DNA from: an uncultured Mycoplasmatota bacterium | GTDB lineage: Bacteria; Bacillota_I; Bacilli_A; RF39; UBA660 | Assembly: GCA_946402735.1 (NCBI GenBank) | Contig: CAMIXH010000001.1 | Location: 378,908-442,907, forward strand | Reading direction: 5' to 3' | DNA: 64,000 nucleotides | In this document: piece by piece, positions 1-64,000 of the stretch | How positions within the stretch are numbered: position 1 is the stretch's first letter | Layout: each line of letters opens with the position of its first letter | The notes under the pieces: model-generated | The model's database searches: none | What the model was told of the DNA's origin: nothing | What the model saw: the letters and a program-made list of their open reading frames with translations, nothing else | Translations under genes and position numbers: made by a program

Positions 1-467
1 CCAACCAATGTAAATGGAGGTAAATCTATTTTAATACTTCTACTTTGTCCATCACTACCAATAATGATATCTAATTTAAAGTCTTCCATAGCACTATATA
101 ATATTTCTTCTATATATCTTGGAATTCTATGTATTTCATCTATAAATAATACATCATGAGGTTCAAGTGTAGAAAGTATTGCTGCTAAATCTCCACTCTT
201 TTCAATAGTAGGTCCACTAGCAGTTTTAATATTAGTACCAAGTTCATTAGCAATAATATGAGCTAGTGTTGTTTTACCTAGTCCTGGAGGACCATATAAA
301 AGAACATGATCTAAATTAGTATTTCTCATTTTAGCAGCTTTAACAAATACCTTAATGTTTTCTTTAACATCGGTTTGACCAATATATTCATCAAATGAAT
401 CTGGTCTTATAGTTTTCTCAAAACTATCACTTTCAAGTTCGTGATTAGTTACTACTCTTTCCTCCAT
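1..467 (-). CDS. ruvB: Holliday junction helicase RuvB, N-terminal part (C-terminus lies beyond the window start)
   Basis: Minus-strand translation from ATG 465-467 gives [37 protein letters not shown] (Walker A) and [10 protein letters not shown] (Walker B). The frame is open to position 1 and lies downstream of ruvA. Confidence 0.9.
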
Positions 468-1035
468 TATATTTCTCCTTTATATAATCATATATTTCTA
501 GCCAATTATCAACCCTTTTAAATCTTGTTTCTTTATGATTATATTCATTAGTAAATAATAATACATCTATACCTACATTTGCCACATCTTCACAATGTGA
601 TTCTTTATCATCAATAAATAAAGTAACATTGTTTTCAATACACTCATCTTCTTTAGTACCTGTATTTACAAATAATTTATCAAATTTAACTCCATACATA
701 TTTAACCAATCTTCAGTTAATTTATATGGATTATCTAAATACTTATCTTTTCTAAATGATATTATTACAATTTCCCATCCTTGATCGTGTAATAAATTAA
801 TAGTTTCCCTAGCATATGGTTTAATTGGAGTTCTAGACATAATAGCACCAAGTCTATCTTTGAAGAATTGTCCTTTCATTCCTTCTGGCCATCCCATCAT
901 TTCTGTAAATTCATAAGCATTTACATCCTTAACGCCAGTTCCACCTAAAACTTCTTTGTCATATTGATCTGCTTCAGCTATGATTAATTCATTTGTTGAA
1001 CAGATTGTATCATCCATATCAATTCCTAGTACCAT
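445..1035 (-). CDS. HAD-superfamily 5'(3')-deoxyribonucleotidase-like phosphatase (NT5C/YorS-like)
   Basis: 196-aa ORF with DxDxT motif GIDMDDT near the N-terminus and a late FIDD motif. Shine-Dalgarno is GGAAGAGG. Its stop overlaps the ruvB start by 23 nt. Confidence 0.55.
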
Positions 1036-1051
1036 AATAACCTCTTCCTTT

Positions 1052-1600
1052 TTATTTCAATAATAATTTTAATGATTCTCTTATTTGATCTTCTATACTT
1101 TGATCTTTATCAACTTTAGCAATAACATTTTTAATATCAGCCGTCTTATATCCTAAACTCTCTAGTGCTAAAGATAATTCATCAGTATCACTTTCAGGAT
1201 TTTCAATGCTAGCAAGTTTACCTTTCAAATCGAGTATAATTTGTCTTGCTAATTTCTCTCCTACTTTAGGTATTTTCTTTAAGTATAGAATGTTTTCTCT
1301 ATCAATTGCATCAACTAGTCCTGATAAAGAACAACTAGCTAAAATAGTTATAGCCATCTTAGGACCTAATCCTTTAACATCAATTAGTCTTAAGAATAAA
1401 TCCCTTTCTTCTTCACTAGAAAACCCATATAACGAGTTTTCATCTTCTCTAACATGATTATAAACATATACTTTTGTTTCTAAATCAGTCTTAAATTTAT
1501 AAGGATTGGGTGTAAATACTTTATATCCAACACCACCAACATCAATAACAATATAATTTGCTATTTGTCTTGTGATAATTCCTTTTAAATAATCATACAT
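1052..1600 (-). CDS. ruvA: Holliday junction DNA helicase subunit RuvA
   Basis: Starts MYDYLKGIIT..VIDVGGVGYKV. Has helix-hairpin-helix motifs (VKGLGPKMA, IPKVGEKLARQIILDLKGK) and is about 180 aa. Confidence 0.9.
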   Translation of the reverse strand: MYDYLKGIITRQIANYIVIDVGGVGYKVFTPNPYKFKTDLETKVYVYNHVREDENSLYGFSSEEERDLFLRLIDVKGLGPKMAITILASCSLSGLVDAIDRENILYLKKIPKVGEKLARQIILDLKGKLASIENPESDTDELSLALESLGYKTADIKNVIAKVDKDQSIEDQIRESLKLLLK

Positions 1601-1658
1601 AATATCATCCTCACATTATTAATTATATCAATTAAAAACAACTATTACTAGTTATTTT

Positions 1659-2816
1659 TTATTTTAATGGTTTACAAATTACAGTTGATTGTACAGAAGT
1701 TAATACTTCTTCTGCTTTATACCATCCCCAAGAACCATATTTGTAATTAAGATTATATGCATTTCCAATAAATATTTCACCTTCATAATAATCTATTAAT
1801 GACATATAATGTTGAGATCCAGTAAAACTACTTTTTCCACCTTTACTTTTTCCCCATACTTTTACACTAACAACGCTTCCTTCTTCCATAGCAGAAATAA
1901 TGTGTTCATTTGTTATTTTACCTAAATCATATTTTGTACAGTCATATGAGTTATTAGTTTGTTTTTCAATAACAGTATCATGATGATAATCATCACCAAA
2001 TCTAACAGCGTCAGTTGGTCTAACATCTGGATTATATGCTGATATTAATACAGTTTGAGTAGTAAGTCCACATCCGCCATCGCAATAAGTACCACTACCT
2101 ATTTTAATATTTCTCCATCCACCTTCACATTGGTTATATAAATAGAATTTTAAGTTGTTATAACCATTAATATGATATCTAACACTATTTGATTCAGTAA
2201 CTACATCAGTCTTAGTATAATGTTTAATATCATTATACCTATTTAATAGTTTATTTCTTAGATCCTCATTTTCTATATTATTAATATCATTTGAAATAGC
2301 TTTATATTCTGTTAAGTCAAAATTTTTATCTAATCTATTAAGCCTATCTTCTAAATTAAAATATACATCTAATTCATTTATTTTATTCTGTAAATCAATA
2401 CTTATGTTGTCATCATTAATATTATTTGCATAGCCCATAGCTGTATTATAATCATTCCTATCTAAGCTTTCATATGCTTTATCAATATAAATATTAGCAT
2501 TTGTTATAAATGCATTTTCTATTCCTTCACTAGTAGCATTATTAATACAAGTGGTGTATTCTTCATTGTTACCAGATATATATGCTATTACCCTTACAAA
2601 AGTAGGAATTAAAAAAATTAGAATAGCTGCTATTACCTTATTTATCATTGGTTTAGTTATTTTATTTAATTCAGCATTAGTAACTGCTTTTAATAAACTA
2701 ATCATAACACTTACCATTAAAATAATAGGTACACTTATTCTAATAATAGTAATTACTATGTTTATAATTCTAATTACTTTTAAAGAATCAGGTAAATTAC
2801 ATATACTTAATATCAT
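1659..2816 (-). CDS. Membrane-anchored protein: two-TM N-terminal module, helical linker, C-terminal papain-like (C39-like) cysteine peptidase-type domain
   Basis: The N-terminal ~95 aa are about 60 percent identical by eye to ORF 58596..59690. The C-terminus has CDGGCGLTTQTVLISAY (Cys nucleophile context) and GSQHYMSLIDY (His). It starts 10 nt after the sigH-like stop. Confidence 0.4.
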   Translation of the reverse strand: MILSICNLPDSLKVIRIINIVITIIRISVPIILMVSVMISLLKAVTNAELNKITKPMINKVIAAILIFLIPTFVRVIAYISGNNEEYTTCINNATSEGIENAFITNANIYIDKAYESLDRNDYNTAMGYANNINDDNISIDLQNKINELDVYFNLEDRLNRLDKNFDLTEYKAISNDINNIENEDLRNKLLNRYNDIKHYTKTDVVTESNSVRYHINGYNNLKFYLYNQCEGGWRNIKIGSGTYCDGGCGLTTQTVLISAYNPDVRPTDAVRFGDDYHHDTVIEKQTNNSYDCTKYDLGKITNEHIISAMEEGSVVSVKVWGKSKGGKSSFTGSQHYMSLIDYYEGEIFIGNAYNLNYKYGSWGWYKAEEVLTSVQSTVICKPLK

Positions 2817-2825
2817 AATAATCTC

Positions 2826-3431
2826 CTATTTTAGTAATTCTTTATATTTTTGATTTATCCTATACATAGTATTTTCTATATTCTTTTTATCTTTATCAAG
2901 TAATACTGATATTTCAGCATTAGAAAGTCCTTTTAATCTTAACTCAAATATTTCGTTTTCACTTTCACTTAATTTAGCTCTTATTCTTGAAATAATATCA
3001 TCAGTTTCTTCTTTATCCAGTAATAAAGCAGATGGATCAGATGAATCATCTTTAAATATTTCATAAAAAGACGAATTAGAGTCTTCAATTAAATTATCAA
3101 GTGAATATGAATTATTTAATATATTATTTTTCTTTCTAAATGATTGTCTCATAGCTGAAATAATACTATTTTTAATACATGCATTAGCATAAGTATAAAA
3201 TGTATTATCTCTATTAGTATCAAAAGTTTTAATTGCATGTATTAATCCAATTAAACCTTCTTGATAAAGATCTGCTACTTCCATACCACGAATATCATAT
3301 TCTTTTAAATATTCTTTTAATATTTTTAAAATACAATTTCTATATTTATCTATTAATAATGTAGTAGCTTCTTCATTATTCTCAGAACATAAATATACTA
3401 GTTCATTATCATTTAGTGTTTTATAATCCAT
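2826..3431 (-). CDS. sigH: Sigma-70 family sigma factor, SigH-like
   Basis: Motifs LIDKYRNCI, YQEGLIGLIHAIKTFD, ANACIKNSIISAMR and the region 4 HTH LSNAEISVLLDKDKKNIENTMYRI. It lies directly downstream of rlmB, as in Bacillus (yacO-yacP-sigH). Confidence 0.6.
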   Translation of the reverse strand: MDYKTLNDNELVYLCSENNEEATTLLIDKYRNCILKILKEYLKEYDIRGMEVADLYQEGLIGLIHAIKTFDTNRDNTFYTYANACIKNSIISAMRQSFRKKNNILNNSYSLDNLIEDSNSSFYEIFKDDSSDPSALLLDKEETDDIISRIRAKLSESENEIFELRLKGLSNAEISVLLDKDKKNIENTMYRINQKYKELLK

Positions 3432-3440
3432 TTTACTCCC

Positions 3441-4139
3441 CTATTTATATTTCATTATTTCATAAATTAATATTCCTGCTGCTACACTAGCATTTAATGA
3501 ATTTATTTTACCTTTCATAGGTAAAGATACTATTTCATCACAACTAGATGTAACTATTTGTTTTAATCCATGTCCCTCACTACCAATAACCAGACATGTT
3601 TTTCCTCTAAAATCAACAGTTCTATAATCTTTACCATTAGCTTCAGCACCATAAACCCAATAACCTAAATCTTTTAATTTTCTAATTGTATTTGATAGGT
3701 TTACTACTTCTACTATTTTCATATGAGATAAAGCACCACTAGCAGTCTTATAAACAGTACTATTAACTGATACACTTCTCTTTTTAGGAATAATAATATA
3801 ATTTACTCCAGCACATTCACAAGTTCTAATAATAGCCCCAAAATTATGAGGATCCTCTAGTGAATCTAACATAACTATAAAATTAGAAGATTCATCTTTT
3901 TCAATATCTTCTAATTCTAAATATTTATATTCTTCAATATCAAGTGCTATACCTTGATTAGCACTATTATTGCACATTTTATCTAATTTATTTTTATCAA
4001 TATGAAATTTTTTAAGATTCTTCTTATTAATTTTATCTAATAATACTTGATCATTAAAATTATTATCAAGAAATACTTTAAATACTTTAGTATTCCCATC
4101 TAATATTTCATTTACAGTATTTCTTCCATATACTAGCAT
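3441..4139 (-). CDS. rlmB: TrmH/SpoU-family 23S rRNA 2'-O-ribose methyltransferase (RlmB/YacO-like)
   Basis: Motifs LDSLEDPHNFGAIIRT, LVIGSEGHGL and SLNASVAAGILIYE (SpoU knot motifs), plus an N-terminal substrate-binding segment. Confidence 0.75.
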   Translation of the reverse strand: MLVYGRNTVNEILDGNTKVFKVFLDNNFNDQVLLDKINKKNLKKFHIDKNKLDKMCNNSANQGIALDIEEYKYLELEDIEKDESSNFIVMLDSLEDPHNFGAIIRTCECAGVNYIIIPKKRSVSVNSTVYKTASGALSHMKIVEVVNLSNTIRKLKDLGYWVYGAEANGKDYRTVDFRGKTCLVIGSEGHGLKQIVTSSCDEIVSLPMKGKINSLNASVAAGILIYEIMKYK

Positions 4140-4148
4140 AAATACCCC

Positions 4149-4964
4149 CTAGAATATGATTTCTTTATCTACACTATTATATAAATCATCAAGTTTTGGT
4201 TTTCTTGATTGAGAAATCATTATATATAAACCAACAAGAAACATTACTACACTAACTAATTGTGCTATTTTTAATTTTCCTATTAATAAAGCATCTGTTC
4301 TAAAGAATTCAATAAAGAATCTTATAAATCCATACCACATTAAATAGAATGAAAATACTTGTCCATTTTTAATATATTTTTTTCTTCTAATAAATAATAT
4401 AATTATAAATCCTAAAAAACATAATAATGATTCAAAATAGAACATAGGTAAATGATATGCATCATTGATATACATATTGTCAATTACAAATTGAGGAATG
4501 AATTTTAAATCAACTAATGTTTTATATTCAACTACTCCACCATATGCTTCAGCATTGAAGAAATTTCCCCATCTACCAATTGCTTGACCTAATATAAGAG
4601 CAGGACAAATAATATCTAGCATTTTCTTAGGGTTTACTTTATATTTATGAGAATAGAATATTATTACAAATAAACCTACTAATAATCCACCATGAATAGC
4701 AAGACCACCATTCCATACTTTAACTATTTCACTTAAATGATCTTTATAATATGACATATTAAATAAAACATAGTAAAGTCTTGCACCAACTATACCAAAA
4801 ATAATAGTCCAAAACATTAAATTAAATACAAATTCATGTTTAATTTTGAATCTACCACTTTCTGATTTAATTAAGAAGTAAGCTAAAACAACACCTAATA
4901 ATATTAGTATGCTATACCATCTTAATTCAAAACCAAATATTTCAAAAGCAACCGGTGATATCAT
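4149..4964 (-). CDS. lgt: Prolipoprotein diacylglyceryl transferase
   Basis: Polytopic membrane protein with the Lgt signature GRWGNFFNAEAYG and RWYSILILLG at the N-terminus. Confidence 0.9.
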   Translation of the reverse strand: MISPVAFEIFGFELRWYSILILLGVVLAYFLIKSESGRFKIKHEFVFNLMFWTIIFGIVGARLYYVLFNMSYYKDHLSEIVKVWNGGLAIHGGLLVGLFVIIFYSHKYKVNPKKMLDIICPALILGQAIGRWGNFFNAEAYGGVVEYKTLVDLKFIPQFVIDNMYINDAYHLPMFYFESLLCFLGFIIILFIRRKKYIKNGQVFSFYLMWYGFIRFFIEFFRTDALLIGKLKIAQLVSVVMFLVGLYIMISQSRKPKLDDLYNSVDKEIIF

Positions 4965-4965
4965 A

Positions 4966-5376
4966 TTATCTACCTCCTATTTTATCTGTAATTAGTTTAT
5001 CTAGCATAATCTTTAATAAACTTATAAATATTGATATTAAAAACATAGAAAAGAATCCATGTATTATAAATGCTTCTCCCATAATAATATCACATATTTC
5101 AAGTATAATCATATTAACAATTGGATATGCTATTCCAAATGTTATTATACTAAGTGGTAAAGTCCAATAAATTAATATTGGTTTTACTACATAATTTAGT
5201 GCACTCATAACTAAAGCAGCTATTAATGCATAAGCAAAATTAGTTATTTCAAAGTTTGAAAATAGATTACTTGCAATAAATAAAACTACTGCATATACAA
5301 CTATACCTACTATAAACTTTAAAAAATCATTTTTTCTTTCTTCTTTATCAATTCTATATAATTTAGCTTTACTCAT
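4966..5376 (-). CDS. YvlD/DUF360 (phage-holin-4_2 family) small membrane protein
   Basis: 136 aa with 4 TM segments. The pattern LNYVVKPILIYWTLPLSIITFGIAYPIVNMIIL is typical of the family. Confidence 0.5.
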   Translation of the reverse strand: MSKAKLYRIDKEERKNDFLKFIVGIVVYAVVLFIASNLFSNFEITNFAYALIAALVMSALNYVVKPILIYWTLPLSIITFGIAYPIVNMIILEICDIIMGEAFIIHGFFSMFLISIFISLLKIMLDKLITDKIGGR

Positions 5377-5378
5377 TA

Positions 5379-5828
5379 TTACCTACATCCATTTAATTGT
5401 GTTGTATATGTAGACCCACCCTCAGTAGTATAAGAATCTCCACAATATAAATATACTTTTCCATTTTTATATTTATACCCATCTAAATCATAGACAACAA
5501 TACCTCTGCAAGCAGTTGATTCTTTATAATAAACATCTTTAATTACTTTTCTTCCTTGAAGAGAACTTAAACAAAAATATACTTTATTTTCATCTATAAC
5601 ATTCTTATCTTCTTGACATGCATTTCGATATTCATCATCTATTGGATTTCTACAGTAATCCTCTAAATATAAATTAGCAGCATCAAGTACTTCATTTTCA
5701 CTTACTTTCATAGTATCATCTATAGCACCATTAAATAATTTAACAACACCAGGAATAATCATAATACTAAGCATTCCTATAATTGCAATAACTGCTAATA
5801 TCTCAATTAATGTGAAACCTTTTTTCAT
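5379..5828 (-). CDS. Type IV pilin-like / pseudopilin protein (prepilin N-terminal methylation motif), Cys-rich
   Basis: Starts MKKG-FTLIEILAVIAIIGML (Gly-1, Phe+1, Glu+5). I trimmed the start to ATG 5828, which has AGGTGA upstream; the track ORF runs to 5855. Confidence 0.75.
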   Translation of the reverse strand: MKKGFTLIEILAVIAIIGMLSIMIIPGVVKLFNGAIDDTMKVSENEVLDAANLYLEDYCRNPIDDEYRNACQEDKNVIDENKVYFCLSSLQGRKVIKDVYYKESTACRGIVVYDLDGYKYKNGKVYLYCGDSYTTEGGSTYTTQLNGCR

Positions 5829-5845
5829 ACAATCACCTATTATAT

Positions 5846-5875
5846 ATTTTAACATTAGAGTATGGTCAATTTCAA
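5846..5875 (-). promoter_or_regulatory. Promoter of the 149-aa pilin-like gene
   Basis: Minus strand: TTGAAA, 18 nt spacer, and extended -10 TGTTAAAAT. It lies just downstream of the rpmF terminator. Confidence 0.5.
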
Positions 5876-5883
5876 TACAATAT

Positions 5884-5910
5884 CAAAAAAAGTCAATCTA
5901 TTGATTGACT
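5884..5910 (-). terminator. Rho-independent terminator of rpmF
   Basis: AGTCAATC / GATTGACT 8-bp stem with a 4-nt loop and TTTTTTT tail. It overlaps the stop codon. Confidence 0.75.
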
Positions 5911-6124
5911 ATTTTGTTTCTTCTTTATTAACTTTTAAAGTTTCTTTTCCTTTATAATAACCACACTTTGTACAAGCTCTGTGTGGAGCAACTACAGCAC
6001 CACAATTGCTACATGTAGTTGTAGTAGGAGCAGTTTTCTTTAAATGTGTTCTTCTTTGTCTTTTAGCAGTTTTACTAACTCTTCTAAAAGGTAGTGCACC
6101 AAATAAAGTAATGTTTAATTTCAT
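5909..6124 (-). CDS. rpmF: 50S ribosomal protein L32 with a 8-9 residue N-terminal extension
   Basis: ATG at 6122-6124 with GGAGG 7 nt upstream. Translation is MKLNITLFGALPFRRVSKTAKRQRRTH..CSNCG..CTKCG (zinc ribbon). The track ORF extends further upstream without a Shine-Dalgarno. Confidence 0.9.
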   Translation of the reverse strand: MKLNITLFGALPFRRVSKTAKRQRRTHLKKTAPTTTTCSNCGAVVAPHRACTKCGYYKGKETLKVNKEETK

Positions 6125-6226
6125 TTTTATTCCTCCTTCGCGCGATTTATAGTTTATAAACTTTTTTGCATTGCTTATGTATTTTCTCATAAATATATAA
6201 AAATATCAAGTAAAAAAGATTAAAAA

Positions 6227-6255
6227 TTGAAGAAATAATACTAATTTGTTATAAT
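6227..6255 (+). promoter_or_regulatory. Promoter of tmcAL
   Basis: TTGAAG, 17 nt spacer, TATAAT with a TGT extension. Confidence 0.6.
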
Positions 6256-6280
6256 AAATGCGTATTTAGGAGGATAAAAT

Positions 6281-7420
6281 ATGAATATAATTGGTATTGT
6301 TTGTGAATATAATCCATTTCATAATGGACATTTATATCAAATAAATGAAATAAAAAAAAGATATAAAGACTCTATAATAGTAGTAGTAACATCTACTTCA
6401 TTTACACAAAGAGGACAATTATCAGTGCTTAATAAATGGGATAAAACTAAAGTAGCTTTAATGAATAATGTTGATATTGTTGTAGAACTACCTTATGTAT
6501 ATTCAGTAGAATCAAGTGATATATTTGCTCACTACTCTATTAAATTATTAAATGAATTGAAAATAGACACATTAATATTTGGTAGTGAAAGTAATAATAT
6601 TGATCATTTAAAAGAATCAGCTAAAGTTCAATTAAATAACAAAGAATTTAATGGCTTAGTAAAGAAATATTTAAGTGATGGTATAAATTATCCTACTGCA
6701 TTAAATAACGCCTTAAAAGACCTAAAATGTGCTCCTATTAATACACCAAATGATCTACTAGGAATATCATATATTAAATCTATATTAAATAATAATTATA
6801 AAATTAATGTTGAACCAATACAAAGAACAAATGATTATCATGATATAGAATCAGATGATATTATTGCTTCTGCATCTAATATTAGAAATAGAATTATTAA
6901 TAATGAAGAATATAAACATATGGTTCCAAAGGTAGTATACGAATTATTAAAAGATAAAAAACAATCAGATAAATACTTTGAATATTTAAAATATAAAATA
7001 ATATCAGAAGATAATTTAGATAAATACTTAGATGTAGATGAAGGACTAAGTTCTAGAATAAAAAATGTCATTAATAAATCTAATACTTTAGAAGAACTAA
7101 TTCAAAATATAAAAACAAAAAGATATACATATAATAAAATATCAAGAATGTTAAACCATATATTATGTTCATTTACTAAAGATGAAAGAAAGAAAACTGA
7201 TAAATTAGAATATATTAGAATATTAGGATTCTCAAGTAATGGAAAGAAATATTTAAATAAGATTAAAAAGGATATTAAAACTCCTATATTAAATAAATAT
7301 GATACTAATTATAAAGCTTTAGAAATAGAAAAAAGAGTTAGTGAAATATACTCATTAATATATGAAGATATAATGGATTTAGAAATTCAAAATAAACCAA
7401 TAAAAAAAGATGAATTATAA
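6281..7420 (+). CDS. tmcAL: tRNA(Met) cytidine acetate ligase (YlbM/TmcAL family nucleotidyltransferase)
   Basis: Starts MNIIGIVCEYNPFHNGHLYQ, then MSxxFxQRG-like TSTSFTQRGQ and DIVVELPYVY. It is divergent from rpmF, as ylbM is in Bacillus. Confidence 0.8.
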   Translation: MNIIGIVCEYNPFHNGHLYQINEIKKRYKDSIIVVVTSTSFTQRGQLSVLNKWDKTKVALMNNVDIVVELPYVYSVESSDIFAHYSIKLLNELKIDTLIFGSESNNIDHLKESAKVQLNNKEFNGLVKKYLSDGINYPTALNNALKDLKCAPINTPNDLLGISYIKSILNNNYKINVEPIQRTNDYHDIESDDIIASASNIRNRIINNEEYKHMVPKVVYELLKDKKQSDKYFEYLKYKIISEDNLDKYLDVDEGLSSRIKNVINKSNTLEELIQNIKTKRYTYNKISRMLNHILCSFTKDERKKTDKLEYIRILGFSSNGKKYLNKIKKDIKTPILNKYDTNYKALEIEKRVSEIYSLIYEDIMDLEIQNKPIKKDEL

Positions 7421-7433
7421 TTCATCTTTTATT
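7403..7433. terminator. Bidirectional terminator between convergent tmcAL and the pilin-like gene
   Basis: AAAGATGAATT / AATTCATCTTT palindrome flanked by A-runs and T-runs. Confidence 0.7.
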
Positions 7434-8508
7434 TTATTGTACTATCATTATATTCTACATAATATGTATTGTTAGGACAATTTGAGCCATCACATTTTCT
7501 AATAGTACCAAATCTATTATGTGGATCAGTTAATGTACTATCTAATATTTCTATTTTTTGTAATGTCTCAGGATCATTAACCCATGGTTTAGAGAAAGTT
7601 GTCTTTTGAAGACTTCTAGTATAACCAAATATTACCATATTTGAAGTAGATGGACAGTTAGTTCTACATAAATCATTTGATATTTCAATATATACATCTG
7701 CTGGACTATAAGCATCTACTTTTGCACTATAGTTTCCTAAGTATTTATAACCGCTATAATTATCTAAATTAATCCTATTATAATCTGGTTTGTTAGCATA
7801 AGTAATACTTGCTAGTAATTCTTTTTTAGTAGAATCTCTGTATACTTTTACATAACTAGAAGTAGTAAACCTACCAATATCCACAGAAATTACCAAATCA
7901 TCTTCTTCACTACCCCTAGCACCAGAAATTATCCAAGCATGACTATTAGTATATACATAATTATCTTTTGTTGTTTTTAAACATATTTCTTTAACATCTT
8001 CTGTTAGAGAAAAACTACCAAGTGTTGTAATTAATTTATATCTACATCCTGGATTTGCACCTCTATAAGCATCATCTTGTGCTACATGTAATACATCATC
8101 TTCTGCAAGTACTGCTACTTGATCAGCATTACTAATATTAGTAGCAAGTAAATCTCCTTCATCATAAAAGTATTGGTATGTTCCATCTGTTGCATAGAAT
8201 TCAATTACTTTACCTGCTTTATTTAATCTAATTAAATAATCTATAGTTTTTCTTCCACTTAAAGATAATTCTTTTTCAGTACAATCAGAACATCTAGCAT
8301 ATGTAACATCTTTAGTATCAAACATAGAATCCATCATCCATTGTTGTTGAGCTGTTTTATATATTTCTTTACATTCAGTTAAGAATGAATTCTTTTTAGC
8401 ATCATTGAATAACTCTATAATATTTGGAAGTGCAACTATAACAAGTAATGATAAAATTGCAACAACAGCTAATAATTCTACTAATGTAAATCCTTTATTC
8501 TTTTCCAT
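7429..8508 (-). CDS. Type IV pilin-like protein with a large C-terminal extension (359 aa)
   Basis: Starts MEKNKG-FTLVELLAVVAILSLL. The first ~120 aa are paralogous to 8518..9312. Its Shine-Dalgarno AAGGAGA overlaps the upstream stop codon. Confidence 0.75.
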   Translation of the reverse strand: MEKNKGFTLVELLAVVAILSLLVIVALPNIIELFNDAKKNSFLTECKEIYKTAQQQWMMDSMFDTKDVTYARCSDCTEKELSLSGRKTIDYLIRLNKAGKVIEFYATDGTYQYFYDEGDLLATNISNADQVAVLAEDDVLHVAQDDAYRGANPGCRYKLITTLGSFSLTEDVKEICLKTTKDNYVYTNSHAWIISGARGSEEDDLVISVDIGRFTTSSYVKVYRDSTKKELLASITYANKPDYNRINLDNYSGYKYLGNYSAKVDAYSPADVYIEISNDLCRTNCPSTSNMVIFGYTRSLQKTTFSKPWVNDPETLQKIEILDSTLTDPHNRFGTIRKCDGSNCPNNTYYVEYNDSTIK

Positions 8509-8517
8509 ATATTCTCC

Positions 8518-9312
8518 TTAACAAGCACTACCCCATATTTCATATGTCATACCACTAGATATTTCATCACTTGGAAAAACATAACCATTTACATTCCTAT
8601 TATAAAGTAATTCATATGATGTTAAATAATGATTAGGTCCACATGCATATCTTATTGTTTCTGTAGATATACCATATACTCCATCATCAAGAAGATAATC
8701 ATGTACATTGCCATTATATTCTGAAGTTTGAGATTTATTTTCTACTTTAAATCCATATGTATTATAGCTACTATCTATCCATTCTCTCCAAGTCATACCT
8801 GGTTCATAAGTAATTGAATAAGATTTAATCATAAATGTATTTGCATCAACTTGAGCAGTATTTCCTATATATGGTTTATTATTCTCTATTTTAACTTTAC
8901 TATCATCAGCAAGTTCTACAACAGCAGAAGCAGTTTTAATGTTTTCAACATTTAAATCTCCTTCATCATAAATATATTGATAAGTTCCATCTGTTGCATA
9001 AAATTTAGTTACTTTACCAGCTTTATTAAATGTAATTAAATAATCAATTTCTTGTCTTCCACTTAGTTTTAATGATTTACCAGTACAAGTACTACATCTT
9101 TTATATGTTTGTGCTTCTGTTACTACCATAGAATCCATCATCCATTGATTTTGTCCCGTTTTATATATTTCTTTACATTCAGTTAAGAATGAATTCATTT
9201 TAGCATCATTAAACATTGATACTATATTTGGTAAAGCAATAATAACAAGTAATGATAAAATAGCTACTACTGCTAATAACTCAACTAAAGTAAATCCTTT
9301 ATTATTTTTCAT
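8518..9312 (-). CDS. Type IV pilin-like protein (264 aa)
   Basis: Starts MKNNKG-FTLVELLAVVAILSLL. Shares the core FLTECKEIYKT..WMMDSM..FYATDGTYQY with 7429..8508. Has its own promoter. Confidence 0.75.
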   Translation of the reverse strand: MKNNKGFTLVELLAVVAILSLLVIIALPNIVSMFNDAKMNSFLTECKEIYKTGQNQWMMDSMVVTEAQTYKRCSTCTGKSLKLSGRQEIDYLITFNKAGKVTKFYATDGTYQYIYDEGDLNVENIKTASAVVELADDSKVKIENNKPYIGNTAQVDANTFMIKSYSITYEPGMTWREWIDSSYNTYGFKVENKSQTSEYNGNVHDYLLDDGVYGISTETIRYACGPNHYLTSYELLYNRNVNGYVFPSDEISSGMTYEIWGSAC

Positions 9313-9329
9313 ATCATCACCTATTATAA

Positions 9330-9358
9330 ATTATAATAAATAATACTATATATTACAA
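9330..9358 (-). promoter_or_regulatory. Promoter of the tandem pilin-like pair
   Basis: Minus strand: TTGTAA, 17 nt spacer, TATAAT. It lies between the polA terminator and the 264-aa gene. Confidence 0.55.
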
Positions 9359-9362
9359 GATT

Positions 9363-9392
9363 TAATTATAAAAGAACACATAAGTGTTCTTA
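9363..9392 (-). terminator. Rho-independent terminator of polA
   Basis: AAGAACAC / GTGTTCTT stem with a 4-nt loop and TTTTAT tail. Confidence 0.7.
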
Positions 9393-11957
9393 TTTTGCTT
9401 CATACCAATCTTTTCCATATGACATACCCACTTTTAATGGAACAGATAGTTTATATATATTTTCCATTGTATCTTTAACAAGTTCTAAAATTTCCTCTAA
9501 TTCATTATTAGGTACATCAAATATTAATTCATCATGTACTTGAAGTATCATCTTAGTTTTAAGATTCTTTTCTTTTAATAAATCATAAATCTTTATCATA
9601 GCAAGTTTTAATATATCAGCAGCACTACCTTGAATTGGAGTATTTAAAGCCATTCTGTCTCCCATTGATCTTATTAAATAATTAGTATTTTTAATTTCAT
9701 CAATTTCTCTTTTTCTATTAAATAGTGTTCTAACATATCCAAGCTCTCTTGTTTTTTCTACAATACTCTTCATATATTCATTTACTTCAGGATATAAACT
9801 TAAATATTTATCAATATATTGTTTTCCTTCATAAGCACTAATATCTAAGTTTTCAGATAGTCCATATCCGCTAATACCATAAACAATACCAAATATTACA
9901 GCTTTAGCGGTTCTTCTTTGATTAGGTGTTACAGCATCAATATTTACTCCAAATATATCTGAAGCTACTCTTGAGTGAATATCTTCCCCATTAATAAATG
10001 CATTTTGTAATGATTTAGCATTACTAATATGAGCAAGTATTCTAAGTTCTATTTGTGAGTAATCGCTTGATAATAGTACGCTATCTTCACTTGCTACAAA
10101 GGCTTTTCTTATTTTCTTCCCTTCTTCACTTCTAACAGGTATATTTTGAAGATTTGGTTCAATTGATGATAATCTTCCAGTTCTAGTACCAGTTTGTAAA
10201 TATATAGTATGTATTTTTCCATCTTCAAATATATAATCATTAAAAGTATTTAAATATGTAGTATAAAGTTTACTTAAATTTCTATATTCAAGTATTTCAT
10301 TTACTATTGGATACTTTTCAGCATATTTAATTAATACATCATGAGCAGTACTAGTAGCATTTTTACCTCTTCCTTTTGGAAGACCAATCTTACCATATAA
10401 AATATCACTCAATTGTTTAGGAGAAGCTATATTAAATGTTTCTCCTGCTAAGTTATATATAGTAGTTTCTTTTAATTCTAATTTTACTTTAATGTCTTCT
10501 TTTAAATCATCTATTATTTCACTTTTAACATTTACTCCTTCTATCTCCATAGAAGCAAGTACGCTAATTAATGGATGTTCCATTTCATAATATAATTTAT
10601 CTACTTCATCATTTTTTAACTTATCATTAAATTCTTGATAAGTATCATATAAGAATTTGGCTTTAGATACTATTTCACTTATAATATCTTCCTCAGTTAA
10701 TGTACTTTTCTTATTAATAATATTTGTATAATATGGTAGATTTATTCCAAATGTACTAGTTAAATAAGCAAGATCATCTTTAACATTATAATTTAGTAAA
10801 TATGCTGCGATTAATGTATCAAACTTACTATTTGTTTCAATTCCTAGTTTATTTAAATTAACAATATTCTTTTTTAAATCATAAGTTACTAAAGTATTCT
10901 TAAGTAAATCTCTATTTAACATTAATGAAGCTTTATCAAAATAATATGATTTTACCCCATCATATATAGAAGCACCAATAATATCAGCAGTATGATAATT
11001 GGTACCATTTATTTCTAAATAGAAACTATAATCTCCTTTAAGATCTACTTTTCCTTTTACTATTTCATATTCACTATTCTTACTAATTTGTCTTTCTGGA
11101 ATAGATTTTAAAAATGAATTAAATTCTAATTCTTTATATTTCTTAGTTAATTCTTCTACATTAGGTCCACTATATTTAATAGAATCAAATGTATAATCAA
11201 AATCTATTGTTTTATATATAGTAGCTATCTTATATGAAAAATATGCATTCTCTTTATCATTAATTAGTTTTTCTTTTGTTTTACCACTAATTTCATCAAT
11301 ATGTTCATATACTCCATCTAGTGAACCATATTTTTGTAAAAGAGATAAAGCAGTTTTCTCACCTATTCCTTTTACTCCAGGAATATTATCAGATGGATCT
11401 CCCATCAAACTTTTAATATCAATCATTTTAATTGGATCTAGTCCATATGTTTCCCTAAAAGTTTGTGGATTCATCATTACATAGTCTTTTTGTTTTAATA
11501 ATTTAACATCTACTTCATCACTTATTAATTGAAGTAAATCTTTATCACTACTAATAATTGTTGCATTATATTCAGGATCTTCATCTACCATTCTAGCAAA
11601 TGTACCAATAATATCATCTGCTTCATAATTAACCATTTCAATATATTTGCAACCTAGTAAATCACATAATTCTTTAGCAATAGGAAATTGTTTTTTTAAA
11701 TCATCTGGTGTCTCAATTCTTCCATCTTTATAATCTTTATATAAATCTTTTCTAAAGTTATGTCCTTTATCAAAAGCAACCATTACATATTCTGGTTTTT
11801 CTTCATTTAATATTTTATTTAACATATTAATAAATCCAAATAATGCATTAGTTGGAAAACCTTTAGAGTTTTTCATTAAATTACCAGTATATGCAGTTGC
11901 ATAATAACTTCTAAATAATAAATTATTTCCATCTATTAAAATAACTCTTTTCTTCAT
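9390..11957 (-). CDS. polA: DNA polymerase I
   Basis: 855 aa. Has an N-terminal 5' nuclease and pol motifs A SSDYSQIELRILAH, B RRTAKAVIFGIVYG and C QVHDELIFDV. Confidence 0.95.
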   Translation of the reverse strand: MKKRVILIDGNNLLFRSYYATAYTGNLMKNSKGFPTNALFGFINMLNKILNEEKPEYVMVAFDKGHNFRKDLYKDYKDGRIETPDDLKKQFPIAKELCDLLGCKYIEMVNYEADDIIGTFARMVDEDPEYNATIISSDKDLLQLISDEVDVKLLKQKDYVMMNPQTFRETYGLDPIKMIDIKSLMGDPSDNIPGVKGIGEKTALSLLQKYGSLDGVYEHIDEISGKTKEKLINDKENAYFSYKIATIYKTIDFDYTFDSIKYSGPNVEELTKKYKELEFNSFLKSIPERQISKNSEYEIVKGKVDLKGDYSFYLEINGTNYHTADIIGASIYDGVKSYYFDKASLMLNRDLLKNTLVTYDLKKNIVNLNKLGIETNSKFDTLIAAYLLNYNVKDDLAYLTSTFGINLPYYTNIINKKSTLTEEDIISEIVSKAKFLYDTYQEFNDKLKNDEVDKLYYEMEHPLISVLASMEIEGVNVKSEIIDDLKEDIKVKLELKETTIYNLAGETFNIASPKQLSDILYGKIGLPKGRGKNATSTAHDVLIKYAEKYPIVNEILEYRNLSKLYTTYLNTFNDYIFEDGKIHTIYLQTGTRTGRLSSIEPNLQNIPVRSEEGKKIRKAFVASEDSVLLSSDYSQIELRILAHISNAKSLQNAFINGEDIHSRVASDIFGVNIDAVTPNQRRTAKAVIFGIVYGISGYGLSENLDISAYEGKQYIDKYLSLYPEVNEYMKSIVEKTRELGYVRTLFNRKREIDEIKNTNYLIRSMGDRMALNTPIQGSAADILKLAMIKIYDLLKEKNLKTKMILQVHDELIFDVPNNELEEILELVKDTMENIYKLSVPLKVGMSYGKDWYEAK

Positions 11958-12000
11958 GATTATTCACCTATTAATTATTATATAATATTTTATTTTTTTT

Positions 12001-12035
12001 ATAAAGAAAAAGAAAGTTAATAATAATTAACTTCC
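12001..12035 (-). terminator. Rho-independent terminator after the dnaE-pilin unit
   Basis: GGAAGTTAAT / ATTAACTTTC stem (one mismatch) with a TTTTTCTTT tail. It overlaps the pilin stop codon. Confidence 0.6.
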
Positions 12036-12473
12036 TTGTAATATTTGTCTAATTCTATCAAGTGTTAATCCATTAGTATCAATATTATCTACTAAATCAT
12101 CTACTGATAAATTAGTTATTGATATACCATTAGTATCTCTCTTTTTTAAAGTATTTGTTCCATCCCATACTAACATTTCAATTATTTTTCCACCAGCACT
12201 TACCTTAACATAATAATATAATTGTTTTCCAGTAAGAGGAACTTTATTTTCATCTCCTTCAAGTCTATAAAATACAGTACCATTATCTTCTTTAATAGAT
12301 TGTTTCATAATATTTAAATCAATTGTATTAAATCTTGATTTAATATCAACTATAAATGTTTCTTTCTTACTATTATTAAATAAACTAATTAGATTAGGTA
12401 CTACAAATATAGCAAGAACTGCAAGTATTGCAATTACTGCAAGTAGTTCAATTAAACTAAATCCCTTCTTCAT
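12027..12473 (-). CDS. Type IV pilin-like protein (148 aa, minimal core version of the family)
   Basis: Starts MKKG-FSLIELLAVIAILAVL. It starts 13 nt after the dnaE stop with AAAGGAAAG as Shine-Dalgarno, and is followed by a terminator. Confidence 0.75.
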   Translation of the reverse strand: MKKGFSLIELLAVIAILAVLAIFVVPNLISLFNNSKKETFIVDIKSRFNTIDLNIMKQSIKEDNGTVFYRLEGDENKVPLTGKQLYYYVKVSAGGKIIEMLVWDGTNTLKKRDTNGISITNLSVDDLVDNIDTNGLTLDRIRQILQGS

Positions 12474-12486
12474 ATTACTTTCCTTT

Positions 12487-15363
12487 CTAGATTGGTAATA
12501 ATATCATATTATAAATAATTAATTGATATGTATTATCTCTCTTTTCAACTTTAGCATTAATTTTATAAACACTATTTCTTTCTACTTCACCAATCTTTTT
12601 ATATGCATCACTAAATAATATGCCTTCTACTTTATCATTTTCATCACTAAGTGTTATAAAAGACATCTTCTCATTATTTTTAGTTTTAATAGTTTTAGTG
12701 TTTTCAACAAATAATATTGTTGTTATAGTTTTATCAAAATAATTTTTATAATCCTTTAAAGTTATTGAATTACTCCTATCAAACTTAGTAACTGGATGGA
12801 ATGATAAATAAAATCCATAATTCTTTATTTCATTTTCAATTAATTCTTTAGTATTATAATCATCAATATTATCAAATACAGGAGTTTCTTCTATAACAGT
12901 ATTTAAATTCTTGCATAAACTAACATAATTTAATACTTCATCTATATTTTCTACATATTGCTTTTTATTAATACCAAATTCATCAAACGCACCACATTCA
13001 ATTAAAGCAATAATATTCTTCTTATTAACTGTTCTACCATAACATCTAATTAGAAAATCATATATTGATTTATATGGTCCATTAATTCTTTCAGTTTCTA
13101 TTTCTTCACATACATTTAATGCGATTGATTTAATTATTCTAAATGGTAAAACTAGTTTTTTATTGTGAATATCAAATACATATTTAGATCTATTAATACT
13201 AATACTTTCAAATTCAATACCTAGTATTTTAGATTCATCTATATATTCTTTTACTTTTTCACTAAGAGATGTCATATTAAGTAAGTTTTTCATAAAGAAT
13301 GCTGTGTAATTAACCTTTAAATATGCCATTTGGAAAGCTACTAATGAATAAACAACTGAGTGTGATTTATTAAATCCATAAGATGAGAATTTAATAATTA
13401 AATCAAATAATTCATAAGCAACTTTTTCTTCATATCCTTTTGATATAACACCACTAATAAACTTATCTTTTTCTGAAGCAATTACATCAAATTTCTTTTT
13501 AGACATTGCTCTTCTAATAACATCTGCTTCTGAATAAGTAAATCCACCTATACTTCTTAATATTTCTAGTACTTGTTCTTGATAGATAATAATTCCATAT
13601 GTACTTTTTAGAATTGGTTCTAATTCTTTAACAAGATATGTTATTTTCTTTTTCCCTTTTTTACGAGCAATATATTCAGGTATCATTTCTCTAGGGCCTG
13701 GTCTATATAAAGCAATTGCATCAACTAGTGTATTAAAACTATCTACTTCAAGTGTCTTTAAAAATGATCTCATTCCACTACTTTCAAATTGAAATACACC
13801 AGTAGTATAAGCATTCTTAAATAAATCTAATGTCTTTTTATCATTTAAATCTATATTATTAATATCTAATTTAATTCCATTATTATTTAAATCATCTAAT
13901 ATATTTGAAATAGTATTTAAATTTTTAATAGATAAGAAATCCATTTTTAATAAGCCTAAACTTTCAATATAATTCATACTATAACCAGTAAGTATTACAC
14001 CATTACTTTTATATAGTGGCATAATAGTATCTAGTTCAATATCACTAATTACAACACCAGCTGCATGAACAGATGTATTCTTTTTTAAACCACATAAATG
14101 GTTACATACATTAACCATTTTTTTAGCATCACTATTTCTTGATATTATTAAAGTAAACTCTTTGTTACTTGATAATTCATCAAAATTCTTTTCATCTTTA
14201 ATAGTTTTAATAATTCTATCTACTAAATTACCATCAAGCTCTAATACTTTAGATATATCTCTTATTATTTGTTTAGGAGCCATTGTATTAAATGAAATAA
14301 TTCTAGCAGTATTCTTTTCTCCATATTTATGAGTAACATAATCTATTACTTCTTCTCTTTTCATATTATCAAAGTCAATATCTATATCAGGCATAGTAAT
14401 TCTATCTGGATTTAAGAATCGCTCAAATATTAAATTATATTTTAGCGGATCTACATTTATTATTCCAAGAGCATAGTTAACTAAAGATGCTGCTCCACTT
14501 CCTCTTCCTGGACCAACTAATATATTATGTTTTTTAGCAAATAATACAAAATCATATACAATTAAGAAATAATCTACATAATGCATTTTTTCAATAACAC
14601 TAAGTTCATACATTAGTCTATTTTTATATTCTTCACTAACATTTCCATTTAATCTTTTCTCTAATCCTTTTTTAGCTAGTGCTCTTAAAAAAGATGTAGA
14701 GTTTTCTTTATATACTGGAATATGATAATCACTTTTTGGTAGTTCAATATCAATTAAATTTGCAAATTTAATAGTACTTCCAATATATGTTGAATTATCA
14801 ACTTCTCTAAAATAATACTCATCAGTTTCAATATTTTCTTTTATAGTTTTGTTTTCTTCTATGTATTTTAAATATTTATAATATTCTAAATCTTCCTTAT
14901 TAAAATATCTAATAGTATCAATATAAACAGTATCTTCTGTTAATATAGATGCATTAACTCTTTCTTCTTCATTTTTATAACGTATATATATATAAGTAAA
15001 TTTATCTTTAATACTTTCATATTCTTTATAGTTACATACTACTATGATATTAGAACTAAATTCCGATATAAAATCTATATCTACTTCACTTAAATTCTTT
15101 TTAGAAACAATCTTACATAAAGATACATAACCATCATAGTTTTTAGCATAAATTAATAAATCATTTAGTTCTATTCCTAAAATTGGTTTAATATCATTTT
15201 TCTTACATTCACTTATAAATTCATAAGCTCCAAACATATTAGGATCTGTTATTCCAAGAGTGTTTATTCCATTCTTTTTAGCATATGAAACAACCTCATC
15301 TATTTTAATAAGGCTATTCATTAAATCATATTCTGTTTTTATAGAAAGTGGAATATATTTCAT
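12487..15363 (-). CDS. dnaE: DNA polymerase III alpha subunit (DnaE type)
   Basis: 958 aa. Has an N-terminal PHP domain (LGITDPNMFGAYEF), PDIDIDF, SVHAAGVVIS, an HhH region and a C-terminal OB fold. Confidence 0.9.
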   Translation of the reverse strand: MKYIPLSIKTEYDLMNSLIKIDEVVSYAKKNGINTLGITDPNMFGAYEFISECKKNDIKPILGIELNDLLIYAKNYDGYVSLCKIVSKKNLSEVDIDFISEFSSNIIVVCNYKEYESIKDKFTYIYIRYKNEEERVNASILTEDTVYIDTIRYFNKEDLEYYKYLKYIEENKTIKENIETDEYYFREVDNSTYIGSTIKFANLIDIELPKSDYHIPVYKENSTSFLRALAKKGLEKRLNGNVSEEYKNRLMYELSVIEKMHYVDYFLIVYDFVLFAKKHNILVGPGRGSGAASLVNYALGIINVDPLKYNLIFERFLNPDRITMPDIDIDFDNMKREEVIDYVTHKYGEKNTARIISFNTMAPKQIIRDISKVLELDGNLVDRIIKTIKDEKNFDELSSNKEFTLIISRNSDAKKMVNVCNHLCGLKKNTSVHAAGVVISDIELDTIMPLYKSNGVILTGYSMNYIESLGLLKMDFLSIKNLNTISNILDDLNNNGIKLDINNIDLNDKKTLDLFKNAYTTGVFQFESSGMRSFLKTLEVDSFNTLVDAIALYRPGPREMIPEYIARKKGKKKITYLVKELEPILKSTYGIIIYQEQVLEILRSIGGFTYSEADVIRRAMSKKKFDVIASEKDKFISGVISKGYEEKVAYELFDLIIKFSSYGFNKSHSVVYSLVAFQMAYLKVNYTAFFMKNLLNMTSLSEKVKEYIDESKILGIEFESISINRSKYVFDIHNKKLVLPFRIIKSIALNVCEEIETERINGPYKSIYDFLIRCYGRTVNKKNIIALIECGAFDEFGINKKQYVENIDEVLNYVSLCKNLNTVIEETPVFDNIDDYNTKELIENEIKNYGFYLSFHPVTKFDRSNSITLKDYKNYFDKTITTILFVENTKTIKTKNNEKMSFITLSDENDKVEGILFSDAYKKIGEVERNSVYKINAKVEKRDNTYQLIIYNMILLPI

Positions 15364-15415
15364 AGTCTACCTCTTAAGAACATTTTATCAAAAAAAAATC
15401 AAAATAAAAAGTAGA

Positions 15416-15865
15416 TTAATATTTATTATCTACTTCTCCAAAATCTACATTATCGATTTCATTTATTACTTCTAATTGATTTTCAATTATTTGTCTTAAT
15501 CTTCTCTTTAATACTTCAGTGTTTCTTCTTAATTGGTCAGCATGATTTTGAGCACGTTCTGCTTTTAATAATGCATCATTTATAATTCTACTAGCATTAT
15601 GTCTAGCTTCTGTTATTAATGCTTCTGCTTCATGTCTAGCTGTTGATTTAATTTGATCTCCAGCTTGTTCAGCAGTATAAATTGCTCTATTCATAGTATC
15701 TTCTATTCTTTGATAATAAGCAATTTGTTCAACTAATTTTTTATTCTCCTCTTCAGTTTTCTTGCTCTTGGTTAATAACAGTTCATAATTCTTAATAACA
15801 TTATCTAAGAAATCTTGAACCTGTTTTTTATCATAGCCACGAAAAACTGTATCAAACTTTTTCAT
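15416..15865 (-). CDS. divIVA: DivIVA-domain cell division protein
   Basis: Starts MKKFDTVFRGYDKKQVQDFLDNV followed by a coiled coil. I trimmed the start to ATG 15865, because the track start at 15877 is TTG inside the Shine-Dalgarno GAGGTGGAG. Confidence 0.8.
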   Translation of the reverse strand: MKKFDTVFRGYDKKQVQDFLDNVIKNYELLLTKSKKTEEENKKLVEQIAYYQRIEDTMNRAIYTAEQAGDQIKSTARHEAEALITEARHNASRIINDALLKAERAQNHADQLRRNTEVLKRRLRQIIENQLEVINEIDNVDFGEVDNKY

Positions 15866-15901
15866 GCTCCACCTCAATATTATTATTTAAGATTAATTAT
15901 T

Positions 15902-16300
15902 CTACCATTCACTCATATCATCTTTCTTAGATGATTTCTTTCCTTCCTCGTCTGAAATATTTCCTTCAATTTCAAATCCCTTTGGTGCACATAGCACAAT
16001 ACCAGGACCTAATTTTTCCATTTTTCCATCAATAGCATAAACAATACCATTTAAGAAATCTAGAATTCTTTTTGATACATCAGAAGTTACTCTCTTAAAG
16101 TTAACTACTACTTGGTTTTTAGCTTTTAAATAATCTGCTATTTGTTGTGCTTCTGAGAATGCTCTTGGCTCAACTAAAATAGTTTTATTTTTATAAGTTT
16201 CTTTATTATTACCAACTTTAATAGTCTCTCTTACTTCTTCATATTCTTCTTCGTCTTCTTCTCCTGGACCTAATATCTTTTTTAATGCGTCAAATGCCAT
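15902..16300 (-). CDS. sepF: Cell division protein SepF
   Basis: Acidic N-terminus, then the SepF core ILVEPRAFSEAQQIADYLKAKNQVVVNF..LDFLNGIVYAIDG. Confidence 0.8.
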   Translation of the reverse strand: MAFDALKKILGPGEEDEEEYEEVRETIKVGNNKETYKNKTILVEPRAFSEAQQIADYLKAKNQVVVNFKRVTSDVSKRILDFLNGIVYAIDGKMEKLGPGIVLCAPKGFEIEGNISDEEGKKSSKKDDMSEW

Positions 16301-16414
16301 AATCTTCCTCCTTTAGTGTACTACAATATAATTTTAGCACATATTCTTTTTTCTATCAATAAAAATTAAATCTAATTTTTATACTTTTCTATCAATATAT
16401 ATAATAATATATTT

Positions 16415-16456
16415 AGCTTTTTTTGTAAATAAAAAAAGCTAATAAATAGCTTTTTT
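16415..16456. terminator. Terminator region after glyQS (alternative AGCT-T-run / A-run-AGCT hairpins)
   Basis: AGCTTTTTTT..AAAAAAAGCT..AGCTTTTTT can form two overlapping hairpins. Confidence 0.6.
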
Positions 16457-17828
16457 AAAATTGAATTTTATCTTCAATATAAGATACTAATTCATCAACA
16501 CTTATAGTTACTTGTTCCATAGTATCTCTATCTCTAATAGTAACTGTATTATTATTGATAGTTTCATCATCTATTGTTACACAGAATGGTGTACCAACAG
16601 CATCTGCTCTTCTATATCTTTTACCAATTGAACCAGATTCATCATATGAAGTATTAAAGTGTTTAACTAATGATTTATATATTTCCATAGCTTTTTCATT
16701 ATGATATTTCTTAACAAGTGGTAATACTGTTACTTTAATAGGAGCTAGGAATGGATGAAAATGTAATACTTCTCTTTCATCATTCTCTAACTTTTCTTTA
16801 TCATATGCATTACACATAAGAGTTAAGAATAATCTTTCTACACCTAAAGATGGTTCTACTACATAAGGAATGTATCTTTCATTAGTATCTGGATCTAAAT
16901 ATTCAAGTGATTCCTTTGAATATTCCATATGTTGAGTTAAATCATAATTAGTACGAGAAGCTATTCCCCATAATTCTCCCCATCCAAATGGGAATTTATA
17001 TTCTATATCAGTAGTAGCATTACTATAAAATGATAATTCTTCTTTTTCATGATCTCTTAATCTTAGATTTTCTTCTTTGATACCTAAATCAAGCAAGAAT
17101 TGCTTACAATACTCTTTATAATGTTTAAACCAATCTAATTCAGTACCTGGTTTGCAGAAGAATTCAAGTTCCATTTGATCAAATTCTCTTACTCTAAATA
17201 TAAAGTTACCTGGAGTAATTTCATTTCTAAAACTCTTACCTATTTGACCAATACCAAATGGTAACTTAAGTCTCATACTTCTTTGTACATTCATAAAGTT
17301 AACAAATATACCTTGAGCTGTTTCTGGTCTTAAGTATACTGTACTTTTAGAGTCTTCAGTAACTCCTTGGAATGTTTTAAACATTAAGTTAAAGTTTCTA
17401 ATATCAGTAAAATCAGTAGCACCACAATTAGGACATTTAACTTTATTTTCTTTTATATAGTTAACTAGTTCATCATTACTAAATTTACCAGCATCTTCTA
17501 CTCCTAAATCTTCAAGAAGTTTATCTGCTCTATGTCTAGTCTTACATTTCTTACAATCTATAAGTGGATCACTAAATGTCTTTAAATGACCAGATGCTTC
17601 CCATACTCTAGGATTCATAAGTATTGCACTATCTAGTCCTACATTATTAATATCTTCTTGAACAAATTTCTTCATCCATGCTTTTTTAATATTATTCTTT
17701 AGTTCTACTCCTAAAGGACCAAAATCCCAAGTATTAGCAAGTCCTCCATATATTTCACTTCCTTGGAATATAAAACCATAAGTTTTACAATAATTAGTTA
17801 ATTCTTCCATAGTTATTTTATTTTCCAT
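16455..17828 (-). CDS. glyQS: Glycine--tRNA ligase (alpha2 GlyQS type)
   Basis: 457 aa with [37 protein letters not shown] and EPSLGVERL. It is preceded by a T-box leader. Confidence 0.95.
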
Positions 17829-17965
17829 TTTATCCTCCTTAAAAAATAAAAACTTCTAGATTATTCGTAGGAGTCCCATTAGGACGGTTCCACCCTACTT
17901 ATTCTAGAAGAATCACTCGTTATTCATAGCCTCAGTGCTTTACCATCACACCTTCATCGCTTAAC
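17829..17965 (-). promoter_or_regulatory. T-box riboswitch leader of glyQS (short, glyQS-type)
   Basis: On the minus strand, the conserved T-box AAGTAGGGTGGAACCGTCC is at 17882-17900. Its UGGA can pair with the UCCA end of tRNA-Gly. An extended terminator hairpin (CTTCTAGAAT...ATCTAGAAG plus U-run) spans about 17841-17910. A GGC triplet at 17929-17931 is a candidate specifier. A GCGATGA K-turn-like start is also present. Confidence 0.8.
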
Positions 17966-17971
17966 GAAATA

Positions 17972-18000
17972 ATTTTATCATACTAATTATTATTTTTCAA
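17972..18000 (-). promoter_or_regulatory. Sigma-A-type promoter of the glyQS leader
   Basis: Minus strand: TTGAAA, 17 nt spacer, TAAAAT. Confidence 0.6.
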
Positions 18001-18004
18001 CAAT

Positions 18005-18032
18005 AAAAAAGCCTATTATTGAGGCTTTTTTT
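18005..18032 (-). terminator. Rho-independent terminator after the 572-aa gene
   Basis: AAAAAGCCT / AGGCTTTTT 9-bp stem with a 7-nt loop that contains the stop codon, flanked by a U-run. Confidence 0.65.
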
Positions 18033-19734
18033 CTAAAACTAATTTTCCACCAAGCTTACAGAATTTTTCTTTTAACATATCTCTAGTTTCTAAATATGGT
18101 TTAATTTCTTCATCATATCCCAAGATTAGATATATTTCTCTCTTCTTAGCTGATGTTAATTCTGTACTAGATAAAGATGAGGTTAACTTTCTAAATAATA
18201 GTTCATATTTCTTTTCAATAACTTTAATTTGTTTTTCATTAGCATTAATTAATCTTCTAATTTCTTCTAAGATTATATCATCTGCTTTATTTGAAATACT
18301 TCTATCAATTGTTTTAGCATAATCTGTTTCATCTGTAATAGTTGGAACACTAATTCCTTTTTCTAATTCTTCTTTAGATAATTTTAGATTTACTATTGCT
18401 TCTAAACCTTTATTAGCATCATATACATATGCTTGAGCAGTTTTATCTGATTCATATAAGTTCTGAGCATCCCATGCACTTGATCCACATGGTGAACCAT
18501 TTCTAACTACTTCTACTCCATTTTCAGCAATAAATCTTTCAGTTGCATTATGTAGATGTGCAGCATGAATAACAACATGATCCACAGCTTTAGCATCATC
18601 TCTAAACATCATTGTTGGAAGTTCAGATAATTTTTTATCACTAAGTGGTTTCCCATCCGGTCCTTTACCATGACAAGCAATAATTAAATTATTATTCCAA
18701 CGTTTAGCATTTGCAAATCTTAAATCTTTTACATCACAACTAATTTTTACTTTAGGATCATCTTTATATCTATAATATAATTGCATGTATAACATATAGT
18801 CTGTTAAGAAATCATGATTTCCTGGTTGGAACATAAGATGTAATACTTCACAATTCTTTTTCATTCTTTCAATAGACCAAATATGAGCAGCAATTCCACT
18901 AGATATCATTTGTTGGAATCTAGTATCATTATGTTGTTCAGTACCAGCAGTAGTTGTATTTTGTTCTGTATCTGTATTAAAGAAGTCATTTCCAATAGTC
19001 ATAATTACTTCTTTTGGTTTATACAAATTAACAACTTGTTCTGCTTGTATAATCATTTTAATATATCTATATAAAGCTTTTTTATAATCGTATGCATCTT
19101 TTGAATCAAACTTACTAGCAAGTTTTCCTAAATGTAATTCAATATCTGGTATAAATACTAGTTTTTCTGCATTATATTTTGTTTTTGTTTTTCTTGTTTG
19201 AGTTGGTGTTAATTGACTTTGTAATATAGCAGTATATACATTTTCATCAATTAAGAATTCTTCTAATGCTTGTTTATACAAATTGAAGAAATAATCATCT
19301 GATATAGCATTAACTGGTTTTCTTTTTACAAATCTAATAGTAAATTTTGATTGATAAGTTTGTTTAACTTCAGTAACTTTTACAGGGAAACGCATCTTTT
19401 TCATTTGATCTTCATCATAACCCATTTCTTCTATTTCAGAAGGGGTTAAGATTTTCTCTTCTTTTACAGGTACCATCCAATAACCTGTATCAATTCCCTT
19501 TATTTCCCATTCCATTGGGTTTTTATGGAAGAAAGAATATAAGAATTCATCTTTAGATACAATATCCATTATTTTCTTTCTTGCTACTTCTAATGAATCT
19601 TGGGGGTCAACATGAAAGACATTTTTCAAGTCATCTTCACTTATTGCAAAAAAAGTTCTTTCAGGTTTAGTACCCTCCATTACTTCTACTTCAAATTTAA
19701 GATCTAGTAATTCCTTACTATATTCCTTTGCCAT
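18016..19734 (-). CDS. Calcineurin-like metallophosphoesterase with unknown ~190-aa N-terminal domain and coiled-coil C-terminus
   Basis: Phosphoesterase motif series IPDIELH, IGNDFFNTD, PGNHDF, ACHGKG, HAAHLHN. No signal peptide. Has its own Shine-Dalgarno GGAGGT and terminator. Confidence 0.5.
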   Translation of the reverse strand: MAKEYSKELLDLKFEVEVMEGTKPERTFFAISEDDLKNVFHVDPQDSLEVARKKIMDIVSKDEFLYSFFHKNPMEWEIKGIDTGYWMVPVKEEKILTPSEIEEMGYDEDQMKKMRFPVKVTEVKQTYQSKFTIRFVKRKPVNAISDDYFFNLYKQALEEFLIDENVYTAILQSQLTPTQTRKTKTKYNAEKLVFIPDIELHLGKLASKFDSKDAYDYKKALYRYIKMIIQAEQVVNLYKPKEVIMTIGNDFFNTDTEQNTTTAGTEQHNDTRFQQMISSGIAAHIWSIERMKKNCEVLHLMFQPGNHDFLTDYMLYMQLYYRYKDDPKVKISCDVKDLRFANAKRWNNNLIIACHGKGPDGKPLSDKKLSELPTMMFRDDAKAVDHVVIHAAHLHNATERFIAENGVEVVRNGSPCGSSAWDAQNLYESDKTAQAYVYDANKGLEAIVNLKLSKEELEKGISVPTITDETDYAKTIDRSISNKADDIILEEIRRLINANEKQIKVIEKKYELLFRKLTSSLSSTELTSAKKREIYLILGYDEEIKPYLETRDMLKEKFCKLGGKLVLEKKPQ

Positions 19735-19862
19735 CTAATATTACCTCCAACAAAAAATGAGTATACCAAAATCAAAAATAAAATGTTTTGTTATACCCTT
19801 TCTATTTTCTCTACCATATTCATTTTAATATAAATTTTAAAAAATATCAATAAAAAACATGA

Positions 19863-20468
19863 TTATTTTCCAACAATACTTTTGATTGGTTCAAAAGATT
19901 TTCTATGTTCTTTTAAAATTCCATATTTATTTATGGCTTCTATATGTTTTTTTGTTCCATAACCTTTATTATGTTTAAAATCATATTCAGGATGTTTTTT
20001 GTCTAATTCTATTAGCATTCTATCTCTTGTAACTTTAGCTATTATAGATGCTGCTGCTATACTTAAACTTTTAGCATCTCCTTTAATAATTGATGTTTGA
20101 GGAATATCAATATCTAGTTTAACAGCATCTATAAGCAAATGTTCTGGTTTAATACTAAGATTATTTACTGCTTCTATCATCGCTTTTTTAGTAGCTTCTA
20201 AAATATTAATATCATCTATTACTTCATTTGATGACATACCTATTCCAACACTTAAAGCATTTTCCATTATTACATCATATAATAGTTCTCTTTTCTTTTC
20301 TGTTAATTTTTTTGAATCTTGTATTCTTTCATCAAAATAATCAACAGGCAAAATAACAGCAGCTGTTACTACTGGACCAATTAGTGGACCTCTTCCTACT
20401 TCATCAATACCAGCTATATATTTAATGCCTTTATTATATAGTTCATTTTCAAATTCTTTCATAAACAT
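19863..20468 (-). CDS. rnhB: Ribonuclease HII
   Basis: Motifs [29 protein letters not shown] and GYGTKKH. The start is ambiguous among GTG 20471, ATG 20468 and ATG 20462. Confidence 0.9.
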
Positions 20469-20511
20469 CACATAAATATTATAACATTTAAAAAGACATT
20501 TTACATGTCTT

Positions 20512-20937
20512 TTATTCTATAGTACAAGTATAACCAACTTCTTCTAAACCTTCTTTTGATTTAGTTATTGAAGATAGTTTTTCTAATTCATTATTAGTAA
20601 TCTTATCAACATTCAAATCAGAATATACATGAAGATTTTTGCTTTCAATACTTTGAGTACAATTTTCAAAAGCTTCTTTATATTGACTCATTGCATTTTG
20701 AACTACTTCACAGAAATCTTTTTGACGTAATAAATCTATTTGTTGATCAGAATATGCTGATAAATTCATATCATAAGTTAAATTCATTTTAGTGATTCTA
20801 GCACCTTTAAATGTAACATTATAACCTACATCAACACCACTTTCTGTTGCTTTACAACGAAGTACTTGTTCCTTTCCACATCCAGCTAATAATAAAAGAC
20901 CAAATACCATTAATGCACTTAAAAATAATTTCTTCAT
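20512..20937 (-). CDS. Lipoprotein of unknown function
   Basis: Starts [20 protein letters not shown] (lipobox LAGC). I trimmed the start to ATG 20937, which has AAGGAG 8 nt upstream. Confidence 0.7.
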
Positions 20938-20995
20938 AAATGATTCTCCTTCCATATTCATTTTAACATAAATTATAAAAAAAAAGAACTATTAA

Positions 20996-21280
20996 TTAGT
21001 TCTCTAAAACGCTTACTTGTTTTTTATCTTTTCCTTTTCTTTCGAACTTAACGTTTCCAGCAACTTTAGCATATAATGTATGATCTTTTCCCATACCTAC
21101 ATTTGTTCCAGGATAAACTTTAGTTCCTCTTTGACGATAGATTATTGCGCCAGCTTTACAAACTTGACCGTCTGATAACTTAGCACCTAATCTACGACCA
21201 GCAGAATCTCTACCATTCTTTGTAGATCCAACACCTTTTTTAGATGCGAATAATTGTATATTTAAATTCATTTTAATCAT
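20996..21280 (-). CDS. rpmA: 50S ribosomal protein L27 with N-terminal propeptide
   Basis: [33 protein letters not shown]. The extension ahead of ASKKG is typical of Firmicutes pro-L27. The start could be M1 (21280) or M4 (21271). Confidence 0.95.
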
Positions 21281-21587
21281 GGTTTTCCTCCTTAATATCT
21301 ATATTTTTATCATAATTTTCTTTTAGTTCGTATATTAAACTAACTAAATTATTAAGTAAACTATTAGTTATATTATCTTTCTTGACATTAACAATTTTTA
21401 AATCGTTACCATCAGTATAACTTATAGCATCTTTATCTATTTCAAGTATTCCATTTATTGTAGTTATTATCATTGTACTAAATGATGCACATACAATATC
21501 TTTTCCATAACCATCATATCCTGCATGACCATGACATTCAATACTTGAAATAATATTATTTTCTTTATTAATTCTTACTTTTATCAT
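21273..21587 (-). CDS. prp: Ribosomal-processing cysteine protease Prp (YsxB family)
   Basis: 104 aa lying between rplU and rpmA. Has the His/Cys dyad context [20 protein letters not shown]. Confidence 0.85.
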
Positions 21588-21886
21588 TATTTACTAATAG
21601 ATTTAATAAGTATTTTTGTATAAGGTTGTCTATGTCCTTGAGTTTTTCTATATTTCTTTTTAGGTTTATATTTGAAAACTAGAATTTTCTTTTGTTTACC
21701 ATGTTTTAAAACCTTAGCAACAACCTTAGCTCCTTTAACAGTAGGAGTACCTACTTTACCATCAACATATAAAACTTCATCAAAAACAACTTCTTTATCT
21801 ACTTCTTGGTCTAATTTTTCAACATATAGTTCTTGTCCTTCTTCAACCATATATTGTTTTCCACCAGTAACAAATATTGCTTTCAT
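21587..21886 (-). CDS. rplU: 50S ribosomal protein L21
   Basis: [33 protein letters not shown]. Shine-Dalgarno is AAGGAGG. Confidence 0.95.
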
Positions 21887-22010
21887 TTTATTCCTCCTTC
21901 AATAAGACTCGCTTTTAAGGTAAGAATTACTCTTTTTATAATAACCTTTTCAATGCGGTTGTAGAGAAAGATTTCTACAAACATGAGTATTTTAGCATAA
22001 TTCGGGTATT
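21887..22010 (-). promoter_or_regulatory. Probable L21 leader (ribosomal-protein autoregulatory 5' UTR)
   Basis: About 120-nt untranslated region upstream of rplU. It has the hairpin TTGTAGA-N9-TCTACAA (about 21959-21983) and locally raised GC. Its position matches the Firmicutes L21 leader. I cannot check the covariance model. Confidence 0.45.
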
Positions 22011-22033
22011 ATGTCAAACAATTTATTGCTTTT

Positions 22034-22735
22034 TTACTTATCATTTAAACATTCATAGAAACTAAAATATTCATTTCTTCCAAATATTAAATGATCTACT
22101 ACTGGAATACCCATCAAAGAGCCAATTTCAAATAATGATTTAGTTAATTCTTTATCTTGAATAGAAGGGCTTACATCCCCTGATGGATGATTATGAAATA
22201 CTATTATAGAATAAGCACTATTTATAATAGCATATTTAAATATTTCTCTTGGATGAACGCATGAAGTATTAATAGTACCTTTAAATAATAATTTATATGT
22301 TATTAAATATGATTTAGTATCTAAATATATAGCATAGAAATTCTCTTCATTTTCTTCAATAACTAAATCTTTAAAATATTCATATATTACTTTAGAATTA
22401 TTTAGTTTTATCTTTTCTTTTTCTACTCTATAAAATACTCTTCTACCTAGTTCAATCGCACTAAGTAATTCTATTGCTTTAACACTACCTATTCCATTAA
22501 TACTTTTTAATCTCTGAAAAGAAATACTCCTCAAATCATTTATATTACTAATTAAACTAATAATATTATTTGATATATCTTTAGCACTTTTATTATGTGT
22601 ACCTGTTTTAATAATAATTGATATTAAATCTTCATTAGATAAACTATTAATACCATATTTAATAGCTCTTTCTCTGGGTCTTTCACCAATTGGAATATCT
22701 TTTATCATAATAATAAAAACTAATATGAAAATCAT
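22034..22735 (-). CDS. radC: RadC-family JAB/MPN domain protein
   Basis: MIKDIPIGERPRERA, an HhH segment, and the JAMM motif HNHPSGDVSPSIQD. The alternative start at 22708 gives the canonical N-terminus. ATG 22735 has the better Shine-Dalgarno but adds a hydrophobic 9-mer. Confidence 0.85.
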   Translation of the reverse strand: MIFILVFIIMIKDIPIGERPRERAIKYGINSLSNEDLISIIIKTGTHNKSAKDISNNIISLISNINDLRSISFQRLKSINGIGSVKAIELLSAIELGRRVFYRVEKEKIKLNNSKVIYEYFKDLVIEENEENFYAIYLDTKSYLITYKLLFKGTINTSCVHPREIFKYAIINSAYSIIVFHNHPSGDVSPSIQDKELTKSLFEIGSLMGIPVVDHLIFGRNEYFSFYECLNDK

Positions 22736-22782
22736 ATTAGTTTATTCCTTTCTAATAGTATTATTAGCTATTATTTATTAAA

Positions 22783-23790
22783 TCACTTTAACTCTTTTAA
22801 ACTTTCTATTACATTATGAAGATTATCTGCTTTAATCAATTCTATTTTATAGTTATTTTTTTCTTTTTCTTTTAATGCTTCTTCATAATTCTCACTTGGT
22901 ACGATAAATACATTTGCTTTCTTATTAACTGCTCCTTTTAACTTGTATTTAACTCCATCTATTTTACCAACTCTACCATCTTCATATATAACACCAGTAC
23001 CACTAATTTTTAAGCCCTTAGTTAAGTCATATTCAGTAATTTTATTAAATATATCTAAAGCACATAAAAGTCCCCTAGAAGAGCCTGATTCATTGTCTTT
23101 AAATACATATTCTACTTTAGGATTAGTAGTAATACTTTTAAGTTCAGATAAAGTAATTCCAATATATACTTGTTCAGCCTCTTTATATAATACAGAATAA
23201 CACTCTTTTTCTTTATTATTTCTTATTATTTTTATATCTAATCTATCATTCTCTTTATATTTAGATATTTCATTTTTTAAATCTTCAAAACTAGTTATTT
23301 CTATTCCATTAATACTTTTAATAGAATCTCCTACTTTTAAATCAGTATTAGCTTCTTTTGAAATATGTGTTACTAATACATCAACAGAATCAATATTATA
23401 TGATATTTTTGCTTCATTAAAAGCAGCTATTATAGCATCATAACTAGTTTCTTTTAAATATATTTTATCTCTTTCAACTATTTCTTTCTCACTCTCATCA
23501 TCTATTCTCATTTTATCTAGACTAACAAGATCCCAAGAAGGAATTATATAAGATAATAATATATTAGGAATAGTACCATCTCTTGCCATAACATATGTAA
23601 GATTAAAAGTACCTTTGCTCTCATAAGAATTATCTACTTTAATTCTATTAGTTAAATCAACAAGTCCACCAGGAGAATATATATAATAATCAAGTTTAAT
23701 ATTAAAGAATAATAATATAAATAAAAGAATCAAATAAAATTTATAATTCTTTTTAATATCATTAAATATATAATTAAATATCTTTTTCAT
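22783..23790 (-). CDS. YlbL/SdrC-like membrane protein with PDZ domain and Lon-type S16 protease domain
   Basis: N-terminal TM segment, a PDZ segment (GDSIKSINGIEI) and a Lon_C-like segment (GSSRGLL...ISGTGVI..GKIDGVKYKLKGA). I trimmed the start to ATG 23790, which has AGGTGA upstream; the track start is GTG. Confidence 0.7.
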   Translation of the reverse strand: MKKIFNYIFNDIKKNYKFYLILLFILLFFNIKLDYYIYSPGGLVDLTNRIKVDNSYESKGTFNLTYVMARDGTIPNILLSYIIPSWDLVSLDKMRIDDESEKEIVERDKIYLKETSYDAIIAAFNEAKISYNIDSVDVLVTHISKEANTDLKVGDSIKSINGIEITSFEDLKNEISKYKENDRLDIKIIRNNKEKECYSVLYKEAEQVYIGITLSELKSITTNPKVEYVFKDNESGSSRGLLCALDIFNKITEYDLTKGLKISGTGVIYEDGRVGKIDGVKYKLKGAVNKKANVFIVPSENYEEALKEKEKNNYKIELIKADNLHNVIESLKELK

Positions 23791-23808
23791 ATATTTCACC
23801 TACTATCA

Positions 23809-23817
23809 ATTATAGCA
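23809..23817 (-). promoter_or_regulatory. Extended -10 promoter element upstream of the ylbL-like gene
   Basis: Minus strand TGCTATAAT. The -35 is weak and the leader would be very short. Confidence 0.35.
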
Positions 23818-23921
23818 CATTTATTTTTTAAAAGAATAAGAAGAAATGTCTAATTTTATTCTATCTGACAACTACCAAAAGGATAAATATAATAATCAAA
23901 AGGAATATCAAAAAAGTAAAA

Positions 23922-23960
23922 ATATAAATAAAAGAATACTTATTAGAAGTATTCTTTTTT
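23922..23960 (-). terminator. Rho-independent terminator after the 1028-aa gene
   Basis: AAAGAATACTT / AAGTATTCTTT stem with a 5-nt loop and a U-rich tail, immediately after the stop at 23964. Confidence 0.7.
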
Positions 23961-23963
23961 ATT

Positions 23964-26900
23964 TTAATTCTTTTGGCAGTTTACTATGTATGTGTTACCC
24001 ACGTGACTATTTTGAGAACATGGAGTTGATGATGATTTTACACAAGAATCAACAATCCTAGTAGTCTTTGGTCCTAAGCTATATCTATATCCACATTCTT
24101 TCCAAGTTCTATTTGCTGTACATGTATATTTGTATCCACCATCAGAAGAACATACTGATTCACCACAATTATCTAAACCAGGTAAATCTTTAATAAAGGT
24201 TTCTTGATAATAAACGTGCCAATCTTCATCCCAAACTTGCTTACATTTATATTCATGTTTTGTCCAAGTACATTTATAATCTTTAACTTTGCCTATATCA
24301 GATGCAGATGAGCATGCAGCACTAGATTCTCCAGGCCAAACACAATTATTTGTATTATTTTGTTTTGAAAGCCATGTAAGGGTTTTATTACATGTTTGTA
24401 AAGTTGCAGTCCATGTTTCTTCTTTAGTACAATTACTTGTATTTCCATAATATACTGTATGACTTGATGAACTATATCCGTTTCCACAAGAAGTACAATT
24501 TTCTCCAGAGGATGCAACATGTGTATTAGCTGAACATGATATATAACATTCTGAAAGAGATGATTTTCCAGCATCACTTGTATAGTCACCATTACATTGA
24601 ACTCTTCCTTGAATACTATTTTTGTAATTATATGTTCCTCCGCCACAATAGTATCCTGCTGTACATGTTGAACATGTTGAACTATTTGCATTTAAGAATT
24701 TACCACCCGAACATGTTACATAACAACTACTTATTGTTCCAGAACCAGCGGCACTTATCATTGAACCTGGGCATTGTGTTATTCCTTGAACACTGTTTCT
24801 ATAATTATATGTTCCACCTTCGCAATAGAAACTAGCTAAACATGTTGAACATGTTGAACCATTTGCTTCTAGATATTTTCCTCTGTCACAAGATATACTA
24901 CAGCTTCCAATTGATTGAGCGCCAGCATCACTTGTCATACTTCCTGGACATTTTGTTAATCCTTGATCTGCTGTACTACTAAAGTTGAATGTTCCACCTT
25001 CACAGTAATTACCAGCTGTACATGTTGAACATGCAGAAGCACCTTTTGGTAAATATGTTCCCTTTGCACATGTTATGCTACATGCTGCTTTAGAAGTTGA
25101 TTGCTCAGGACATGTCATTGAACCAGGACATGCATCACAAGTTACTGCTCCACCTGTAGAATAATGATTTACAGTACAATTCTTGCAATCTGCAAGGCCA
25201 ATTTCATCGGCATATTTACCAGCTGCACAGTTTTTACATCCATTAGCTTCGGTTGATTTACCTGTTCCCGTTCCTTCTTTTCCAGTTGGACATCCGTGAC
25301 GATCATTTCCTCCACCACAGTAGTATCCATCTTCACATGTTGTACAATCTTCTACTTTCTTTCCGCCAGTAGAATTCCTATATGTTCCAGCTGGACAATT
25401 TGCATTATGACTTCCACCTGTACAATATTTACCAATTGGACAAGTATCACATCCTGTATTTCCTTTTGTTGTATTATATGTTCCAGCCGTACATGTTGAA
25501 CACTCTGGTGTTCCTTCATTTGCAGCATATTTTCCTTCTAAGCATTGTGAACATCCTTCTGCCTCATTTTTCTTTCCTTCGCCTGTTCCTTCAGTTCCTC
25601 GTGGACATGCAGTATGATTTGCCCCACCTGTACAATAATAACCATCTTCACAAGGTTTACATGTAGATTGACCATCTGAATCTGTGTATGTTCCTGGTGG
25701 ACATTGACCACAATCAGGAGATGTTCCATCATTAAATGTTCCAGCTGGACATGCTTCAAAATTAGCTATCATCTGTACAGTGCTATTCTTTGTTGGATTT
25801 AAATTAACAAAATATCTATTTTTAGTTTTATCATTAAATGCACTTGTTACTGTATTTGCTGTAGTTCCTGTTTTTGCAGTAGTTGTGTTTCCATTAAATG
25901 TCCATCCTGCAAATTGATGTCCTGCTTTTTTAGCATTATCTATTTCTACTACTACATCATATGTTGCACTTGTTGGATGTAGTGTTCCAAATGTTCCACC
26001 ATTCAAATTATATGTTATTGTATATGTATTTTTTGTAATACTTGCATATAAAGTATGATTTGTATCTCTAAAATCATTAGTACTACCAAGGTTTAAATTT
26101 TTTGCATTACTAGTAAAATTACCATTAGCATCAATAACTTGGACACTACCATAATAGAATCCATTAAATGTCCATCCAGTTATTGTTGGTTTTATAATAC
26201 TAGTTATTGGATGTTTTGTTTCATAATCACTATACCAGTTTGTTCTATATTTAAAGTACACTGGTTTTGGATTTGGTTGTGTTGCATATGTTTTTGTTGT
26301 ACTTCTATAATCTTTGTCAGAATCCTTTATAGCTAAATCAAATATATATGTCTTTAACTCAAAGACTGCAGTACATGTTATATCCCTTTGAATATTCTCA
26401 ACTGTATAATTATTTTCATAAATATTTGCTCCCATTTTGATAAGTTCACATTCATCTTTTCTAGTATTGTAATAATAACCATTAGCTGGTATTAAGACAT
26501 ATTGAAGTGATTCTCCAGGTCTTACATATCTTTCACCTAAAGGACTTACTGTTCCATAACTTGTGTTATTAGATATGATATCAACTGCATAACCTTCTTC
26601 AAATGTCCATGGATTAGCATATGTTCCCTTTCCGCCAAAGATTGTTCCTGGTTTTATATACTCAGTAACTCTTGTTCCTGATAAACTATCAGCACTCTTT
26701 GATTGAATATATGCATCTACATAATACTTACGATTAGATTCAGCACTAGTAAGTGTCCAATACTCTTTTCCATTTGCTAAGTAACTTTGGTTTGAGTAAA
26801 CACTTAAATCAAATTCACTCTTGCTTAAAAGTCCACCATTTATAAATGCTGAACTATCTCCAAAACCTGTTTTTTCATAAACATAGTTTTTGCCAAATAA

Positions 26901-27050
26901 AAGGTATTTTCTTCTATCTCTAAAAGTAGTGATATAGTTATTTGTTTTTGTAACAGCTTCACCATATGTAGTTACTACAGCTGCATAAACAAACACTGGT
27001 ATAATAATTAATAATAAGAATAAAAATATAAAATACTTCTTATTTTTCAT
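23964..27050 (-). CDS. Large secreted protein: signal peptide, DUF6273-like N-domain, beta-rich middle, one Listeria-Bacteroides (Flg_new) repeat, about 600 aa of Cys-rich C-x2-C repeats
   Basis: Signal peptide MKNKKYFIFLFLLLIIIPVFVYA. Flg_new unit YTITYNLNGGTFG..GHQFAGWTF. From residue 434 there are repeated CxxCxxGxY units. There is no LPXTG motif and no C-terminal TM segment. Confidence 0.8.
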   Translation of the reverse strand: MKNKKYFIFLFLLLIIIPVFVYAAVVTTYGEAVTKTNNYITTFRDRRKYLLFGKNYVYEKTGFGDSSAFINGGLLSKSEFDLSVYSNQSYLANGKEYWTLTSAESNRKYYVDAYIQSKSADSLSGTRVTEYIKPGTIFGGKGTYANPWTFEEGYAVDIISNNTSYGTVSPLGERYVRPGESLQYVLIPANGYYYNTRKDECELIKMGANIYENNYTVENIQRDITCTAVFELKTYIFDLAIKDSDKDYRSTTKTYATQPNPKPVYFKYRTNWYSDYETKHPITSIIKPTITGWTFNGFYYGSVQVIDANGNFTSNAKNLNLGSTNDFRDTNHTLYASITKNTYTITYNLNGGTFGTLHPTSATYDVVVEIDNAKKAGHQFAGWTFNGNTTTAKTGTTANTVTSAFNDKTKNRYFVNLNPTKNSTVQMIANFEACPAGTFNDGTSPDCGQCPPGTYTDSDGQSTCKPCEDGYYCTGGANHTACPRGTEGTGEGKKNEAEGCSQCLEGKYAANEGTPECSTCTAGTYNTTKGNTGCDTCPIGKYCTGGSHNANCPAGTYRNSTGGKKVEDCTTCEDGYYCGGGNDRHGCPTGKEGTGTGKSTEANGCKNCAAGKYADEIGLADCKNCTVNHYSTGGAVTCDACPGSMTCPEQSTSKAACSITCAKGTYLPKGASACSTCTAGNYCEGGTFNFSSTADQGLTKCPGSMTSDAGAQSIGSCSISCDRGKYLEANGSTCSTCLASFYCEGGTYNYRNSVQGITQCPGSMISAAGSGTISSCYVTCSGGKFLNANSSTCSTCTAGYYCGGGTYNYKNSIQGRVQCNGDYTSDAGKSSLSECYISCSANTHVASSGENCTSCGNGYSSSSHTVYYGNTSNCTKEETWTATLQTCNKTLTWLSKQNNTNNCVWPGESSAACSSASDIGKVKDYKCTWTKHEYKCKQVWDEDWHVYYQETFIKDLPGLDNCGESVCSSDGGYKYTCTANRTWKECGYRYSLGPKTTRIVDSCVKSSSTPCSQNSHVGNTYIVNCQKN
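24417..25130 (-). repeat. About four tandem 59-60-aa Cys-rich coding repeats (CPGSM..C..C..G.Y..CSTC.AG.YC.GGT.N..)
   Basis: The repeat starts at residues 641, 701, 760 and about 819 of the 1028-aa protein. The DNA periodicity creates several spurious alternate-frame ORFs. Confidence 0.8.
25146..25661 (-). repeat. Internal ~105-aa duplication within the Cys-rich region
   Basis: C(K/T)xCEDGYYCxGG..CPxGxEGTGxGK..GCxxCxxGKYA occurs at residues about 464 and about 569. Confidence 0.7.
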
Positions 27051-27120
27051 AGTATCACCTTTCTCTTACTCTACTATAAAAAATTATATCATATGTATTA
27101 TTTTCTTGCAAAACTTTTCA

Positions 27121-27153
27121 ATAAAAAAACAATGAATTATATTTCATTGTTTT
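27121..27153 (-). terminator. Rho-independent terminator after the 207-aa pseudopilin-like gene
   Basis: AAACAATGAA / TTCATTGTTT 10-bp stem, 6-nt loop and U-run. It separates the two-gene operon from the 1028-aa gene. Confidence 0.75.
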
Positions 27154-27161
27154 TGTTATTC

Positions 27162-27785
27162 TTATAATTCTATAGAAGCGTAATAATAATCTCCATTACC
27201 TCTTTCAAATACACCTATCATATAAGTAATTGGATTATTACATTTAGAAGTATCTGAATTATTATTAATATAATTACCATTACTATCTATAGTATTTAAA
27301 TCATTACATTTCTTAAGAGTTTTCATATATTCAATAGTACCATTATCATATATTTCAACTGCTTTTAATTCACCTCTTCCTTTAGGATTACCATAAACAT
27401 CTAAATCATTTAATTCATTCCTAATATTTTCAATAACATACAAATGTACAAGTCCCATATCATCAAATACTTGATTACAATCAAATAATAATTCTCCCAT
27501 TTTAGTAGTTGAACAATTATACGAACTGGTTACTTCACGATCTGCTCTAAATGATATACCTTTATGAGCTAAATTAGTGCAAGCCATTCCATAATTACAT
27601 ACATCATCAGTACCAAGTTTGCTTAAAACATAAACTAGATATTTGTCTGATGTTTTATCATATTTCTCTTTCTCTTTTGTTTTTCTAGTTACCAATGAAT
27701 AACTTGAAATAAGCATTGCAAGTGATAAAGCAACTACAACTAATACAACTATACTTTCTACAAATACAAAACCATCTTTTTTCAT
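27162..27785 (-). CDS. Pseudopilin-like protein (207 aa), Cys-containing
   Basis: Starts MKKDG-FVFVESIVVLVVVALSL (Gly-1, Phe+1, Glu+5). Its Shine-Dalgarno AGGAGG overlaps the upstream stop codon. Confidence 0.6.
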   Translation of the reverse strand: MKKDGFVFVESIVVLVVVALSLAMLISSYSLVTRKTKEKEKYDKTSDKYLVYVLSKLGTDDVCNYGMACTNLAHKGISFRADREVTSSYNCSTTKMGELLFDCNQVFDDMGLVHLYVIENIRNELNDLDVYGNPKGRGELKAVEIYDNGTIEYMKTLKKCNDLNTIDSNGNYINNNSDTSKCNNPITYMIGVFERGNGDYYYASIEL

Positions 27786-27794
27786 ATTTTCCTC

Positions 27795-29000
27795 CTAATC
27801 TCCTACTATATATGGATTATCTGCTGTTCCATTTCCAGTTATTATTCTTATATTACCATTCAATGAGATAACTGGAATAACTTCAGCAGTTTCTGTTACA
27901 TGTTTTCCTTGCATAACTCCATTATTTCCATTTACTGCAACAACTTTATTCACATTTGAAGTTGATGTAGAAAATGGTGAAGATGTCCAAAATGTTTTTC
28001 CAGATGTAAACAGATAAAAATTTCTATTAACATGAGTTAATCCAGCATGAATACCACCTAAATACATATCATCAGTATCAGTTAAATAACCACCAGCTAA
28101 TAAAACTTCATCAGCAGTTAATAAACCAACTGGATAAGATAATGTTCTATCGGTAACAGTATATCTATCATTTTGTTCTGAACAAGTAAGTGAGAAATAA
28201 TTAATCAAAGTATCTGGATTATATGGGTTAATATTTGTGTTACTCTTATATACTGGCATAATACCTTTTGCATGATAATATGTCATATCTGAAGTGTGTT
28301 TAAAATTTGTTTTATTATTACAAAATATAGTATTTTTAGATACTGCATATGTATAATCTTCTTCAATAATATTAGTAACATACCAATCATTTAATACATC
28401 TATTACATTACTATGAGTATTTACTTCATCATAACTAGGTATTCTTCCATCTTGTTCATCTACCAAACTAACCGTTTCATTATTACTAAAACTAACAGTC
28501 CCAACGCTAACATTTGGTTTATGTGCTAAATCTTTACATTTATCATCATTTGTATATCCGTCAAATACAATTCTTAAACTTCCATCTTCATTAGTTCTAA
28601 GTATTCTGAAACACATTGATGCATAAATTAAATGGTTATTTTCAACACTACCTCTAAAGAAATATATTCTATTAGATTTACCATCATTATTTTCATCAGT
28701 TAACGTATCATCACTAATATAGAATAAACCATTTCCATTTCCTTGGGAATCACTAGCTGGTCTAACCAGTTTTAATTTGTCATATGATTGTGGTGTATTA
28801 TCTTCAAGTAATTTACTTAAAGCATAACTTCTATTCTGTTTATCTTTATTAATATCATCATCTATTTGATAATTAATTGCCTCTAAGAATTTGTCTTTTT
28901 CTATATAAGTTCTTAATATAGCTAACATTAAGAACAAGAAAATGACTAAAAAAGTATATACTAAAGCCATTGAAACAAAACCATTTTTACCTTTTTTCAT
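27795..29000 (-). CDS. Pseudopilin-like protein lacking Glu+5 (401 aa) with C-terminal DUF6273-like domain
   Basis: Starts MKKGKNG-FVSMALVYTFLVIFLFLML. The C-terminus has YPVGLLTADEV, FWTSSP, VIPVISL and GNGTADNPYIV. Confidence 0.55.
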   Translation of the reverse strand: MKKGKNGFVSMALVYTFLVIFLFLMLAILRTYIEKDKFLEAINYQIDDDINKDKQNRSYALSKLLEDNTPQSYDKLKLVRPASDSQGNGNGLFYISDDTLTDENNDGKSNRIYFFRGSVENNHLIYASMCFRILRTNEDGSLRIVFDGYTNDDKCKDLAHKPNVSVGTVSFSNNETVSLVDEQDGRIPSYDEVNTHSNVIDVLNDWYVTNIIEEDYTYAVSKNTIFCNNKTNFKHTSDMTYYHAKGIMPVYKSNTNINPYNPDTLINYFSLTCSEQNDRYTVTDRTLSYPVGLLTADEVLLAGGYLTDTDDMYLGGIHAGLTHVNRNFYLFTSGKTFWTSSPFSTSTSNVNKVVAVNGNNGVMQGKHVTETAEVIPVISLNGNIRIITGNGTADNPYIVGD

Positions 29001-29059
29001 TCTACTCTTCTCCCAATTATAAATTAATTATATAATAAAACAATCAAAAAATCTATATT

Positions 29060-29096
29060 AAATAAAAAGAATTATTCTTTATTTGAATAATTCTTT
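29060..29096 (-). terminator. Rho-independent terminator of lon
   Basis: AAAGAATTATTC / GAATAATTCTTT stem with the lon stop codon in the loop, followed by a U-run. Confidence 0.7.
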
Positions 29097-31397
29097 ATAT
29101 ATTTCAGAATAATTATCTACTCCAATAAACTCAATACTATCTCTTAAATCTTTATCAAGTTTTTCTACTTCTTTTAAATTATCTTTTGGAATATATAATT
29201 TTTTAATACCACATCTTTTAGCAGCAATGGATTTTTCTTTTAACCCGCCTACTTTTAATATATCTCCTTTTAAAGTTAACTCACCAGTCATAGATATATC
29301 ATCTGGTATCTTTGTATTTTTGATAAGTGATAATATTGTACTTACAACAGCACTTCCAGCAGAAGGCCCATCTTTTAAAATACCTGCTTCAGTAAAATGA
29401 ATATGTAAATCATTTTCACTAAAAAAAGATGTGGATATATTAAATAATTCATTATTACTCTTAATATAACTTATTGATACACTAATACTTTCTTTAGCAA
29501 CATCTCCTAAAGAACCAGTAAATGTTACTTTTCCAGATCCTTTAAAACTAGAACATTCTATATCTAAAACAGTACCACCTTGATTATTACATGCTACTGC
29601 GTGAATAACTCCTGTATGATTAATATCTTTCTTTTTATCATTATGATATAACTCATCATCTAAGTACTCAACTACATCACTTTCTTTAATTCTAATACTA
29701 AATAGCTTTCTAGCTTTCTTAATATGATTAGTTATTACTTTTCTTACTATTTTATTAATATTACGTTCTGCGTCTCTAACTCCAGCTTCATTAGTATAAT
29801 TATTAATAATTTTCTTAATAGCATCAGTTTCTATCTTAATCATAGTACTCTTAATACCATGACGTTTTAACATATTTGGAATAATATAATTTTCACAAAT
29901 ATATACTTTCTCATTTTCCGTATAACCTGATATATTTATTATTTCAAGTCTATCAAGTAATGCACTTGGAATAGATGAAATATCATTAGCAGTAAGTACA
30001 AATAATATATGACTTAAATCTACTTCTTCATCAATATAATTATCAACAAACTTCTTATTTTGACTAACATCTAATATATCAAGTAATGTTGATGCAGGAT
30101 CACCTTTATAATCTTTCTTTAATTTATCTACTTCATCAAGTAAGAACACAGGATTATTACTACCACATTTAATAAGTGAAGTAACAATTTTACCTGGATT
30201 AGATCCAATATATGCACGTCTATGTCCAACAAGTTCTGCTGAATCACTCATACCACCTAAAGATATTTTTACAAAGTTTCTATTTAATGCTTTTGAAATA
30301 GATTCTGCAAATGTAGTTTTACCAACTCCAGGAGGACCAACTAAACATATAATTGGACTATTAACATCATCACTAATGCTTTTAACTGCTATATATTCAA
30401 TAATTCTATTTTTAGCTTCTTCAAGTCCATAATGAGATGCATCTAATTTCTTTTCTATTTTTATTAAATCTTTCTCATCACGAGTTTGTTTATTCCATGG
30501 AATTTCCATTAAATAATGAATATAATTTCTAATAATACCGGCATCAGGAGCAAGTTCACCACACGCATCATATCTATCAATTTCAGTTAATAATTTTCTC
30601 TTAATATTATCTGGATAATCTCCATTATTAACTTTATCTCTTAAATCAATTACTTCTTCTGCTTTTGATAAAGACTCACCAAGTTCATCTTTAATAACTT
30701 TTAATTTTTCTTTTAAAATATATTCTTTTTCAGAATCATCTAAATTCTTTTTTATTTTACTTTCAATATGACCCTCTAGATCAATAACTGCACTTTCAAT
30801 AGCTAATTCTTTAATAAGAGTTTTACCTCTACTAATACTAGATGCATCTAACATTAATGATAATTTTTTATCACGACTAAGTGTTAAAAAATCACCTACT
30901 AAATCAGTTAATTTATCTAAAGATATACCTGGTCTTACTTGAGACATAATTGAATTTGAAACAAAAGGATTTTTATTAACATATGCTTCTAATTCACTAA
31001 TCAATTTTCTAGTATAAGCAGTTGTTTCAATTTCACTTTCTTCTGTTTCAATTTTAGTAATAATACTATCTAATACATCTTCTTCATTTGAATAATTTAC
31101 ATAGCTTATGACTTTAACTCTATATAAACCAGAAATGATTATTCTTTCATTTCCATTAGGTAATTCTATAATATTTTTTATCTTTCCAACAACACCTATT
31201 TTTGGTAAATCAGATGCATCTGGATTTTCTTCAAGAGAGTTTAAGGGGCACACAACAAGAACTTCACTATCATGATAAAGTTTTGATATTTCAGTAACTT
31301 TTTTACTTACGCTGCTCTTTATCTCAACCCTTACTTCTTCATAAGGTAATAAGACAAGGTTCTTTAATAAAATAACAGGTAAATTACTTTTTATCAT
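29079..31397 (-). CDS. lon: ATP-dependent Lon protease (LonA)
   Basis: 772 aa. Has an N-terminal LON substrate domain, Walker A GPPGVGKT, FLLDEVDK, and the protease Ser motif KDGPSAGSAV. Confidence 0.95.
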   Translation of the reverse strand: MIKSNLPVILLKNLVLLPYEEVRVEIKSSVSKKVTEISKLYHDSEVLVVCPLNSLEENPDASDLPKIGVVGKIKNIIELPNGNERIIISGLYRVKVISYVNYSNEEDVLDSIITKIETEESEIETTAYTRKLISELEAYVNKNPFVSNSIMSQVRPGISLDKLTDLVGDFLTLSRDKKLSLMLDASSISRGKTLIKELAIESAVIDLEGHIESKIKKNLDDSEKEYILKEKLKVIKDELGESLSKAEEVIDLRDKVNNGDYPDNIKRKLLTEIDRYDACGELAPDAGIIRNYIHYLMEIPWNKQTRDEKDLIKIEKKLDASHYGLEEAKNRIIEYIAVKSISDDVNSPIICLVGPPGVGKTTFAESISKALNRNFVKISLGGMSDSAELVGHRRAYIGSNPGKIVTSLIKCGSNNPVFLLDEVDKLKKDYKGDPASTLLDILDVSQNKKFVDNYIDEEVDLSHILFVLTANDISSIPSALLDRLEIINISGYTENEKVYICENYIIPNMLKRHGIKSTMIKIETDAIKKIINNYTNEAGVRDAERNINKIVRKVITNHIKKARKLFSIRIKESDVVEYLDDELYHNDKKKDINHTGVIHAVACNNQGGTVLDIECSSFKGSGKVTFTGSLGDVAKESISVSISYIKSNNELFNISTSFFSENDLHIHFTEAGILKDGPSAGSAVVSTILSLIKNTKIPDDISMTGELTLKGDILKVGGLKEKSIAAKRCGIKKLYIPKDNLKEVEKLDKDLRDSIEFIGVDNYSEIYKELFK

Positions 31398-31424
31398 TTG
31401 TTGCCTCCTTGTTTATGAGTATTT

Positions 31425-31453
31425 ATTATAGATATAAAAAATGAAAAAGTAAA
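31425..31453 (-). promoter_or_regulatory. Candidate lon promoter
   Basis: Minus strand: TTTACT, 17 nt spacer, TATAAT. It lies about 25 nt upstream of the Shine-Dalgarno AAGGAGG, with long A-tracts upstream. Confidence 0.4.
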
Positions 31454-31501
31454 CAAAAAAAATGAATATTTTTTTTTATTTTTTTTTTATTCAAAAAGTC
31501 A

Positions 31502-31531
31502 TTGACAAAAGTTATTTTTTAATGTTAAAAT
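31502..31531 (+). promoter_or_regulatory. Near-consensus plus-strand promoter (orphan, antisense to the gene flow)
   Basis: TTGACA (31502-31507), 18-nt spacer, and extended -10 TGTTAAAAT (31523-31531). Confidence 0.4.
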
Positions 31532-31550
31532 CGAGTTAGTAAAGTAGCCT

Positions 31551-31599
31551 AAAAGTAAAAGGAATTACAATCTATCAAATGTAATTCCTTTTATTTTTT
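31551..31599. terminator. Bidirectional hairpin: rbgA terminator, and possible terminator of a short plus-strand RNA
   Basis: GGAATTACA / TGTAATTCC stem (31561-31588). A T-run follows on the plus strand (31589-31599) and an A-rich run precedes it. The stem includes the last rbgA codons. Confidence 0.6.
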
Positions 31600-32434
31600 C
31601 TTGTTTTATTGAGTTAATAATTAGTAAGCTTACTCTATCATAATCCACTTCATCTTTAACTGGAATATTCTTAAATTTAGATATCTTAGTAAATAGTTCT
31701 TCAACCTCATTATGATTGTAATAATCTATTCCAAAATTTTCTTTTAATTTATCTTTATAATAGTTATCCAACATATTTAATATATGAATTGCGATAACAT
31801 CAGATGAAATTATTTCTTCTTTTATAACTGTCATACTAGCAAGATTTAAAGCTAACTTTTCACTATTAAATTTAGGCCATAGTATTCCAGGAGTATCTAC
31901 TAAATCCATAAAATCATTTACTCTAATCGTATTTAACATTTTAGTAACACCTGGTTTATTTCCAACATCTAAAATGTTCTTTCCAATTAGTTTATTAATT
32001 AGTGTACTCTTTCCTACATTAGGTACTCCAATAACCATACATTTTGCTTTCTTAGGAAGTAACCCTTTAGATTCTCTTTTCTTGTTTTTATCAATCATTA
32101 TGTTTTTAACTTCTTCAATTATCTTTTTATAATCATTGGAATTTTTCGAATCACAAGTTACTACAATTAATCCTTCATTTTTATATTTATTAATCCATTT
32201 ATTAGTTTCTTCTTTATCACATAGATCATATTTATTAAATACTACAATTCTCTTTTTATTATTAGTTAATTTATCTAAATCAGGTATTCTTGATGAAAGA
32301 GGAATTCTAGAATCAATTACTTCAATAACAACATCCAAAGAAGATATAACATTAGTTATATCTCTTCTAGTCTTAGCCATATGACCTGGAAACCAGTTTA
32401 TATTAGTTTTATTTTCATTATTTTTTTCTTTCAT
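31565..32434 (-). CDS. rbgA: Ribosome biogenesis GTPase A (YlqF/RbgA, circularly permuted GTPase)
   Basis: Motifs NWFPGHMAK, DSRIPLSS, FNKYDL and GVPNVGKST. I trimmed the start to ATG 32434, which has GGAGGT 7 nt upstream. Confidence 0.85.
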   Translation of the reverse strand: MKEKNNENKTNINWFPGHMAKTRRDITNVISSLDVVIEVIDSRIPLSSRIPDLDKLTNNKKRIVVFNKYDLCDKEETNKWINKYKNEGLIVVTCDSKNSNDYKKIIEEVKNIMIDKNKKRESKGLLPKKAKCMVIGVPNVGKSTLINKLIGKNILDVGNKPGVTKMLNTIRVNDFMDLVDTPGILWPKFNSEKLALNLASMTVIKEEIISSDVIAIHILNMLDNYYKDKLKENFGIDYYNHNEVEELFTKISKFKNIPVKDEVDYDRVSLLIINSIKQEKIKGITFDRL

Positions 32435-32813
32435 GAATATTACCTCCATTCAAGCTTTTTATACGAACTTTAACATCTTCTTCCGTATAACCATCATATT
32501 GTGGTGCACTTTCAATTTCATGAACACTTAATTCATCCCAAAATTTCAATTTTAAGTGCTGAGTTATTGGACCATCTGGTGTAAAAATTCCTGCAATAAA
32601 ATCGCCCTCAAACATTGGATCATTTTCTTCGTCAAAGTGTTTTTTTGACTTCCATGAAATATCTGGATAAGCATTACATAAAGCTATGAAATATACATTT
32701 CTCATATCCGTGTAGTCACCAAAAGTATGATAACCATCACTAACCTTTTTTACACTTTGACCACTATGTCTAAGCTCTAAAATATCTTCATTTATTTGTT
32801 CTATAGTTTTCAT
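32418..32813 (-). CDS. Conserved hypothetical protein (131 aa)
   Basis: Motifs DGYHTFGDY, SWKSKKH, FIAGIFTPDGPITQH and YDGYTEEDV. I trimmed the start to ATG 32813, which has AGAGGTG upstream; the track start is GTG. It overlaps the rbgA start by 17 nt. Confidence 0.5.
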   Translation of the reverse strand: MKTIEQINEDILELRHSGQSVKKVSDGYHTFGDYTDMRNVYFIALCNAYPDISWKSKKHFDEENDPMFEGDFIAGIFTPDGPITQHLKLKFWDELSVHEIESAPQYDGYTEEDVKVRIKSLNGGNIHERKK

Positions 32814-32980
32814 TTTAAGCACCTCTTTTAATTAATATAAAATGTGTCGGCACGTTACGAGCCAGTACCCTAATTCCTCTCAAAAATGAGTATATTTTAA
32901 TCTGTTTTTTTAATGATTTCTTCTTATTTTATTAAAACTTGCAAGATCTCAATTCTCACAAACCACCATTCTATAAGGGT

Positions 32981-33028
32981 TTAAGTGATAGTCGCCATAA
33001 ATACAGGGCAGGCAGTTTTATCATTCAT
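32981..33028 (-). CDS. Candidate 15-codon small ORF (MNDKTACPVFMATIT)
   Basis: ATG with AGGAG 8 nt upstream, 28 nt after the stop of the phosphorylase-like gene. It uses GC-rich codons in a very AT-rich genome. Confidence 0.25.
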   Translation of the reverse strand: MNDKTACPVFMATIT

Positions 33029-33056
33029 GATTTCAACTCCTTTACTATTGCTTAAT

Positions 33057-33830
33057 CTATTTATTTTTTAATAACTCTACTACTATTTTAGGTATAATTT
33101 CATATCTTACTTTATGTCTATATTCATTCTCTTCTTCTGTTCTACCACTATATAATGATTTATTTACTACTGTATTATCAGATATACAGAAAAGCGCTGT
33201 AACATTTATATTTAATAAATCATTACATTTGAATAAATTAGCAGTTTCCATTTCTATTGTTTTAGCACCCAACTCTAGTATTCTATCAATATGGTAGAAT
33301 TGTGCAATTACTGTATCAATACTAAAATTTACTTCAGTATGATATTTAATATTTTCTTTTTCCAAAATACTTATTAATTTATTAGTAAATTCTTTAGTTG
33401 GATATTCTTTTTTAAATAATTCATCTTCTAAATTCTTATTTAAAAATCTTGATGCTCCATCACCACATATAGAATATGTAGGAATAACTATATCTCCTAT
33501 TTTTATGTTTTCATCTAATGAACCAGCAGATCCTAAAAATACTAAATTCTTACATTTTGTTAATCCCAATGGTAAAGTATTTTCCATTATCACTGGTGCT
33601 CCAATACTTTTTAATTCAATATATGAAAATGAGATGTCATCCCTATATAGATTATATACTTTTTCAGATACTTGTTCTACTCTAAAATCTAATTTAGCAA
33701 ATATATCATGACTCCACCATGGAGCAATTACCACATTTTCTAGTATTTTTTCATATCCCCTATTTAATACTATGTCTTCTTTTGTAGTACCATATTTTAA
33801 ATGTGATTCTAATAAATCATTATAATTCAT
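33057..33830 (-). CDS. Nucleoside phosphorylase-family (PNP_UDP_1-like) protein
   Basis: Motifs LVFLGSAGSL, IGDIVIPT and TIEMETANLF (phosphorylase family pattern). Confidence 0.55.
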   Translation of the reverse strand: MNYNDLLESHLKYGTTKEDIVLNRGYEKILENVVIAPWWSHDIFAKLDFRVEQVSEKVYNLYRDDISFSYIELKSIGAPVIMENTLPLGLTKCKNLVFLGSAGSLDENIKIGDIVIPTYSICGDGASRFLNKNLEDELFKKEYPTKEFTNKLISILEKENIKYHTEVNFSIDTVIAQFYHIDRILELGAKTIEMETANLFKCNDLLNINVTALFCISDNTVVNKSLYSGRTEEENEYRHKVRYEIIPKIVVELLKNK

Positions 33831-33840
33831 ATTTTCACCT

Positions 33841-34365
33841 CTATTTATTTTTTAATAGTTTTTGTATTTCATTTAAATATTCTTTTCTTTTATCTAACTT
33901 ATCTGGATGATGAGCAAGAGCATCACATCTTTGTATTTCATATAATTTTAAATAATAATCATAATTAGAATTAATATCTGCATCTATAAAAGATGTATCA
34001 TGCATACTTATTAATGAACAAATATAATCTGTATACTCTTTTGGATATCCAAGTCTATTTAAAATACTTTTAGACATATTAGCTGATACTTTAGCGTGAT
34101 CTTTAAAATGTCTTACTTCTTCATCTTGATATGAAAATGGTTTACCCATATCATGAAGTAATAAACATAGTCTAATATCAAAATCATTTTTAGACATACT
34201 AAGAGCTAACAGTGTATGATTCCATACATCTAAATGATGATGAGGATGATTATGTTCAAAACCTATCATATTCTTTATTTCAGGTATTATTTCTAATAAA
34301 TAATCCCTATTCTTATTAATTGAATCAACAACATCATCAGATAATAGAATTTCTTCTAAAGTCAT
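33841..34365 (-). CDS. HD-domain phosphohydrolase
   Basis: Motifs HPHHHLDVWNHTL and LLLHDMGKP. I trimmed the start to ATG 34365, which has AGGTGAT upstream; the track start is GTG. Confidence 0.65.
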   Translation of the reverse strand: MTLEEILLSDDVVDSINKNRDYLLEIIPEIKNMIGFEHNHPHHHLDVWNHTLLALSMSKNDFDIRLCLLLHDMGKPFSYQDEEVRHFKDHAKVSANMSKSILNRLGYPKEYTDYICSLISMHDTSFIDADINSNYDYYLKLYEIQRCDALAHHPDKLDKRKEYLNEIQKLLKNK

Positions 34366-34374
34366 TCTAATCAC

Positions 34375-35004
34375 CTATAATTTTTCTACTACTTCTATAT
34401 TTGTATCATTTAAATATTCTTTTAATGTTTTAGCATCATCCATTGAACCAACTATAGAGCCATAATGAGTTGGTATAACTACTTTAGGATTAATTACTTT
34501 TATTAATTCTGATGCTTCTTTTGAATCCATTGTAAAATGTCCACCTATTGGTAATAATGCTATATCACATTTAACATTTTTATTTTCAGGTGTCATATCA
34601 GTATCACCTGCCACAAAATAAGTAATATTGTCATATATAACTATATAACCTAACCAATTATTACTTCTTGGATGAAATGGTTTATCAATATTATAAGATG
34701 GTATTGTTTTAATAGTTATATTATCAATAGTTATTTCTTCATTTGGACTTAGATAAATATAATCTTTAAAACTAATTTCATTTATTTGATTATCCATACT
34801 CTTAGGAGCAACAATAATAGTATTATCATTTTTTATATTATTTATTGATTTAATATCAAAATGATCATAGTGTTCATGAGTAATAAAAATAATATCAGCA
34901 TCATGGGTATCTTCTTCTATTTTGAATGGGTCAAAATATAATACTTTATCTAATTTGATTCTAATACTACTTTGTGTATTAACTATTATATTATCTGTAT
35001 TCAT
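34375..35004 (-). CDS. MBL-fold metallo-hydrolase
   Basis: Motifs DIIFITHEHYDHFD, VAGDTD and IPTHYG. Confidence 0.75.
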   Translation of the reverse strand: MNTDNIIVNTQSSIRIKLDKVLYFDPFKIEEDTHDADIIFITHEHYDHFDIKSINNIKNDNTIIVAPKSMDNQINEISFKDYIYLSPNEEITIDNITIKTIPSYNIDKPFHPRSNNWLGYIVIYDNITYFVAGDTDMTPENKNVKCDIALLPIGGHFTMDSKEASELIKVINPKVVIPTHYGSIVGSMDDAKTLKEYLNDTNIEVVEKL

Positions 35005-35015
35005 ATATTCTCCTT

Positions 35016-35513
35016 TTATAAATTTTTACCATAGTATTCTACTAGTACTTTAGTACCATCTGGATAAGTATCAACAGCATCTTTTATATGTTCAGTAAAA
35101 CCATATTTAGTATATATTGCTTTGTTTTTAAGTTCTGTTGGTTCTACTCCAAGAGTTACTCTTTTATATCCTCTTTTCTTTAAATCCTCTATCATATATT
35201 TAAACAATTTTGAAAAATATCCTTGTCCTTGATATTCCTCTATAGTTCTAAATGCACCTAAGTATGCAGTTGTATCATCTATTAGTCCATCTGAATCTTG
35301 TATAAATGTATTATTAATAAATGCAGTACATTCACTAATTATTTTTCCATCCAATAATCCATAATATGGAATACTATATCCATTTTTAAATCTTGCTATA
35401 TGTTCATTCTTCCAAGTAATCCAATTTTCTTTATCATCAGCATGTTCTATTTCATAGTCCCATTTAGTATTCATTTCTTCTTCATTAGCTATTTTACATA
35501 TATAATTTCCCAT
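35016..35513 (-). CDS. GNAT-family N-acetyltransferase
   Basis: Acetyl-CoA motif YQGQGYFSKLFKYMIEDLKKRGYKRVTLGV. Confidence 0.75.
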   Translation of the reverse strand: MGNYICKIANEEEMNTKWDYEIEHADDKENWITWKNEHIARFKNGYSIPYYGLLDGKIISECTAFINNTFIQDSDGLIDDTTAYLGAFRTIEEYQGQGYFSKLFKYMIEDLKKRGYKRVTLGVEPTELKNKAIYTKYGFTEHIKDAVDTYPDGTKVLVEYYGKNL

Positions 35514-35524
35514 AATTATCCTTT

Positions 35525-36055
35525 CTATAAAGATATCTTAACTACTACACCATTAACATCTTTATTAAACTTTTTCCATGTTGTTTCTTCTACTATACTA
35601 AATCCAGCACTAAGAAACAATTTTAAAGTATTACCTCTATCTATTTCAAAATTATCATATAATTCTTTTATACCATTATTACGTGCTTCTTCAATAAGTA
35701 GATTTAAAGCATCATGAGAATATCCTTTTCCTCTATATTTTGCTTCTATTAAAATACCGCATTCATATCTATTTTCACTATTATTATATTGATAATTAAC
35801 ATATCCTATAAATTCATTAGTATCATTATCTTTTATATATTTAAAGAATTTATTTTCATTCTTTCTTTTATTATAAATTTCTTTCCATCTACTTTTTGGA
35901 AAATCAATGCATCCAGTATCATAATGATATCCATAATATGATACATTATATCCAGCATTATAACTCATAGTATTTATATCACTTTGAATTTTTTCTTCAT
36001 AATAATAATCTTCTATATTTGGTTCATATAAAGAAATATTTTTTATAGTAATCAC
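35525..36055 (-). CDS. GNAT-family N-acetyltransferase (RimJ/RimL-like)
   Basis: Motif YRGKGYSHDALNLLIEEARNNGIKEL. It has a GTG start in a GTGA overlap with the upstream stop codon. Confidence 0.7.
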   Translation of the reverse strand: MITIKNISLYEPNIEDYYYEEKIQSDINTMSYNAGYNVSYYGYHYDTGCIDFPKSRWKEIYNKRKNENKFFKYIKDNDTNEFIGYVNYQYNNSENRYECGILIEAKYRGKGYSHDALNLLIEEARNNGIKELYDNFEIDRGNTLKLFLSAGFSIVEETTWKKFNKDVNGVVVKISL

Positions 36056-36558
36056 CTCTTGATTTTATATAAGAATGTCATTTGAGGATAAGATTTATCT
36101 TCCATATCTTCATCAACATTAATAATTTCTCCACCCATTCTTTTATAGAATTCTTGAGCTTTTGTATTATATTTATTACAAGATATAAAGAATTCATCAT
36201 ATCCTTTATCTTTTATTCCATTATATCCAATATTGAATAGCTGTGTTCCAATTCCATGTCTTTGATAATTAGAAAGTAAATATAATAAACCAATTTCTTG
36301 AGCATAATCTTTATATGGTCTATAAGGAACACCATAATCCATATAACCAATTAGTTTACCAGATGCTTCTACTACATATAATGTTACATTAGGATCATCT
36401 ATTATTTTCATAAATTTATTTTTATGTTTTTCATAATCAAATTCATCTATCTTTTCATCACTATAAATACCACGATATGTTTGATCCCAAAGAACATGTT
36501 TTAATCTTGATAACTCTTCGCAATCATCTAATGTTGCTTTTCTAATAGTATAATTCAT
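36052..36558 (-). CDS. GNAT-family N-acetyltransferase
   Basis: Motif YQRHGIGTQLFNIGYNGIKDKGYDEFFISC. I trimmed the start to ATG 36558, which has AGGTG upstream. Confidence 0.75.
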   Translation of the reverse strand: MNYTIRKATLDDCEELSRLKHVLWDQTYRGIYSDEKIDEFDYEKHKNKFMKIIDDPNVTLYVVEASGKLIGYMDYGVPYRPYKDYAQEIGLLYLLSNYQRHGIGTQLFNIGYNGIKDKGYDEFFISCNKYNTKAQEFYKRMGGEIINVDEDMEDKSYPQMTFLYKIKR

Positions 36559-36600
36559 TTTTACACCTACTTTCATGACAATTTCATTATAGCATAAAAC

Positions 36601-36625
36601 AAAAGATACTTTTAAAGTATCTTTT
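36601..36625. terminator. Palindromic terminator upstream of the GNAT block
   Basis: AAAAGATACTTTTAAAGTATCTTTT is a perfect palindrome with A/T runs on both sides. Confidence 0.65.
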
Positions 36626-36831
36626 TATAAATCAATAAATTTTAAAGGATCTTGCGTTTTACCCTTTTCCTTATCTTCTTTTAATTCTTTTTTGAATTTG
36701 ATTTCTTCTTCATTAACATATCCCATATGAATTACTTTCTTAACTAAATCTCTATCAAATACAGCCATATCATTTAGATTTAATAATCCCCATGGATATG
36801 TTATAGCAACATAATCGTAAACTTCTTCACT
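36625..36831 (-). pseudogene. Start-less 68-codon ORF, a possible C-terminal gene remnant (or a 47-aa sORF from ATG 36768)
   Basis: The open frame SEEVYDYVAITYPWGLLNLNDMAVFDRDLVKKVIHMGYVNEEEIKF.. is bounded upstream by TAA. There is no ATG, GTG or TTG before codon 22. It lies between two terminators. Confidence 0.3.
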
Positions 36832-36848
36832 TTATTTAATTCATTGTC

Positions 36849-36877
36849 AAATAAAAACAAGCATTTATGCTTGTTCT
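36849..36877 (-). terminator. Rho-independent terminator after the VanY-like gene
   Basis: AACAAGCAT / ATGCTTGTT stem spanning the stop codon, followed by a U-run. Confidence 0.7.
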
Positions 36878-37470
36878 TTACCCATTTTTAAAGTTAGTGA
36901 ATTTTTTAAATGATGCTCTTCTAAAGTAATGCCTTGTTCATATAAATTTATTGCAAGAGATACTCCAACATATCTATAATGCCATGGTTCAAAATTATAT
37001 CCTGTAATACTCTCTTTTCCTTTTGGATATCTTAGTATAAAACCATAATAATGTGCATTTTGAATCATCCATTTATATACATCACTTTCTTCAGTTATAT
37101 TATCATCATACACTCCATCATTAAGAACTGCTATATCAATAGCAAGACCGCTCTGATGTTCTGAAGTACCAGGTATAGCAACATATTCAAATGCGTAGTC
37201 CACTCCTTTTTCTTCACATATACTATCAAAGACCATTGATTGATAATCATATGATCTATATCCACTATCAATAATAATGTTTATTCCATCTTTTTTAGCA
37301 TCTTCTTGTAAACTACAAAATGCTTCATATACTTCTCTAGTAACACTTGGTTTTAAAGATGGATCTACATACTTATGAAAATTACCTTCATTATTATCAG
37401 TAACAACTAAGTCTTCTGGAACATAATTTTCATCTAGTGGATTATTCTTATTTATTAATGTATCTATCAT
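36865..37470 (-). CDS. M15-family D-alanyl-D-alanine carboxypeptidase (VanY-like)
   Basis: Motifs SGYRSYDYQ, GTSEHQSGLAIDI and EPWHYRYVG. It has an ATGA overlap with the upstream gene. Confidence 0.8.
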   Translation of the reverse strand: MIDTLINKNNPLDENYVPEDLVVTDNNEGNFHKYVDPSLKPSVTREVYEAFCSLQEDAKKDGINIIIDSGYRSYDYQSMVFDSICEEKGVDYAFEYVAIPGTSEHQSGLAIDIAVLNDGVYDDNITEESDVYKWMIQNAHYYGFILRYPKGKESITGYNFEPWHYRYVGVSLAINLYEQGITLEEHHLKNSLTLKMGKEQA

Positions 37471-38756
37471 ATACTAAGTACCCTCCTTAATTCTATATTT
37501 TCATTTATTCTACAATACTTATTATAGTATTTCTTTACTACATACATAAGCATTATTCTTTTTACTAATTCTATTTGATAATTATCAAAAGATTCTAAGA
37601 ACGATTTTGGTTTATTATTTATAACTGCTTCACCTTCACCATCAATTATTGCATTAACAAGTATACTATTATGAATTTGATTATGTAAATCAAATGAAGC
37701 TATTGAACCAGTCCATCCTTGAGCAGTAAAACTTTGATTTGAAAACTCATTTGGTGTATATGTCATAAGATGACCATCTGGGTGTTTTAAATATAATCCC
37801 ATATTACCTTTTACAGCACCAGGTATATTACCCATAGTTAATCTACTCATATGTTCTCTATTTAAAAATCTTCTTTCAAATAAACCATCTGCTAAATACA
37901 TTAAATCACTACTATTAGTAAATAATCCTGCATGTCCTTGCACACCATTAAACAATCTTGCTTTTGGATCATGAGGATATTGATTTGAATAACCATTACC
38001 ACTTACATTCTTGGTAGCAGGATTAAATCCTGTATTTTTTAATTTTAGGGGTTTAAGCAAAAACAAATACATTATTTGATCAAATGATAAATCTTGACCT
38101 AATTCTTTAGATATAACCTTACAAATTGTATCTTCTATTACCATAGAACCAAAATCATTATATTTAATAGTACTTCTATCATTATTTTTAACATATAATG
38201 TTTTTAATATTTGATATGCTTCCATTTCATCTTTAGCATCATTAATATTACCATTAGTTCTAATCTCACCATATAGCTTTATTAAATCATTTAGAGTATA
38301 ATCTTCTAATCCTTTAAAATCAGGATTTATATCTACAACTTTAGTATCTAAATCTATATAACCTAACTCTTCTAATTTAAATGCTAAAAGTAAAGTAAAT
38401 AATTTAGTAATACTTGCTACATCAAATATTGTATATAAATTCACTTTATCATCTTCAGTTCTAGATTTGTCTCCACCAACTAAAACATATTTAAAAGAAC
38501 CACTACTATAATCAGGTAAATATATTCCTGTCATAAGTCCACTAATAACATTAGTGTCATATCTATTCTTTACATTTAAAAACATGAAAGATAGATATTC
38601 TATTTCTTCACTAATGCTTTCTAATACTTCTTTTAAATCAATATCTTTTTTTATTTCAGCAATACTTCTATCTCTTAATTCTTTAAAATAAGAAATATTA
38701 CTACCAGAATTAACTAAATCAAATAATATTTTATCTATCATTTCATAATTAATCAT
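37467..38756 (-). CDS. Beta-lactamase-family serine hydrolase (class C / PBP4*-like)
   Basis: SxxK ASITKLF, YxN GYSNQY and HxG QGHAGLF. No signal peptide is evident. Confidence 0.7.
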   Translation of the reverse strand: MINYEMIDKILFDLVNSGSNISYFKELRDRSIAEIKKDIDLKEVLESISEEIEYLSFMFLNVKNRYDTNVISGLMTGIYLPDYSSGSFKYVLVGGDKSRTEDDKVNLYTIFDVASITKLFTLLLAFKLEELGYIDLDTKVVDINPDFKGLEDYTLNDLIKLYGEIRTNGNINDAKDEMEAYQILKTLYVKNNDRSTIKYNDFGSMVIEDTICKVISKELGQDLSFDQIMYLFLLKPLKLKNTGFNPATKNVSGNGYSNQYPHDPKARLFNGVQGHAGLFTNSSDLMYLADGLFERRFLNREHMSRLTMGNIPGAVKGNMGLYLKHPDGHLMTYTPNEFSNQSFTAQGWTGSIASFDLHNQIHNSILVNAIIDGEGEAVINNKPKSFLESFDNYQIELVKRIMLMYVVKKYYNKYCRINENIELRRVLSI

Positions 38757-38837
38757 GATTATCCCCCTAATAAAAAAGCGGTAATATTATAACACAAAAC
38801 GATTAAAAAGGCAATAAAAAAGATGGCTTATAACCAT

Positions 38838-40391
38838 CTATAAATCCATTTCATCTACATGAGCAAATGTATTAATTCTATTAATGATTGCTCTTCTTTC
38901 ATCAAGATTTCTTTGAACTAATACATCACCTGAAGTAGGACTTTCTTTAAATACAACTTTGCCATTTTCTACTCTTGGCCATGTTGCTCTTACAACTGTT
39001 TTATCTTCATCACTCAAAGAAGATATTTCTCTTAACTTTAAGCAATGAGATATAACTGATGTTATTTGATCTGGTTTTAATTCTTCATATTTATCAGTAT
39101 CTAAAAATCCAAATAGACATAAATCATCAATAGCAAGTTGTAATAAATCATATGTAATACCAAGATCATATATCATTTTACTATTCATATCAGTAACATC
39201 ATTATTATCACTTTTAACTTCTAATTCTTTAGTTTCTTCTTTTTCTTCTTCAACTAACGAATAAGTATTATCTTGTGATAATGGTTGATTCTTACTTGAT
39301 TCAACAGCTCTTTCGATTCTCTCTTCTAATTCTAAGTATTTTAATTCTTTTAATTCATTATAATATTTATCTATTAAAACTTCACAATATTTCATAAAGT
39401 CTTGCGCAAATATAATTACTCTATCATAATTTAAATTAACATGAGAATCACAATTAACAGGAGTATGATTTCTTTCTTCTAATACATATACTATTCTTTC
39501 TAATAATGATAGTATTTCTTCTACTTCTTGTTTTCTTTGTAATAAATCATATATTTGATTTGTGTTAAAATCTTTAGAAGCTATTAATGCTTGAACTCTA
39601 TCTCTTCCAATTAACATCATTTTATAATCTAGTAATCCAGATGTTTTACTCTTAGCATCTTCACCAAAACCGTCAGATAAATCTTTATTTTTATCTTCAT
39701 ATTTTGGATAATGATTAACATATAATTCTGAAATATAATCATTATTATATTTATGTTTTTTAACACCATGTTTAAAATCATCATATACTGCAAATAAATC
39801 TCTATTAGTTAAATCGTTATGTTTTTTTAATTCTGTTTCAATAACTTGAAATGCTTTTTGGACAAGATCTTGTTCAGTTGAAACTATATCATGTCTTGCA
39901 TTAGTAAGAAGGGTTTTTAATTTAGTAATTTTATCTAATATTCCCATTCTATCCACATCATCTGGTTTTGTATTTTTTTCATAATAATTTCTTACTTCAT
40001 TAAATAAAGTATATATTGAAGCATCTTCTATTGAAAACTCTTCACAGTAACCATAAGATAGTTTTCCAAGAACATATGGATTACTTGCAAAATCTAATTG
40101 TAGTACATTATCAAGAGCTTCTATTCTAGAATCGTATTCTTGTACTCTTTTTTCTAAACTAGCTTTTTTAATAAAATCTACTTTTATGTTTTTAAGTGAT
40201 AATTCTTCTCTTCTTCTAGCTAGTCTAATTTTATATTGATATGATCTAAGCAGAGCATATAAAATACTTTGTACTTTATTTAAATTTATATTATTAGTAC
40301 GATTTCTTAAGTAACCACTAGCAGCTTTAAAAGCGTCATCTCTATACTTCTTTTCTTGCTCTCTATAGTCTTTAATTAAATAGTCATCCAT
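38838..40391 (-). CDS. Hypothetical cytoplasmic protein (517 aa), helix/coiled-coil rich
   Basis: Long ORF with Shine-Dalgarno AAAGGAAAG. I see no recognisable motif. Confidence 0.5.
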   Translation of the reverse strand: MDDYLIKDYREQEKKYRDDAFKAASGYLRNRTNNINLNKVQSILYALLRSYQYKIRLARRREELSLKNIKVDFIKKASLEKRVQEYDSRIEALDNVLQLDFASNPYVLGKLSYGYCEEFSIEDASIYTLFNEVRNYYEKNTKPDDVDRMGILDKITKLKTLLTNARHDIVSTEQDLVQKAFQVIETELKKHNDLTNRDLFAVYDDFKHGVKKHKYNNDYISELYVNHYPKYEDKNKDLSDGFGEDAKSKTSGLLDYKMMLIGRDRVQALIASKDFNTNQIYDLLQRKQEVEEILSLLERIVYVLEERNHTPVNCDSHVNLNYDRVIIFAQDFMKYCEVLIDKYYNELKELKYLELEERIERAVESSKNQPLSQDNTYSLVEEEKEETKELEVKSDNNDVTDMNSKMIYDLGITYDLLQLAIDDLCLFGFLDTDKYEELKPDQITSVISHCLKLREISSLSDEDKTVVRATWPRVENGKVVFKESPTSGDVLVQRNLDERRAIINRINTFAHVDEMDL

Positions 40392-40433
40392 ATGTACTTT
40401 CCTTTCTATTATAATTAATTATATCATATTCTA

Positions 40434-41678
40434 TTAATCATTATATCCTAATATTTTAATTAATCTCTTATTTTGATAAATATAACCAAATACAGGATAA
40501 TCTTTTAAACCAGTTGTATTAGAATTAACTAATATATCAACTATTTTATTATCTTTCTTTATTACTTTAGATACAAATGTTGTATGGGAATAAGTTTTAT
40601 CTTTATATCCAACATGAATTATATCTCCTACTTCTGCATAATAAATATTAATATCTACTTCAGCACATAATCCATATCCATTATTATTTTTAGCGTAATC
40701 ATAGAAATAATATGTAGATACCCAAGAACCACTTCTTCCTTTTTTAACTTCTTTTTCATTCACTTCATCACTATAATACTTCCATTGATATTTGCCTTCA
40801 TAATCCATAGGAATGCCACCCTCATGTATAGATTGTGAAGCATAATTTGCACAATTACCACCTAAATTAGAATAATCTAAATAATCATCATTTCTACTAT
40901 CAACATACTTATATGAATATTCTAAAGCAGCATTTCTATCATAAGCATGATCACATATTTTATAACTAGAGTATTCTTTTTTATTAGCATTATCAAGTAA
41001 TGATTTATTGTTATTTGCTTCCTTCGCTATATAACTTAAATACTTATCATTTAATTCTTTTATATCATCTTTAGTAAAGTTTTTCTCTAATATATTAGTA
41101 AATATTACATAGTTATCTCTCTCTATTCTAATTGAATCAATAGTATATTTACCATTATCATTATTAAGTACTATTTCATTTTTTATATCAATTAATCTAG
41201 ATGTAATATCATCTAAATAATTAAAATTATAATAATCATCTTCTAAAAAAGTAATAGTTACTTTATCATCTTTAGTAGTTACATTTGTATATTCAATATC
41301 ATAATATGCTTTTTTTAATTTCATATCATTTAATTGCTTAGTATGATGAAATACTTGAGTATCAATAGTAGTTTGTGTTAAATATGCTTCAACACTATTA
41401 GAATCTGTAAATAAATCAGTAACATCCCTAGATTTCAAATTAACTAAAGAATCAGTATATAAATCTAAATACTTAACAATAACATTAGTCCATTCATCTT
41501 TAATAGTTTTATCACTGTTATTTACTATATTATTAACATATGATTTAGTTAATTCATCATTATCTATAACAATATCTTTATTATTCATTTTTACCAAAAT
41601 AAAAACTGCTAAAGCTATCATTATTAGCATAATAAATCTACGTCTGTTTCTTAATTTACGTTTTCTTTTCTTCGTCAA
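40434..41678 (-). CDS. Membrane-anchored protein with C-terminal putative amidase domain (Amidase_6-like)
   Basis: TTG start with AGGTGGA upstream. Basic N-terminus plus a TM segment. The C-terminus has YDRNAALEYSYKY, GGNCANYASQSIHEGGIPM, GSWVS and GDIIH..SHTTFV. Confidence 0.55.
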   Translation of the reverse strand: MTKKRKRKLRNRRRFIMLIMIALAVFILVKMNNKDIVIDNDELTKSYVNNIVNNSDKTIKDEWTNVIVKYLDLYTDSLVNLKSRDVTDLFTDSNSVEAYLTQTTIDTQVFHHTKQLNDMKLKKAYYDIEYTNVTTKDDKVTITFLEDDYYNFNYLDDITSRLIDIKNEIVLNNDNGKYTIDSIRIERDNYVIFTNILEKNFTKDDIKELNDKYLSYIAKEANNNKSLLDNANKKEYSSYKICDHAYDRNAALEYSYKYVDSRNDDYLDYSNLGGNCANYASQSIHEGGIPMDYEGKYQWKYYSDEVNEKEVKKGRSGSWVSTYYFYDYAKNNNGYGLCAEVDINIYYAEVGDIIHVGYKDKTYSHTTFVSKVIKKDNKIVDILVNSNTTGLKDYPVFGYIYQNKRLIKILGYND

Positions 41679-41710
41679 TTAATCCACCTACTTTATATAA
41701 TAATTTTATC

Positions 41711-41747
41711 ATAAAATAAAAAATACCTCAAATTAATTTGAGGTATT
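41711..41747 (-). terminator. Rho-independent terminator of murE
   Basis: AATACCTCAAATT / AATTTGAGGTATT palindrome around the stop codon, with a U-run. Confidence 0.7.
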
Positions 41748-43103
41748 ATCTTTTTCTATTATTTCTTTTACTACTTTCATATCATTATGAGGAATCTTTT
41801 GATCTTTTACTATTATGAATTCTTCATGTCCTTTTCCAAGAATTAATAATATATCATTATCTTTTAAATAAGACATTCCTTTTCTAATAGCTTCTTTTCT
41901 ATCTAGTTCTATTTCATAATTAGTATTTGTTAAACCGTTTAACATATCATCTATTATTTGACTTGCATCTTCATTATGTAAATCATCAATAGTAATAATA
42001 GCTTTTTTAGATAAATCTGTTACTATTTTAGTCATTATTGGTCTTTTAGTTCTATCTCTATCACCAGTACATCCAAATACTGTGTAAATATCAGCATCTG
42101 TCATTTCACGAGCAGTATTTATTATTTTACTAACAGCATCAGGTGTATGAGCATAATCTATAATAATAGAACTATTTTTATACTTAATAGTATTCATTCT
42201 ACCATCAGGAGTATCAATCTTGCTCATTACATCCTTATATTCATTATACTGTTTTCCTACTTCTTCTAAAAGAATTATTGATACTAAAGCATTATAAATA
42301 TTATGCTTACCTGGAATAGATAATCTAATTTCATTTTCTATTTCATTATGTTTAAACTTAAATATTGAATAATCTGGTTTTAATTCATAAGACATTATTT
42401 GATAATCACTTGTGTTCATACCATATGTAATCATATTAGGTTTAATATATTTAGTATAGTTTTCATCATCTATATTTAAAATAGCTACACCATTATCTTT
42501 TAGATTATCAAATAATATTTTTTTAGCATTAGCATAGTTTTCCATTGTCTTATGATAATCTAAATGATCTTGCGTTAAATTAGTAAATACAGCATAATCA
42601 AAAGATAAACCATTTAATCTACCACCATCTAATCCTTGACTAGATGCTTCTAAAACAACATACTCGCATCCCTTATCATATGCATCTACAAACATTTCAT
42701 AAAGGTCTGCTAAATCTGGACTAGTATTTGGCAGTGTTGATATTTTTTCGTCTATATAATATCCAATTGTTCCAATATATGCAGTTTTTATACCCAATTT
42801 ATTTAATGCTTTTTGAGTTATATAAGCAGTTGTAGTTTTACCATTAGTGCCAGTAATACCAATTAGTTTTAATTTATCAAATATATAAGAATAATCTTTT
42901 CTTAATGTTTCTTCTAAATACTTTCTAGTATCATCTACTATTTTATATGGAACACTATATTCTCCATGTTCAGCCACAATAAAAGAAGCACCATTTTCAA
43001 TAGCTTTATCTATGTATTTATGTCCATCATTAAGTTCACATTTAACAGCTACAAATGTATCACCTGGTTTAATTTTTCTTGAATCAGTTTTAATTGTAAT
43101 CAT
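41733..43103 (-). CDS. murE: UDP-N-acetylmuramoyl-L-alanyl-D-glutamate--diamino acid ligase (MurE)
   Basis: Motifs GITGTNGKTT, EASSQGL and GCTGDRDRTKRP. The position of the DNPR specificity motif reads DDLH. Confidence 0.9.
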   Translation of the reverse strand: MITIKTDSRKIKPGDTFVAVKCELNDGHKYIDKAIENGASFIVAEHGEYSVPYKIVDDTRKYLEETLRKDYSYIFDKLKLIGITGTNGKTTTAYITQKALNKLGIKTAYIGTIGYYIDEKISTLPNTSPDLADLYEMFVDAYDKGCEYVVLEASSQGLDGGRLNGLSFDYAVFTNLTQDHLDYHKTMENYANAKKILFDNLKDNGVAILNIDDENYTKYIKPNMITYGMNTSDYQIMSYELKPDYSIFKFKHNEIENEIRLSIPGKHNIYNALVSIILLEEVGKQYNEYKDVMSKIDTPDGRMNTIKYKNSSIIIDYAHTPDAVSKIINTAREMTDADIYTVFGCTGDRDRTKRPIMTKIVTDLSKKAIITIDDLHNEDASQIIDDMLNGLTNTNYEIELDRKEAIRKGMSYLKDNDILLILGKGHEEFIIVKDQKIPHNDMKVVKEIIEKDNTSN

Positions 43104-43151
43104 AATTCATACTTCCTTTTTATAACTTAAGTAAATTATATCATTATTTAC

Positions 43152-43183
43152 AAAATAAAAAAACTATATGTTAAATATAGTTT
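43152..43183 (-). terminator. Rho-independent terminator after the 465-aa membrane protein gene
   Basis: AAACTATAT / ATATAGTTT stem with a 5-nt loop and U-run. Confidence 0.7.
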
Positions 43184-44581
43184 TTATTTTTGTTTTATTG
43201 AAGTTATTTTATATTCTCTATCAAATGTACCTTCTACACAATCAAATGTCACTTCATATTTCTTACCAATTACTAAGCTTACATTTCTATCTGGATTGAT
43301 ATAATTCATTTCAAGTTTAATATTCTTTGAATTTACTAGTGTTAAAGGTATATATGTATAACCATTATCACCACTAAAACCAAATCCCTGAGTTCCAATT
43401 CCATTTAAAGTAAATGTATCAGTGTGAGTTCCTAATTTATATAATCCTAATTTTTCTATTAAATCATCTTCTGTTTTAAGATCAGTGTATTCTTCATTAG
43501 TTGCTTTATTGAAAAACTTAGTATCAACAATATATTTTTTACCACTTTTCTTTGCTACATAAACATTTACTTTAATACTGTCACTATAATTTCTACTAAT
43601 AGCAACTAATAATGTACCATTATCAGTAGCAACTGGATATTCCTCATTTCCAATTGTAAGAGTACAACTATCTCCCCAGCAACTATATCCATCAATTGTA
43701 ACATTTTCAAGTAATGTTCTATCTCCAGTAATTTCTTCTACTTTTGGAATCTCAGTTTCAGTATCAAAACCAAAATTACCAAGTTTTACATATTGAGCTA
43801 TTGCTCCACCCATTCCAAATATCAATAAAATTACTGCTAGTACAATAGAAATAATAATTTCTAGGAATATACCTAAGAATACTATTCCTACACTAGTTCC
43901 ACCTTTTTTAGAACAAATGTATTTTAATTCATCCATATCTTTATCAGGATTCAATTGTCTTATAATATTAACTTGTTTCTTAGCACGATTAACATATAAT
44001 TTATTTACTAAAAAACCAACTAATAAATTTACACCTATTGATCCAGCAGGTAGATTTATAACACTAAATAATAAAGCATTACCAATAAAGAATAGAAGCC
44101 CAAGACCTAACATCTTTCTATAGAATAAATAGCACCATGAAAAGAAGAATCCTGCAAAGTTAAATGTTTTTGTAGTAATCTTTTCACAATTTTTACCAAT
44201 ATATGCAAGAAGTAACAAATCATTATTTGTTTCTTGTAATTGTCGTTCATTTCTTGCTTCTTGTAATTTATCTTGAATATTCTCTACTTGAGGATTTGCA
44301 GCTTGAACATTTTGTATTTGAGGATTTTCTGGAGTACTAACCATCTCTTGAGTTGGTACTGCAGGCTCATTTTCTACAGGAATACTTACAGCAGGCTCAC
44401 TTGGAGCAGATATATTTTCAGCACTTGGTATTACAGGTACACTAGGTGTTACTGGTGCTTCAGGTGCTGGTGAACTAGGTATTTCTGGCATTGCTGCACT
44501 TGGTATCTCAGGTACTACAGGATTTGATGGTACATCATCAAAAGGCTGTGGTACACCAGTAGGATCATAATTATTATTCAT
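43184..44581 (-). CDS. Membrane protein: Pro-rich N-terminus, DUF2628-like TM region, C-terminal extracytoplasmic domain
   Basis: Pro-rich segment VPEIPSAAMPEIPSSPAPEAPVTPSVPVIPS, then FNFAGFFFSWCYLFYRKM and several TM helices. Confidence 0.55.
   Translation of the reverse strand: MNNNYDPTGVPQPFDDVPSNPVVPEIPSAAMPEIPSSPAPEAPVTPSVPVIPSAENISAPSEPAVSIPVENEPAVPTQEMVSTPENPQIQNVQAANPQVENIQDKLQEARNERQLQETNNDLLLLAYIGKNCEKITTKTFNFAGFFFSWCYLFYRKMLGLGLLFFIGNALLFSVINLPAGSIGVNLLVGFLVNKLYVNRAKKQVNIIRQLNPDKDMDELKYICSKKGGTSVGIVFLGIFLEIIISIVLAVILLIFGMGGAIAQYVKLGNFGFDTETEIPKVEEITGDRTLLENVTIDGYSCWGDSCTLTIGNEEYPVATDNGTLLVAISRNYSDSIKVNVYVAKKSGKKYIVDTKFFNKATNEEYTDLKTEDDLIEKLGLYKLGTHTDTFTLNGIGTQGFGFSGDNGYTYIPLTLVNSKNIKLEMNYINPDRNVSLVIGKKYEVTFDCVEGTFDREYKITSIKQK
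44282..44554 (-). repeat. Low-complexity Pro/Glu/Ser-rich coding repeats
   Basis: Iterated (V/M)PEIPS / APxxP units and NPQ(I/V)(Q/E)N(V/I)Q duplicates. Confidence 0.5.
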
Positions 44582-44651
44582 AATTGCCTCCTAATATAAA
44601 CTCCCCTATTTTACATTAAAAATTATAACATATTATTTTTTTTATCACAAT

Positions 44652-44680
44652 AAAAAATCTTATACAAGATAAGATTTTTT
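44652..44680. terminator. Hairpin terminator after the lipoprotein gene
   Basis: AAAAATCTTAT / ATAAGATTTTT stem with a 5-nt loop. Confidence 0.7.
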
Positions 44681-44689
44681 AATATTTAT

Positions 44690-45484
44690 TTAGTTACTAT
44701 TTTGTGTTCTAACAAGTCTACGTTGACCATTTTTGTCATATTCGTAAGTCTTGTATTCTCCACTATCATAGAATGTAATTTGATTATTAATTTTAACTAT
44801 TAATGAAGATGGAACACTAACTACTCTTAATACTTCATTTGTAGTTTTATCAACTATAATAAGATCAATAACTGAATCAATCTTATTAGCCCACACACCA
44901 TCTTCAAGATAATCTGATTCTAAGAATCTTTTTTCAGTTATTTCACCTGATGTATAATATCTGTTTCCATATATATAACCTTGAATAAATGTTTCATTTT
45001 GACCTTCTATTTCATTGATACCAAAATATGATTGAGTATCGCTTATTGGAAAACCTAACATTTGAGAGTTATGAATTCTATCATCCATAGAATCTTGTTT
45101 AATACCATCAAATGCAGCTTTAGTTGAAACTATGGTTGTATCAACATGAATATTATCAATATAAACTTCTAAGTTTTCTGGTAAACCTTCTGTTTTAATT
45201 TCCATAAATAATTTTTTATTAGCATTGATAGACCATTTTTCTTCACCACTTAAATAGCTAATTAATAGTTTGAATTTCTCACCATTAACATCTACTTTTT
45301 GAGTAACTCCTCTACTAAGTGATTTTCCACTTTGCTCATCATTAGTATCAAGTACATCTAAGTAACTAACATCTGGTGCTAATTCTGTTTGCATACATCC
45401 AGATAGTGCAGAACATAATACTAAACATGATCCAGCAAGTGCCAATCTTTTTCTTAATGATATGTTTTTTCTATTGTCTTTCAT
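44690..45484 (-). CDS. Lipoprotein of unknown function (264 aa)
   Basis: Signal peptide with lipobox LSGC (LALAGSCLVLCSALSGC). Shine-Dalgarno is GGAGGGGG. Confidence 0.7.
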   Translation of the reverse strand: MKDNRKNISLRKRLALAGSCLVLCSALSGCMQTELAPDVSYLDVLDTNDEQSGKSLSRGVTQKVDVNGEKFKLLISYLSGEEKWSINANKKLFMEIKTEGLPENLEVYIDNIHVDTTIVSTKAAFDGIKQDSMDDRIHNSQMLGFPISDTQSYFGINEIEGQNETFIQGYIYGNRYYTSGEITEKRFLESDYLEDGVWANKIDSVIDLIIVDKTTNEVLRVVSVPSSLIVKINNQITFYDSGEYKTYEYDKNGQRRLVRTQNSN

Positions 45485-45533
45485 AAGATCCCCCTCCTCT
45501 TCTTAAAGACGATGTATATTATACCATAAATCC

Positions 45534-45560
45534 AAGAAAAAAGCAAGTTTTCACTTGCCT
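45534..45560 (-). terminator. Rho-independent terminator of mraY
   Basis: GCAAGT-GAAA-ACTTGC followed by TTTTTTCTT on the minus strand. Confidence 0.65.
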
Positions 45561-45563
45561 TTA

Positions 45564-46556
45564 TTACATCCATACACCATAGTAGATAGCTACCATTCCC
45601 ATCATAAATCCAGCTATCAAAAACATCTTTACAATATCTGTTTCTTGCCATCCCAATTTCTCAAAATGATGATGAAGTGGAGCCATCAAGAATATTTTAT
45701 GCCCAAATTTATTTATTGATATTATTTGTATTATTGAACTTAGTGTTTCTATTACAAAAACACCACCTATTAATGCAAGAGATAACTCGTGTTTTGTAAG
45801 AATAGCTATTGCTGCCATTGAAGCACCTAGTGCTAAAGAACCTGTATCTCCCATAAACACTTTAGCTGGATGTGTATTAAATACTAAGAAGCCTAAAAGT
45901 GATCCAACTAATACAAATGAGAAAATAGCCATTTCTGTATATCCATTAACCCATGTAGTACCCCAAGTAATAATACCAAAACTTAAGAATGCTACTAGAG
46001 ATAGACCTCCAGCTAAACCATCAAGTCCATCTGTTAAATTAACTGCATTAGATGATCCAACAAGTAAGAATAAAATAAATATTCCATAGAACCATTTTAA
46101 ATCTATATCAATCCCTAAAGATGTAATAATTAAACGAGTATCTCCTCCACCACTCATATATATATAGAAAAATACTAATGCTATTAAAACTTGTATAAAC
46201 AATTTCTGTGTAATAGTTAAACCATCATTATCTTTATTTCTAATCTTTAAAGCATCATCTAAGAAACCTAATAAAGCATAAGAAATAAATACAAATATTA
46301 ATATTAAAAAATTATGTGTTATTTCTAAACTACCTCTAATATATAGTACTAATAATACTATGAGAGATGGAATTATAAATATTAAACCACCTAATGTTGG
46401 TGTTCCATTTTTAGCAGAATGTCTAAATGCAGTAAATGAACTAATAGTTTGCTTCAAATTAAATTTTTTTAGAATTGGTATTATAAATAATCCAAATACT
46501 ACAGATATAAAAAATCCTAGCATCAATCCTAAAATACTTTTTGCTAATATTAACAT
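45564..46556 (-). CDS. mraY: Phospho-N-acetylmuramoyl-pentapeptide transferase
   Basis: Motifs GTPTLGGL, NAVNLTDGLDGLA, MGDTGSLALG and PLHHHFE. Confidence 0.95.
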   Translation of the reverse strand: MLILAKSILGLMLGFFISVVFGLFIIPILKKFNLKQTISSFTAFRHSAKNGTPTLGGLIFIIPSLIVLLVLYIRGSLEITHNFLILIFVFISYALLGFLDDALKIRNKDNDGLTITQKLFIQVLIALVFFYIYMSGGGDTRLIITSLGIDIDLKWFYGIFILFLLVGSSNAVNLTDGLDGLAGGLSLVAFLSFGIITWGTTWVNGYTEMAIFSFVLVGSLLGFLVFNTHPAKVFMGDTGSLALGASMAAIAILTKHELSLALIGGVFVIETLSSIIQIISINKFGHKIFLMAPLHHHFEKLGWQETDIVKMFLIAGFMMGMVAIYYGVWM

Positions 46557-46636
46557 AATGCCCCTCCTAGTAATATTATACTTTATATATTGGTTTTAAT
46601 TTAGATAATTTTGTATTTTTATGTAAACTTTTTGTC

Positions 46637-47563
46637 TTATAAACCTATTAAAAACTTCTCCATTAGTTCAATTTTATCAAAACCATTTACTTTGATATCT
46701 ACATCTACATCACTTAATTTATGAAGAATATTTGCTATTTCTTCATGAGAATACTCATCTACAAACGGATATAGTTTCTTTATTGTATATGATTTAACTC
46801 CTAATAATCTAGCAAGTGATTCTTCATCTTTTCCATATCTTAAATCTTTTACTTGCATTAATAATCTAAATTGTTTTGCTAAACTATCAATTATAACAAC
46901 TACATCCATATTACTACTAATTAATATCTTAAAAGAATTAATACTTCTACCAATGTCTTTCTTCATAACATTTTCAGTAAACTTAAATAATTCTTTTTCA
47001 GTACTTCTACTAACTACATCATTAATATCTTTATCATATAACACTGTATCCCCTATTTTATATAGTAGTAATTTATTTACTTCATTAATAGTATAATCAG
47101 GATTATAATCACATAAATCTAATATTGCTTTAACTTGATTATATGTTGCTTCAATATTATTTTCTTTAAACATATTAGTGACATATTGATGTAGCATTTT
47201 ATAATCTAATTTTTCTATCTTTCTAACATCACATTTACTTTTAAGTAGTTTTGTTAGGCTTTTTCTTTCATCTAATGATTCATCAATACATTTGAAAATA
47301 ATTACATTGTCATTCATATTTTCAATGTATCTCATTAACATTTTTTCTTCATCTTCATTTAATTTTTTAAATGAAAAATTAGAAACTACTAATAATTTCT
47401 TTTCATTAAATAAATCTACATAATTTATTTCTTCAATTATATCTCTTAGAGTTATTTCACCAAATTCATATCTAATAATATTATCTATATTTAGATTACT
47501 AATTAATTTATTAACACTATCATTAAGAATACTAAAATCACTACCAATAAATACATAAATCAT
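46637..47563 (-). CDS. holA: DNA polymerase III delta subunit (HolA-like)
   Basis: 308 aa. The N-terminus MIYVFIGSDFSIL.., LFNEKKLLVV and the helical C-terminal domain pattern fit HolA. The similarity is weak and judged by eye. Confidence 0.55.
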   Translation of the reverse strand: MIYVFIGSDFSILNDSVNKLISNLNIDNIIRYEFGEITLRDIIEEINYVDLFNEKKLLVVSNFSFKKLNEDEEKMLMRYIENMNDNVIIFKCIDESLDERKSLTKLLKSKCDVRKIEKLDYKMLHQYVTNMFKENNIEATYNQVKAILDLCDYNPDYTINEVNKLLLYKIGDTVLYDKDINDVVSRSTEKELFKFTENVMKKDIGRSINSFKILISSNMDVVVIIDSLAKQFRLLMQVKDLRYGKDEESLARLLGVKSYTIKKLYPFVDEYSHEEIANILHKLSDVDVDIKVNGFDKIELMEKFLIGL

Positions 47564-47564
47564 A

Positions 47565-48425
47565 TTAATTATCCTTTATAACAACACTTCTTACACTAGG
47601 ATCAATTACAAAAGTATTTAAGTTATCAATTTTCTTATTATTTACATATATACTCTTAGATTTAAAAGGTATTTTTAAAGCATTTAATAATTCCTTTAAT
47701 TCAGAGTAAATCTTTACTTTAACTACAGTAGTTTGTCCATTATTTATTGTAATAATAGTGTTATCATATAAATAATCTTGATGAATAGCTTTATATATTG
47801 CTAGTATTTCTTCTATACTATAAAATTCACATTTAGAATCCTTAAACTTTTTATTAGAGTGAACAATACAAATATTTAAGAATGCATTAATATATTTTTC
47901 ATATGCATTAATAGAATACAAATCATTACTATCTATACATAAATAGCATGTTTTCATATTAAATATTTCCATAAATTCATCTATTGCTTCTAATATTTCT
48001 TCATAACTTTCAACATTAATAACAACATCTTTTAAATCGTTATGTTTATCATATAAAGAATTAACTACTAGAGTTGTTTTACTATTAATGTTTCTTTTTA
48101 AACCATATTTTTCTAATGATTCAATTATTTCGCTTTTCTTTAATTTAGTTACATTTTTAGTAGGATTTAATTTAACCCTCTTATCTATAAAATCATTTTC
48201 TATAACAATTGAATCACTTTCAAATCCATTATAATTACTTCTTCTTGTTCCAACTACACTTCCACTAACTGGACTAAATATTTTTTTACCATCTTTTCTT
48301 GTTCCAAGAAGACTATTATTATATACTTTTCTATTTTTACTCAACGTCAAAAGAGTTATGTCATCATATGGTACATAAATAAATTCTGGTGTTAAATAAG
48401 TTATATATTCTTGTGTTTTTTTCAT
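47565..48425 (-). CDS. Hypothetical protein (286 aa)
   Basis: ORF with Shine-Dalgarno TGGAGT. Its stop lies 1 nt before the holA start. The N-terminal segment IFSPVSGSVVGT resembles a barrel-sandwich hybrid motif. Confidence 0.45.
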   Translation of the reverse strand: MKKTQEYITYLTPEFIYVPYDDITLLTLSKNRKVYNNSLLGTRKDGKKIFSPVSGSVVGTRRSNYNGFESDSIVIENDFIDKRVKLNPTKNVTKLKKSEIIESLEKYGLKRNINSKTTLVVNSLYDKHNDLKDVVINVESYEEILEAIDEFMEIFNMKTCYLCIDSNDLYSINAYEKYINAFLNICIVHSNKKFKDSKCEFYSIEEILAIYKAIHQDYLYDNTIITINNGQTTVVKVKIYSELKELLNALKIPFKSKSIYVNNKKIDNLNTFVIDPSVRSVVIKDN

Positions 48426-48483
48426 ATAAAGTACTCCATAAATAATTATATATTATTTTAATATTTTTTAAAAGCAAAATAAA

Positions 48484-48508
48484 CAAAAAAAGACTAATTA
48501 ATTAGTCT
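48484..48508 (-). terminator. Hairpin terminator after the DUF5662-like gene
   Basis: AGACTAATTAATTAGTCT palindrome overlapping the stop codon, with a U-run. Confidence 0.6.
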
Positions 48509-49043
48509 ATTTTATATGTTTTAAATATAGTTTCTTTAAATGCATTTTATTAAGTATTTTTTCACCATTTTTACTTAATTCAGTAAATACTTCTTCTAAA
48601 AAACTTTTTAATTTTGGATTAAGTGTCATCTTAGGTTCTTCATGTCTATAATATTCTAATGGACTATTTAATGTATAGTCTTTACCTTTATATGTTTTAG
48701 AAGCAGCTATTCTATCACATATCATTTCTAACATATATTTAAAAGGTATTATTGGTGTTGGCTCTGGTGCTACTGAATCATACCAATATTCAAAGTGATG
48801 CTTATTTCTTCCTTTATGATGAAGCCATGCAGGTGAAAAACCTGTTTCCATCTTGCATTTCTTTAAAGGACTATATTTACCATCTGCATAGTATTTAACT
48901 GATTCACTAAATTCAGTATAAGAATACTTAGATAGATCATGAACAAGTCCTCTAAAAGGAATACCAACTTTAACACTTAATTTAAATACTTCCCATCTAT
49001 GTTTATTTACTGTATGTAAATGTTTAAAAAAATTCTTTATCAT
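48507..49043 (-). CDS. DUF5662-like protein
   Basis: Motifs HLHTVNKHRWEV, LVHDLSKYS and WLHHKGRNKHHFEYW. Confidence 0.5.
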   Translation of the reverse strand: MIKNFFKHLHTVNKHRWEVFKLSVKVGIPFRGLVHDLSKYSYTEFSESVKYYADGKYSPLKKCKMETGFSPAWLHHKGRNKHHFEYWYDSVAPEPTPIIPFKYMLEMICDRIAASKTYKGKDYTLNSPLEYYRHEEPKMTLNPKLKSFLEEVFTELSKNGEKILNKMHLKKLYLKHIK

Positions 49044-49075
49044 ATATACTCCACTTAAAAAAAATCAATAAATAA

Positions 49076-49285
49076 TTATTGATATTTTTGCATTTGTTTC
49101 ATTAATTGATTTACTTGTTTTTGACTAGGTTGTCTTCCCATTCCTCTCATTAATGTTTTTATCATTTCTTCACTAATTGGAGGATTCTCTTTTAATTGTT
49201 TTTTAAATACATGTTTTGCTATTAAAAAACCAGCAATTAAACCAACTATTAAACCTATTACTACATATAATATATCCCATATCAT
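49076..49285 (-). CDS. YneF/UPF0154-family small membrane protein
   Basis: MIWDILYVVIGLIVGLIAGFLIAKHVFKKQLKENPPISEEMIKTLM..GRQPSQKQVNQ. I trimmed the start to ATG 49285. Confidence 0.7.
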   Translation of the reverse strand: MIWDILYVVIGLIVGLIAGFLIAKHVFKKQLKENPPISEEMIKTLMRGMGRQPSQKQVNQLMKQMQKYQ

Positions 49286-49340
49286 AGTTTGCTCATCTCC
49301 TAAGATAATTTTAACAAAAATAACTATTATTATCAAGCAA

Positions 49341-49366
49341 TAAAAAAGAAGGATTTAATCCTTCTT
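49341..49366 (-). terminator. Hairpin terminator after pbp2B
   Basis: AAGAAGGAT / ATCCTTCTT stem with the stop codon in the loop and a U-run. Confidence 0.65.
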
Positions 49367-51502
49367 ATATTTTGGTTCTAAAGTAACACTTAATATATCA
49401 TCTTTTTTAAGTACTGTATCTTTTTTAATGCTATATTTTGTTACGTATCCATATCCATCAAAAGTAACTTGTAGATTTAAAAGCTTACAATATGTTTCTA
49501 CATCACTTCTACTCCAACCTTTAATATTTAACATCTTATACTCTTTAGCTGCACTTAATAAGAATATCTTATTACTTACATTAAGTTTAATACCCTCTTT
49601 TGGATATTGATTTATTACCTTTGGTCCATCCCCAATAGTAATTGGAGTTAATTTATTAGTTTTAATAGTATTTGCAACTTCTTTAATATCTTTATTTGTA
49701 TAATTCTCTACTGTATATACTTTTGTTTCTTTTACATTACTCTTAGAATTAATATTTAAATATGTACCTATATTTCTAACTAGATTCTTAACTGCCTTTT
49801 TAATTCTATCTTGAGTATCTATTTTACTTACAGCAACATATATTATAATTTGAGGATCTTTTCCAGGAAATACTCCTGCAAAACTTCTTACATACGTACT
49901 AGCTAAGTATTTACCACCAGAAGCTATTTCAGCAGTACCAGTTTTACCAACTAAATCATATTCTTTAACATAATATCCAGTACCAGTAGATACTCTACTT
50001 CTACCATCAACTACGCCCCTCATTAAATCTATCATATGATCTATATTCTTTTCACTAAATACTTTTCTAACTTCTTCTCTTCCACCTTCATAAACTATGT
50101 TACCATCTTCATCTACTATTTTAGATACTAAATATGGTTTAATAACTGTACCTTTATTTCCAAGAACACTTAGTGCTTGTAACATTTGAACAGCAGTTAC
50201 TGTTATACCTTGTCCAAATGAAGCAGAAGCTATTTCAGTATTATATCTAAAGTTAATGATACCAGAGCTTTCATTAGGAAGACCTATTCCAGTTTTACTA
50301 CCATATCCTAATGAATTGTAATAATCCGTTAATTTTGCTCTTCCTAGTTTTAAAGCTAGTCTAGAAGCTGCTGTATTTGAAGAAGCCATAAGTCCTTCAT
50401 CATAGGTAATCTTTCCCCAACCATAATGGTTCCAGTCTCTAATAACAGCATCATCTACTTTTAATGATCCACTTTGATATTTTTGTTTTCCATTATAAAT
50501 ACCAGCTTCCATAGCAGATAAGAAACTAAATATTTTCATAGTAGAACCAGGTTCATATGTTTGAGCAACAAATGGATCATAATATGATTTAATTTCTAAA
50601 GTATTATTATTAAAACTTGGACTAGATGAAACAGCTAATATTTCACCAGTTTTAGCATTCATAACACTTACAGTAATCCATTGAGGTTTACCCTTTTCCA
50701 TAGTTTCCCTTGCTTGTTCCGCAAACATTTGAATATTATTATCAATAGTTAAATATATATCATTACCACTTATACTTTTTCTTTCAATAGTAGGAGTATT
50801 TGTTATTTGATATCCTTGTAAATCTGATTGATATTCAATATAACCATTTTCTCCTGTTAATTCATTATTATAGTATTGTTCGATACCCATTTCACCAACA
50901 TAATCACCATTATCATTACGTCTTGCATAACCTAAAGTATATGATAAAAAGTCACCATTTGGATAATATCTTTTAGAACTAGATATAAAATCTATACCAG
51001 GTAAATCTAATGAATCAATTTCATCTTTTACAAGTTCTGTAATACCTCTTCCACCTGGACCAAGTTCAACTTGATATGGAGGTTTTTCAATACATGTACC
51101 ATTATCATCACATGTTTTAATCTTTGTATTTAAAAGATCTAATATTCTTTTTTTACTCATATTAATGATAGGACTTAATTTTTCAGCAGTTAATTCTTTA
51201 TCTATAACATGATATGGATGATTAATATCTCTTGTTCTAGATGGTTCTAAATATGCTATTACTGTATAACTATTTACATCTTTTGCAAGTACTTCACCAC
51301 TAGCAGAATAAATAGTACCACGTCTAGCATTAGTAACACGTTTTACTGTATCTCTTAGGGATGCAAATTCAGATAGTGATTGACCATTTACTTTTACATT
51401 ACCTAAACCAATATATAATAGTTTAAAAATTATGCATAAAAAAATAAAAACAACTATAATAACAAATATTATATTTATTTTTATTGTTTTTATTTTTTTC
51501 AT
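49355..51502 (-). CDS. pbpB: Class B penicillin-binding protein (PBP2B/FtsI) with two PASTA domains
   Basis: TM anchor, SxxK GSTMKIF, SxN ASSNTA, KTG GKTGTAE, and two C-terminal PASTA units. I trimmed the start to ATG 51502, which has GAGGTG upstream. Confidence 0.9.
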   Translation of the reverse strand: MKKIKTIKINIIFVIIVVFIFLCIIFKLLYIGLGNVKVNGQSLSEFASLRDTVKRVTNARRGTIYSASGEVLAKDVNSYTVIAYLEPSRTRDINHPYHVIDKELTAEKLSPIINMSKKRILDLLNTKIKTCDDNGTCIEKPPYQVELGPGGRGITELVKDEIDSLDLPGIDFISSSKRYYPNGDFLSYTLGYARRNDNGDYVGEMGIEQYYNNELTGENGYIEYQSDLQGYQITNTPTIERKSISGNDIYLTIDNNIQMFAEQARETMEKGKPQWITVSVMNAKTGEILAVSSSPSFNNNTLEIKSYYDPFVAQTYEPGSTMKIFSFLSAMEAGIYNGKQKYQSGSLKVDDAVIRDWNHYGWGKITYDEGLMASSNTAASRLALKLGRAKLTDYYNSLGYGSKTGIGLPNESSGIINFRYNTEIASASFGQGITVTAVQMLQALSVLGNKGTVIKPYLVSKIVDEDGNIVYEGGREEVRKVFSEKNIDHMIDLMRGVVDGRSRVSTGTGYYVKEYDLVGKTGTAEIASGGKYLASTYVRSFAGVFPGKDPQIIIYVAVSKIDTQDRIKKAVKNLVRNIGTYLNINSKSNVKETKVYTVENYTNKDIKEVANTIKTNKLTPITIGDGPKVINQYPKEGIKLNVSNKIFLLSAAKEYKMLNIKGWSRSDVETYCKLLNLQVTFDGYGYVTKYSIKKDTVLKKDDILSVTLEPKYKKD

Positions 51503-51512
51503 ATTTGCACCT

Positions 51513-51809
51513 CTACTCTTGAATATCTGAAACAACTCTTATGTTCTTATTATTATACTCCAATCCAAAAGTATCTGCAACTTCTAATGCATTATCTAGA
51601 CATGCAAGTTCGTTAATTTTCATTTGCATACTAGCATTTAATTTTTCTTGTGTATCTATTTTACTTTTTAATCTTTGAAGCTCTGAATTATTAGATTGGA
51701 TATTAGCTTGTCCGATGAAATTAACAAATATTGTTCCAAGAACGAAAATTATGATTAAACCCATCATAGTATTTTCTCCTCTAACTTTTAAGTATTTCTT
51801 CTTTGTCAT
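51513..51809 (-). CDS. ftsL: Cell division protein FtsL
   Basis: 98 aa with a single TM segment plus a coiled coil. It lies between rsmH and pbp2B, in an ATGA overlap with rsmH. Confidence 0.75.
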   Translation of the reverse strand: MTKKKYLKVRGENTMMGLIIIFVLGTIFVNFIGQANIQSNNSELQRLKSKIDTQEKLNASMQMKINELACLDNALEVADTFGLEYNNKNIRVVSDIQE

Positions 51810-52708
51810 TTTACCCTTTCTATAACCCTTAGTTTTGAACTTCTACTTCTTAAATTATCTTCAAGTTCTTCTTTACTTGGTGTTATCTTTGCTATCTTTT
51901 TAGCTCTTGCTTTTAGTTCTTCTGGAACTATTGGCATTTTTTTACTACGCTCATCATCACTACACAATTCGTTAAATACATGAGCTACTATTTTATCTTC
52001 TAATGAATGGAAAGTTATTACACATAATCTTCCACCAACTTTTAATAAATCAAATGCATCTCTTATACTGCTTTCTAGAATATCAAGTTCATGATTAACT
52101 TCTATTCTAATCGCTTGAAATGATTTTCTAGCTGGATGCGATTTATTTCTATAACTAATTGGTACACTATTCTTAATAATTTCTGCTAACTCTAGTGTTG
52201 TTTCAATTGGTCTATTTGCTACTATTGATTTTGCAATACTTTTAGCAAACTTCTCTTCTCCAAATCTAAATAGTATATCAACTAACTTTTCATAGCTATA
52301 TTCATTTACTACCTTATAGGCATCTAATGGATTATCTTTATCCATTCTCATATCTAGTCTTGAATTTTTGTGAAAAGAAAACCCTCTTTCTTCTTCATCT
52401 AATTGAGGACTTGATACTCCAAGATCAAATAGCACTCCATCAACAGGTTTATCAATATAATTTTTCATGTTTACAAAGTTACTTTTAATAATTTTGAAGT
52501 TACTCCCGATCTTAGACAATTTTTCATTTGAAAACTTTATAGCTTCATCATCTTGATCAAAGGCGAAAAGAAACCCCTTTTTATTCAATTTCCTTAAAAC
52601 TTCGCCTGAGTGCCCTGCATATCCTACAGTAGCATCTATATAAATTTTACCCTCTGACACATTTAGGTATTCTATTACCTCATTTAATAACACACTTTTA
52701 TGTTTCAT
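51806..52708 (-). CDS. rsmH: 16S rRNA (cytosine1402-N4)-methyltransferase RsmH (MraW)
   Basis: Motifs MKHKSVLLNEV, DATVGYAGHS, FDLGVSSPQLD and ITFHSLEDK. I trimmed the start to ATG 52708; the track start is TTG. Confidence 0.9.
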   Translation of the reverse strand: MKHKSVLLNEVIEYLNVSEGKIYIDATVGYAGHSGEVLRKLNKKGFLFAFDQDDEAIKFSNEKLSKIGSNFKIIKSNFVNMKNYIDKPVDGVLFDLGVSSPQLDEEERGFSFHKNSRLDMRMDKDNPLDAYKVVNEYSYEKLVDILFRFGEEKFAKSIAKSIVANRPIETTLELAEIIKNSVPISYRNKSHPARKSFQAIRIEVNHELDILESSIRDAFDLLKVGGRLCVITFHSLEDKIVAHVFNELCSDDERSKKMPIVPEELKARAKKIAKITPSKEELEDNLRSRSSKLRVIERVK

Positions 52709-53135
52709 AATTACTATCAAATATATCTTCAGTTATTTCTTCTAAAGATTTTTCATTCTCCTTCATGTAGTTATCAAATTCGTCTAAAGCCCATATTTCT
52801 AGTCGTTCATTTACGCCAATAATCACGCATTCTTTTTGAATATTGGCGTAATGAACTAACGGTGAGGTAATATTAATTCGACCTTGTTTATCGAATTCAA
52901 TTGTGGAAGCTCCACCTATAAAAGCTCTTTCGAAAGCTCTTACATTCTTTTTGGTAAATTGTAGATTGCTTACTCTTGATACTAATTTATTCCATTCAAC
53001 TTCTGAATAAACAAATAAGCATCTATCAAGTCCTTTAGTGATTACAAATCTTTCGCCTAGCTCGCTTCTGAATTTAGAAGGAATAATTAATCGACTCTTC
53101 TCATCAATATTATGATGATATTCACCCATTAACAT
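52698..53135 (-). CDS. mraZ: Transcriptional regulator MraZ
   Basis: MLMGEYHHNIDEKSRLIIPSKFR and a second SpoVT/AbrB-like half DKQGRINI. I trimmed the start to ATG 53135. Confidence 0.9.
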   Translation of the reverse strand: MLMGEYHHNIDEKSRLIIPSKFRSELGERFVITKGLDRCLFVYSEVEWNKLVSRVSNLQFTKKNVRAFERAFIGGASTIEFDKQGRINITSPLVHYANIQKECVIIGVNERLEIWALDEFDNYMKENEKSLEEITEDIFDSNYET

Positions 53136-53142
53136 GATCAAA

Positions 53143-53182
53143 GCACCCCACTTTCTACCACTTTGTTTCACTTCCTACCACT
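53143..53182 (-). promoter_or_regulatory. MraZ operator-like array: four direct repeats with exact 10-nt phasing
   Basis: Minus strand: AGTGGTAGGA AGTGAAACAA AGTGGTAGAA AGTGGGGTGC, lying between the -10 element and the mraZ start codon. Confidence 0.7.
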
Positions 53183-53211
53183 ATATTACTATTAATCATT
53201 TTATTTGTAAA
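53183..53211 (-). promoter_or_regulatory. Candidate dcw (Pmra) promoter
   Basis: Minus strand: TTTACA, 17 nt spacer, TAATAT, immediately upstream of the repeat array. Confidence 0.55.
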
Positions 53212-53269
53212 GATATTTTTTAAAAATTTTTACACATTTTGTAAATTGTAAAGTTTTACGTCAAATAAA

Positions 53270-53297
53270 AAAGACTGTATAAAACAGTCTTTAACAA
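53270..53297 (-). terminator. Rho-independent terminator after the 905-aa surface protein gene
   Basis: AAAGACTG / CAGTCTTT stem with a 7-nt loop and U-run. Confidence 0.7.
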
Positions 53298-53305
53298 ATT
53301 AACTT

Positions 53306-56023
53306 TTATGGTTGCCATACCCCAGCAAAATTGCTGCCTAATGAGGCTTCAATTGCTGATAATTCATTATTATTATCTACATTAACTTTTCCATATTTTT
53401 GCTTTAACATCCAATTAATAGCATTTGTTTTTCCTATAATAGCATTTTGAGTATAATGCTTAGCAATTCCAATATTTGGTAAATTAGTTAAATTAGTATA
53501 TCTAATATTACCTCTTCTTCTATAATAAGCAGTTAATTCTTTTGAAAAGTTAATAATATTAAAGTTTTCGTCATTTGAAGATATTACCCATATTGGTGTT
53601 TTTAAATCATATGGTGGAGTTGTATCACATTTATGATTATCATCTCCTCCATCTAACGCCCTATCATAAATAGTACTTGGAGTAAATGCACACCTTGAAT
53701 AAACCTTAGCAGGACTCATTGGAATTAAAACTGAGAATAGGCTTCTTTGATCATTATTATTTTTAGCTCTAATAATAACACCTTTTCCTGATTTTAATTT
53801 TGTTTTTTTACTATCACTATAATAAATACTTCTACCTAAAATACTATTATATTCTTTAACTTCTGCAGCAGTCGTTCCATATTCTTTTGCTATACTATCT
53901 AATGTAGTATTATTATCACTTGCAATGTATGTAATATGTTCTTCTAAGAATCCTAAGAATAATGTTCCATATCCTCCTTGACTACTTCCAGTAACAAGAA
54001 TATTATCAAAATCAATATTATATAATTTAATAATAGAATACATTATTTCAATAGCATTAAATATTGAATCTTCCCAGTTACATGTTGTACTAGATGGAGC
54101 AACTATTACTGCTCTAACATCAGCATTCTTATCATTATTTATTGGTTCTGTTCTATAATATAATGCTTTTTTTAAATAATGATTATTTTGCTTTTTCTCA
54201 TTTAAATCTTCTTTTTTACACTCATATCCATATCCACCATGAAGTGCAATTATTAAAGGTAATTTATCAGTTGGTGATACGTTTGGACCCACATATAAAT
54301 AGTAAGGTATTTTATTTTTATTAAAAGGATTATCAACCAATTTTTCTTTATCTTTGGATGCTTTCTTACTAAAGTAATATCCTTTTTTATTATATGTAAT
54401 GTAATTTGAATGACTAACGCTACAATTAACTGTTACTTTCTTTCCATCTTGATCTGTTATTTCAACCTTTGGATTTATTAATAAAGTAAAATTACTCGTA
54501 GCTTTATAATTACAATTAGAATTATTTTGAAGTGTTTTATTATCAGAAATAAATCTATAGTTTTTAGCTACTCCTTTTGTAACGTTAACATTTAATTTAG
54601 CAAGTCCATATCCATTTTCATATTCTCCAGTACATGTTGCTGTTATACTTGGGGTATTATCAGTTTTCTTCCATCCTGCATATAATACAGTATCGCTTTT
54701 CTTATCATATGACATATTTGATGTATTCTGTGCTGTATAGTACTGATTTCCCTTTGTATAATCTGTATTATCATACCATCCCATAAATTTATAACCACTT
54801 CTTGTTGGTATTGTAGAAGAAATTGCTGGCATAGGTTTACCTAACACAGCTTGAACATTTTTTGGAACACTACCAGAACCACCATTTATATTAAATCCAA
54901 CTGTATATTTAGTTGTTGTTACTACTTTGCTCCATCCAGCATATAGAATTAGATTTCTTTCAACATCATACGTTCTAACTGGTTTAAACTTATTATCATA
55001 GTATTGTTTTCCCTTTGTATAATTTGTATTATCATACCAACCTGTAAAAGTATATCCACTTCGAGTTGGAATAATATAATTAACTGTTGGTAGCATTTCA
55101 TCATATTTAACAGTCAAAGCGCCATACGCTTGCGTACTTTCTCCACCATTTAAATTAAAACTAATATTATACTTATTTGCTTCCCATCCAGCATACAATA
55201 TTAAATCTTCTAAAATGTCATTAATTAATTGATTTCCATTATTATCGTAATATTGTTTTCCTTTTGTATAATCTGAGTTATCATACCATCCCATGAATTT
55301 ATAACCTGTTCTATATGGTACTACACTTGAATTCAATTCAGTATTACCTTCATTATTAATACTAATTGATTTACCTTTTTCAACATTACCTCCATTTAGA
55401 TTAAATGAAACATCATATTTTTTATTTTCTACTTGTTGTTTCTTAGAGGCTTCTTTTTTCCAACCAGCATATAAAATAACATTCTTTTTTAAATCATATG
55501 ATTTTACTGGTTTACATTTATCATTATAGTATTTTGTTCCCTTTTTGTAATTTGAATTATCATACCATCCCGCAAAAACATATCCAACACGTGTTGGTAT
55601 TTCATTGCTTATAGTTTTTAATTCTTCACCATATTTAATAGATATCTTATCTTTTTGTCCACCTTCGCCACCATTTGGATTAAAAGTAATATTAAATAAT
55701 GTTTCTTTTTCAGGCTCATTTATAACAATTGATTTACTAGTCTCTGTTTCTTCTTCCCAATGTGCAAATAATGTAGTATTACCATTAAAGTCTTGATCTA
55801 AATTAATAATATTTCCTTTTGATTTATCATCAAACCAACCTACAAATCTTTTATTTTCACATGTTGGCATATCAAAAGTACAATCTAACTTTTTGTTTTT
55901 TACATCACATATATGTTCTTCTAAACCTGAGCAATTATTAACAAATAATACTATTGTTCTTTCACAGCCACAGTTAATTAGACAAACTGCCATAATTATA
56001 AATATAAATATTACTTTTTTCAT
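53306..56023 (-). CDS. Secreted multi-repeat protein: Listeria-Bacteroides (Flg_new) repeats plus C-terminal alpha/beta-hydrolase (esterase) domain with a LysM-like insert
   Basis: Signal peptide MKKVIFIFIIMAVCLINCGC. Repeated F/YxxNGG...GYxFxGWYD..LYAGW units. LIIALHGG and the nucleophile elbow GSSQGG. LysM-like segment TLDSIAKEYGTTAAEVKEYNSI. I trimmed the start to ATG 56023. Confidence 0.75.
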   Translation of the reverse strand: MKKVIFIFIIMAVCLINCGCERTIVLFVNNCSGLEEHICDVKNKKLDCTFDMPTCENKRFVGWFDDKSKGNIINLDQDFNGNTTLFAHWEEETETSKSIVINEPEKETLFNITFNPNGGEGGQKDKISIKYGEELKTISNEIPTRVGYVFAGWYDNSNYKKGTKYYNDKCKPVKSYDLKKNVILYAGWKKEASKKQQVENKKYDVSFNLNGGNVEKGKSISINNEGNTELNSSVVPYRTGYKFMGWYDNSDYTKGKQYYDNNGNQLINDILEDLILYAGWEANKYNISFNLNGGESTQAYGALTVKYDEMLPTVNYIIPTRSGYTFTGWYDNTNYTKGKQYYDNKFKPVRTYDVERNLILYAGWSKVVTTTKYTVGFNINGGSGSVPKNVQAVLGKPMPAISSTIPTRSGYKFMGWYDNTDYTKGNQYYTAQNTSNMSYDKKSDTVLYAGWKKTDNTPSITATCTGEYENGYGLAKLNVNVTKGVAKNYRFISDNKTLQNNSNCNYKATSNFTLLINPKVEITDQDGKKVTVNCSVSHSNYITYNKKGYYFSKKASKDKEKLVDNPFNKNKIPYYLYVGPNVSPTDKLPLIIALHGGYGYECKKEDLNEKKQNNHYLKKALYYRTEPINNDKNADVRAVIVAPSSTTCNWEDSIFNAIEIMYSIIKLYNIDFDNILVTGSSQGGYGTLFLGFLEEHITYIASDNNTTLDSIAKEYGTTAAEVKEYNSILGRSIYYSDSKKTKLKSGKGVIIRAKNNNDQRSLFSVLIPMSPAKVYSRCAFTPSTIYDRALDGGDDNHKCDTTPPYDLKTPIWVISSNDENFNIINFSKELTAYYRRRGNIRYTNLTNLPNIGIAKHYTQNAIIGKTNAINWMLKQKYGKVNVDNNNELSAIEASLGSNFAGVWQP
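54671..55915 (-). repeat. One partial and four full ~85-aa Flg_new-type coding repeats
   Basis: The units end in LFAHW, LYAGWKK, LYAGWEA, LYAGWSK and LYAGWKK. Confidence 0.8.
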
Positions 56024-56111
56024 ATAATACACTTCCTATCATACAATACAAGTATATAGCAATAATCATATTTAAGCAAATAAAAAAGCATTATTTTATA
56101 ATACTTTTTTG

Positions 56112-57215
56112 TTACATTATCATATTGATTATTTCATTCATAACATATATCTTTTTCTCAGGTATATATATAAATTTATGAGTATCATCTACCACACTAT
56201 ACTCAAGTAGACCTTTTTTAGAATTAATTACTTTTGCTATCTTAGGAAATACTTCTAATATATCAACACCATATTTCTTATTAAACTCACATATGTTAAC
56301 ACCATTTAGTTTTCTAAGTCCCAGTATTATTTCATTTTCCATTTCTTCCTGAGTTGATACTAATAACTCATTAAACTTGTATTCACCTTTTAGATACTTA
56401 TTAAAGTTTCTTGTATTCTCATATCTAATCTTGCTTAAATAACCATGAGCACCTAGTCCAAATCCATAATACTCTTCATTATTCCAATAAGTAAGATTGT
56501 GTCTACTAGGATATCCTTCTTTAGCAAAATTACTTACTTCATAATGTTGATATCCTTTTCTTCTTAACTTCTTACATATATATTTATACATCTTAGCGTC
56601 TAAATCTTCATCAATATTCTTAATATTCTTATTAAATAAAACAGTATGTTCTTCTATTATTAGGGAATATGTACTTATATGAGTTACATCTAATGCTAAT
56701 ATTTCTTTTACATCTTTTTTAAATATATGCATTGTCTCTGTTGGAAGAGCATATATTAAATCAACGTTAATATTTTTAAAATATTTTTTAGCTAACTTAA
56801 TATTATTCTTGATCATATTCTTATCATGTTTTCTATTTAAAAATCTAAGATTTACTGAGTCAAAACTCTCAATGCCAATACTAATTCTATTAACACCCTT
56901 TTCTTTTAATAGCATTAATAAATCTTTATTTATATCATTAATATTGCATTCAAATGTGATTTCGGCATTTTCATTTTTCTTAAATACATCTAATATTTTA
57001 AATAAATAATTAATATCATCAAGACTAAGAGATGAAGGAGTTCCACCTCCAATATATATTGTTTTAACAGTATCTCCTTCATAATATTCATATATTTCAT
57101 TTTTTAAGGCATTCAAATAAGATTGTGCCCATTCTTCATTATATAAGAATTTACAAAAGTCACAATAAGAACATATACTCTTACAAAATGGAATATGAAT
57201 ATATACACTTCTCAT
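56112..57215 (-). CDS. hemW: Radical SAM heme chaperone HemW (HemN-like, oxygen-independent coproporphyrinogen oxidase family)
   Basis: Motifs YIHIPFCKSICSYCDF (CxxxCxxC), GGGTPS, and a HemN_C-like tail. Confidence 0.85.
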   Translation of the reverse strand: MRSVYIHIPFCKSICSYCDFCKFLYNEEWAQSYLNALKNEIYEYYEGDTVKTIYIGGGTPSSLSLDDINYLFKILDVFKKNENAEITFECNINDINKDLLMLLKEKGVNRISIGIESFDSVNLRFLNRKHDKNMIKNNIKLAKKYFKNINVDLIYALPTETMHIFKKDVKEILALDVTHISTYSLIIEEHTVLFNKNIKNIDEDLDAKMYKYICKKLRRKGYQHYEVSNFAKEGYPSRHNLTYWNNEEYYGFGLGAHGYLSKIRYENTRNFNKYLKGEYKFNELLVSTQEEMENEIILGLRKLNGVNICEFNKKYGVDILEVFPKIAKVINSKKGLLEYSVVDDTHKFIYIPEKKIYVMNEIINMIM

Positions 57216-57249
57216 ATATTTACCTCATTATAATTATACAATATTACAA

Positions 57250-57277
57250 AATAAAAAGATAGTTTATAAACTATCTT
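57250..57277 (-). terminator. Hairpin terminator after the sigma factor gene
   Basis: AAGATAGTTTATAAACTATCTT palindrome overlapping the stop codon, with a U-run. Confidence 0.65.
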
Positions 57278-58473
57278 CTATATGACAATTTAGCGCAATC
57301 ATTTGGATCGAATCCTTTAATTGTTTTATTTCTTCTTAATTTTCTTAAAGCTTTTGCTTCAATTTGTCTAATTCTTTCTCTAGTTACATGGAATTCTCTT
57401 CCAACATCCTCTAAAGTTCTAGTTCTACCATCTTCAAGCCCATATCTTAAAGCAATTACTGATTTTTCTCTAGGAGTTAGATTATTAGCATTATAGAATG
57501 CTTCTCTAAATTCATTCAAAAATATTAAATGAGATGGATCGTCTAAAGAAGTATCCTCTATAAAATCACCAAGTTCATTTGTATCCATTTCTACTCCATC
57601 TCCTATTGGAGCATTTAATGATACAGTGTTTTCAAATTTTTTAGTGAAATCAAGTTTTTCTTGACTAACACCTAATTCTTCAATAATTTTTTCATCACTT
57701 GGTTCTTCACCAAAGTTATCAAATTCATAATTACGAATAAATCTTCTAATTCTATTCATTTCATCATGTAGATGAACAGGAATTCTAATTGTTCTTGATT
57801 GATCTGCTAATGCACGAGAACAAGCTTGTCTAATCCACCAGGTTGCATATGTTGAAAATTTATATCCTTTATTTACATCAAACTTTGTAGCAGCTTTATC
57901 TAAACCAATATTTCCTTCTTGGATTAAATCTAAGAATGCTAATCCCAAACCAGTATATTTTTTAGCAATACTTACAACTAATCTTAAGTTACCTTCAATT
58001 AGTTTTAGTTTAGCTTTCTCATCGCCTTCAAGAATTTTATATCCTAACTCTTTTTCTTCTTCAGCAGTTAATAATGGAATAGCTCCTATTTCACTTAAAT
58101 ATTGTTTTACATTATCATCACTGAAATAATCAGCTGTTGCTTTAGTAAAATCTTCATTTTCTACTTGTTCTGATTTTAATTCTATTCCATTTCTCTCAGC
58201 ATATACTAAAGCTAAAACATAAAATAAATTATTACCTAAAAAAGTACTATAATCATCTAACTTTAATATTTCTGAAACCATAAAACTGATATTCTTATCA
58301 TTATCAATTAAGTATTCAGCATCGCTTAATTCAATACTATTATCATCACCAACATATTGTATTAAATCTTTACAGTTTCTCATTTGAACTAAGAAACCAC
58401 CTGATTTAAAATGATTCTTAGCATAATTAGAAATTATATCTACAATATTTGTATTATTTTCAATATTAGCCAT
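57271..58473 (-). CDS. rpoD: Primary-type (group 1/2) sigma-70 factor, RpoD/SigA-like
   Basis: Motifs [65 protein letters not shown] and [29 protein letters not shown] trimmed the start to ATG 58473, which has AGAGGGGGA upstream. The N-terminal ~130 aa are not recognisable as region 1.1. Confidence 0.8.
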
Positions 58474-58503
58474 TTTGTATTCCCCCTCTTTCGAACGGGT
58501 CAT

Positions 58504-58532
58504 ATTATATCATAAACGCTTTAAAAAATCAA
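58504..58532 (-). promoter_or_regulatory. Promoter of the sigma factor gene
   Basis: Minus strand: TTGATT, 17 nt spacer, TATAAT with a TGn extension (ATGATATAAT). Confidence 0.6.
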
Positions 58533-58548
58533 GTTTTAGATAAAATAA

Positions 58549-58577
58549 TAACAAAAATATTATATATTTGTTATAAT
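58549..58577 (+). promoter_or_regulatory. Candidate promoter of the 364-aa gene
   Basis: Extended -10 TGTTATAAT (58569-58577). The -35 TAACAA is weak. Confidence 0.45.
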
Positions 58578-58595
58578 TATAATGGAGTGATTTAA

Positions 58596-59690
58596 ATGAT
58601 ATTATCAATTTGTGATGTCCCAGCAGTGTTAAAAGTATTAAAAATAGTAAAGATAGTTATCACTATAATCAAGATTGCTGTCCCTATTCTACTAATAATA
58701 GCAGCAATGCTTGATTTAGTTAAAGCAGTTACTAATTCAGAACTTAATAAAATGTCAAAACCTATTATAAATAAAGTAATTGTGGCTGTTCTGGTATTTT
58801 TAATACCAACATTTGTAAATACTATATTAACTATTACAATGACAGAAAATGAATATCAAAAATGCTTTAATAATGCTACTGATGAAAGAATAAGAGAGAT
58901 AAATATACAAACAATGGATAAACTAATTGAAAAAGCAAAAGAGGATGAATCAACTAGCTCAATTGGTGATGCTAAAGGATATCTTGTTAATATCAAAGAT
59001 CAAGATTTAATAGAAAAATATCAAAAAGAAATAGAAGAATTAGAAAAGAAACTTGAAGAAAAAAGAAAGAAAGAGGAAGAAGAAAGAAAAAAGAAACAAC
59101 AAGCAGATAATCCTCCTTCAGGACCAGGATATAATCCAGGTGGAACATTTAATGGTAATAAGTTTACTGTTAGTGAAGATGATTTATTCTTTATAACTAA
59201 AGTATCTGTATGTGAACAAGGTGATGCTACTGGAGCGGCTGCTGAAGCTTCTCTAATCGCAAATAGATATGATTTATATGGAAAGAATAAATATTCTACA
59301 ATAACTGATTATGTAAGAAACTCTGGATGGTGGTCTTGTGCTAAAAGTAAAAGAACAATAAATGTTAAAGACGAACATATAGCTGCTGTTAGAAATGTAA
59401 TTGTTAATGGAGTTAGAACCCTACCTCTATATGTAGATGAACATGACTGCTTTGATTGTAATAAATCATTATGTTCAAATGGTAACAGAGGTGACATTTG
59501 TAAAATAGTAACAAATGGTAGAACAATGGAAAGTATGTCTGATATTAAAAATAGAAGTAACTATATAAGTGGTCAAACAGTTTTATATAACAAATATGGT
59601 GGAACATACACATTCTATAGTTTCCCAACTAGTCATTCTGATCCATTTGGTTATACGGCAACTGGTTATAAAAGAGCAACAGGCAATTAA
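58596..59690 (+). CDS. Membrane-anchored protein: two-TM N-terminal module (paralog of 1659..2816), charged linker, C-terminal SleB/CwlJ-like (Hydrolase_2-like) domain
   Basis: The N-terminus MILSICDVPAVLKVLKIVKIVITIIKIAVPILL..LVKAVTNSELNKMSKPIINKVI..FLIPTFV matches 1659..2816. It has a KE-rich linker. The C-terminus LFFITKVSVCEQGDATGAAAEASLIANRYDL resembles the SleB-type motif. Confidence 0.4.
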   Translation: MILSICDVPAVLKVLKIVKIVITIIKIAVPILLIIAAMLDLVKAVTNSELNKMSKPIINKVIVAVLVFLIPTFVNTILTITMTENEYQKCFNNATDERIREINIQTMDKLIEKAKEDESTSSIGDAKGYLVNIKDQDLIEKYQKEIEELEKKLEEKRKKEEEERKKKQQADNPPSGPGYNPGGTFNGNKFTVSEDDLFFITKVSVCEQGDATGAAAEASLIANRYDLYGKNKYSTITDYVRNSGWWSCAKSKRTINVKDEHIAAVRNVIVNGVRTLPLYVDEHDCFDCNKSLCSNGNRGDICKIVTNGRTMESMSDIKNRSNYISGQTVLYNKYGGTYTFYSFPTSHSDPFGYTATGYKRATGN

Positions 59691-59718
59691 AAAGAGAGTT
59701 TTAAACTTTCTTTTTTTA
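59691..59718 (+). terminator. Rho-independent terminator of the 364-aa gene
   Basis: AAAGAGAGTT / AACTTTCTTT stem (one G-U pair) followed by a T-run. Confidence 0.65.
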
Positions 59719-59814
59719 TCTACCTAAACCTGTTGTCATTATCTCATACAATTCAGGTAATTTTGTTGCCATTGCAATTTTATCAGCTATACTATAACTA
59801 TGAATATCTTTCAT
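59716..59814 (-). CDS. Candidate 32-aa small ORF (MKDIHSYSIADKIAMATKLPELYEIMTTGLGR)
   Basis: ATG with GGTGGA 4 nt upstream. It lies between the tRNA terminator and the convergent terminator. Confidence 0.25.
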   Translation of the reverse strand: MKDIHSYSIADKIAMATKLPELYEIMTTGLGR

Positions 59815-59844
59815 ACTATCCACCTATTATTAAATATATCATAA

Positions 59845-59876
59845 CAACAAAAAATGTCTTATTGCTAAGACATTTT
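59845..59876 (-). terminator. Rho-independent terminator after tRNA-Arg
   Basis: AATGTCTTA / TAAGACATT stem with a 4-nt loop and TTTTTTG tail. Confidence 0.75.
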
Positions 59877-59886
59877 CTTTCAAATA

Positions 59887-59963
<77 letters not shown>

Positions 59964-59982
59964 AACTCGAATTACGAAAATA

Positions 59983-60011
59983 AGTATACAACATAATTTC
60001 GTAATTTTCAA
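59983..60011 (-). promoter_or_regulatory. Promoter of tRNA-Arg
   Basis: Minus strand: TTGAAA, 17 nt spacer, TATACT, about 20 nt upstream of the tRNA 5' end. Confidence 0.6.
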
Positions 60012-60033
60012 GTAATATTTTAATTTTAATGGT

Positions 60034-62865
60034 TTATTGCTTTGTTTGACTAATTAACCATTCTAGAATATCAGACTTACCATCTGAATTTTTATCAATA
60101 CTAAATGCATAATCGGTTACATCGCTATGACACATTTCACCTACATTTGTAAAATCACTTTTTCTACCTAAATATGTAAATAAATCTTCCATATTTCTAG
60201 CAGCATTCCATCCACTTGTAGTACCGGTACATCGTTTCCCATTAACCCAAGTAGAAGTTGAAGTTGTTTCTCCATATCCTTTCATTGGAATCATTTTAAA
60301 GTAATTATAATTGTTTTTTATTACATTAGAACTACTATCATGTCCTGTACTAGTAGATAAAATAGCACTAAATAAGTCTTTATTCTCAGCAACAAAGTTA
60401 TACATATACCATCCACCTGTACTACATCCTGTTACTGATATTTTATTCTTATTTATTTTATATTTATCAACTATATCGTTAATATGCTTTCTTAAACTAG
60501 TACTCCAACTACCACCATAACTTATATTAGGTAAATATATAAATACTTTTGATTTTATATAAATTGATGTACCTGCAGTTAATCTATTAACATCTAATGA
60601 AACAGCATAATCAGATGCTGGTATAAATACAAGCATAGGCATATTCTCTACTGCATTTTTCGGAATATAAAGGTTATCTTTATAGACACTATCATTTTGA
60701 AAATAAGTTGATTTAAGACCACTTTCTACATTTAATGGTTTGTCTTCATAGACTGTTACTTTTACTGTAACTTTTTTATCACTATTATCCTTAGACTTTG
60801 CTGTTATTGTAGCAGTACCATTTTTACTCTTTGAAGTTATTTTTCCATTAGAATCTACTGAAGCTATACTAGTATCACTACTTGAATATATAACTTGTTT
60901 ATTTGTAGCATTTGTTGGTAAAACAGTTACATCCCATTGGAAAGTTTTATTATACTTTAAAGTTTTAGTTGTTACATCTGTTGATAATTTAGTAACTGGA
61001 ATAGTTTTAACATTAACAGTTATAGTTTTACTATCTGTTAAATTTGGATTACTAACAGATTTAACAGTTATTTTAGCACTACCAGATTTTATAGCACTAA
61101 CTACTCCATTTGAATCTACTACAGCAACACCAGTATTACTACTAGACCATGTTACCTTTTTATTTGTTGCATTATCTGGAGTTACTGTTGCTGATAATGT
61201 AATATTATCGCCTTCATAAACAGAATAAACATTACTATTAATCTTAACACTTGTTACATCAACAGTCTTTTTATTAACAGTTATTTTAACAGAGGCAGTT
61301 TTATTGTTATATGTACTTGCTGTTATAGTAGCGCTACCTTTTTTCTTAGCAGTTACTTTTCCATTAGAATCAACCGTTGCTACGCTAGTATCACTACTAG
61401 ACCATGTAACACTTTTATTTGTTGCATCTTGTGGTACATATGTAACAACAAGTGAAAACTTATCTTCTTCTATTAAAGTCTTGCTTGATGTATTTAATGA
61501 TATGCTACTTACTTCAATAACTTTTGCTTTAACTGTTACTAAAACTTCACTTTTAATATTCTTATTACTTACACTTGTAATTATTATTTTAGTTTTACCA
61601 GATTTCTTAGCAGTAATTACTCCATTACTATTAATAGTAGCAATACTACTATCTTCACTAGTATATTTAACTATTTTATTAGTAGCGTCACTTGGATTAA
61701 CATTAACTATTAAAGTTTTAGTATCTCCTTCTGTTAATTTAATATTATTTTCTTTTACTACAATTGATTTAACTTCTACTATTGGAGTTGGTTTTATCGG
61801 TGTTTCTTTTTTACTAACTACTACTATACAAGTATTTTTCTTATTGTTAGCACTTGCTGTTATGGTTACTTTACCAGCTTTTAATGCTTTAATGTTTCCA
61901 TCTTGATCAATACTTGCAATACTAACATCTGAACTAGTAAACTTAACCGGAATGTTAGCACTTAATTTAGTTGTTTCTCCTACTTCCATTTCGATATTAT
62001 AATTACTTAGAATAATCTTTTCTTCTTCATTAACATATACTGTTATTTGAGAGTTTATTTCATCATCAGATTTAACACTAATGATTGCATATCCTTTTGA
62101 TATAGCAAATACTGTTCCGTTTGAATCTACTTTTGCAACACTAGTATCACTACTAGACCATTCTAGTTCCTTTTGACTAGCATTACTTGGAACCACATTA
62201 ACACTAAGAGTTTTCTTTTCTCCAACATTTAGATTTAATTCATTTTCATTTATATTTATTTCTTCTATTTTTATGTCAGTTGCTATAACAGTAATTTCTA
62301 CACTATTAGAAGCATCCCCATTAGTAACAGTAATATGTGTTTTTCCTTCTTTTATACCAGTTACATTACCATAGGCGTCTACTTTAGCTATTGTTTCATC
62401 TTCACTTTTATATGTTAAATAAGTACTTATATTATCTTGATTATTAACTTTAACATTTATTTTTTTAGTATCATTAACATTAACACTAAAATTCCCTTCA
62501 AGTTCTAAATCTGTTACTTCAACATTAACTACGCTTATTGCTAGTTTTTGTTTACCTATTCCATTTTTAAATCTTACTGATACTTCAGAATTACCTTGTT
62601 TTAATGCTTTTATCTCACCATGATCATTAACTTCTATTATATTCTTATCTTTAGAACTAAAGATATAATTATCATAATCAAACTTTTCAACATTTGAAGG
62701 AATTATCTTCATTTGATAAGAACTACCAACATCTAATGTTACTTCTTCTTCCATTAAATAAATACTATATGAATCAGTATAAAAAAAGTATATTCCATAT
62801 ATTAATAATAAAACTACGAATACATAAAAAATAATTGTTAATATTTTCATTACCTTTTTATTCAT
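60034..62865 (-). CDS. Membrane-anchored surface protein: about eight Big_2 (bacterial Ig-like) domains plus C-terminal alpha/beta-hydrolase (esterase) domain
   Basis: N-terminal TM segment. Repeated ..L.VGE...L...V.P..A.N..V.WSSSD.S(V/I)A.VDSNG.V.A...G.A.IT units. The C-terminus has PMLVFIP and the nucleophile elbow GCSTGG. Confidence 0.8.
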   Translation of the reverse strand: MNKKVMKILTIIFYVFVVLLLIYGIYFFYTDSYSIYLMEEEVTLDVGSSYQMKIIPSNVEKFDYDNYIFSSKDKNIIEVNDHGEIKALKQGNSEVSVRFKNGIGKQKLAISVVNVEVTDLELEGNFSVNVNDTKKINVKVNNQDNISTYLTYKSEDETIAKVDAYGNVTGIKEGKTHITVTNGDASNSVEITVIATDIKIEEININENELNLNVGEKKTLSVNVVPSNASQKELEWSSSDTSVAKVDSNGTVFAISKGYAIISVKSDDEINSQITVYVNEEEKIILSNYNIEMEVGETTKLSANIPVKFTSSDVSIASIDQDGNIKALKAGKVTITASANNKKNTCIVVVSKKETPIKPTPIVEVKSIVVKENNIKLTEGDTKTLIVNVNPSDATNKIVKYTSEDSSIATINSNGVITAKKSGKTKIIITSVSNKNIKSEVLVTVKAKVIEVSSISLNTSSKTLIEEDKFSLVVTYVPQDATNKSVTWSSSDTSVATVDSNGKVTAKKKGSATITASTYNNKTASVKITVNKKTVDVTSVKINSNVYSVYEGDNITLSATVTPDNATNKKVTWSSSNTGVAVVDSNGVVSAIKSGSAKITVKSVSNPNLTDSKTITVNVKTIPVTKLSTDVTTKTLKYNKTFQWDVTVLPTNATNKQVIYSSSDTSIASVDSNGKITSKSKNGTATITAKSKDNSDKKVTVKVTVYEDKPLNVESGLKSTYFQNDSVYKDNLYIPKNAVENMPMLVFIPASDYAVSLDVNRLTAGTSIYIKSKVFIYLPNISYGGSWSTSLRKHINDIVDKYKINKNKISVTGCSTGGWYMYNFVAENKDLFSAILSTSTGHDSSSNVIKNNYNYFKMIPMKGYGETTSTSTWVNGKRCTGTTSGWNAARNMEDLFTYLGRKSDFTNVGEMCHSDVTDYAFSIDKNSDGKSDILEWLISQTKQ
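60748..62754 (-). repeat. Eight tandem ~80-85-aa Big_2 coding repeats
   Basis: Units start near residues 38, 118, 198, 284, 365, 450, 535 and 622. The DNA-level similarity produces a long spurious antisense ORF. Confidence 0.8.
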
Positions 62866-62921
62866 AGGACACCTCTATCATATATTCATTTTATAATGAA
62901 ATATATAAAAATACAATTAGA

Positions 62922-62950
62922 TAAATAAAAAATGCCTTTAAAAAGGCATT
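62922..62950 (-). terminator. Rho-independent terminator of aspS
   Basis: AATGCCTT / AAGGCATT stem with a 4-nt loop and U-run, immediately after the stop codon. Confidence 0.75.
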
Positions 62951-64000
62951 TTATTCAGCTATTTTTATATGAGCTTCTTTTAATTGTTTATCAAATACTT
63001 CTCCCGGGCAACCCATCATAGCATCACTACCATTTGCTCCAAGTGGGAAAGCAACCATTTCTCTAATATTTTCTTCATCTTTTAAAAGCATAAGTATTCT
63101 ATCTATTCCAGGAGCCATACCAGCATGAGGAGGTGCTCCATATTTAAATGCTTCATATAATGATGGGAATTTAGATTTAACTACTTCTTCATTATATCCT
63201 GCTATATCAAATGCTTTCTTTAGTATTTCAGTACTATGATTTCTTACTCCACCACTAGCCATTTCATATCCATTACATACAAAGTCATATTGGTATGCTT
63301 TTATATCTAGTGGATTCATAGTATTAAGTGCTTCAAGTCCACCCTGTGGCATTGAGAATGGATTATGTGAGAATTCAATTGATCCATCATCTTCATTCAA
63401 TTCATAGAATGGGAAATCATTTATAATACAGAATTCATATCTTGATTTATCAATTAAATCTAATTCTTGACCAAGTCTAATTCTTAATTGTCCCATTAAC
63501 TTAGCGCATCTTTCTTTATCAGCAATAATAAATACTACATTATTTTCTTTTAAAGACAATCTTTCTTTTAATTCATTTCTTACTTCATCACTAAAGAATT
63601 TATCTAAACTAGATTTGAATGTTAAATCTTCATTTACTTTAATATATCCAAGTACTCCACCAATTGATTTAACATATTCTTCCATAGATTTATACCATGA
63701 ATTTGATTTATCAATTGATTCAACTTTAATACATCTAACTGTATTATTTTTAAATGGTTCAAAATCACTCTTAGTCATAATATCACTTATATCTTCAATG
63801 ATAAGTGGATTTCTTAAATCTGGTTTATCACTACCATATTTAAGTATTGCTTCTGTATATGGTATCCTTCTAAATGGAATTGGACTTACTTCTTTATTTC
63901 CAAATTTACTAAAGATATCATAGAATACTTTTTGTCCTACATCATAAACATCTTCTTCTGTAACAAAAGACATTTCAAAGTCTAATTGATAAAATTCACC
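62951..64000 (-). CDS. aspS: Aspartate--tRNA ligase, C-terminal part (N-terminus beyond the window end)
   Basis: The frame is open to position 64000 (..GEFYQLDFEMSFVTEE..). It has a GAD insertion domain, YGSDKPDLR, and motif 3 GAPPHAGMAPGIDRILMLL. Confidence 0.9.
   Translation of the reverse strand, partial: GEFYQLDFEMSFVTEEDVYDVGQKVFYDIFSKFGNKEVSPIPFRRIPYTEAILKYGSDKPDLRNPLIIEDISDIMTKSDFEPFKNNTVRCIKVESIDKSNSWYKSMEEYVKSIGGVLGYIKVNEDLTFKSSLDKFFSDEVRNELKERLSLKENNVVFIIADKERCAKLMGQLRIRLGQELDLIDKSRYEFCIINDFPFYELNEDDGSIEFSHNPFSMPQGGLEALNTMNPLDIKAYQYDFVCNGYEMASGGVRNHSTEILKKAFDIAGYNEEVVKSKFPSLYEAFKYGAPPHAGMAPGIDRILMLLKDEENIREMVAFPLGANGSDAMMGCPGEVFDKQLKEAHIKIAE

Follow-up and report, generated by a model that had tools for sequence, protein, structure and literature searches.

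Prp (MEROPS C108) is the protease responsible for pre-bL27 processing in Staphylococcus aureus, Streptococcus pneumoniae, and other Firmicutes, and the N-terminus of bL27 reaches the peptidyl transferase center. Known substrates include S. aureus L27 (KLNLQFF'ASKK, where the prime marks the cleaved bond) and Erysipelothrix L27 (LDIQLF'ASKK), and the general motif is (D/N)LQ(F/L)F'A (PMC9405229). S. aureus Prp has been crystallized with Ac-KLNLQFF, and in that structure the surroundings of P1, P2, P4, and P6 are hydrophobic, the side chains of P1 and P2 lying buried in interior pockets; P3 Gln sits in a hydrogen-bonded pocket, P5 Asn has a structural role, and P1' is limited in size, small residues being typical at P1' and P2' (PMC9261936). 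Prps are considered highly specific, each for its own L27, and S. aureus Prp reportedly fails on substrates in which P3 Gln is replaced with Ala or Glu (unpublished data quoted in PMC9261936). In S. aureus, L27 is deleterious when pre-cleaved as well as when it cannot be cleaved, a result interpreted as pointing to a chaperone-like role of Prp (PMC9261936).

The scaffold protein gp46 (KFNLQFF'ADQS) and the capsid protein gp47 (KLNLQHF'ASNN) of phage 80alpha are also cut by host Prp, and FlhB has been proposed as a Prp substrate because of an N-terminal L27-like motif that ends in F'A and is absent from Prp-less bacteria (PMC9405229). FlhB is the only extra substrate named in that 2022 review (PMC9405229), and in a 2025 preprint, workers in the Prp field state that it is not known whether the enzyme has others (PMC12324487). 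The described precursor of L32 is mitochondrial: the m-AAA protease must remove the N-terminal region of bL32m (MrpL32) before the large subunit assembles, and 71 residues are lost as processive, ATP-dependent degradation proceeds until it stalls against the folded zinc domain; the extension also serves import (PMC5438985). In the literature that we searched on Prp and L32 or bL32, on pre-L27 and L32, and on additional Prp substrates, nothing describes a pro-L32 from bacteria. A previous sequence-only reading of the DNA analyzed here had likewise known of no pro-L32, which holds for bacteria in the literature searched but not for mitochondria, where MrpL32 is a well-known L32 precursor (PMC5438985).

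The window (the whole 64,000-nucleotide stretch of DNA that we analyzed, from an uncultured Mycoplasmatota bacterium) carries an rpmF gene at 5909..6124 on the minus strand. By ORF and translation it encodes a 71-residue bL32 that includes an 8-residue leader, and it ends with a TAG stop codon (5909-5911). Translation from the ATG at 6124-6122 gives MKLNITLFGALPFRRVSKTAKRQRR..., and the full product reads MKLNITLFGALPFRRVSKTAKRQRRTHLKK...CSNCG...CTKCGYYKGK... with the A-x-P-x-R-R tail and the CxxC...CxxC zinc ribbon of the bL32 family; the ribbon cysteines (Cys38, 41, 51, and 54) were invariant in our alignment (A1). The N-terminus is MKLNITLF/GALPFRR (the slash marks a predicted cut), that is, eight leader residues followed by Gly9 and Ala10. 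Residues 10-64 matched positions 1-55 of the 56 in the Pfam Ribosomal_L32p profile (PF01783, E 1.1e-20), so nine residues lie ahead of the canonical domain. The earlier count of 8-9 extra residues is thus correct in that nine precede the Pfam domain, but the predicted propeptide itself comprises eight, with Gly9 being extra relative to an A-V-P N-terminus.

A Shine-Dalgarno sequence, GGAGG (6132..6136, minus strand), stands 7 nt from the leader ATG (6122-6124). We reproduced these coordinates, which the sequence-only reading had given for the only plausible start, and noted that the ORF remains open upstream to an in-frame ATG at 6188-6190 (a 93-aa form, P0001) that has no Shine-Dalgarno sequence. 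The residues added by the 93-aa call (..SREGGIK) are the Shine-Dalgarno region translated in frame. Downstream of the leader ATG, the codons up to Ala10 read AAA TTA AAC ATT ACT TTA TTT GGT; none is ATG, GTG, or TTG, in agreement with the same reading. Over-extended rpmF calls that correspond to 6125-6190 (minus strand) in the window are common (86-94 aa 'L32' entries; P0001, P0004, P0007, P0021, and P0028). For annotation, the approximately 70-aa 'L32' entries in Bacilli MAGs would be pro-proteins and the 90-aa versions over-extended gene calls.

Directly 3' of rpmF lies a hairpin resembling an intrinsic terminator (5891..5910, minus strand), with an 8-bp stem and a T-rich tail (0.1 expected in shuffles). 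This hairpin and the divergent upstream neighbor indicate that rpmF is monocistronic in the window. A candidate sigma-70-type promoter (6181..6209, minus strand; TTGATA, a 17-nt spacer, and TG-GAAAAT) is weak, matching 9/12 positions, which is not above the shuffle background. The gene is isolated here, flanked by a pilin-like gene and by a divergent gene of 379 aa. In another leader-bearing lineage (L161-L163, 9526-9996), rpmF directly follows a YceD/DUF177-like gene, as in the classical yceD-rpmF pair.

With the window L32 as query we retrieved 186 relatives, most of which start with MKL[DN][IL][TQ]LF followed by GALP[FA]RR or AVP[FA]RR; the remoter ones start with MAVPFRR. HMMER, run exhaustively over 1.84 billion cluster representatives, placed the leader in several separate 50%-identity clusters (P0121, P0125, P0129, P0142, P0144, and P0246), and a profile built from divergent leader-bearing L32 sequences recovered 120 more sequences, all with the leader. 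At least 263 distinct L32 sequences (counted as 90%-identity cluster representatives that match the leader pattern) begin M-K-L-[D/N]-[I/L]-[Q/T]-[L/M]-F/[A/G]; these come from uncultured gut and rumen Bacilli. In the rpmF comparison across relatives that the sequence-only reading had proposed, the extension is conserved. Named sources were limited to uncultured 'MAG: Bacilli bacterium' entries from gut and rumen samples, and leader-bearing proteins have already been deposited, uncommented, as '50S ribosomal protein L32 [Bacilli bacterium]' (e.g. MDY6071613.1).

Across the 263 sequences, the leader has Met or Leu at P8, Lys at P7 (83%), Leu at P6 (97%), Asp or Asn at P5 (98%), Ile or Leu at P4 (100%), Gln (78%) or Thr (20%) at P3, and Leu or Met at P2 (97%). 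Phe occupies P1 in 263/263 and is followed by Ala (68%) or Gly (32%) at P1'. Mean column entropy was 0.70 bit for the leader and 1.03 bit for mature L32. We read 22 leader-bearing genes at the DNA level (the window and metagenome loci), and in 22/22 a Shine-Dalgarno sequence lay 6-9 nt ahead of the leader ATG and never before the A-V-P codons. Among these genes the leader codons vary synonymously while the peptide is kept: Leu is encoded by TTA, CTT, CTA, or TTG, Asn by AAT or AAC, Asp by GAT or GAC, Ile by ATT or ATC, Phe by TTT or TTC, and Thr by ACA or ACT. The position of the Shine-Dalgarno sequence and this synonymous variation exclude a mis-called start; judged from its sequence, the L32 leader is translated and under purifying selection.

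At least four sequence subtypes of L32 (..THLKK.., ..SHNA[LMI].., ..THYKI.., and others) include members with the leader, and leaderless close relatives of these subtypes occur among both the protein matches and the metagenome loci. This distribution implies that the leader has been gained or lost repeatedly.

A Prp substrate is expected to carry a short extension (approximately 8-15 aa) at its very N-terminus that orthologs from leaderless or Prp-less lineages lack; the L32 leader has 8 aa and is absent from MAVPFRR and MGALPFRR relatives. The predicted propeptide, MKLNITLF (P8-P1), is encoded at 6101..6124 on the minus strand, with the predicted scissile bond Phe8/Gly9 falling between nucleotides 6101 and 6100. 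In alignment A1 the leader Phe shares a column with the initiator Met of leaderless L32 (MAVPFRR and M-GALPFRR), so the predicted cut after Phe would yield an ordinary mature N-terminus. Methionine aminopeptidase leaves AVPFRR on ordinary L32. The commoner form of leader-bearing L32 (form 1; F/AVP[FA]R, 180 sequences) has exactly this predicted product, AVPFRR, identical to Met-trimmed ordinary L32. Form 2 (F/GALP[FA]RR, 86 sequences), to which the window belongs, has one additional small residue at the junction. It had been claimed that Phe plus a small residue stand exactly at the mature N-terminus; this is true of the related F/AVP form, but in the window form Gly9 is one residue extra. A metagenomic leaderless L32 (L093, 1175-1360) starts M-GALPFRR and can serve as a natural control for what cleavage is predicted to yield; GALPFRR is thus a naturally occurring mature N-terminus too.

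We also considered whether the leader might be a signal peptide or a lipoprotein leader and rejected both, as it has eight residues, no lipobox, and no h-region.

An rplU-prp-rpmA operon lies on the minus strand of the window, with its prp and pro-L27 genes 15 kb from rpmF. Its first gene is rplU (bL21; 21587..21886; PF00829, E 1.1e-36), followed by prp (21273..21587; PF04327, E 1.1e-22), which encodes a ribosomal-processing cysteine protease of 104 aa, and rpmA (20996..21280), which encodes a pro-bL27 whose propeptide (21248-21280) is followed by ASKKGVGST. The placement of prp between rplU and rpmA, with a GHAG...DIVCAS dyad, was as previously described. In an alignment with S. aureus Prp (4PEO/7KLD) the GHA (His) and DIVCA (Cys) segments are conserved, and the catalytic His and Cys are therefore encoded on the same contig as the leader-bearing rpmF. 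An L21 leader RNA (RF00559; 21895..21970, minus strand; 49.1 bits against a gathering threshold of 36) directly upstream of rplU suggests that the operon for Prp and pro-L27 is autoregulated, as is usual in Firmicutes. The three genes rplU-prp-rpmA also occur on a second contig (L086), with an L27 reading MKFLNLNIQLF/ASKK, 9.4 kb from an L32 gene reading MRLDIQLF/GALPARR. The L32 leader, L27, and Prp were found together on these two contigs only.

Within the clade, the L27 consensus xLNIQLF/ASKK holds in nearly all of 120 relatives, with P3 Gln and P1' Ala in 120/120. The likeness of the L32 extension to the L27 propeptide, first pointed out for the window alone, extends to this clade, the window L32 leader agreeing with the same-clade L27 propeptide at P1, P2, P4, P5, and P6. 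An N-terminal core of [DN][LI][QT][LMIF]F[AG] was confined to L27 and L32 genes among 39,555 candidate starts (from ORFs of at least 50 aa) in 2.36 Mb of Firmicute DNA (the window and 163 loci); a much looser N-terminal pattern gave only scattered, unconvincing background matches in the same 2.36 Mb. By eye, the 5' nucleotides of rpmA and rpmF are identical at approximately 21/30 positions, and the similarity ends upstream at the AAA codon before each ATG. We looked at this identity for gene conversion and attribute it to the shared peptide and AT-rich codon usage.

The window L32 (P6 Leu, P5 Asn, P4 Ile, P2 Leu, P1 Phe, P1' Gly, and P2' Ala) fits the structural requirements of Prp except at P3. 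Set against the Prp motif, its L-N-I-T-L-F'G has Thr in place of Gln at P3 and a small, compatible Gly at P1', and form 1 (L-[DN]-[IL]-Q-[LM]-F'A, 180 sequences) fits fully, with P3 Gln in 180/180 and P1' Ala in all 180. At P3, form 2 has Thr in 53 of its 86 sequences, Gln in 28, Glu in 3, Cys in 1, and Val in 1; its other positions are P1 Phe (86/86), P2 Leu (82/86), P4 Ile (84/86), P5 Asn or Asp (86/86), and P6 Leu (86/86). Given the P3 demand of S. aureus Prp, P3 Thr and P1' Gly make the window L32 a less certain, or slower, substrate than the F/AVP form. That everything but P3 is essentially fixed in form 2 argues for continued recognition, through a tolerant P3 pocket, or for slower cleavage, and not for decay of the signal. 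On the other side of the junction, P2'-P4' of L32 (A-L-P or V-P-F) differ from the S-K-K of L27.

Some L27 leaders of the clade have Arg or Lys at P2 (LNIQRF/AHVK and LDIQKF/AHVK; P0332, P0334, P0339, P0344, P0368, P0376, and P0381). The corresponding pocket of S. aureus Prp is hydrophobic, which hints at divergent Prp specificity within the group.

These patterns support what the sequence-only reading had proposed: rpmF probably encodes a pro-bL32 with a propeptide of the bL27 type that is cleaved by Prp, making L32 a second ribosomal Prp substrate. A broader reading, which we favor with somewhat less assurance, is that Prp matures both bL27 and bL32 by way of one portable propeptide in a large radiation of uncultured Bacilli from gut and rumen, and that this propeptide has been repeatedly gained or lost on L32. 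The enzyme and the leader are familiar; the carrier protein, L32, is new, and the P3 and P1' variants are unusual.

As in the pre-bL27/Prp system, a 50S protein carries a short propeptide of the type L-(D/N)-(L/I)-Q-(L/F)-F ahead of a small residue, prp is located between rplU and rpmA, and the predicted L32 product has the N-terminus of its leaderless orthologs. The carrier here is instead bL32, a zinc-ribbon protein next to uL22, whose gene is unlinked to prp (15 kb); the window L32 has P3 Thr and P1' Gly, and its cleavage is a prediction. Phage 80alpha gp46 and gp47 similarly illustrate that an L27-type leader is portable onto unrelated proteins with a variable P' side, but there a phage exploits a host enzyme, whereas the carrier here is a host ribosomal protein and is vertically conserved in a large clade. 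A scan of IMG/VR viral contigs found no credible N-terminal L-[DN]-I-T-L-F-[GA] leader, its 74 matches being internal or out of frame. As with FlhB, a further cellular Prp substrate is proposed from an N-terminal motif, and for both the proposal is bioinformatic; FlhB is a flagellar export protein, whereas L32 is ribosomal and has an exact junction with a known mature N-terminus. MrpL32 shares with the bacterial protein its synthesis as a precursor with an N-terminal extension. It differs in having a long unstructured presequence, a site set by structure rather than by any sequence motif, and an unrelated protease, and the window L32 leader, 8 aa long with a position-specific conserved motif, is not of the mitochondrial type.

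The leader could instead be translated but retained, as a permanent N-terminal extension of bL32 in the window's subclade, either a relic or a co-option of an L27-like propeptide, that is accommodated on or in the ribosome. Such retention would be in keeping with the relaxed P3 and the Gly rather than Ala at P1' in the window's subclade, given the intolerance of S. aureus Prp for P3 Ala or Glu. However, relaxation is confined to P3, and the pattern at P1, P2, P4, P5, and P6 is the one expected under continued protease recognition. The junction also coincides with the N-terminus of leaderless relatives, including M-GALPFRR, and mitochondrial L32 with an extension cannot assemble until it is removed. 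That MrpL32 must lose its N-terminal region suggests that L32 cannot assemble while it carries an N-terminal extension, and we regard retention as unlikely, if not negligibly so. The two outcomes predict different L32 peptides: if the leader is cleaved, N-terminal peptides GALPFR, AVPFR, and AVPAR are expected; if it is retained, LNITLFGALPFR or L[DN][IL]QLFAVPFR, and the window L32 then begins (M)KLNITLFGALPFR.

The leader might also be removed by a protease other than Prp, such as an Rrp-like L27-processing enzyme or a general peptidase. There is a precedent in S. pneumoniae TIGR4, where Rrp, a second protease gained by horizontal transfer, matures bL27 without Prp (bioRxiv 10.64898/2026.08.10.744006), and P3 Thr may suit Prp poorly. 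Even so, the leader copies the Prp recognition positions of the crystal structure, and in each of the two cases examined the contig also encodes Prp, so that a different enzyme seems to us quite improbable. The last possibility, that homologs would show translation initiating at a non-canonical codon next to ALPFRR and that the 'leader' is 5' UTR, had been allowed for in the sequence-only reading. Nothing but the rarity of N-terminal extensions on L32 speaks for such an artifact, and it has very little chance of being correct: no ATG, GTG, or TTG separates the ATG from Ala10, all 22 genes have a Shine-Dalgarno sequence at a spacing that suits the leader ATG, substitutions within the leader are synonymous, and the leader is as conserved as the protein.

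Under the preferred reading, cleavage of the leader by Prp, translation from the ATG at 6122-6124 would produce a pro-bL32, MKLNITLF-GALPFRR..., in which Prp (21273..21587) would recognize P6 Leu, P5 Asn, P4 Ile, P2 Leu, and P1 Phe, as on pro-bL27. A cut after Phe8 would leave a mature bL32 starting with Gly-Ala-Leu-Pro (Ala-Val-Pro in the commoner form). By analogy with bL27 and MrpL32, removal of the leader would probably be needed before or during insertion of the basic bL32 N-terminal tail into the 50S subunit, and Prp would then gate two large-subunit proteins. We infer the L32 cleavage itself, the enzyme responsible, and the role in assembly from the patterns described above. bL32 has been modeled from residue 2 in the chloroplast ribosome, it adjoins uL22, and the domain IV root requires it to be placed correctly; bL32 and uL22 are both absent from E. 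coli pre-50S particles that have a misfolded domain IV root and lack uL2 (PMC11723945).

On the question of why Firmicutes make bL27 as a precursor, a leader on a second ribosomal protein offers a natural comparison between an assembly checkpoint and a chaperone handle. Because the bL32 N-terminus is not at the peptidyl transferase center, the propeptide and Prp would, if this reading is true, serve assembly control or chaperoning generally and not only keep unfinished L27 from the catalytic center. The L27-type leader would then be transplantable between proteins, and inhibition of Prp, an antibiotic target, would strike two ribosomal proteins in these lineages.

The closest relatives of the window by DnaE (67-74% identity) are rabbit-gut and rumen MAGs labeled Bacilli or Erysipelotrichaceae. 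Even at this identity the gene order around dnaE (window 2500-25400 compared with L001-L004) is not conserved, and no L32, L27, or Prp gene was present in any of 80 loci that extended 10 kb to either side of DnaE homologs. The lack of dnaE synteny and of rpmF or rplU-prp-rpmA within 10 kb in L001-L004 indicates rapid rearrangement in this group.

Elsewhere in the window, a 572-aa ORF (18016-19734, minus strand) between class II aminoacyl-tRNA synthetase-like and rnhB-like genes had no Pfam match at E <= 1e-5. Four ORFs on the minus strand (5379-5855, 7429-8508, 8518-9312, and 12027-12473) contain prepilin-type N-terminal methylation motifs (KGFTLIE / GFTLVE; PF07963). They are dispersed, unusually so, around rpmF, polA, and dnaE and probably encode competence or type IV pseudopilins.

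Follow-up and report, generated by a model that had tools for sequence, protein, structure and literature searches.

Modular pilins are widespread (PMC8179133), and several described systems resemble the locus analysed here. In the monoderm Streptococcus sanguinis a minor-pilin operon encodes PilA, PilB and PilC. PilA lacks Glu5 and has a degenerate class III signal that prediction tools miss, while PilC is a minor pilin with a lectin module grafted on for adhesion; the proposed role of the complex is priming and capping of the filament (PMC9934059, PMC8179133). In type II secretion pseudopili and type IVa pili the tip complex is GspH-I-J-K, whose GspK likewise has a degenerate, Glu5-less class III signal (PMC9934059). 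GspK is unusually large, is encoded beside Glu5-bearing partners and is presumed to occupy the extreme tip, since no further subunit could stack on it. Diderm type IVa pili have PilY1/PilC, a very large Sec-exported non-pilin encoded beside minor pilins, in which a conserved 'carrier' module is joined to variable modules that also occur fused to pilins. Monoderms are stated to have no PilY1 (PMC9934059).

The window, the whole 64-kb stretch of DNA that we analysed, holds genes for two pilin-like proteins of 401 and 207 amino acids (401 and 207 below) and for a secreted giant of 1028 amino acids (Table 1). The earlier note on this DNA did not recognise the combination as a described system, but it corresponds closely to modular minor pilins and to tip complexes (S. 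sanguinis PilABC, GspK), together with the PilY1 idea. The hosts of the pair are uncultured low-GC gut Bacilli.

Table 1. Features of the pilin-like pair and the giant, with positions in the window
Feature	Position	Strand	Basis or remark
401-aa Glu5-less pilin-like protein gene	27795..29000	(-)	ORF
401 segment homologous to giant head, aa 284-401	27798..28151	(-)	hhalign; VGLLTADEV .. FWTSSP .. VIPVISL .. GNGTADNPY
Translational coupling site 401/207	27786..27800	(-)	sequence
207-aa pilin-like protein gene	27162..27785	(-)	ORF
Intrinsic-terminator-like hairpin and U-run 3' of 207 gene	27112..27162	(-)	fold -12.2 kcal/mol, z -3.98
Sigma-70-type promoter-like site ahead of giant, with extended TG	27083..27111	(-)	TTGCAA-17-TATAAT
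1028-aa secreted giant gene	23964..27050	(-)	ORF
Sec signal peptide of giant	26982-27050	(-)	
Giant head, compact C-type-lectin-like module, aa 24-152	26595..26981	(-)	homologous to C-terminal core of 401 ectodomain (profile comparison)
Giant beta-rich middle, InlB-B/Flg_new-like repeat, aa 153-430	25761-26594	(-)	Pfam Flg_new below threshold
Giant Ephrin-receptor-like CXXC Cys-rich repeats, aa 431-870	24441-25760	(-)	Pfam Ephrin_rec_like below threshold
Giant Cys/Trp-rich C-terminus	23967-24440	(-)	
Terminator-like hairpin and U-run 3' of giant gene	23900..23966	(-)	-10.5 kcal/mol, z -2.9

The two-gene unit is as first described, with exact lengths and coordinates and with the stop codon of 401, TAG, embedded in the Shine-Dalgarno sequence TAGGAGG, 5 nt ahead of the 207 ATG. 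The pair sits beside lon and ylbL, outside any pil, com or gsp cluster. A terminator had been claimed between lon and the pair, but the folding energy there is only -1.8 kcal/mol (z +0.9); it is therefore possible that 401 and 207 are transcribed by read-through from lon. The giant in the window is a transcription unit apart from the pair, and its separate promoter, the preceding hairpin and the ordinary Sec signal were all found as claimed.

On balance, we think it somewhat probable that the 401 and 207 genes form an operon encoding two non-canonical, type IV pilin-like proteins of the minor-pilin type, which would prime or cap a filament with the lectin-type 401, and that the giant occupies a variable third slot. 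The N-termini fit this picture. The 207 protein has the leader MKKDG followed by FVFVE, with Glu5 present; G5, F6 and E10 are invariant in its family, and G-1/F+1/E+5 is kept in 118 of 120 homologues. The leader of 401, MKKGKNG, is followed by FVSMA, starting at F8, and its 88 homologues keep the Gly-Phe junction with T, A or S at +5, never Glu. The class-III-like signals reported earlier, with Glu+5 in 207 and without it in 401, thus hold across both families, and because the 207 motif is so widely kept the N-terminal sequences of the pair exceed chance. Both AF2 models have a long N-terminal helix. In 401 (pLDDT 89) the predicted helix is continuous from residue 8 to 56 (28833-28979); in 207 it spans residues 4-41, and the remainder is globular without a recognised fold.

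The same N-termini could belong to bitopic membrane proteins with uncleaved signal-anchors, making 401 and 207 a surface lectin-type receptor or adhesin complex and not filament subunits. Neither protein reaches the prepilin HMMs PF07963 and TIGR02532, both of which are passed by four canonical prepilins scattered through the window. The 207 model yields no pilin fold and no structural match to any solved pilin, and the 401, 207 and giant families gave no profile match to solved structures. The locus also lies apart from assembly genes, and 401 lacks Glu5. However, the near-universal Gly-Phe and Glu5 of the 207 family are hard to explain in a plain anchor, 401 retains Gly-Phe at the same position, and PilA and GspK are real pilins with degenerate, Glu5-less class III signals (PMC9934059). 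In outgroups the operon runs on into a canonical prepilin 10 nt downstream. We consider plain membrane anchoring unlikely.

A pilin-type pair might also serve DNA uptake, as minor pilins of the ComGF/ComGG kind in a Com pseudopilus, with the giant irrelevant. ComGG-type subunits lack Glu5, the hosts are reduced-genome gut Bacilli, and among families the 207 N-terminus best matches ComGE, ComGF and ComGD (E 0.002-0.12). These matches are confined to the N-terminal helix and fall far under the cut-offs, though, and XpsI also appears among the weak matches; database sources annotate 207 homologues as 'type II secretion system protein' and 'PulG'. ComG minor pilins are not known to carry a lectin-like ectodomain of 300 aa, and the comGA, comGB, comGC context is absent. 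Relatives encode PilB-, PilC- and PilD-type proteins, and their ATPase scores higher with PilB and GspE than with ComGA (483 vs 270 bits). A Com role therefore seems very improbable. In the 64-kb window itself, ORF reading, a motif scan and phmmer with the relatives' PilB, PilC and PilD found no pilus ATPase, platform protein or prepilin peptidase, as the earlier note had stated.

The ectodomain of 401 (27798-28832) is a divergent DUF6273 / C-type-lectin-like domain. Pfam matched DUF6273 in 13 of 45 members of the 401 family, and Foldseek aligned 401 with phage DUF6273 proteins at E 3e-5 and probability 1.0. In published work DUF6273 is a receptor-binding domain of the C-lec-like type (PMC10743442; bioRxiv 10.1101/2024.10.15.618418). 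The gut-phage proteins of this fold family include tentaclins and Mtd-like DGR targets (PMC10743442), and the giant starts in a manner reminiscent of tentaclins, which have an N-terminal C-lec domain and then Ig-like domains. The genes studied here, in contrast, are cellular and chromosomal, and their modules are fused to a pilin-like helix or head Cys-rich giants. Since the phage domains are targets of diversity-generating retroelements (PMC10743442; bioRxiv 10.1101/2024.10.15.618418), the same could be imagined of these modules, but the 64 kb contains no reverse transcriptase or template-repeat-like copy of either module. Between strains 401 is 99% identical and the head 94-96%, and variation in the giant lies in the Cys-rich body, not in the lectin-like head; we regard retroelement targeting as extremely unlikely. 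The Lcl C-terminal domain / DUF1566 (PF07603; PDB 8q4e) is another bacterial C-type-lectin-like adhesin module, but its comparison with the region of 401 common to the giant gave a sequence E of 0.37 and a structure E of 0.5, both below significance. Its context, a collagen-like Legionella adhesin, also differs.

Pairwise BLASTP found no match between 401 and the 1028-aa protein. A profile-profile comparison, which could have shown the segments to be unrelated, aligned 1028:71-151 with 401:290-400 at 96.4% probability (E 1.4e-9) and paired the motifs from which the earlier note had proposed that the C-terminal domain of 401 recurs at the N-terminus of the giant. An offline comparison of the two modules gave 97%, with 0.1% for a reversed-profile control, and the two profiles are each other's best non-self match among the 224 window ORFs. 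By these sequence comparisons the homology is real but remote, and it covers only the C-type-lectin-like core, of about 85-120 aa, of the DUF6273-type domain. Because this module is hugely expanded in the clade (>571 loci in species-representative genomes), sharing it is in itself no evidence of a partnership between 401 and the giant. No 207-like neighbour occurs at any of 78 loci that encode paralogues of the 401 ectodomain, and the pairing is therefore specific to the pilin-like orthologue.

The giant has 63 Cys, 61 of them beyond residue 433, and its gene contains 177-nt repeats. No cell-wall anchor motif (LPXTG) was found in it, and homologues are on record with the Flg_new and Ephrin_rec_like families. 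Within the giant family the head is conserved and the Cys-rich body is hypervariable between strains. The head is N-terminal throughout its family: among the 561 representative clusters, the match begins at about residue 1 in all of the 150 that were listed.

We examined 13 loci, the window included. In all 13 the pair follows lon with its two genes side by side, at identities that range from 99% to about 30%, and the data support 401 and 207 as a conserved, always-paired, pilin-like unit. A head-type giant adjoins the pair in 7 (the window, L093, L096, L097, L085, L084 and L081; one of these contigs contains just the 207 homologue and the giant), on either side of it, and is absent beside it in 4 (L079, L083, L091 and L092). 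In two distant relatives the third position, 10-11 nt after the pair, holds a canonical prepilin protein (a giant of 1086 aa in L088/L089, 413 aa in L090). Co-occurrence of the three genes is thus complete for the pair and partial for the giant; strict co-conservation fails.

It is quite possible, if not our preference, that the giant is functionally independent, the lon-ylbL interval being a permissive slot for variable surface-protein genes and the common domain a clade-wide adhesin module. In that case the head may tether the giant to the wall glycopolymer of the cell that makes it, or may recognise the same external ligand. The giant's own promoter and terminator, the loci without it, the expansion of DUF6273-type loci and the 561 representative clusters of head-bearing proteins, most of them away from the pair, all fit such independence. 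So do the absence of the pair near 8 of the 11 head-giant loci that were fetched independently and had usable flanks, a second giant, apparently of the same genome, with a 94% identical head, and the different small partner of other head-giants, whose next gene encodes an unrelated membrane protein of 272 aa. Against this, adjacency holds from 99% to 43% identity of 401 despite the changed gene order in L084, where the giant lies upstream, and the L081 giant starts only 16 nt downstream of the 207 homologue. Head identity (57/43/36%) drops in parallel with that of 401 (60/49/43%) and 207 (77/68/49%). In outgroups a prepilin protein occupies the slot, and the pilin-fused giants of these relatives have the same body domains (Flg_new in L088, Flg_new and Ephrin_rec_like in L081). 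In the relative L101 a pilC-pilD operon has a head-giant as its third gene, and a constant head on a hypervariable body is as expected of a carrier or anchor module.

Under the priming or capping reading, 401 and 207 each enter the membrane by a short basic leader with a hydrophobic helix, as sequence and models show, and a prepilin peptidase encoded elsewhere would cleave after the conserved Gly. As GspK does in HIJK, and as in S. sanguinis PilABC, Glu5-bearing 207 and Glu5-less 401 would assemble to prime or cap a filament presumably made of canonical pilins like those elsewhere in the window. The 401 subunit would sit on top, exposing its lectin-like fold as a putative ligand-binding module. 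The earlier proposal of a pilus-tip or pseudopilus module is borne out as far as a conserved pilin-like pair, with a Glu5-less member bearing a large binding domain as in tip-complex caps. The likeness to S. sanguinis has limits: here the Glu5-less subunit itself bears the large module, which is neither concanavalin-A-like nor vWA, and the pair lies outside any pil locus, has no sequence similarity to PilABC and is described here by computation. Unlike GspH-I-J-K, the conserved unit is of two subunits (three in outgroups), in a monoderm and without gsp context, and whereas the GspK alpha-domain is inserted in the pilin fold, the 401 domain follows the helix.

The giant gene would then be the occupant of a variable third slot, filled in distant relatives by a true prepilin protein, in one case fused to a giant body, and in the window's lineage by a Sec-secreted, strain-hypervariable giant with a compact homologue of the 401 lectin-like core. 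The adhesin-like partnership claimed for the giant gains from the homologous module and from adjacency in two gene orders, and loses from the clade-wide spread of the module and the failure of strict co-conservation. Like PilY1, the giant joins a constant module to variable parts, and its body domains recur in pilin-fused giants. Unlike PilY1, the giant has no beta-propeller (no Pfam match), its conserved module is N-terminal and lectin-like, and its association with a filament is drawn from gene neighbourhood only. Most probably the giant is a surface protein of the adhesin-like kind that acts together with the filament system, and it may be presented by the filament. If so, the locus may show how such gut bacteria display adhesins on pili.

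The 401-aa and 207-aa proteins are best read, by analogy with known tip complexes, as minor-pilin-type subunits: a Glu5-bearing partner (207 aa) and a Glu5-less cap (401 aa) that would expose a lectin-like binding domain. Their N-termini are MKKGKNG-FVSMALVYTFLVIFLFLMLAIL (MKKGKNG-FVSMA) and MKKDG-FVFVESIVVLVVVALSLAMLI (MKKDG-FVFVE) respectively, the hyphen marking where cleavage would occur. Each has a short, basic leader, Gly(-1) and a hydrophobic start to alpha-1, with about 20 hydrophobic residues opening a long alpha-1, the features by which class III leaders are recognised. In the AF2 models this helix is continuous from 8 to 56 in the 401-aa protein and runs from 4 to 41 in the 207-aa protein. 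The class-III-like character that the earlier note had read from the two N-termini extends to both families, as Gly-Phe is conserved across each. Gly-Phe-x3-Glu followed by a hydrophobic stretch is found in 118 of 120 database homologues of the 207-aa protein, the two exceptions being truncated or mis-started, and G5, F6 and E10 are invariant within the family. Among homologues of the 401-aa protein, 88 carry Gly-Phe and then Thr, Ala or Ser at +5, a position at which Glu never occurs. Such absence of Glu5 has precedents in GspK and S. sanguinis PilA (PMC9934059).

Neither protein matches the pilin profiles PF07963 or TIGR02532 at E up to 1. The N-terminal helix of the 207-aa protein alone weakly matches the ComGE, ComGF, XpsI and ComGD models, and its homologues are named 'type II secretion system protein' (NCBI) and 'pseudopilin PulG' (JGI). 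Its model (pLDDT 82) has a globular part behind the helix, for which Foldseek against the PDB gave no meaningful match and no solved pilin. Some homologues have gained a C-terminal extension of 120-200 aa with faint choline-binding-like repeats (related contig L091, 9305-10558; proteins P0259-P0261 and P0269-P0271), so the partner pilin can itself be modular.

The window also holds four canonical prepilin genes with a KGFTL[IV]E motif, all of which, unlike the 401-aa and 207-aa proteins, exceed the PF07963 and TIGR02532 thresholds. They are single genes scattered among housekeeping genes (lgt, polA, dnaE). Those encoding 359 and 264 aa are tandem paralogues, with the N-terminal ~130 aa in common (78% DNA identity) and different C-terminal modules. 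Two further paralogues, of 385 and 364 aa, resemble each other in a conserved membrane region at the N-terminus, have no Pfam or NCBIfam match, and are each encoded beside a sigma-factor-like gene. As the earlier note had stated, pilB, pilC and pilD are absent from the 64-kb window by ORF reading, motif scan and search with the proteins of relatives; the relatives themselves encode PilB-type ATPases (L064, L065, L107), PilC (L098, L101) and PilD (L101).

Coordinates of features in the window; strand is given where reported
Feature	Position	Strand
385-aa membrane-region paralogue	1659-2816	-
Sigma-factor-like gene beside it	2826-3431	
Canonical prepilin	5379-5828	-
Canonical prepilin	7429-8508	-
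Canonical prepilin	8518-9312	-
Canonical prepilin	12027-12473	-
YlbL-like PDZ/Lon_C protein	22783-23799	
Giant (1028-aa Sec-secreted protein)	23964-27050	-
Stretch of 36% GC	24001-26000	
177-nt tandem repeats	24595-25082	
207-aa protein	27162-27785	-
401-aa protein	27795-29000	-
lon	29079-31397	
Large secreted protein	53306-56032	-
Sigma-factor-like gene beside the 364-aa paralogue	57271-58503	
364-aa membrane-region paralogue	58596-59690	+
Large secreted protein	60034-62865	-

The window has a GC content of 25% and carries almost all its genes on the minus strand. The local order is lon, the 401-aa, 207-aa and 1028-aa genes, the YlbL-like gene, radC and rplU-ysxB-rpmA. ORF reading returned exactly the coordinates and lengths first noted for the three genes, and most of the transcription signals described with them were also recovered. 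The stop codon of the 401-aa gene lies inside the Shine-Dalgarno of the 207-aa gene, coupling the two, and a strong hairpin (-12.2 kcal/mol, z -4.0) with a U-run follows the pair. Between this hairpin and the giant gene is a promoter-like site, TTGCAA-17-TATAAT with an extended TG, in keeping with a separately promoted giant, whose gene closes with its own hairpin. The supposed lon terminator found no support (fold -1.8 kcal/mol, z +0.9).

We compared 13 loci for the pair and for the third slot, the gene position beside it that is filled differently among relatives.

The pair and the third slot at the loci compared; identity is that of the 401-aa homologue to the window
Locus	Identity	Third slot
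Window	reference	head-type giant downstream
L093	99%	head-type giant downstream
L079	66%	empty
L096	64%	head-type giant downstream
L085	60%	head-type giant downstream
L084	49%	head-type giant upstream
L081	43%	head-type giant 16 nt downstream; frameshifted in assembly
L083	43%	empty
L091	41%	empty; 207-aa homologue with C-terminal extension
L088/L089	about 35-40%	canonical prepilin giant, 1086 aa
L090	about 30%	canonical prepilin, 413 aa
L092	30%	empty; pair order inverted
L097	short contig with 207-aa homologue and giant only	head-type giant downstream

In every relative with the flank present the two pair genes sit side by side, with lon at one end and ylbL/radC at the other. Co-occurrence of all three genes, put forward as a check in the earlier note, holds in part: the pair is kept across the loci examined, but a giant with the lectin-like head adjoins it in only seven of the 13. 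Identity to the window is 57/43/36% for the head and middle of the giant, 60/49/43% for the 401-aa protein and 77/68/49% for the 207-aa protein, and this fall in step suggests that the three genes have long shared the locus. A LysM protein of ~205 aa, which by eye resembles SpoVID, and a ~270-aa protein separate lon from the pair in L079, L081, L083, L085, L088, L090 and L091; the pair begins 78 nt past lon in the window and in the 99% strain because these two genes are missing there.

The outgroups fill the third slot differently. In L088/L089 and L090 the gene 10-11 nt after the pair opens with MNKKGFTLVEL and exceeds the N_methyl threshold, the longer product carrying eight Flg_new repeats. 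Its orthologue in L081 lies 7 kb downstream and has Flg_new and seven Ephrin_rec_like repeats, so a pilin N-terminus and a signal peptide with a lectin-like head can each precede the same kind of body. A search of the window for a homologue of this third prepilin gave none.

The AF2 model of the 401-aa protein (pLDDT 89, pTM 0.83) has a beta-rich ectodomain after its helix. Searched with Foldseek against the BFVD predicted viral structures, its top matches are DUF6273 proteins (E 3e-5 to 1e-3, probability 0.99-1.0), with DUF1566 and receptor-binding proteins ranking lower. Against the PDB the top matches are C-type lectin domains, including the C-terminal domain of Legionella Lcl, all non-significant, and profile searches of PDB sequences with the 401-aa, 207-aa and 1028-aa families gave no match. 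The Pfam scan of the window's own 401-aa protein found only a weak Lcl_C match (E 0.37) and none to DUF6273 (PF19789). The DUF6273 model is matched by 13 of 45 aligned family members (best E 1.4e-6), and precomputed PF19789 matches are on record for the proteins P0075, P0079 and P0114. On the predicted structures, the ectodomain is akin to DUF6273 / C-type-lectin-like domains.

DUF6273 has been described as a receptor-binding domain of C-type-lectin-like kind, which DGRs target in gut phages (PMC10743442; bioRxiv 10.1101/2024.10.15.618418). That literature prompted the idea of a DGR variable protein, which we rejected: neither a template-like repeat nor a reverse transcriptase occurs in the window, and comparison of strains contradicts the idea, as the lectin-like parts are the conserved parts.

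The ectodomain belongs to a paralogous family of more than 571 loci in species-representative genomes, with many per genome and frequent tandem arrays. Paralogues at L029, L050, L055, L064 and other loci have TasA/SipW-type N-termini (GTYAYF-like) and a beta-sandwich domain without the pilin-like helix; these occur as tandem arrays of 2-5 genes, in many copies per genome. None of 78 paralogue loci has a 207-like neighbour, which makes the pairing a property of the pilin-like orthologue alone.

The C-terminal domain of the 401-aa protein had been proposed to recur at the N-terminus of the giant. Pairwise BLASTP of the two gave no significant alignment, whereas hhalign of the family profiles clearly aligned 1028:71-151 with 401:290-400 (96.4% probability, E 1.4e-9); the similarity is thus visible only with profiles. 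The alignment reproduces the motif pairs as proposed, GGLLSKSEF/VGLLTADEV, EYWTLTS/TFWTSSP, TRVTEYIKP/VIPVISL and GKGTYANPW/GNGTADNPY. An offline repeat gave 97% (E 1e-10), with 0.1% for a reversed profile and 2% for the 207-aa family as controls. Across 224 ORF segments of the window, the best non-self match of each profile was the other protein (E about 1e-3). The head HMM directly matches 401-family members, in L092 at E 4e-9 and in several paralogues at 1e-6. These profile matches argue that the giant's head belongs to the DUF6273/C-type-lectin-like module.

The giant varies between strains and is most probably a surface protein of adhesin-like type. It has the ordinary Sec signal that had been assigned to it (MKNKK, a hydrophobic core, VYA-A) and no LPXTG-type anchor. 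Of its 63 Cys, 61 lie past residue 433, in CXXC-rich repeats, and the Pfam scan returned only Flg_new, Ephrin_rec_like, Ig_SibA and NCD3G. Compared with that of the 99% strain, the window's giant has 84-96% identity over head and middle but only 10-48% in the Cys-rich body. The Cys-rich part of the gene contains 177-nt (59-aa) tandem repeats, and its 36% GC, against about 25% elsewhere, is presumably due to Cys/Gly-rich coding. The window encodes two further large secreted proteins, both with an esterase-type C-terminal domain by eye, one with five Flg_new repeats and the other with Big_2-type repeats by eye.

The conserved head has the appearance of a module that carries or anchors the protein. 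Searched for by profile among 1.84 billion representatives, it was found in 561 clusters, 173 of them below 1e-30; among those listed the match begins at about residue 1 in 150 of 150, in proteins of 150-1850 aa. Eleven independently fetched head-giant loci had usable flanks, and three adjoin the pair while eight do not. One of these eight, the related metagenome contig L101 (5641-10850), has lepA, a T2SSF platform gene, a prepilin peptidase (A24_N_bact and Peptidase_A24) and a 950-aa head-giant with 12-nt gaps. L098 resembles it, with the giant on the other side and four genes from lepA-pilC. L087 (3-11634) has two tandem head-giants, each followed by a ~272-aa single-pass membrane protein; these two are 51% identical to each other and have no homologue in the window or the other loci.

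The pair follows the logic of GspK in the HIJK complex, a Glu5-less cap with a Glu5-bearing partner, and of S. sanguinis PilABC, in which the PilA signal is degenerate and Glu5-less and PilC bears a lectin module (PMC9934059, PMC8179133). Such minor-pilin tip complexes (GspHIJK, PilABC) are encoded by an operon of several pilins with one Glu5-less member, as is the pair, which in the outgroups is joined by a third member, a canonical prepilin encoded 10 nt downstream. They sit in, or demonstrably depend on, a pil, gsp or com locus, whereas the pair keeps its place between lon and ylbL/radC in all relatives. By this likeness the two proteins would assemble together, with the 401-aa protein at the filament tip presenting its domain to a ligand. 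Papers on TANB77 pilins and on gut lineages with reduced genomes (PMC11680825, PMC12306168) deal with other clades and have no bearing on this locus.

PilY1/PilC are large Sec-dependent non-pilins found beside minor pilins or pilus genes, as is the giant at seven pair loci and in the pilC-pilD-giant operon of L101. This adjacency implies that the giant may work like PilY1, not that it is a member of that family; PilY1/PilC have a C-terminal beta-propeller, whereas the Pfam scan of the 1028-aa protein found none. The giant might be presented by a filament, as PilY1 is in diderms, a possibility raised by the recurrent pair neighbourhood, the swap with a pilin N-terminus and the L101 operon. We consider this minority reading rather unlikely because the giant is a separate transcription unit, is lost from some loci and has many counterparts elsewhere, and because the module is so abundant.

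Speculatively, signal peptide and head might form a non-pilin carrier that docks hypervariable giants (about 560 clusters) onto the type IV filaments of monoderm gut Bacilli, possibly via the 401-aa protein: a functional analogue of PilY1 with interchangeable cargo. The lectin-like domain of the Glu5-less cap, homologous to the head, could be what the head pairs with, the cap itself being held by the 207-aa protein, and a parallel set of giants would use a true pilin N-terminus instead. We propose this only tentatively, and doubt it. What the earlier note had observed was, overall, confirmed, and its interpretation is partly supported. The locus is best placed as a variant among modular or minor pilins and tip complexes; the extension to a giant presented by the filament would be new for monoderms, and is credible but unproven.

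Uncultured gut Bacilli of this kind, with reduced genomes, occur commonly in humans and animals, and to our knowledge almost nothing is known of their means of attachment to hosts or partners. Judging by this locus, their type IV filament components may display lectin-like modules and surface proteins that are very large, rich in Cys and variable between strains. Were the giant truly filament-borne, monoderms would have their first non-pilin tip adhesin, a class that current reviews call absent from them, and the giant's head would be a new N-terminal targeting module common to hundreds of proteins. The conservative reading still names two families that had no annotation and offers a testable role for them, and for DUF6273 outside phages.

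Follow-up and report, generated by a model that had tools for sequence, protein, structure and literature searches.

We report that a cysteine-rich rod of the Ephrin_rec_like/TNFR-type superfamily is carried by a native bacterial protein, the product (P0001) of a giant gene in the window, by which we mean the whole 64 kb stretch analysed. The host is an uncultured Bacilli-type bacterium of about 26% GC found in the cattle and sheep gut. The gene has long belonged to a bacterial family, and the rod comes from a modular family with ties to type IV pilins, which the earlier note on this DNA missed. We hypothesize, with a probability of roughly 0.55, that the protein is a surface stalk in which a conserved cell-proximal carrier bears a variable distal knob, possibly presented on a pilus. 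The features concerned are as follows.

27795..29000, minus strand: gene for a 401-aa pilin-like protein (KNG↓FVSMA, without Glu5) with a C-terminal DUF6273-type domain, from sequence
27162..27785, minus strand: gene for a 207-aa pilin-like protein (KKDG↓FVFVE, Glu5 present), from sequence
27120..27160, minus strand: terminator-like AT-rich hairpin with U-run, following the 207-aa pilin-like gene (fold energy -12.2 kcal/mol, z-score -4.29 relative to shuffled sequence)
27083..27111, minus strand: promoter-like TTGCAA-17-TATAAT with TG extension (consensus scan, 10/12 matches; a pattern match only)
23964..27050, minus strand: giant gene for P0001, 1028 aa plus stop (ORF list and translation)
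26982..27050, minus strand: Sec-type signal peptide, aa 1-23 (MKNKK, hydrophobic core, VYA↓A)
26595..26981, minus strand: conserved N-terminal module, aa 24-152, DUF6273-like, with ANNYI..EYWTL..G.GTYANPW motifs
25752..26594, minus strand: beta-rich domains, aa 153-433, with a probable InlB B-repeat at the end
25848-26024, minus strand: the probable InlB B-repeat (Flg_new), aa 343-401 (Pfam)
24429..25751, minus strand: cysteine-rich rod, aa 434-874, Ephrin_rec_like / TNFR-type modules, 13 CxxC units
23967..24428, minus strand: Cys/Trp-rich C-terminal knob, aa 875-1028, 12 Cys
23930..23958, minus strand: terminator-like hairpin and U-rich tail directly after the giant gene stop (-10.5 kcal/mol, z-score -4.22)

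Domain order and identity of the rod

The signal peptide, kept in the orthologues of the giant protein, is its sole segment with a Kyte-Doolittle hydropathy above 1.6, which supports the earlier prediction that the protein is secreted. No lipobox cysteine or prepilin G-F-T-L-x-E motif is found in the signal region, and the protein contains no LPXTG motif, no transmembrane segment and no hydrophobic segment past residue 30. The gene product would be a fibril protein of several domains, exported by Sec and displayed without an anchor on the surface of a ruminant-gut Bacilli-type bacterium. Its parts would be, in order, signal peptide, DUF6273-like module, beta domains with InlB B-repeat, 441-residue rod and 154-residue variable knob.

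For the beta-rich domains AlphaFold gives a pLDDT of about 90-97. They show weak fold matches to YwfG, BaTIE and the InlB B-repeat; the Flg_new family (PF09479) scores 24.8 bits at aa 343-401 against a cutoff of 27 in Pfam and is on record for the orthologues P0005 and P0006. The N-terminal module is modelled poorly, and a fold search with the N-terminal half returned generic adhesin matches only. This layout is like that of Gram-positive bead-on-a-string adhesins with InlB B-repeat/MucBP domains (YwfG, InlB), in which a signal peptide is likewise followed by tandem beta domains; these include Flg_new, for which the giant protein has a candidate. However, those adhesins are nearly free of cysteine and are anchored by LPXTG, GW or LysM modules, whereas the giant protein carries a cysteine rod of 441 aa and lacks any known anchor.

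The earlier note described a region dominated by cysteine from residue 434 to the C-terminus, and both its position and its composition are borne out: residue 434 begins at nt 25751, the last codon finishes at 23967, and 61 of the 63 cysteines of the protein lie in this part (25751..23967). Cysteine makes up 10.3% of aa 434-1028 compared to 1.0% across 18 background genes, and the probability of finding at least 61 there by chance is 6e-41. The rod holds 49 cysteines including C874 at its C-terminal edge, or 48 if C874 is assigned to the knob. Thirteen CxxC units are present in the giant protein, nine of which fit the strict form C-x2-C-x2-3-G-x-[YF]; the other four (CKNCTVNHY, CDACPGSM, CSTCLASFY and CTSCGNGY) are degenerate. 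The units noted before are thus real, and their number, previously given as 12, hinges on the definition. The nested repeats are also present, in the form of an incomplete duplication of 105 aa and of tandem units 59/60 aa long. More specifically, direct repeats with a 315-nt (105-aa) spacing lie at 25307 and 25622, and tandem units with a 177/180-nt (59/60-aa) spacing lie at 24595-25082. Identity between repeat units is about 70% at the DNA level and 47-63% at the protein level; the two 105-aa copies share 53% identity across 64 residues, the second copy being truncated. Because Tandem Repeats Finder detects no recent DNA-level array in the giant gene, the repeats of the rod are considered old. 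Metagenome contigs compared for repeat-number variation gave no trustworthy joints (three candidates, with sides of 21-39 nt and low depth).

Searched against Pfam, the giant protein matches Ephrin_rec_like (PF07699, formerly GCC2_GCC3) over five stretches with 20.8 bits (E 3.3e-4), marginally under the gathering threshold of 23.1 bits. Relatives P0046 (139.6 bits), P0069 (131.9), P0003 (115.3) and P0117 (48.6) all pass this threshold, and the passing relatives align to aa 434-640 with 34-47% identity (E 1e-32 to 1e-165). The rod, modelled by AlphaFold with a pLDDT of about 94, is predicted by this model and by Foldseek to adopt the TNFR / growth-factor-receptor-like beta-hairpin ladder fold: its Foldseek matches include the Chlamydomonas mastigoneme protein MST1 (E 5.6e-14), ELAPOR1 (4e-5), 4-1BB, the EphB2/EphA2 ectodomains and CaSR, and phmmer matches it to MST1 with E 4e-9. 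Together these results place the rod in the Ephrin_rec_like / TNFR-type superfamily. It has the CxxC...GxY module in common with eukaryotic PF07699 proteins such as ELAPOR1, Eph receptors, MEGF6 and SVEP1, and differs from them in its bacterial context of Flg_new, DUF6273-like and pilin modules. Of the repeat types proposed earlier, Ephrin_rec_like/GCC2_GCC3 stands, with a TNFR-like fold, and the Giardia VSP type is not supported. Giardia VSPs are alike in their many CxxC motifs, extracellular site, variability and anaerobic gut setting; they differ in module spacing and in having a C-terminal transmembrane segment with a conserved tail. Pfam gives no match to VSP (PF03302), furin-like or GF_recep families even at E<=1, and the giant protein has no membrane anchor at its C-terminus, so that a VSP identity finds no support.

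Conservation among the aligned orthologues declines from the N- to the C-terminus, with identities of 90-95% in the N-terminal module, 81-85% in the beta domains, 55-62% with length change in the rod and 36-39% in the knob. The N-terminal module was found in only 14 proteins of 5.8 billion. The knob (pLDDT 30-60) has only three matching representatives among 1.84 billion proteins and is, as judged from these searches, lineage-specific and fast-evolving. Its matches are the orthologues and one MucBP-repeat protein, the latter regarded as spurious, being a sum of 13 weak repeat matches; knob HMMs did not extend to the C-termini of the pilin-type relatives. We picture the conserved N-terminal module as the cell-proximal carrier, the rod as a rigid, protease-resistant spacer and the fast-evolving knob as the distal binding or antigenic end. 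A conserved base with a variable tip would suit a role in recognising a host or partner in the rumen.

Pilin-like relatives and neighbours

In eight relatives, an N-terminus with a prepilin motif is followed by the same Flg_new and rod order; relatives P0003 and P0010 pass the prepilin family PF07963, and P0012 reaches 20.5 bits against a cutoff of 21.2. The eight are true modular pilins, whereas the giant protein has a non-pilin N-terminal module in that position. This module also occurs joined to BspA-type LRRs in P0127 and to a PT-HINT cassette in P0117. The type IV pilin class was rejected for the giant protein itself, which has a Sec-type and not a class III signal (G↓F-T-L-x-E plus helix, PF07963). 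Modular pilins combine a carrier module with an effector module (PMC8179133). The modular minor pilins PilB/PilC of Streptococcus sanguinis and the non-pilin tip adhesin PilC/PilY1 follow the same carrier-plus-effector logic as the giant protein. The latter has a Sec signal instead of a class III signal and is without the PilY1 beta-propeller (no Pfam match to the PilC/PilY1 C-terminal domain IPR008707, which docks on minor pilins); its likeness to PilY1 is one of analogy only. An effector rod borne in some proteins by a pilin and in others by a non-pilin carrier would widen this picture of type IV pilus adhesins by a new module and a poorly known bacterial lineage.

Directly upstream of the giant gene lies the pair of pilin-like genes. 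The 207-aa protein has weak N-terminal matches to ComGE/ComGF/ComGD in NCBIfam. The 401-aa protein belongs to a family of 125 members, distant ones of which match DUF6273 (PF19789) with 24-29 bits against a cutoff of 23.5. By hhalign, aa 81-150 of the N-terminal module align with positions 320-399 of this family (probability 94.6%, E 6.7e-8). The likeness of the module to the C-terminal domain of the 401-aa protein is visible only by such profile comparison: a direct Pfam search of the module gave no DUF6273 match, and BLASTP returned no significant match between the 401-aa and the giant protein.

Giant gene and pair are neighbours at four of the module-carrying loci examined (the window, the P0006 contig, the P0118 locus and L011). 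They occur together in three gene orders, among them a paralogous set beside T2SSF and prepilin peptidase genes. The two pilin-like genes are also conserved together in L011, L012 and L013. A genome scan with a narrower profile alignment returned only five loci, the window's own genome not among them, and contigs of GCA_016648615.1 were judged from gene tables.

We tentatively propose that the carrier docks on the adjacent minor-pilin-like pair, so that the giant protein is displayed on a type IV filament. Such display would resemble, by analogy, the non-pilin adhesin PilY1 riding on minor pilins, and the sister proteins would attain it by direct fusion of rod to pilin. It is also possible, if doubtful, that the protein works on its own as an adhesin or fibril, either secreted or associated with the wall, with no functional tie to type IV pili, its pilin-like neighbours being there by chance. 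The transcription signals are in keeping with this: a promoter-like site of the gene's own stands 33 nt before its ATG, and terminator-like hairpins lie on either side, one of them between the giant gene and the pilin pair, so that co-transcription with the pair is not obvious. Furthermore, the pair occupies the same syntenic site without the giant gene in L012 and L013, and no gene resembling the pair in size or features lies beside the giant gene in L007, L008, L009 or L010, two observations that tell against a pilus link. Because six pilin-like genes are scattered densely through the 64 kb window, adjacency could also be due to chance. However, recurrence of giant gene and pair in three gene orders, one of them near T2SSF and prepilin peptidase genes, argues for a link to the pilus, as do the resemblance between N-terminal module and 401-aa C-terminal domain in profile comparison and the fusion of the same rod to true prepilins in relatives.

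A wider and rather speculative version of the pilus-displayed stalk would be that gut Bacilli have turned a eukaryote-type rod into a standard shaft of type IV appendages, either fused to pilins or on a new non-pilin DUF6273-like carrier docking on a conserved minor-pilin pair. This version would involve extensive extracytoplasmic disulfide chemistry in an anaerobic Firmicute, against the cysteine-exclusion rule, rods that may self-associate like those of algal mastigonemes, and an old exchange of the module between bacteria and eukaryotes.

Cysteine chemistry, filaments and toxins

About 24 disulfides are predicted for the rod, and scaling from MST1 would give it a length of roughly 17 nm. 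Of the earlier note's proposals, a stalk or adhesin stabilised by disulfides makes the best sense of the protein, stripped of the horizontal acquisition or host mimicry suggested with it. Certain facts stand against our stalk, namely a PF07699 score of 20.8 bits where 23.1 are required, a strongly reducing gut, an odd total of 63 cysteines and the poor models of N-terminal module and knob. Of the six pilin-like proteins in the window, also described before as Cys-rich, five do carry four to nine cysteines (7/158, 9/359, 5/264, 6/207 and 4/401 residues) and the 148-aa one has none (0/148).

CxxC modules of Giardia VSPs have been reported to hold metal ions (zinc or iron). On the argument that the gut lumen is too reducing for about 24-30 disulfides, the CxxC-rich modules of the giant protein might hold zinc or iron instead, which we consider unlikely. 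The organism does come from ruminant gut samples, the cysteine total is odd, and the window contains no oxidase gene and no thioredoxin-like CxxC protein. In addition, aerobic Firmicutes usually exclude cysteine from exported proteins, and the study reporting this described no disulfide-forming system in a Firmicute (PMC2823432). On the other hand, the solved relatives MST1, ELAPOR1 and TNFR are disulfide ladders, and even numbers of cysteines are over-represented in the family (31 of 46 members, p=0.026). A protein that needs about 24-30 disulfides in an anaerobic low-GC Firmicute would be at odds with the cysteine-exclusion pattern (PMC2823432), and the chemistry of the rod points to unstudied oxidative-folding capacity or metal-based stabilisation.

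MST1 (PDB 8wa2, 8tx1 and 9b4h) is the best match to the rod in both sequence and fold. In both proteins an extracellular rod of long unbroken growth-factor-receptor/TNFR-type CxxC runs comes after tandem beta domains. The Cys-rich domain of MST1 is a 26-nm rod with 26 disulfides that forms an antiparallel dimer and the strands of a filament (PMC11015965). By extension, rods of the giant protein could pair antiparallel and polymerise into self-assembling, mastigoneme-like hairs without a pilus, with one unpaired cysteine available for an intermolecular bond. This is quite improbable: the match to MST1 reaches no more than 16-23% identity, many receptors use this fold simply as a spacer, and the giant protein lacks a polyproline tail. 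MST1 is a eukaryotic, glycosylated, polymerising protein with nine Ig-like domains and such a tail.

A hypervariable C-terminus also invites comparison with polymorphic toxins or contact-dependent competition proteins, with the knob as payload. P0117, which has the same N-terminal module and rod, ends in PT-HINT and is followed by a small membrane protein, and each of two giant paralogues in L007 is followed by a 272-aa membrane-anchored paralogue. Nevertheless, Pfam shows no HINT or toxin domain in the giant protein, the 164-nt gap downstream contains no immunity-like ORF, and the 12 cysteines of the knob are more in line with a domain that binds outside the cell than with a toxin that is translocated, all of which makes a toxin very unlikely.

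Ancestry and occurrence

Base composition and codon use mark the gene as native, since its GC3 (11.8% against 9.8% in the background) and synonymous codon use match the genome. Its elevated overall GC of 36.9% is due to amino-acid composition, which alone predicts 35.9%. Nearest relatives are bacterial at 36-53% identity, with eukaryotic proteins at 24-31%, and the closest are all from uncultured gut bacteria. The best of 882 matches are from Bacilli, one Clostridium-labelled genome and Alphaproteobacteria metagenome-assembled genomes; the taxonomic profile contains no mammalian protein among close matches. The horizontal acquisition or host mimicry suggested earlier, taken as a recent event, is not supported in view of this native composition and bacterial kinship. 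Although published occurrences of the domain are overwhelmingly eukaryotic (PMC6993872) and 25 named eukaryotic proteins stand among the best 120 matches, a recently acquired eukaryotic gene fragment serving host mimicry is extremely improbable, given the codon use and GC3, the bacterial best matches and the position of the rod between bacterial-only modules (Flg_new, DUF6273-like, prepilin). An ancient inter-domain transfer of the rod is possible.

Bacterial copies of Ephrin_rec_like have been treated as rare transfers (PMC6993872), and our literature search on Ephrin_rec_like/GCC2_GCC3 in bacteria found no paper on a comparable bacterial family. Rods of the Ephrin_rec_like/TNFR type, held to be eukaryotic with stray bacterial copies, form a sizeable native family in gut bacteria.

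The protein recurs across samples. P0002, from an independent ENA assembly, is 99% identical to the giant protein, and several studies of gut metagenomes, bovine ones among them, contain near-identical contig pieces. Pieces of the giant gene and of the 207-aa gene, the latter as 249 nt with 0 differences, are also present in a sheep gut metatranscriptome, which hints that both genes are expressed.

Cysteines, repeats and the identity of the rod

The minus-strand open reading frame at 23964..27050 translates into the 1028-aa giant protein. The cysteine-rich region that the earlier note placed at 23967-25751 is exactly located, as nt 25751 corresponds to residue 434 and the last codon ends at nt 23967. 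Its cysteine-rich dominance from residue 434 to the C-terminus is also evident: aa 434-1028 hold 61 of the 63 Cys (chance probability 6e-41), amounting to 10.3% Cys relative to a mean of 1.0% in a background of 18 genes. Many CxxC units are present (13), and 9 of them have the strict C-x2-C-x2-3-G-x-[YF] form; the 12 C-x2-C-x2-3-G-x-Y units counted previously differ from this by definition. The 105-aa duplication and the 59-60-aa tandem units described there are recovered as direct repeats at spacings of 315 nt (105 aa) and 177/180 nt (59/60 aa); their copies share ~70% identity at the DNA level and 47-63% at the protein level. Because Tandem Repeats Finder reports no recent tandem array in the giant gene, these repeats are old and diverged. 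Two further features lie at or near the 3' end of the gene:

23865-23893, plus strand: near-consensus promoter-like site CTGACA-17-TATAAT (11/12 matches), aimed into the 3' end
23846..24061, plus strand: 71-codon ORF overlapping the gene end, probably spurious

Several lines of sequence and modelling evidence agree that the rod (aa 434-874) is a predicted Ephrin_rec_like / TNFR-type cysteine ladder. The suggested Pfam check (PF07699) returns five Ephrin_rec_like stretches in the giant protein at 20.8 bits, slightly below the 23.1 cutoff, while close relatives are well above it (P0046, 139.6 bits; P0069, 131.9; P0003, 115.3). A sequence search with aa 434-1028 matched 882 proteins. AlphaFold2 (57 sequences) models aa 434-874 with a pLDDT of ~94, and Foldseek against the PDB ranks first the Chlamydomonas mastigoneme protein MST1 (E 5.6e-14) and then ELAPOR1 (4e-5), followed by 4-1BB/TNFR, Eph ectodomains and the CaSR Cys-rich domain. 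Concordantly, phmmer against PDB sequences yields MST1 (4e-9) and ELAPOR1 (5e-5). Taken together, these results uphold the proposed Ephrin_rec_like/GCC2_GCC3 kind of repeat; the VSP-type reading fails, as Pfam finds no VSP or furin-like match in the giant protein.

The counterpart of this rod in MST1 is a Cys-rich domain whose 678 residues build a rod 26 nm long that contains 26 disulfides (PMC11015965); by scaling, we infer that the rod would measure ~17 nm and contain ~24 disulfides. Even Cys counts are favoured in the family (31/46, p=0.026), the giant protein itself having 63. As first proposed, a stalk or adhesin is its probable role.

Origin and genomic setting

Recent horizontal acquisition or host mimicry, also raised by the earlier note, is not supported by the codon, GC and taxonomic comparisons that it called for. 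The GC of the region (36.9%, versus 26% background) compares with 35.9% expected from amino-acid composition alone, GC3 is 11.8% versus 9.8%, and synonymous codon choice is that of the genome. The best matches to aa 434-1028 are bacterial (36-53% identity), and genome-contig matches come from a sheep-rumen Bacilli metagenome-assembled genome, a Clostridium-labelled one and gut Alphaproteobacteria. Named eukaryotic matches (echinoderms, fish MEGF6/notch-like proteins, oomycetes, ciliates) rank below these in score and share 24-31% identity. Since the literature regards Ephrin_rec_like as a eukaryotic domain with rare bacterial copies (PMC6993872), an ancient exchange of the rod domain between bacteria and eukaryotes is possible.

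Cys is normally excluded from exported proteins of aerobic Firmicutes (PMC2823432), which makes this lineage unusual and keeps alive the alternative that the CxxC modules coordinate metal instead of forming disulfides. Neither a thioredoxin-like CxxC protein nor any pilus machinery is encoded in the 64-kb window, where most genes have housekeeping roles and two others code for large surface proteins. Exported or lipoprotein-like products in the window include:

53306-56032, minus strand: large exported protein, 908 aa, lipoprotein-like N-terminus, four Flg_new repeats, 15 Cys
60034-62865, minus strand: large exported protein, 943 aa, seven Big_2 domains
20512-20961, minus strand: predicted 149-aa lipoprotein (lipobox LLAGC, 5 Cys, no Pfam family), between rnhB and the L27/Prp/L21 genes

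A conserved base, a variable tip and a modular family

Region-by-region identity of the giant protein to its orthologues P0005 and P0006
N-terminal module (aa 24-152): 90-95%
Beta domains (aa 153-433): 81-85%
Rod (aa 434-874): 55-62%; length 441 aa versus 330 or 403 aa
C-terminal knob (aa 875-1028): 36-39%

Knob searches found essentially no relatives beyond the orthologues. Conservation of the base together with variability of the tip would be expected of a carrier close to the cell that bears a distal recognition end.

The giant protein starts with a Sec-type signal (MKNKK, hydrophobic core, VYA|A), and neither a second hydrophobic segment nor an LPXTG motif was found along it. AlphaFold models aa 154-433 as confident beta domains and aa 24-133 poorly; Pfam places Flg_new (InlB B-repeat) at aa 343-401 (24.8 bits, below the cutoff of 27), and fold matches of the N-terminal half are generic Gram-positive adhesin stalks (YwfG, BaTIE, InlB B-repeat).

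Bacterial relatives fall into two classes by N-terminus. The first, combining a Sec signal with the N-terminal module of the giant protein, comprises only 14 proteins among 5.8 billion. The second carries a true prepilin N-terminus (KKGFTLIE, PF07963), then Flg_new, then the same rod; its members are modular type IV pilins as Raynaud et al. (PMC8179133) use the term. Fusions of the N-terminal module to BspA-type LRRs (P0127) also occur, and in P0117 (L008 6001-11216) it precedes a cysteine rod with a terminal PT-HINT (polymorphic toxin) cassette. From its fusions to rod, LRRs and rod-PT-HINT, the module appears to behave as a carrier for interchangeable effectors. The feature is read as a bacterial variant of a known module within a modular, pilus-linked family, for which literature searches turned up no description. 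Related loci show further arrangements:

L009 2882-8772: N-terminal module, Flg_new and BspA-type leucine-rich repeats (LRR_5) without the cysteine rod; two such genes adjoin
L008, next after P0117: membrane-anchored protein of 221 aa, possibly an immunity protein
L007 3-11634: tandem of two giant Cys-rich paralogues, each followed by a paralogous ~272-aa N-terminally anchored protein, just upstream of ftsA and ftsZ

The pilin-like pair and occurrence in gut samples

Two pilin-like genes lie directly upstream of the giant gene, which is also flanked by promoter- and terminator-like sites:

27795..29000, minus strand: 401-aa pilin-like protein without Glu5
27162..27785, minus strand: 207-aa pilin-like protein with Glu5
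Upstream of the giant gene, minus strand: promoter-like site of its own (pattern scan)
Both sides of the giant gene, minus strand: terminator-like hairpins (z-scores near -4.3)

Display of the giant protein on a pilus is a real possibility, which we rate at about 35% because evidence stands both for and against a link to this pair. When profiles are compared, aa 81-150 of the giant protein match the C-terminal end of the 401-aa family with 94.6% probability (E 6.7e-8); distant members of this family match DUF6273. The adjacency recurs in the window, the P0006 contig (Lon-401-207-992-PDZ-RadC) and L011 (1183-399-207), and genes for T2SSF and a prepilin peptidase are found close to a paralogous set (999-398-215). 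However, no giant gene accompanies the pair at the corresponding syntenic site of L012 and L013, the pair is missing from several other loci that encode the N-terminal module, and the promoter-like site and flanking hairpins also speak against the link.

With or without the giant gene, the pair is conserved between lon and the SepM-like PDZ protease/radC in several related genomes (window 27162-29000, minus strand; L011, L012, L013). One member (~400 aa, KNGF[IV]SM[AT]LVY, no Glu5) has a C-terminal DUF6273-type domain; the other (~207 aa) starts KKDGFVF[VM]ES and is enlarged in L013 to 417 aa with 12 Cys.

Gut metagenomes of several studies, bovine and other, contain stretches nearly identical to the giant gene, and a sheep gut metatranscriptome contains pieces of it and of the 207-aa gene, at low depth and with DNA carry-over possible. 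Repeat-number variation, for which long reads had been proposed, was looked for in metagenome contigs, among which there are no reliable repeat-number joints. At 26300-26910, the N-terminal part is represented by two alleles among contigs of the same bovine samples, one near-identical and one ~10% different, which suggests co-existing strains or alleles.
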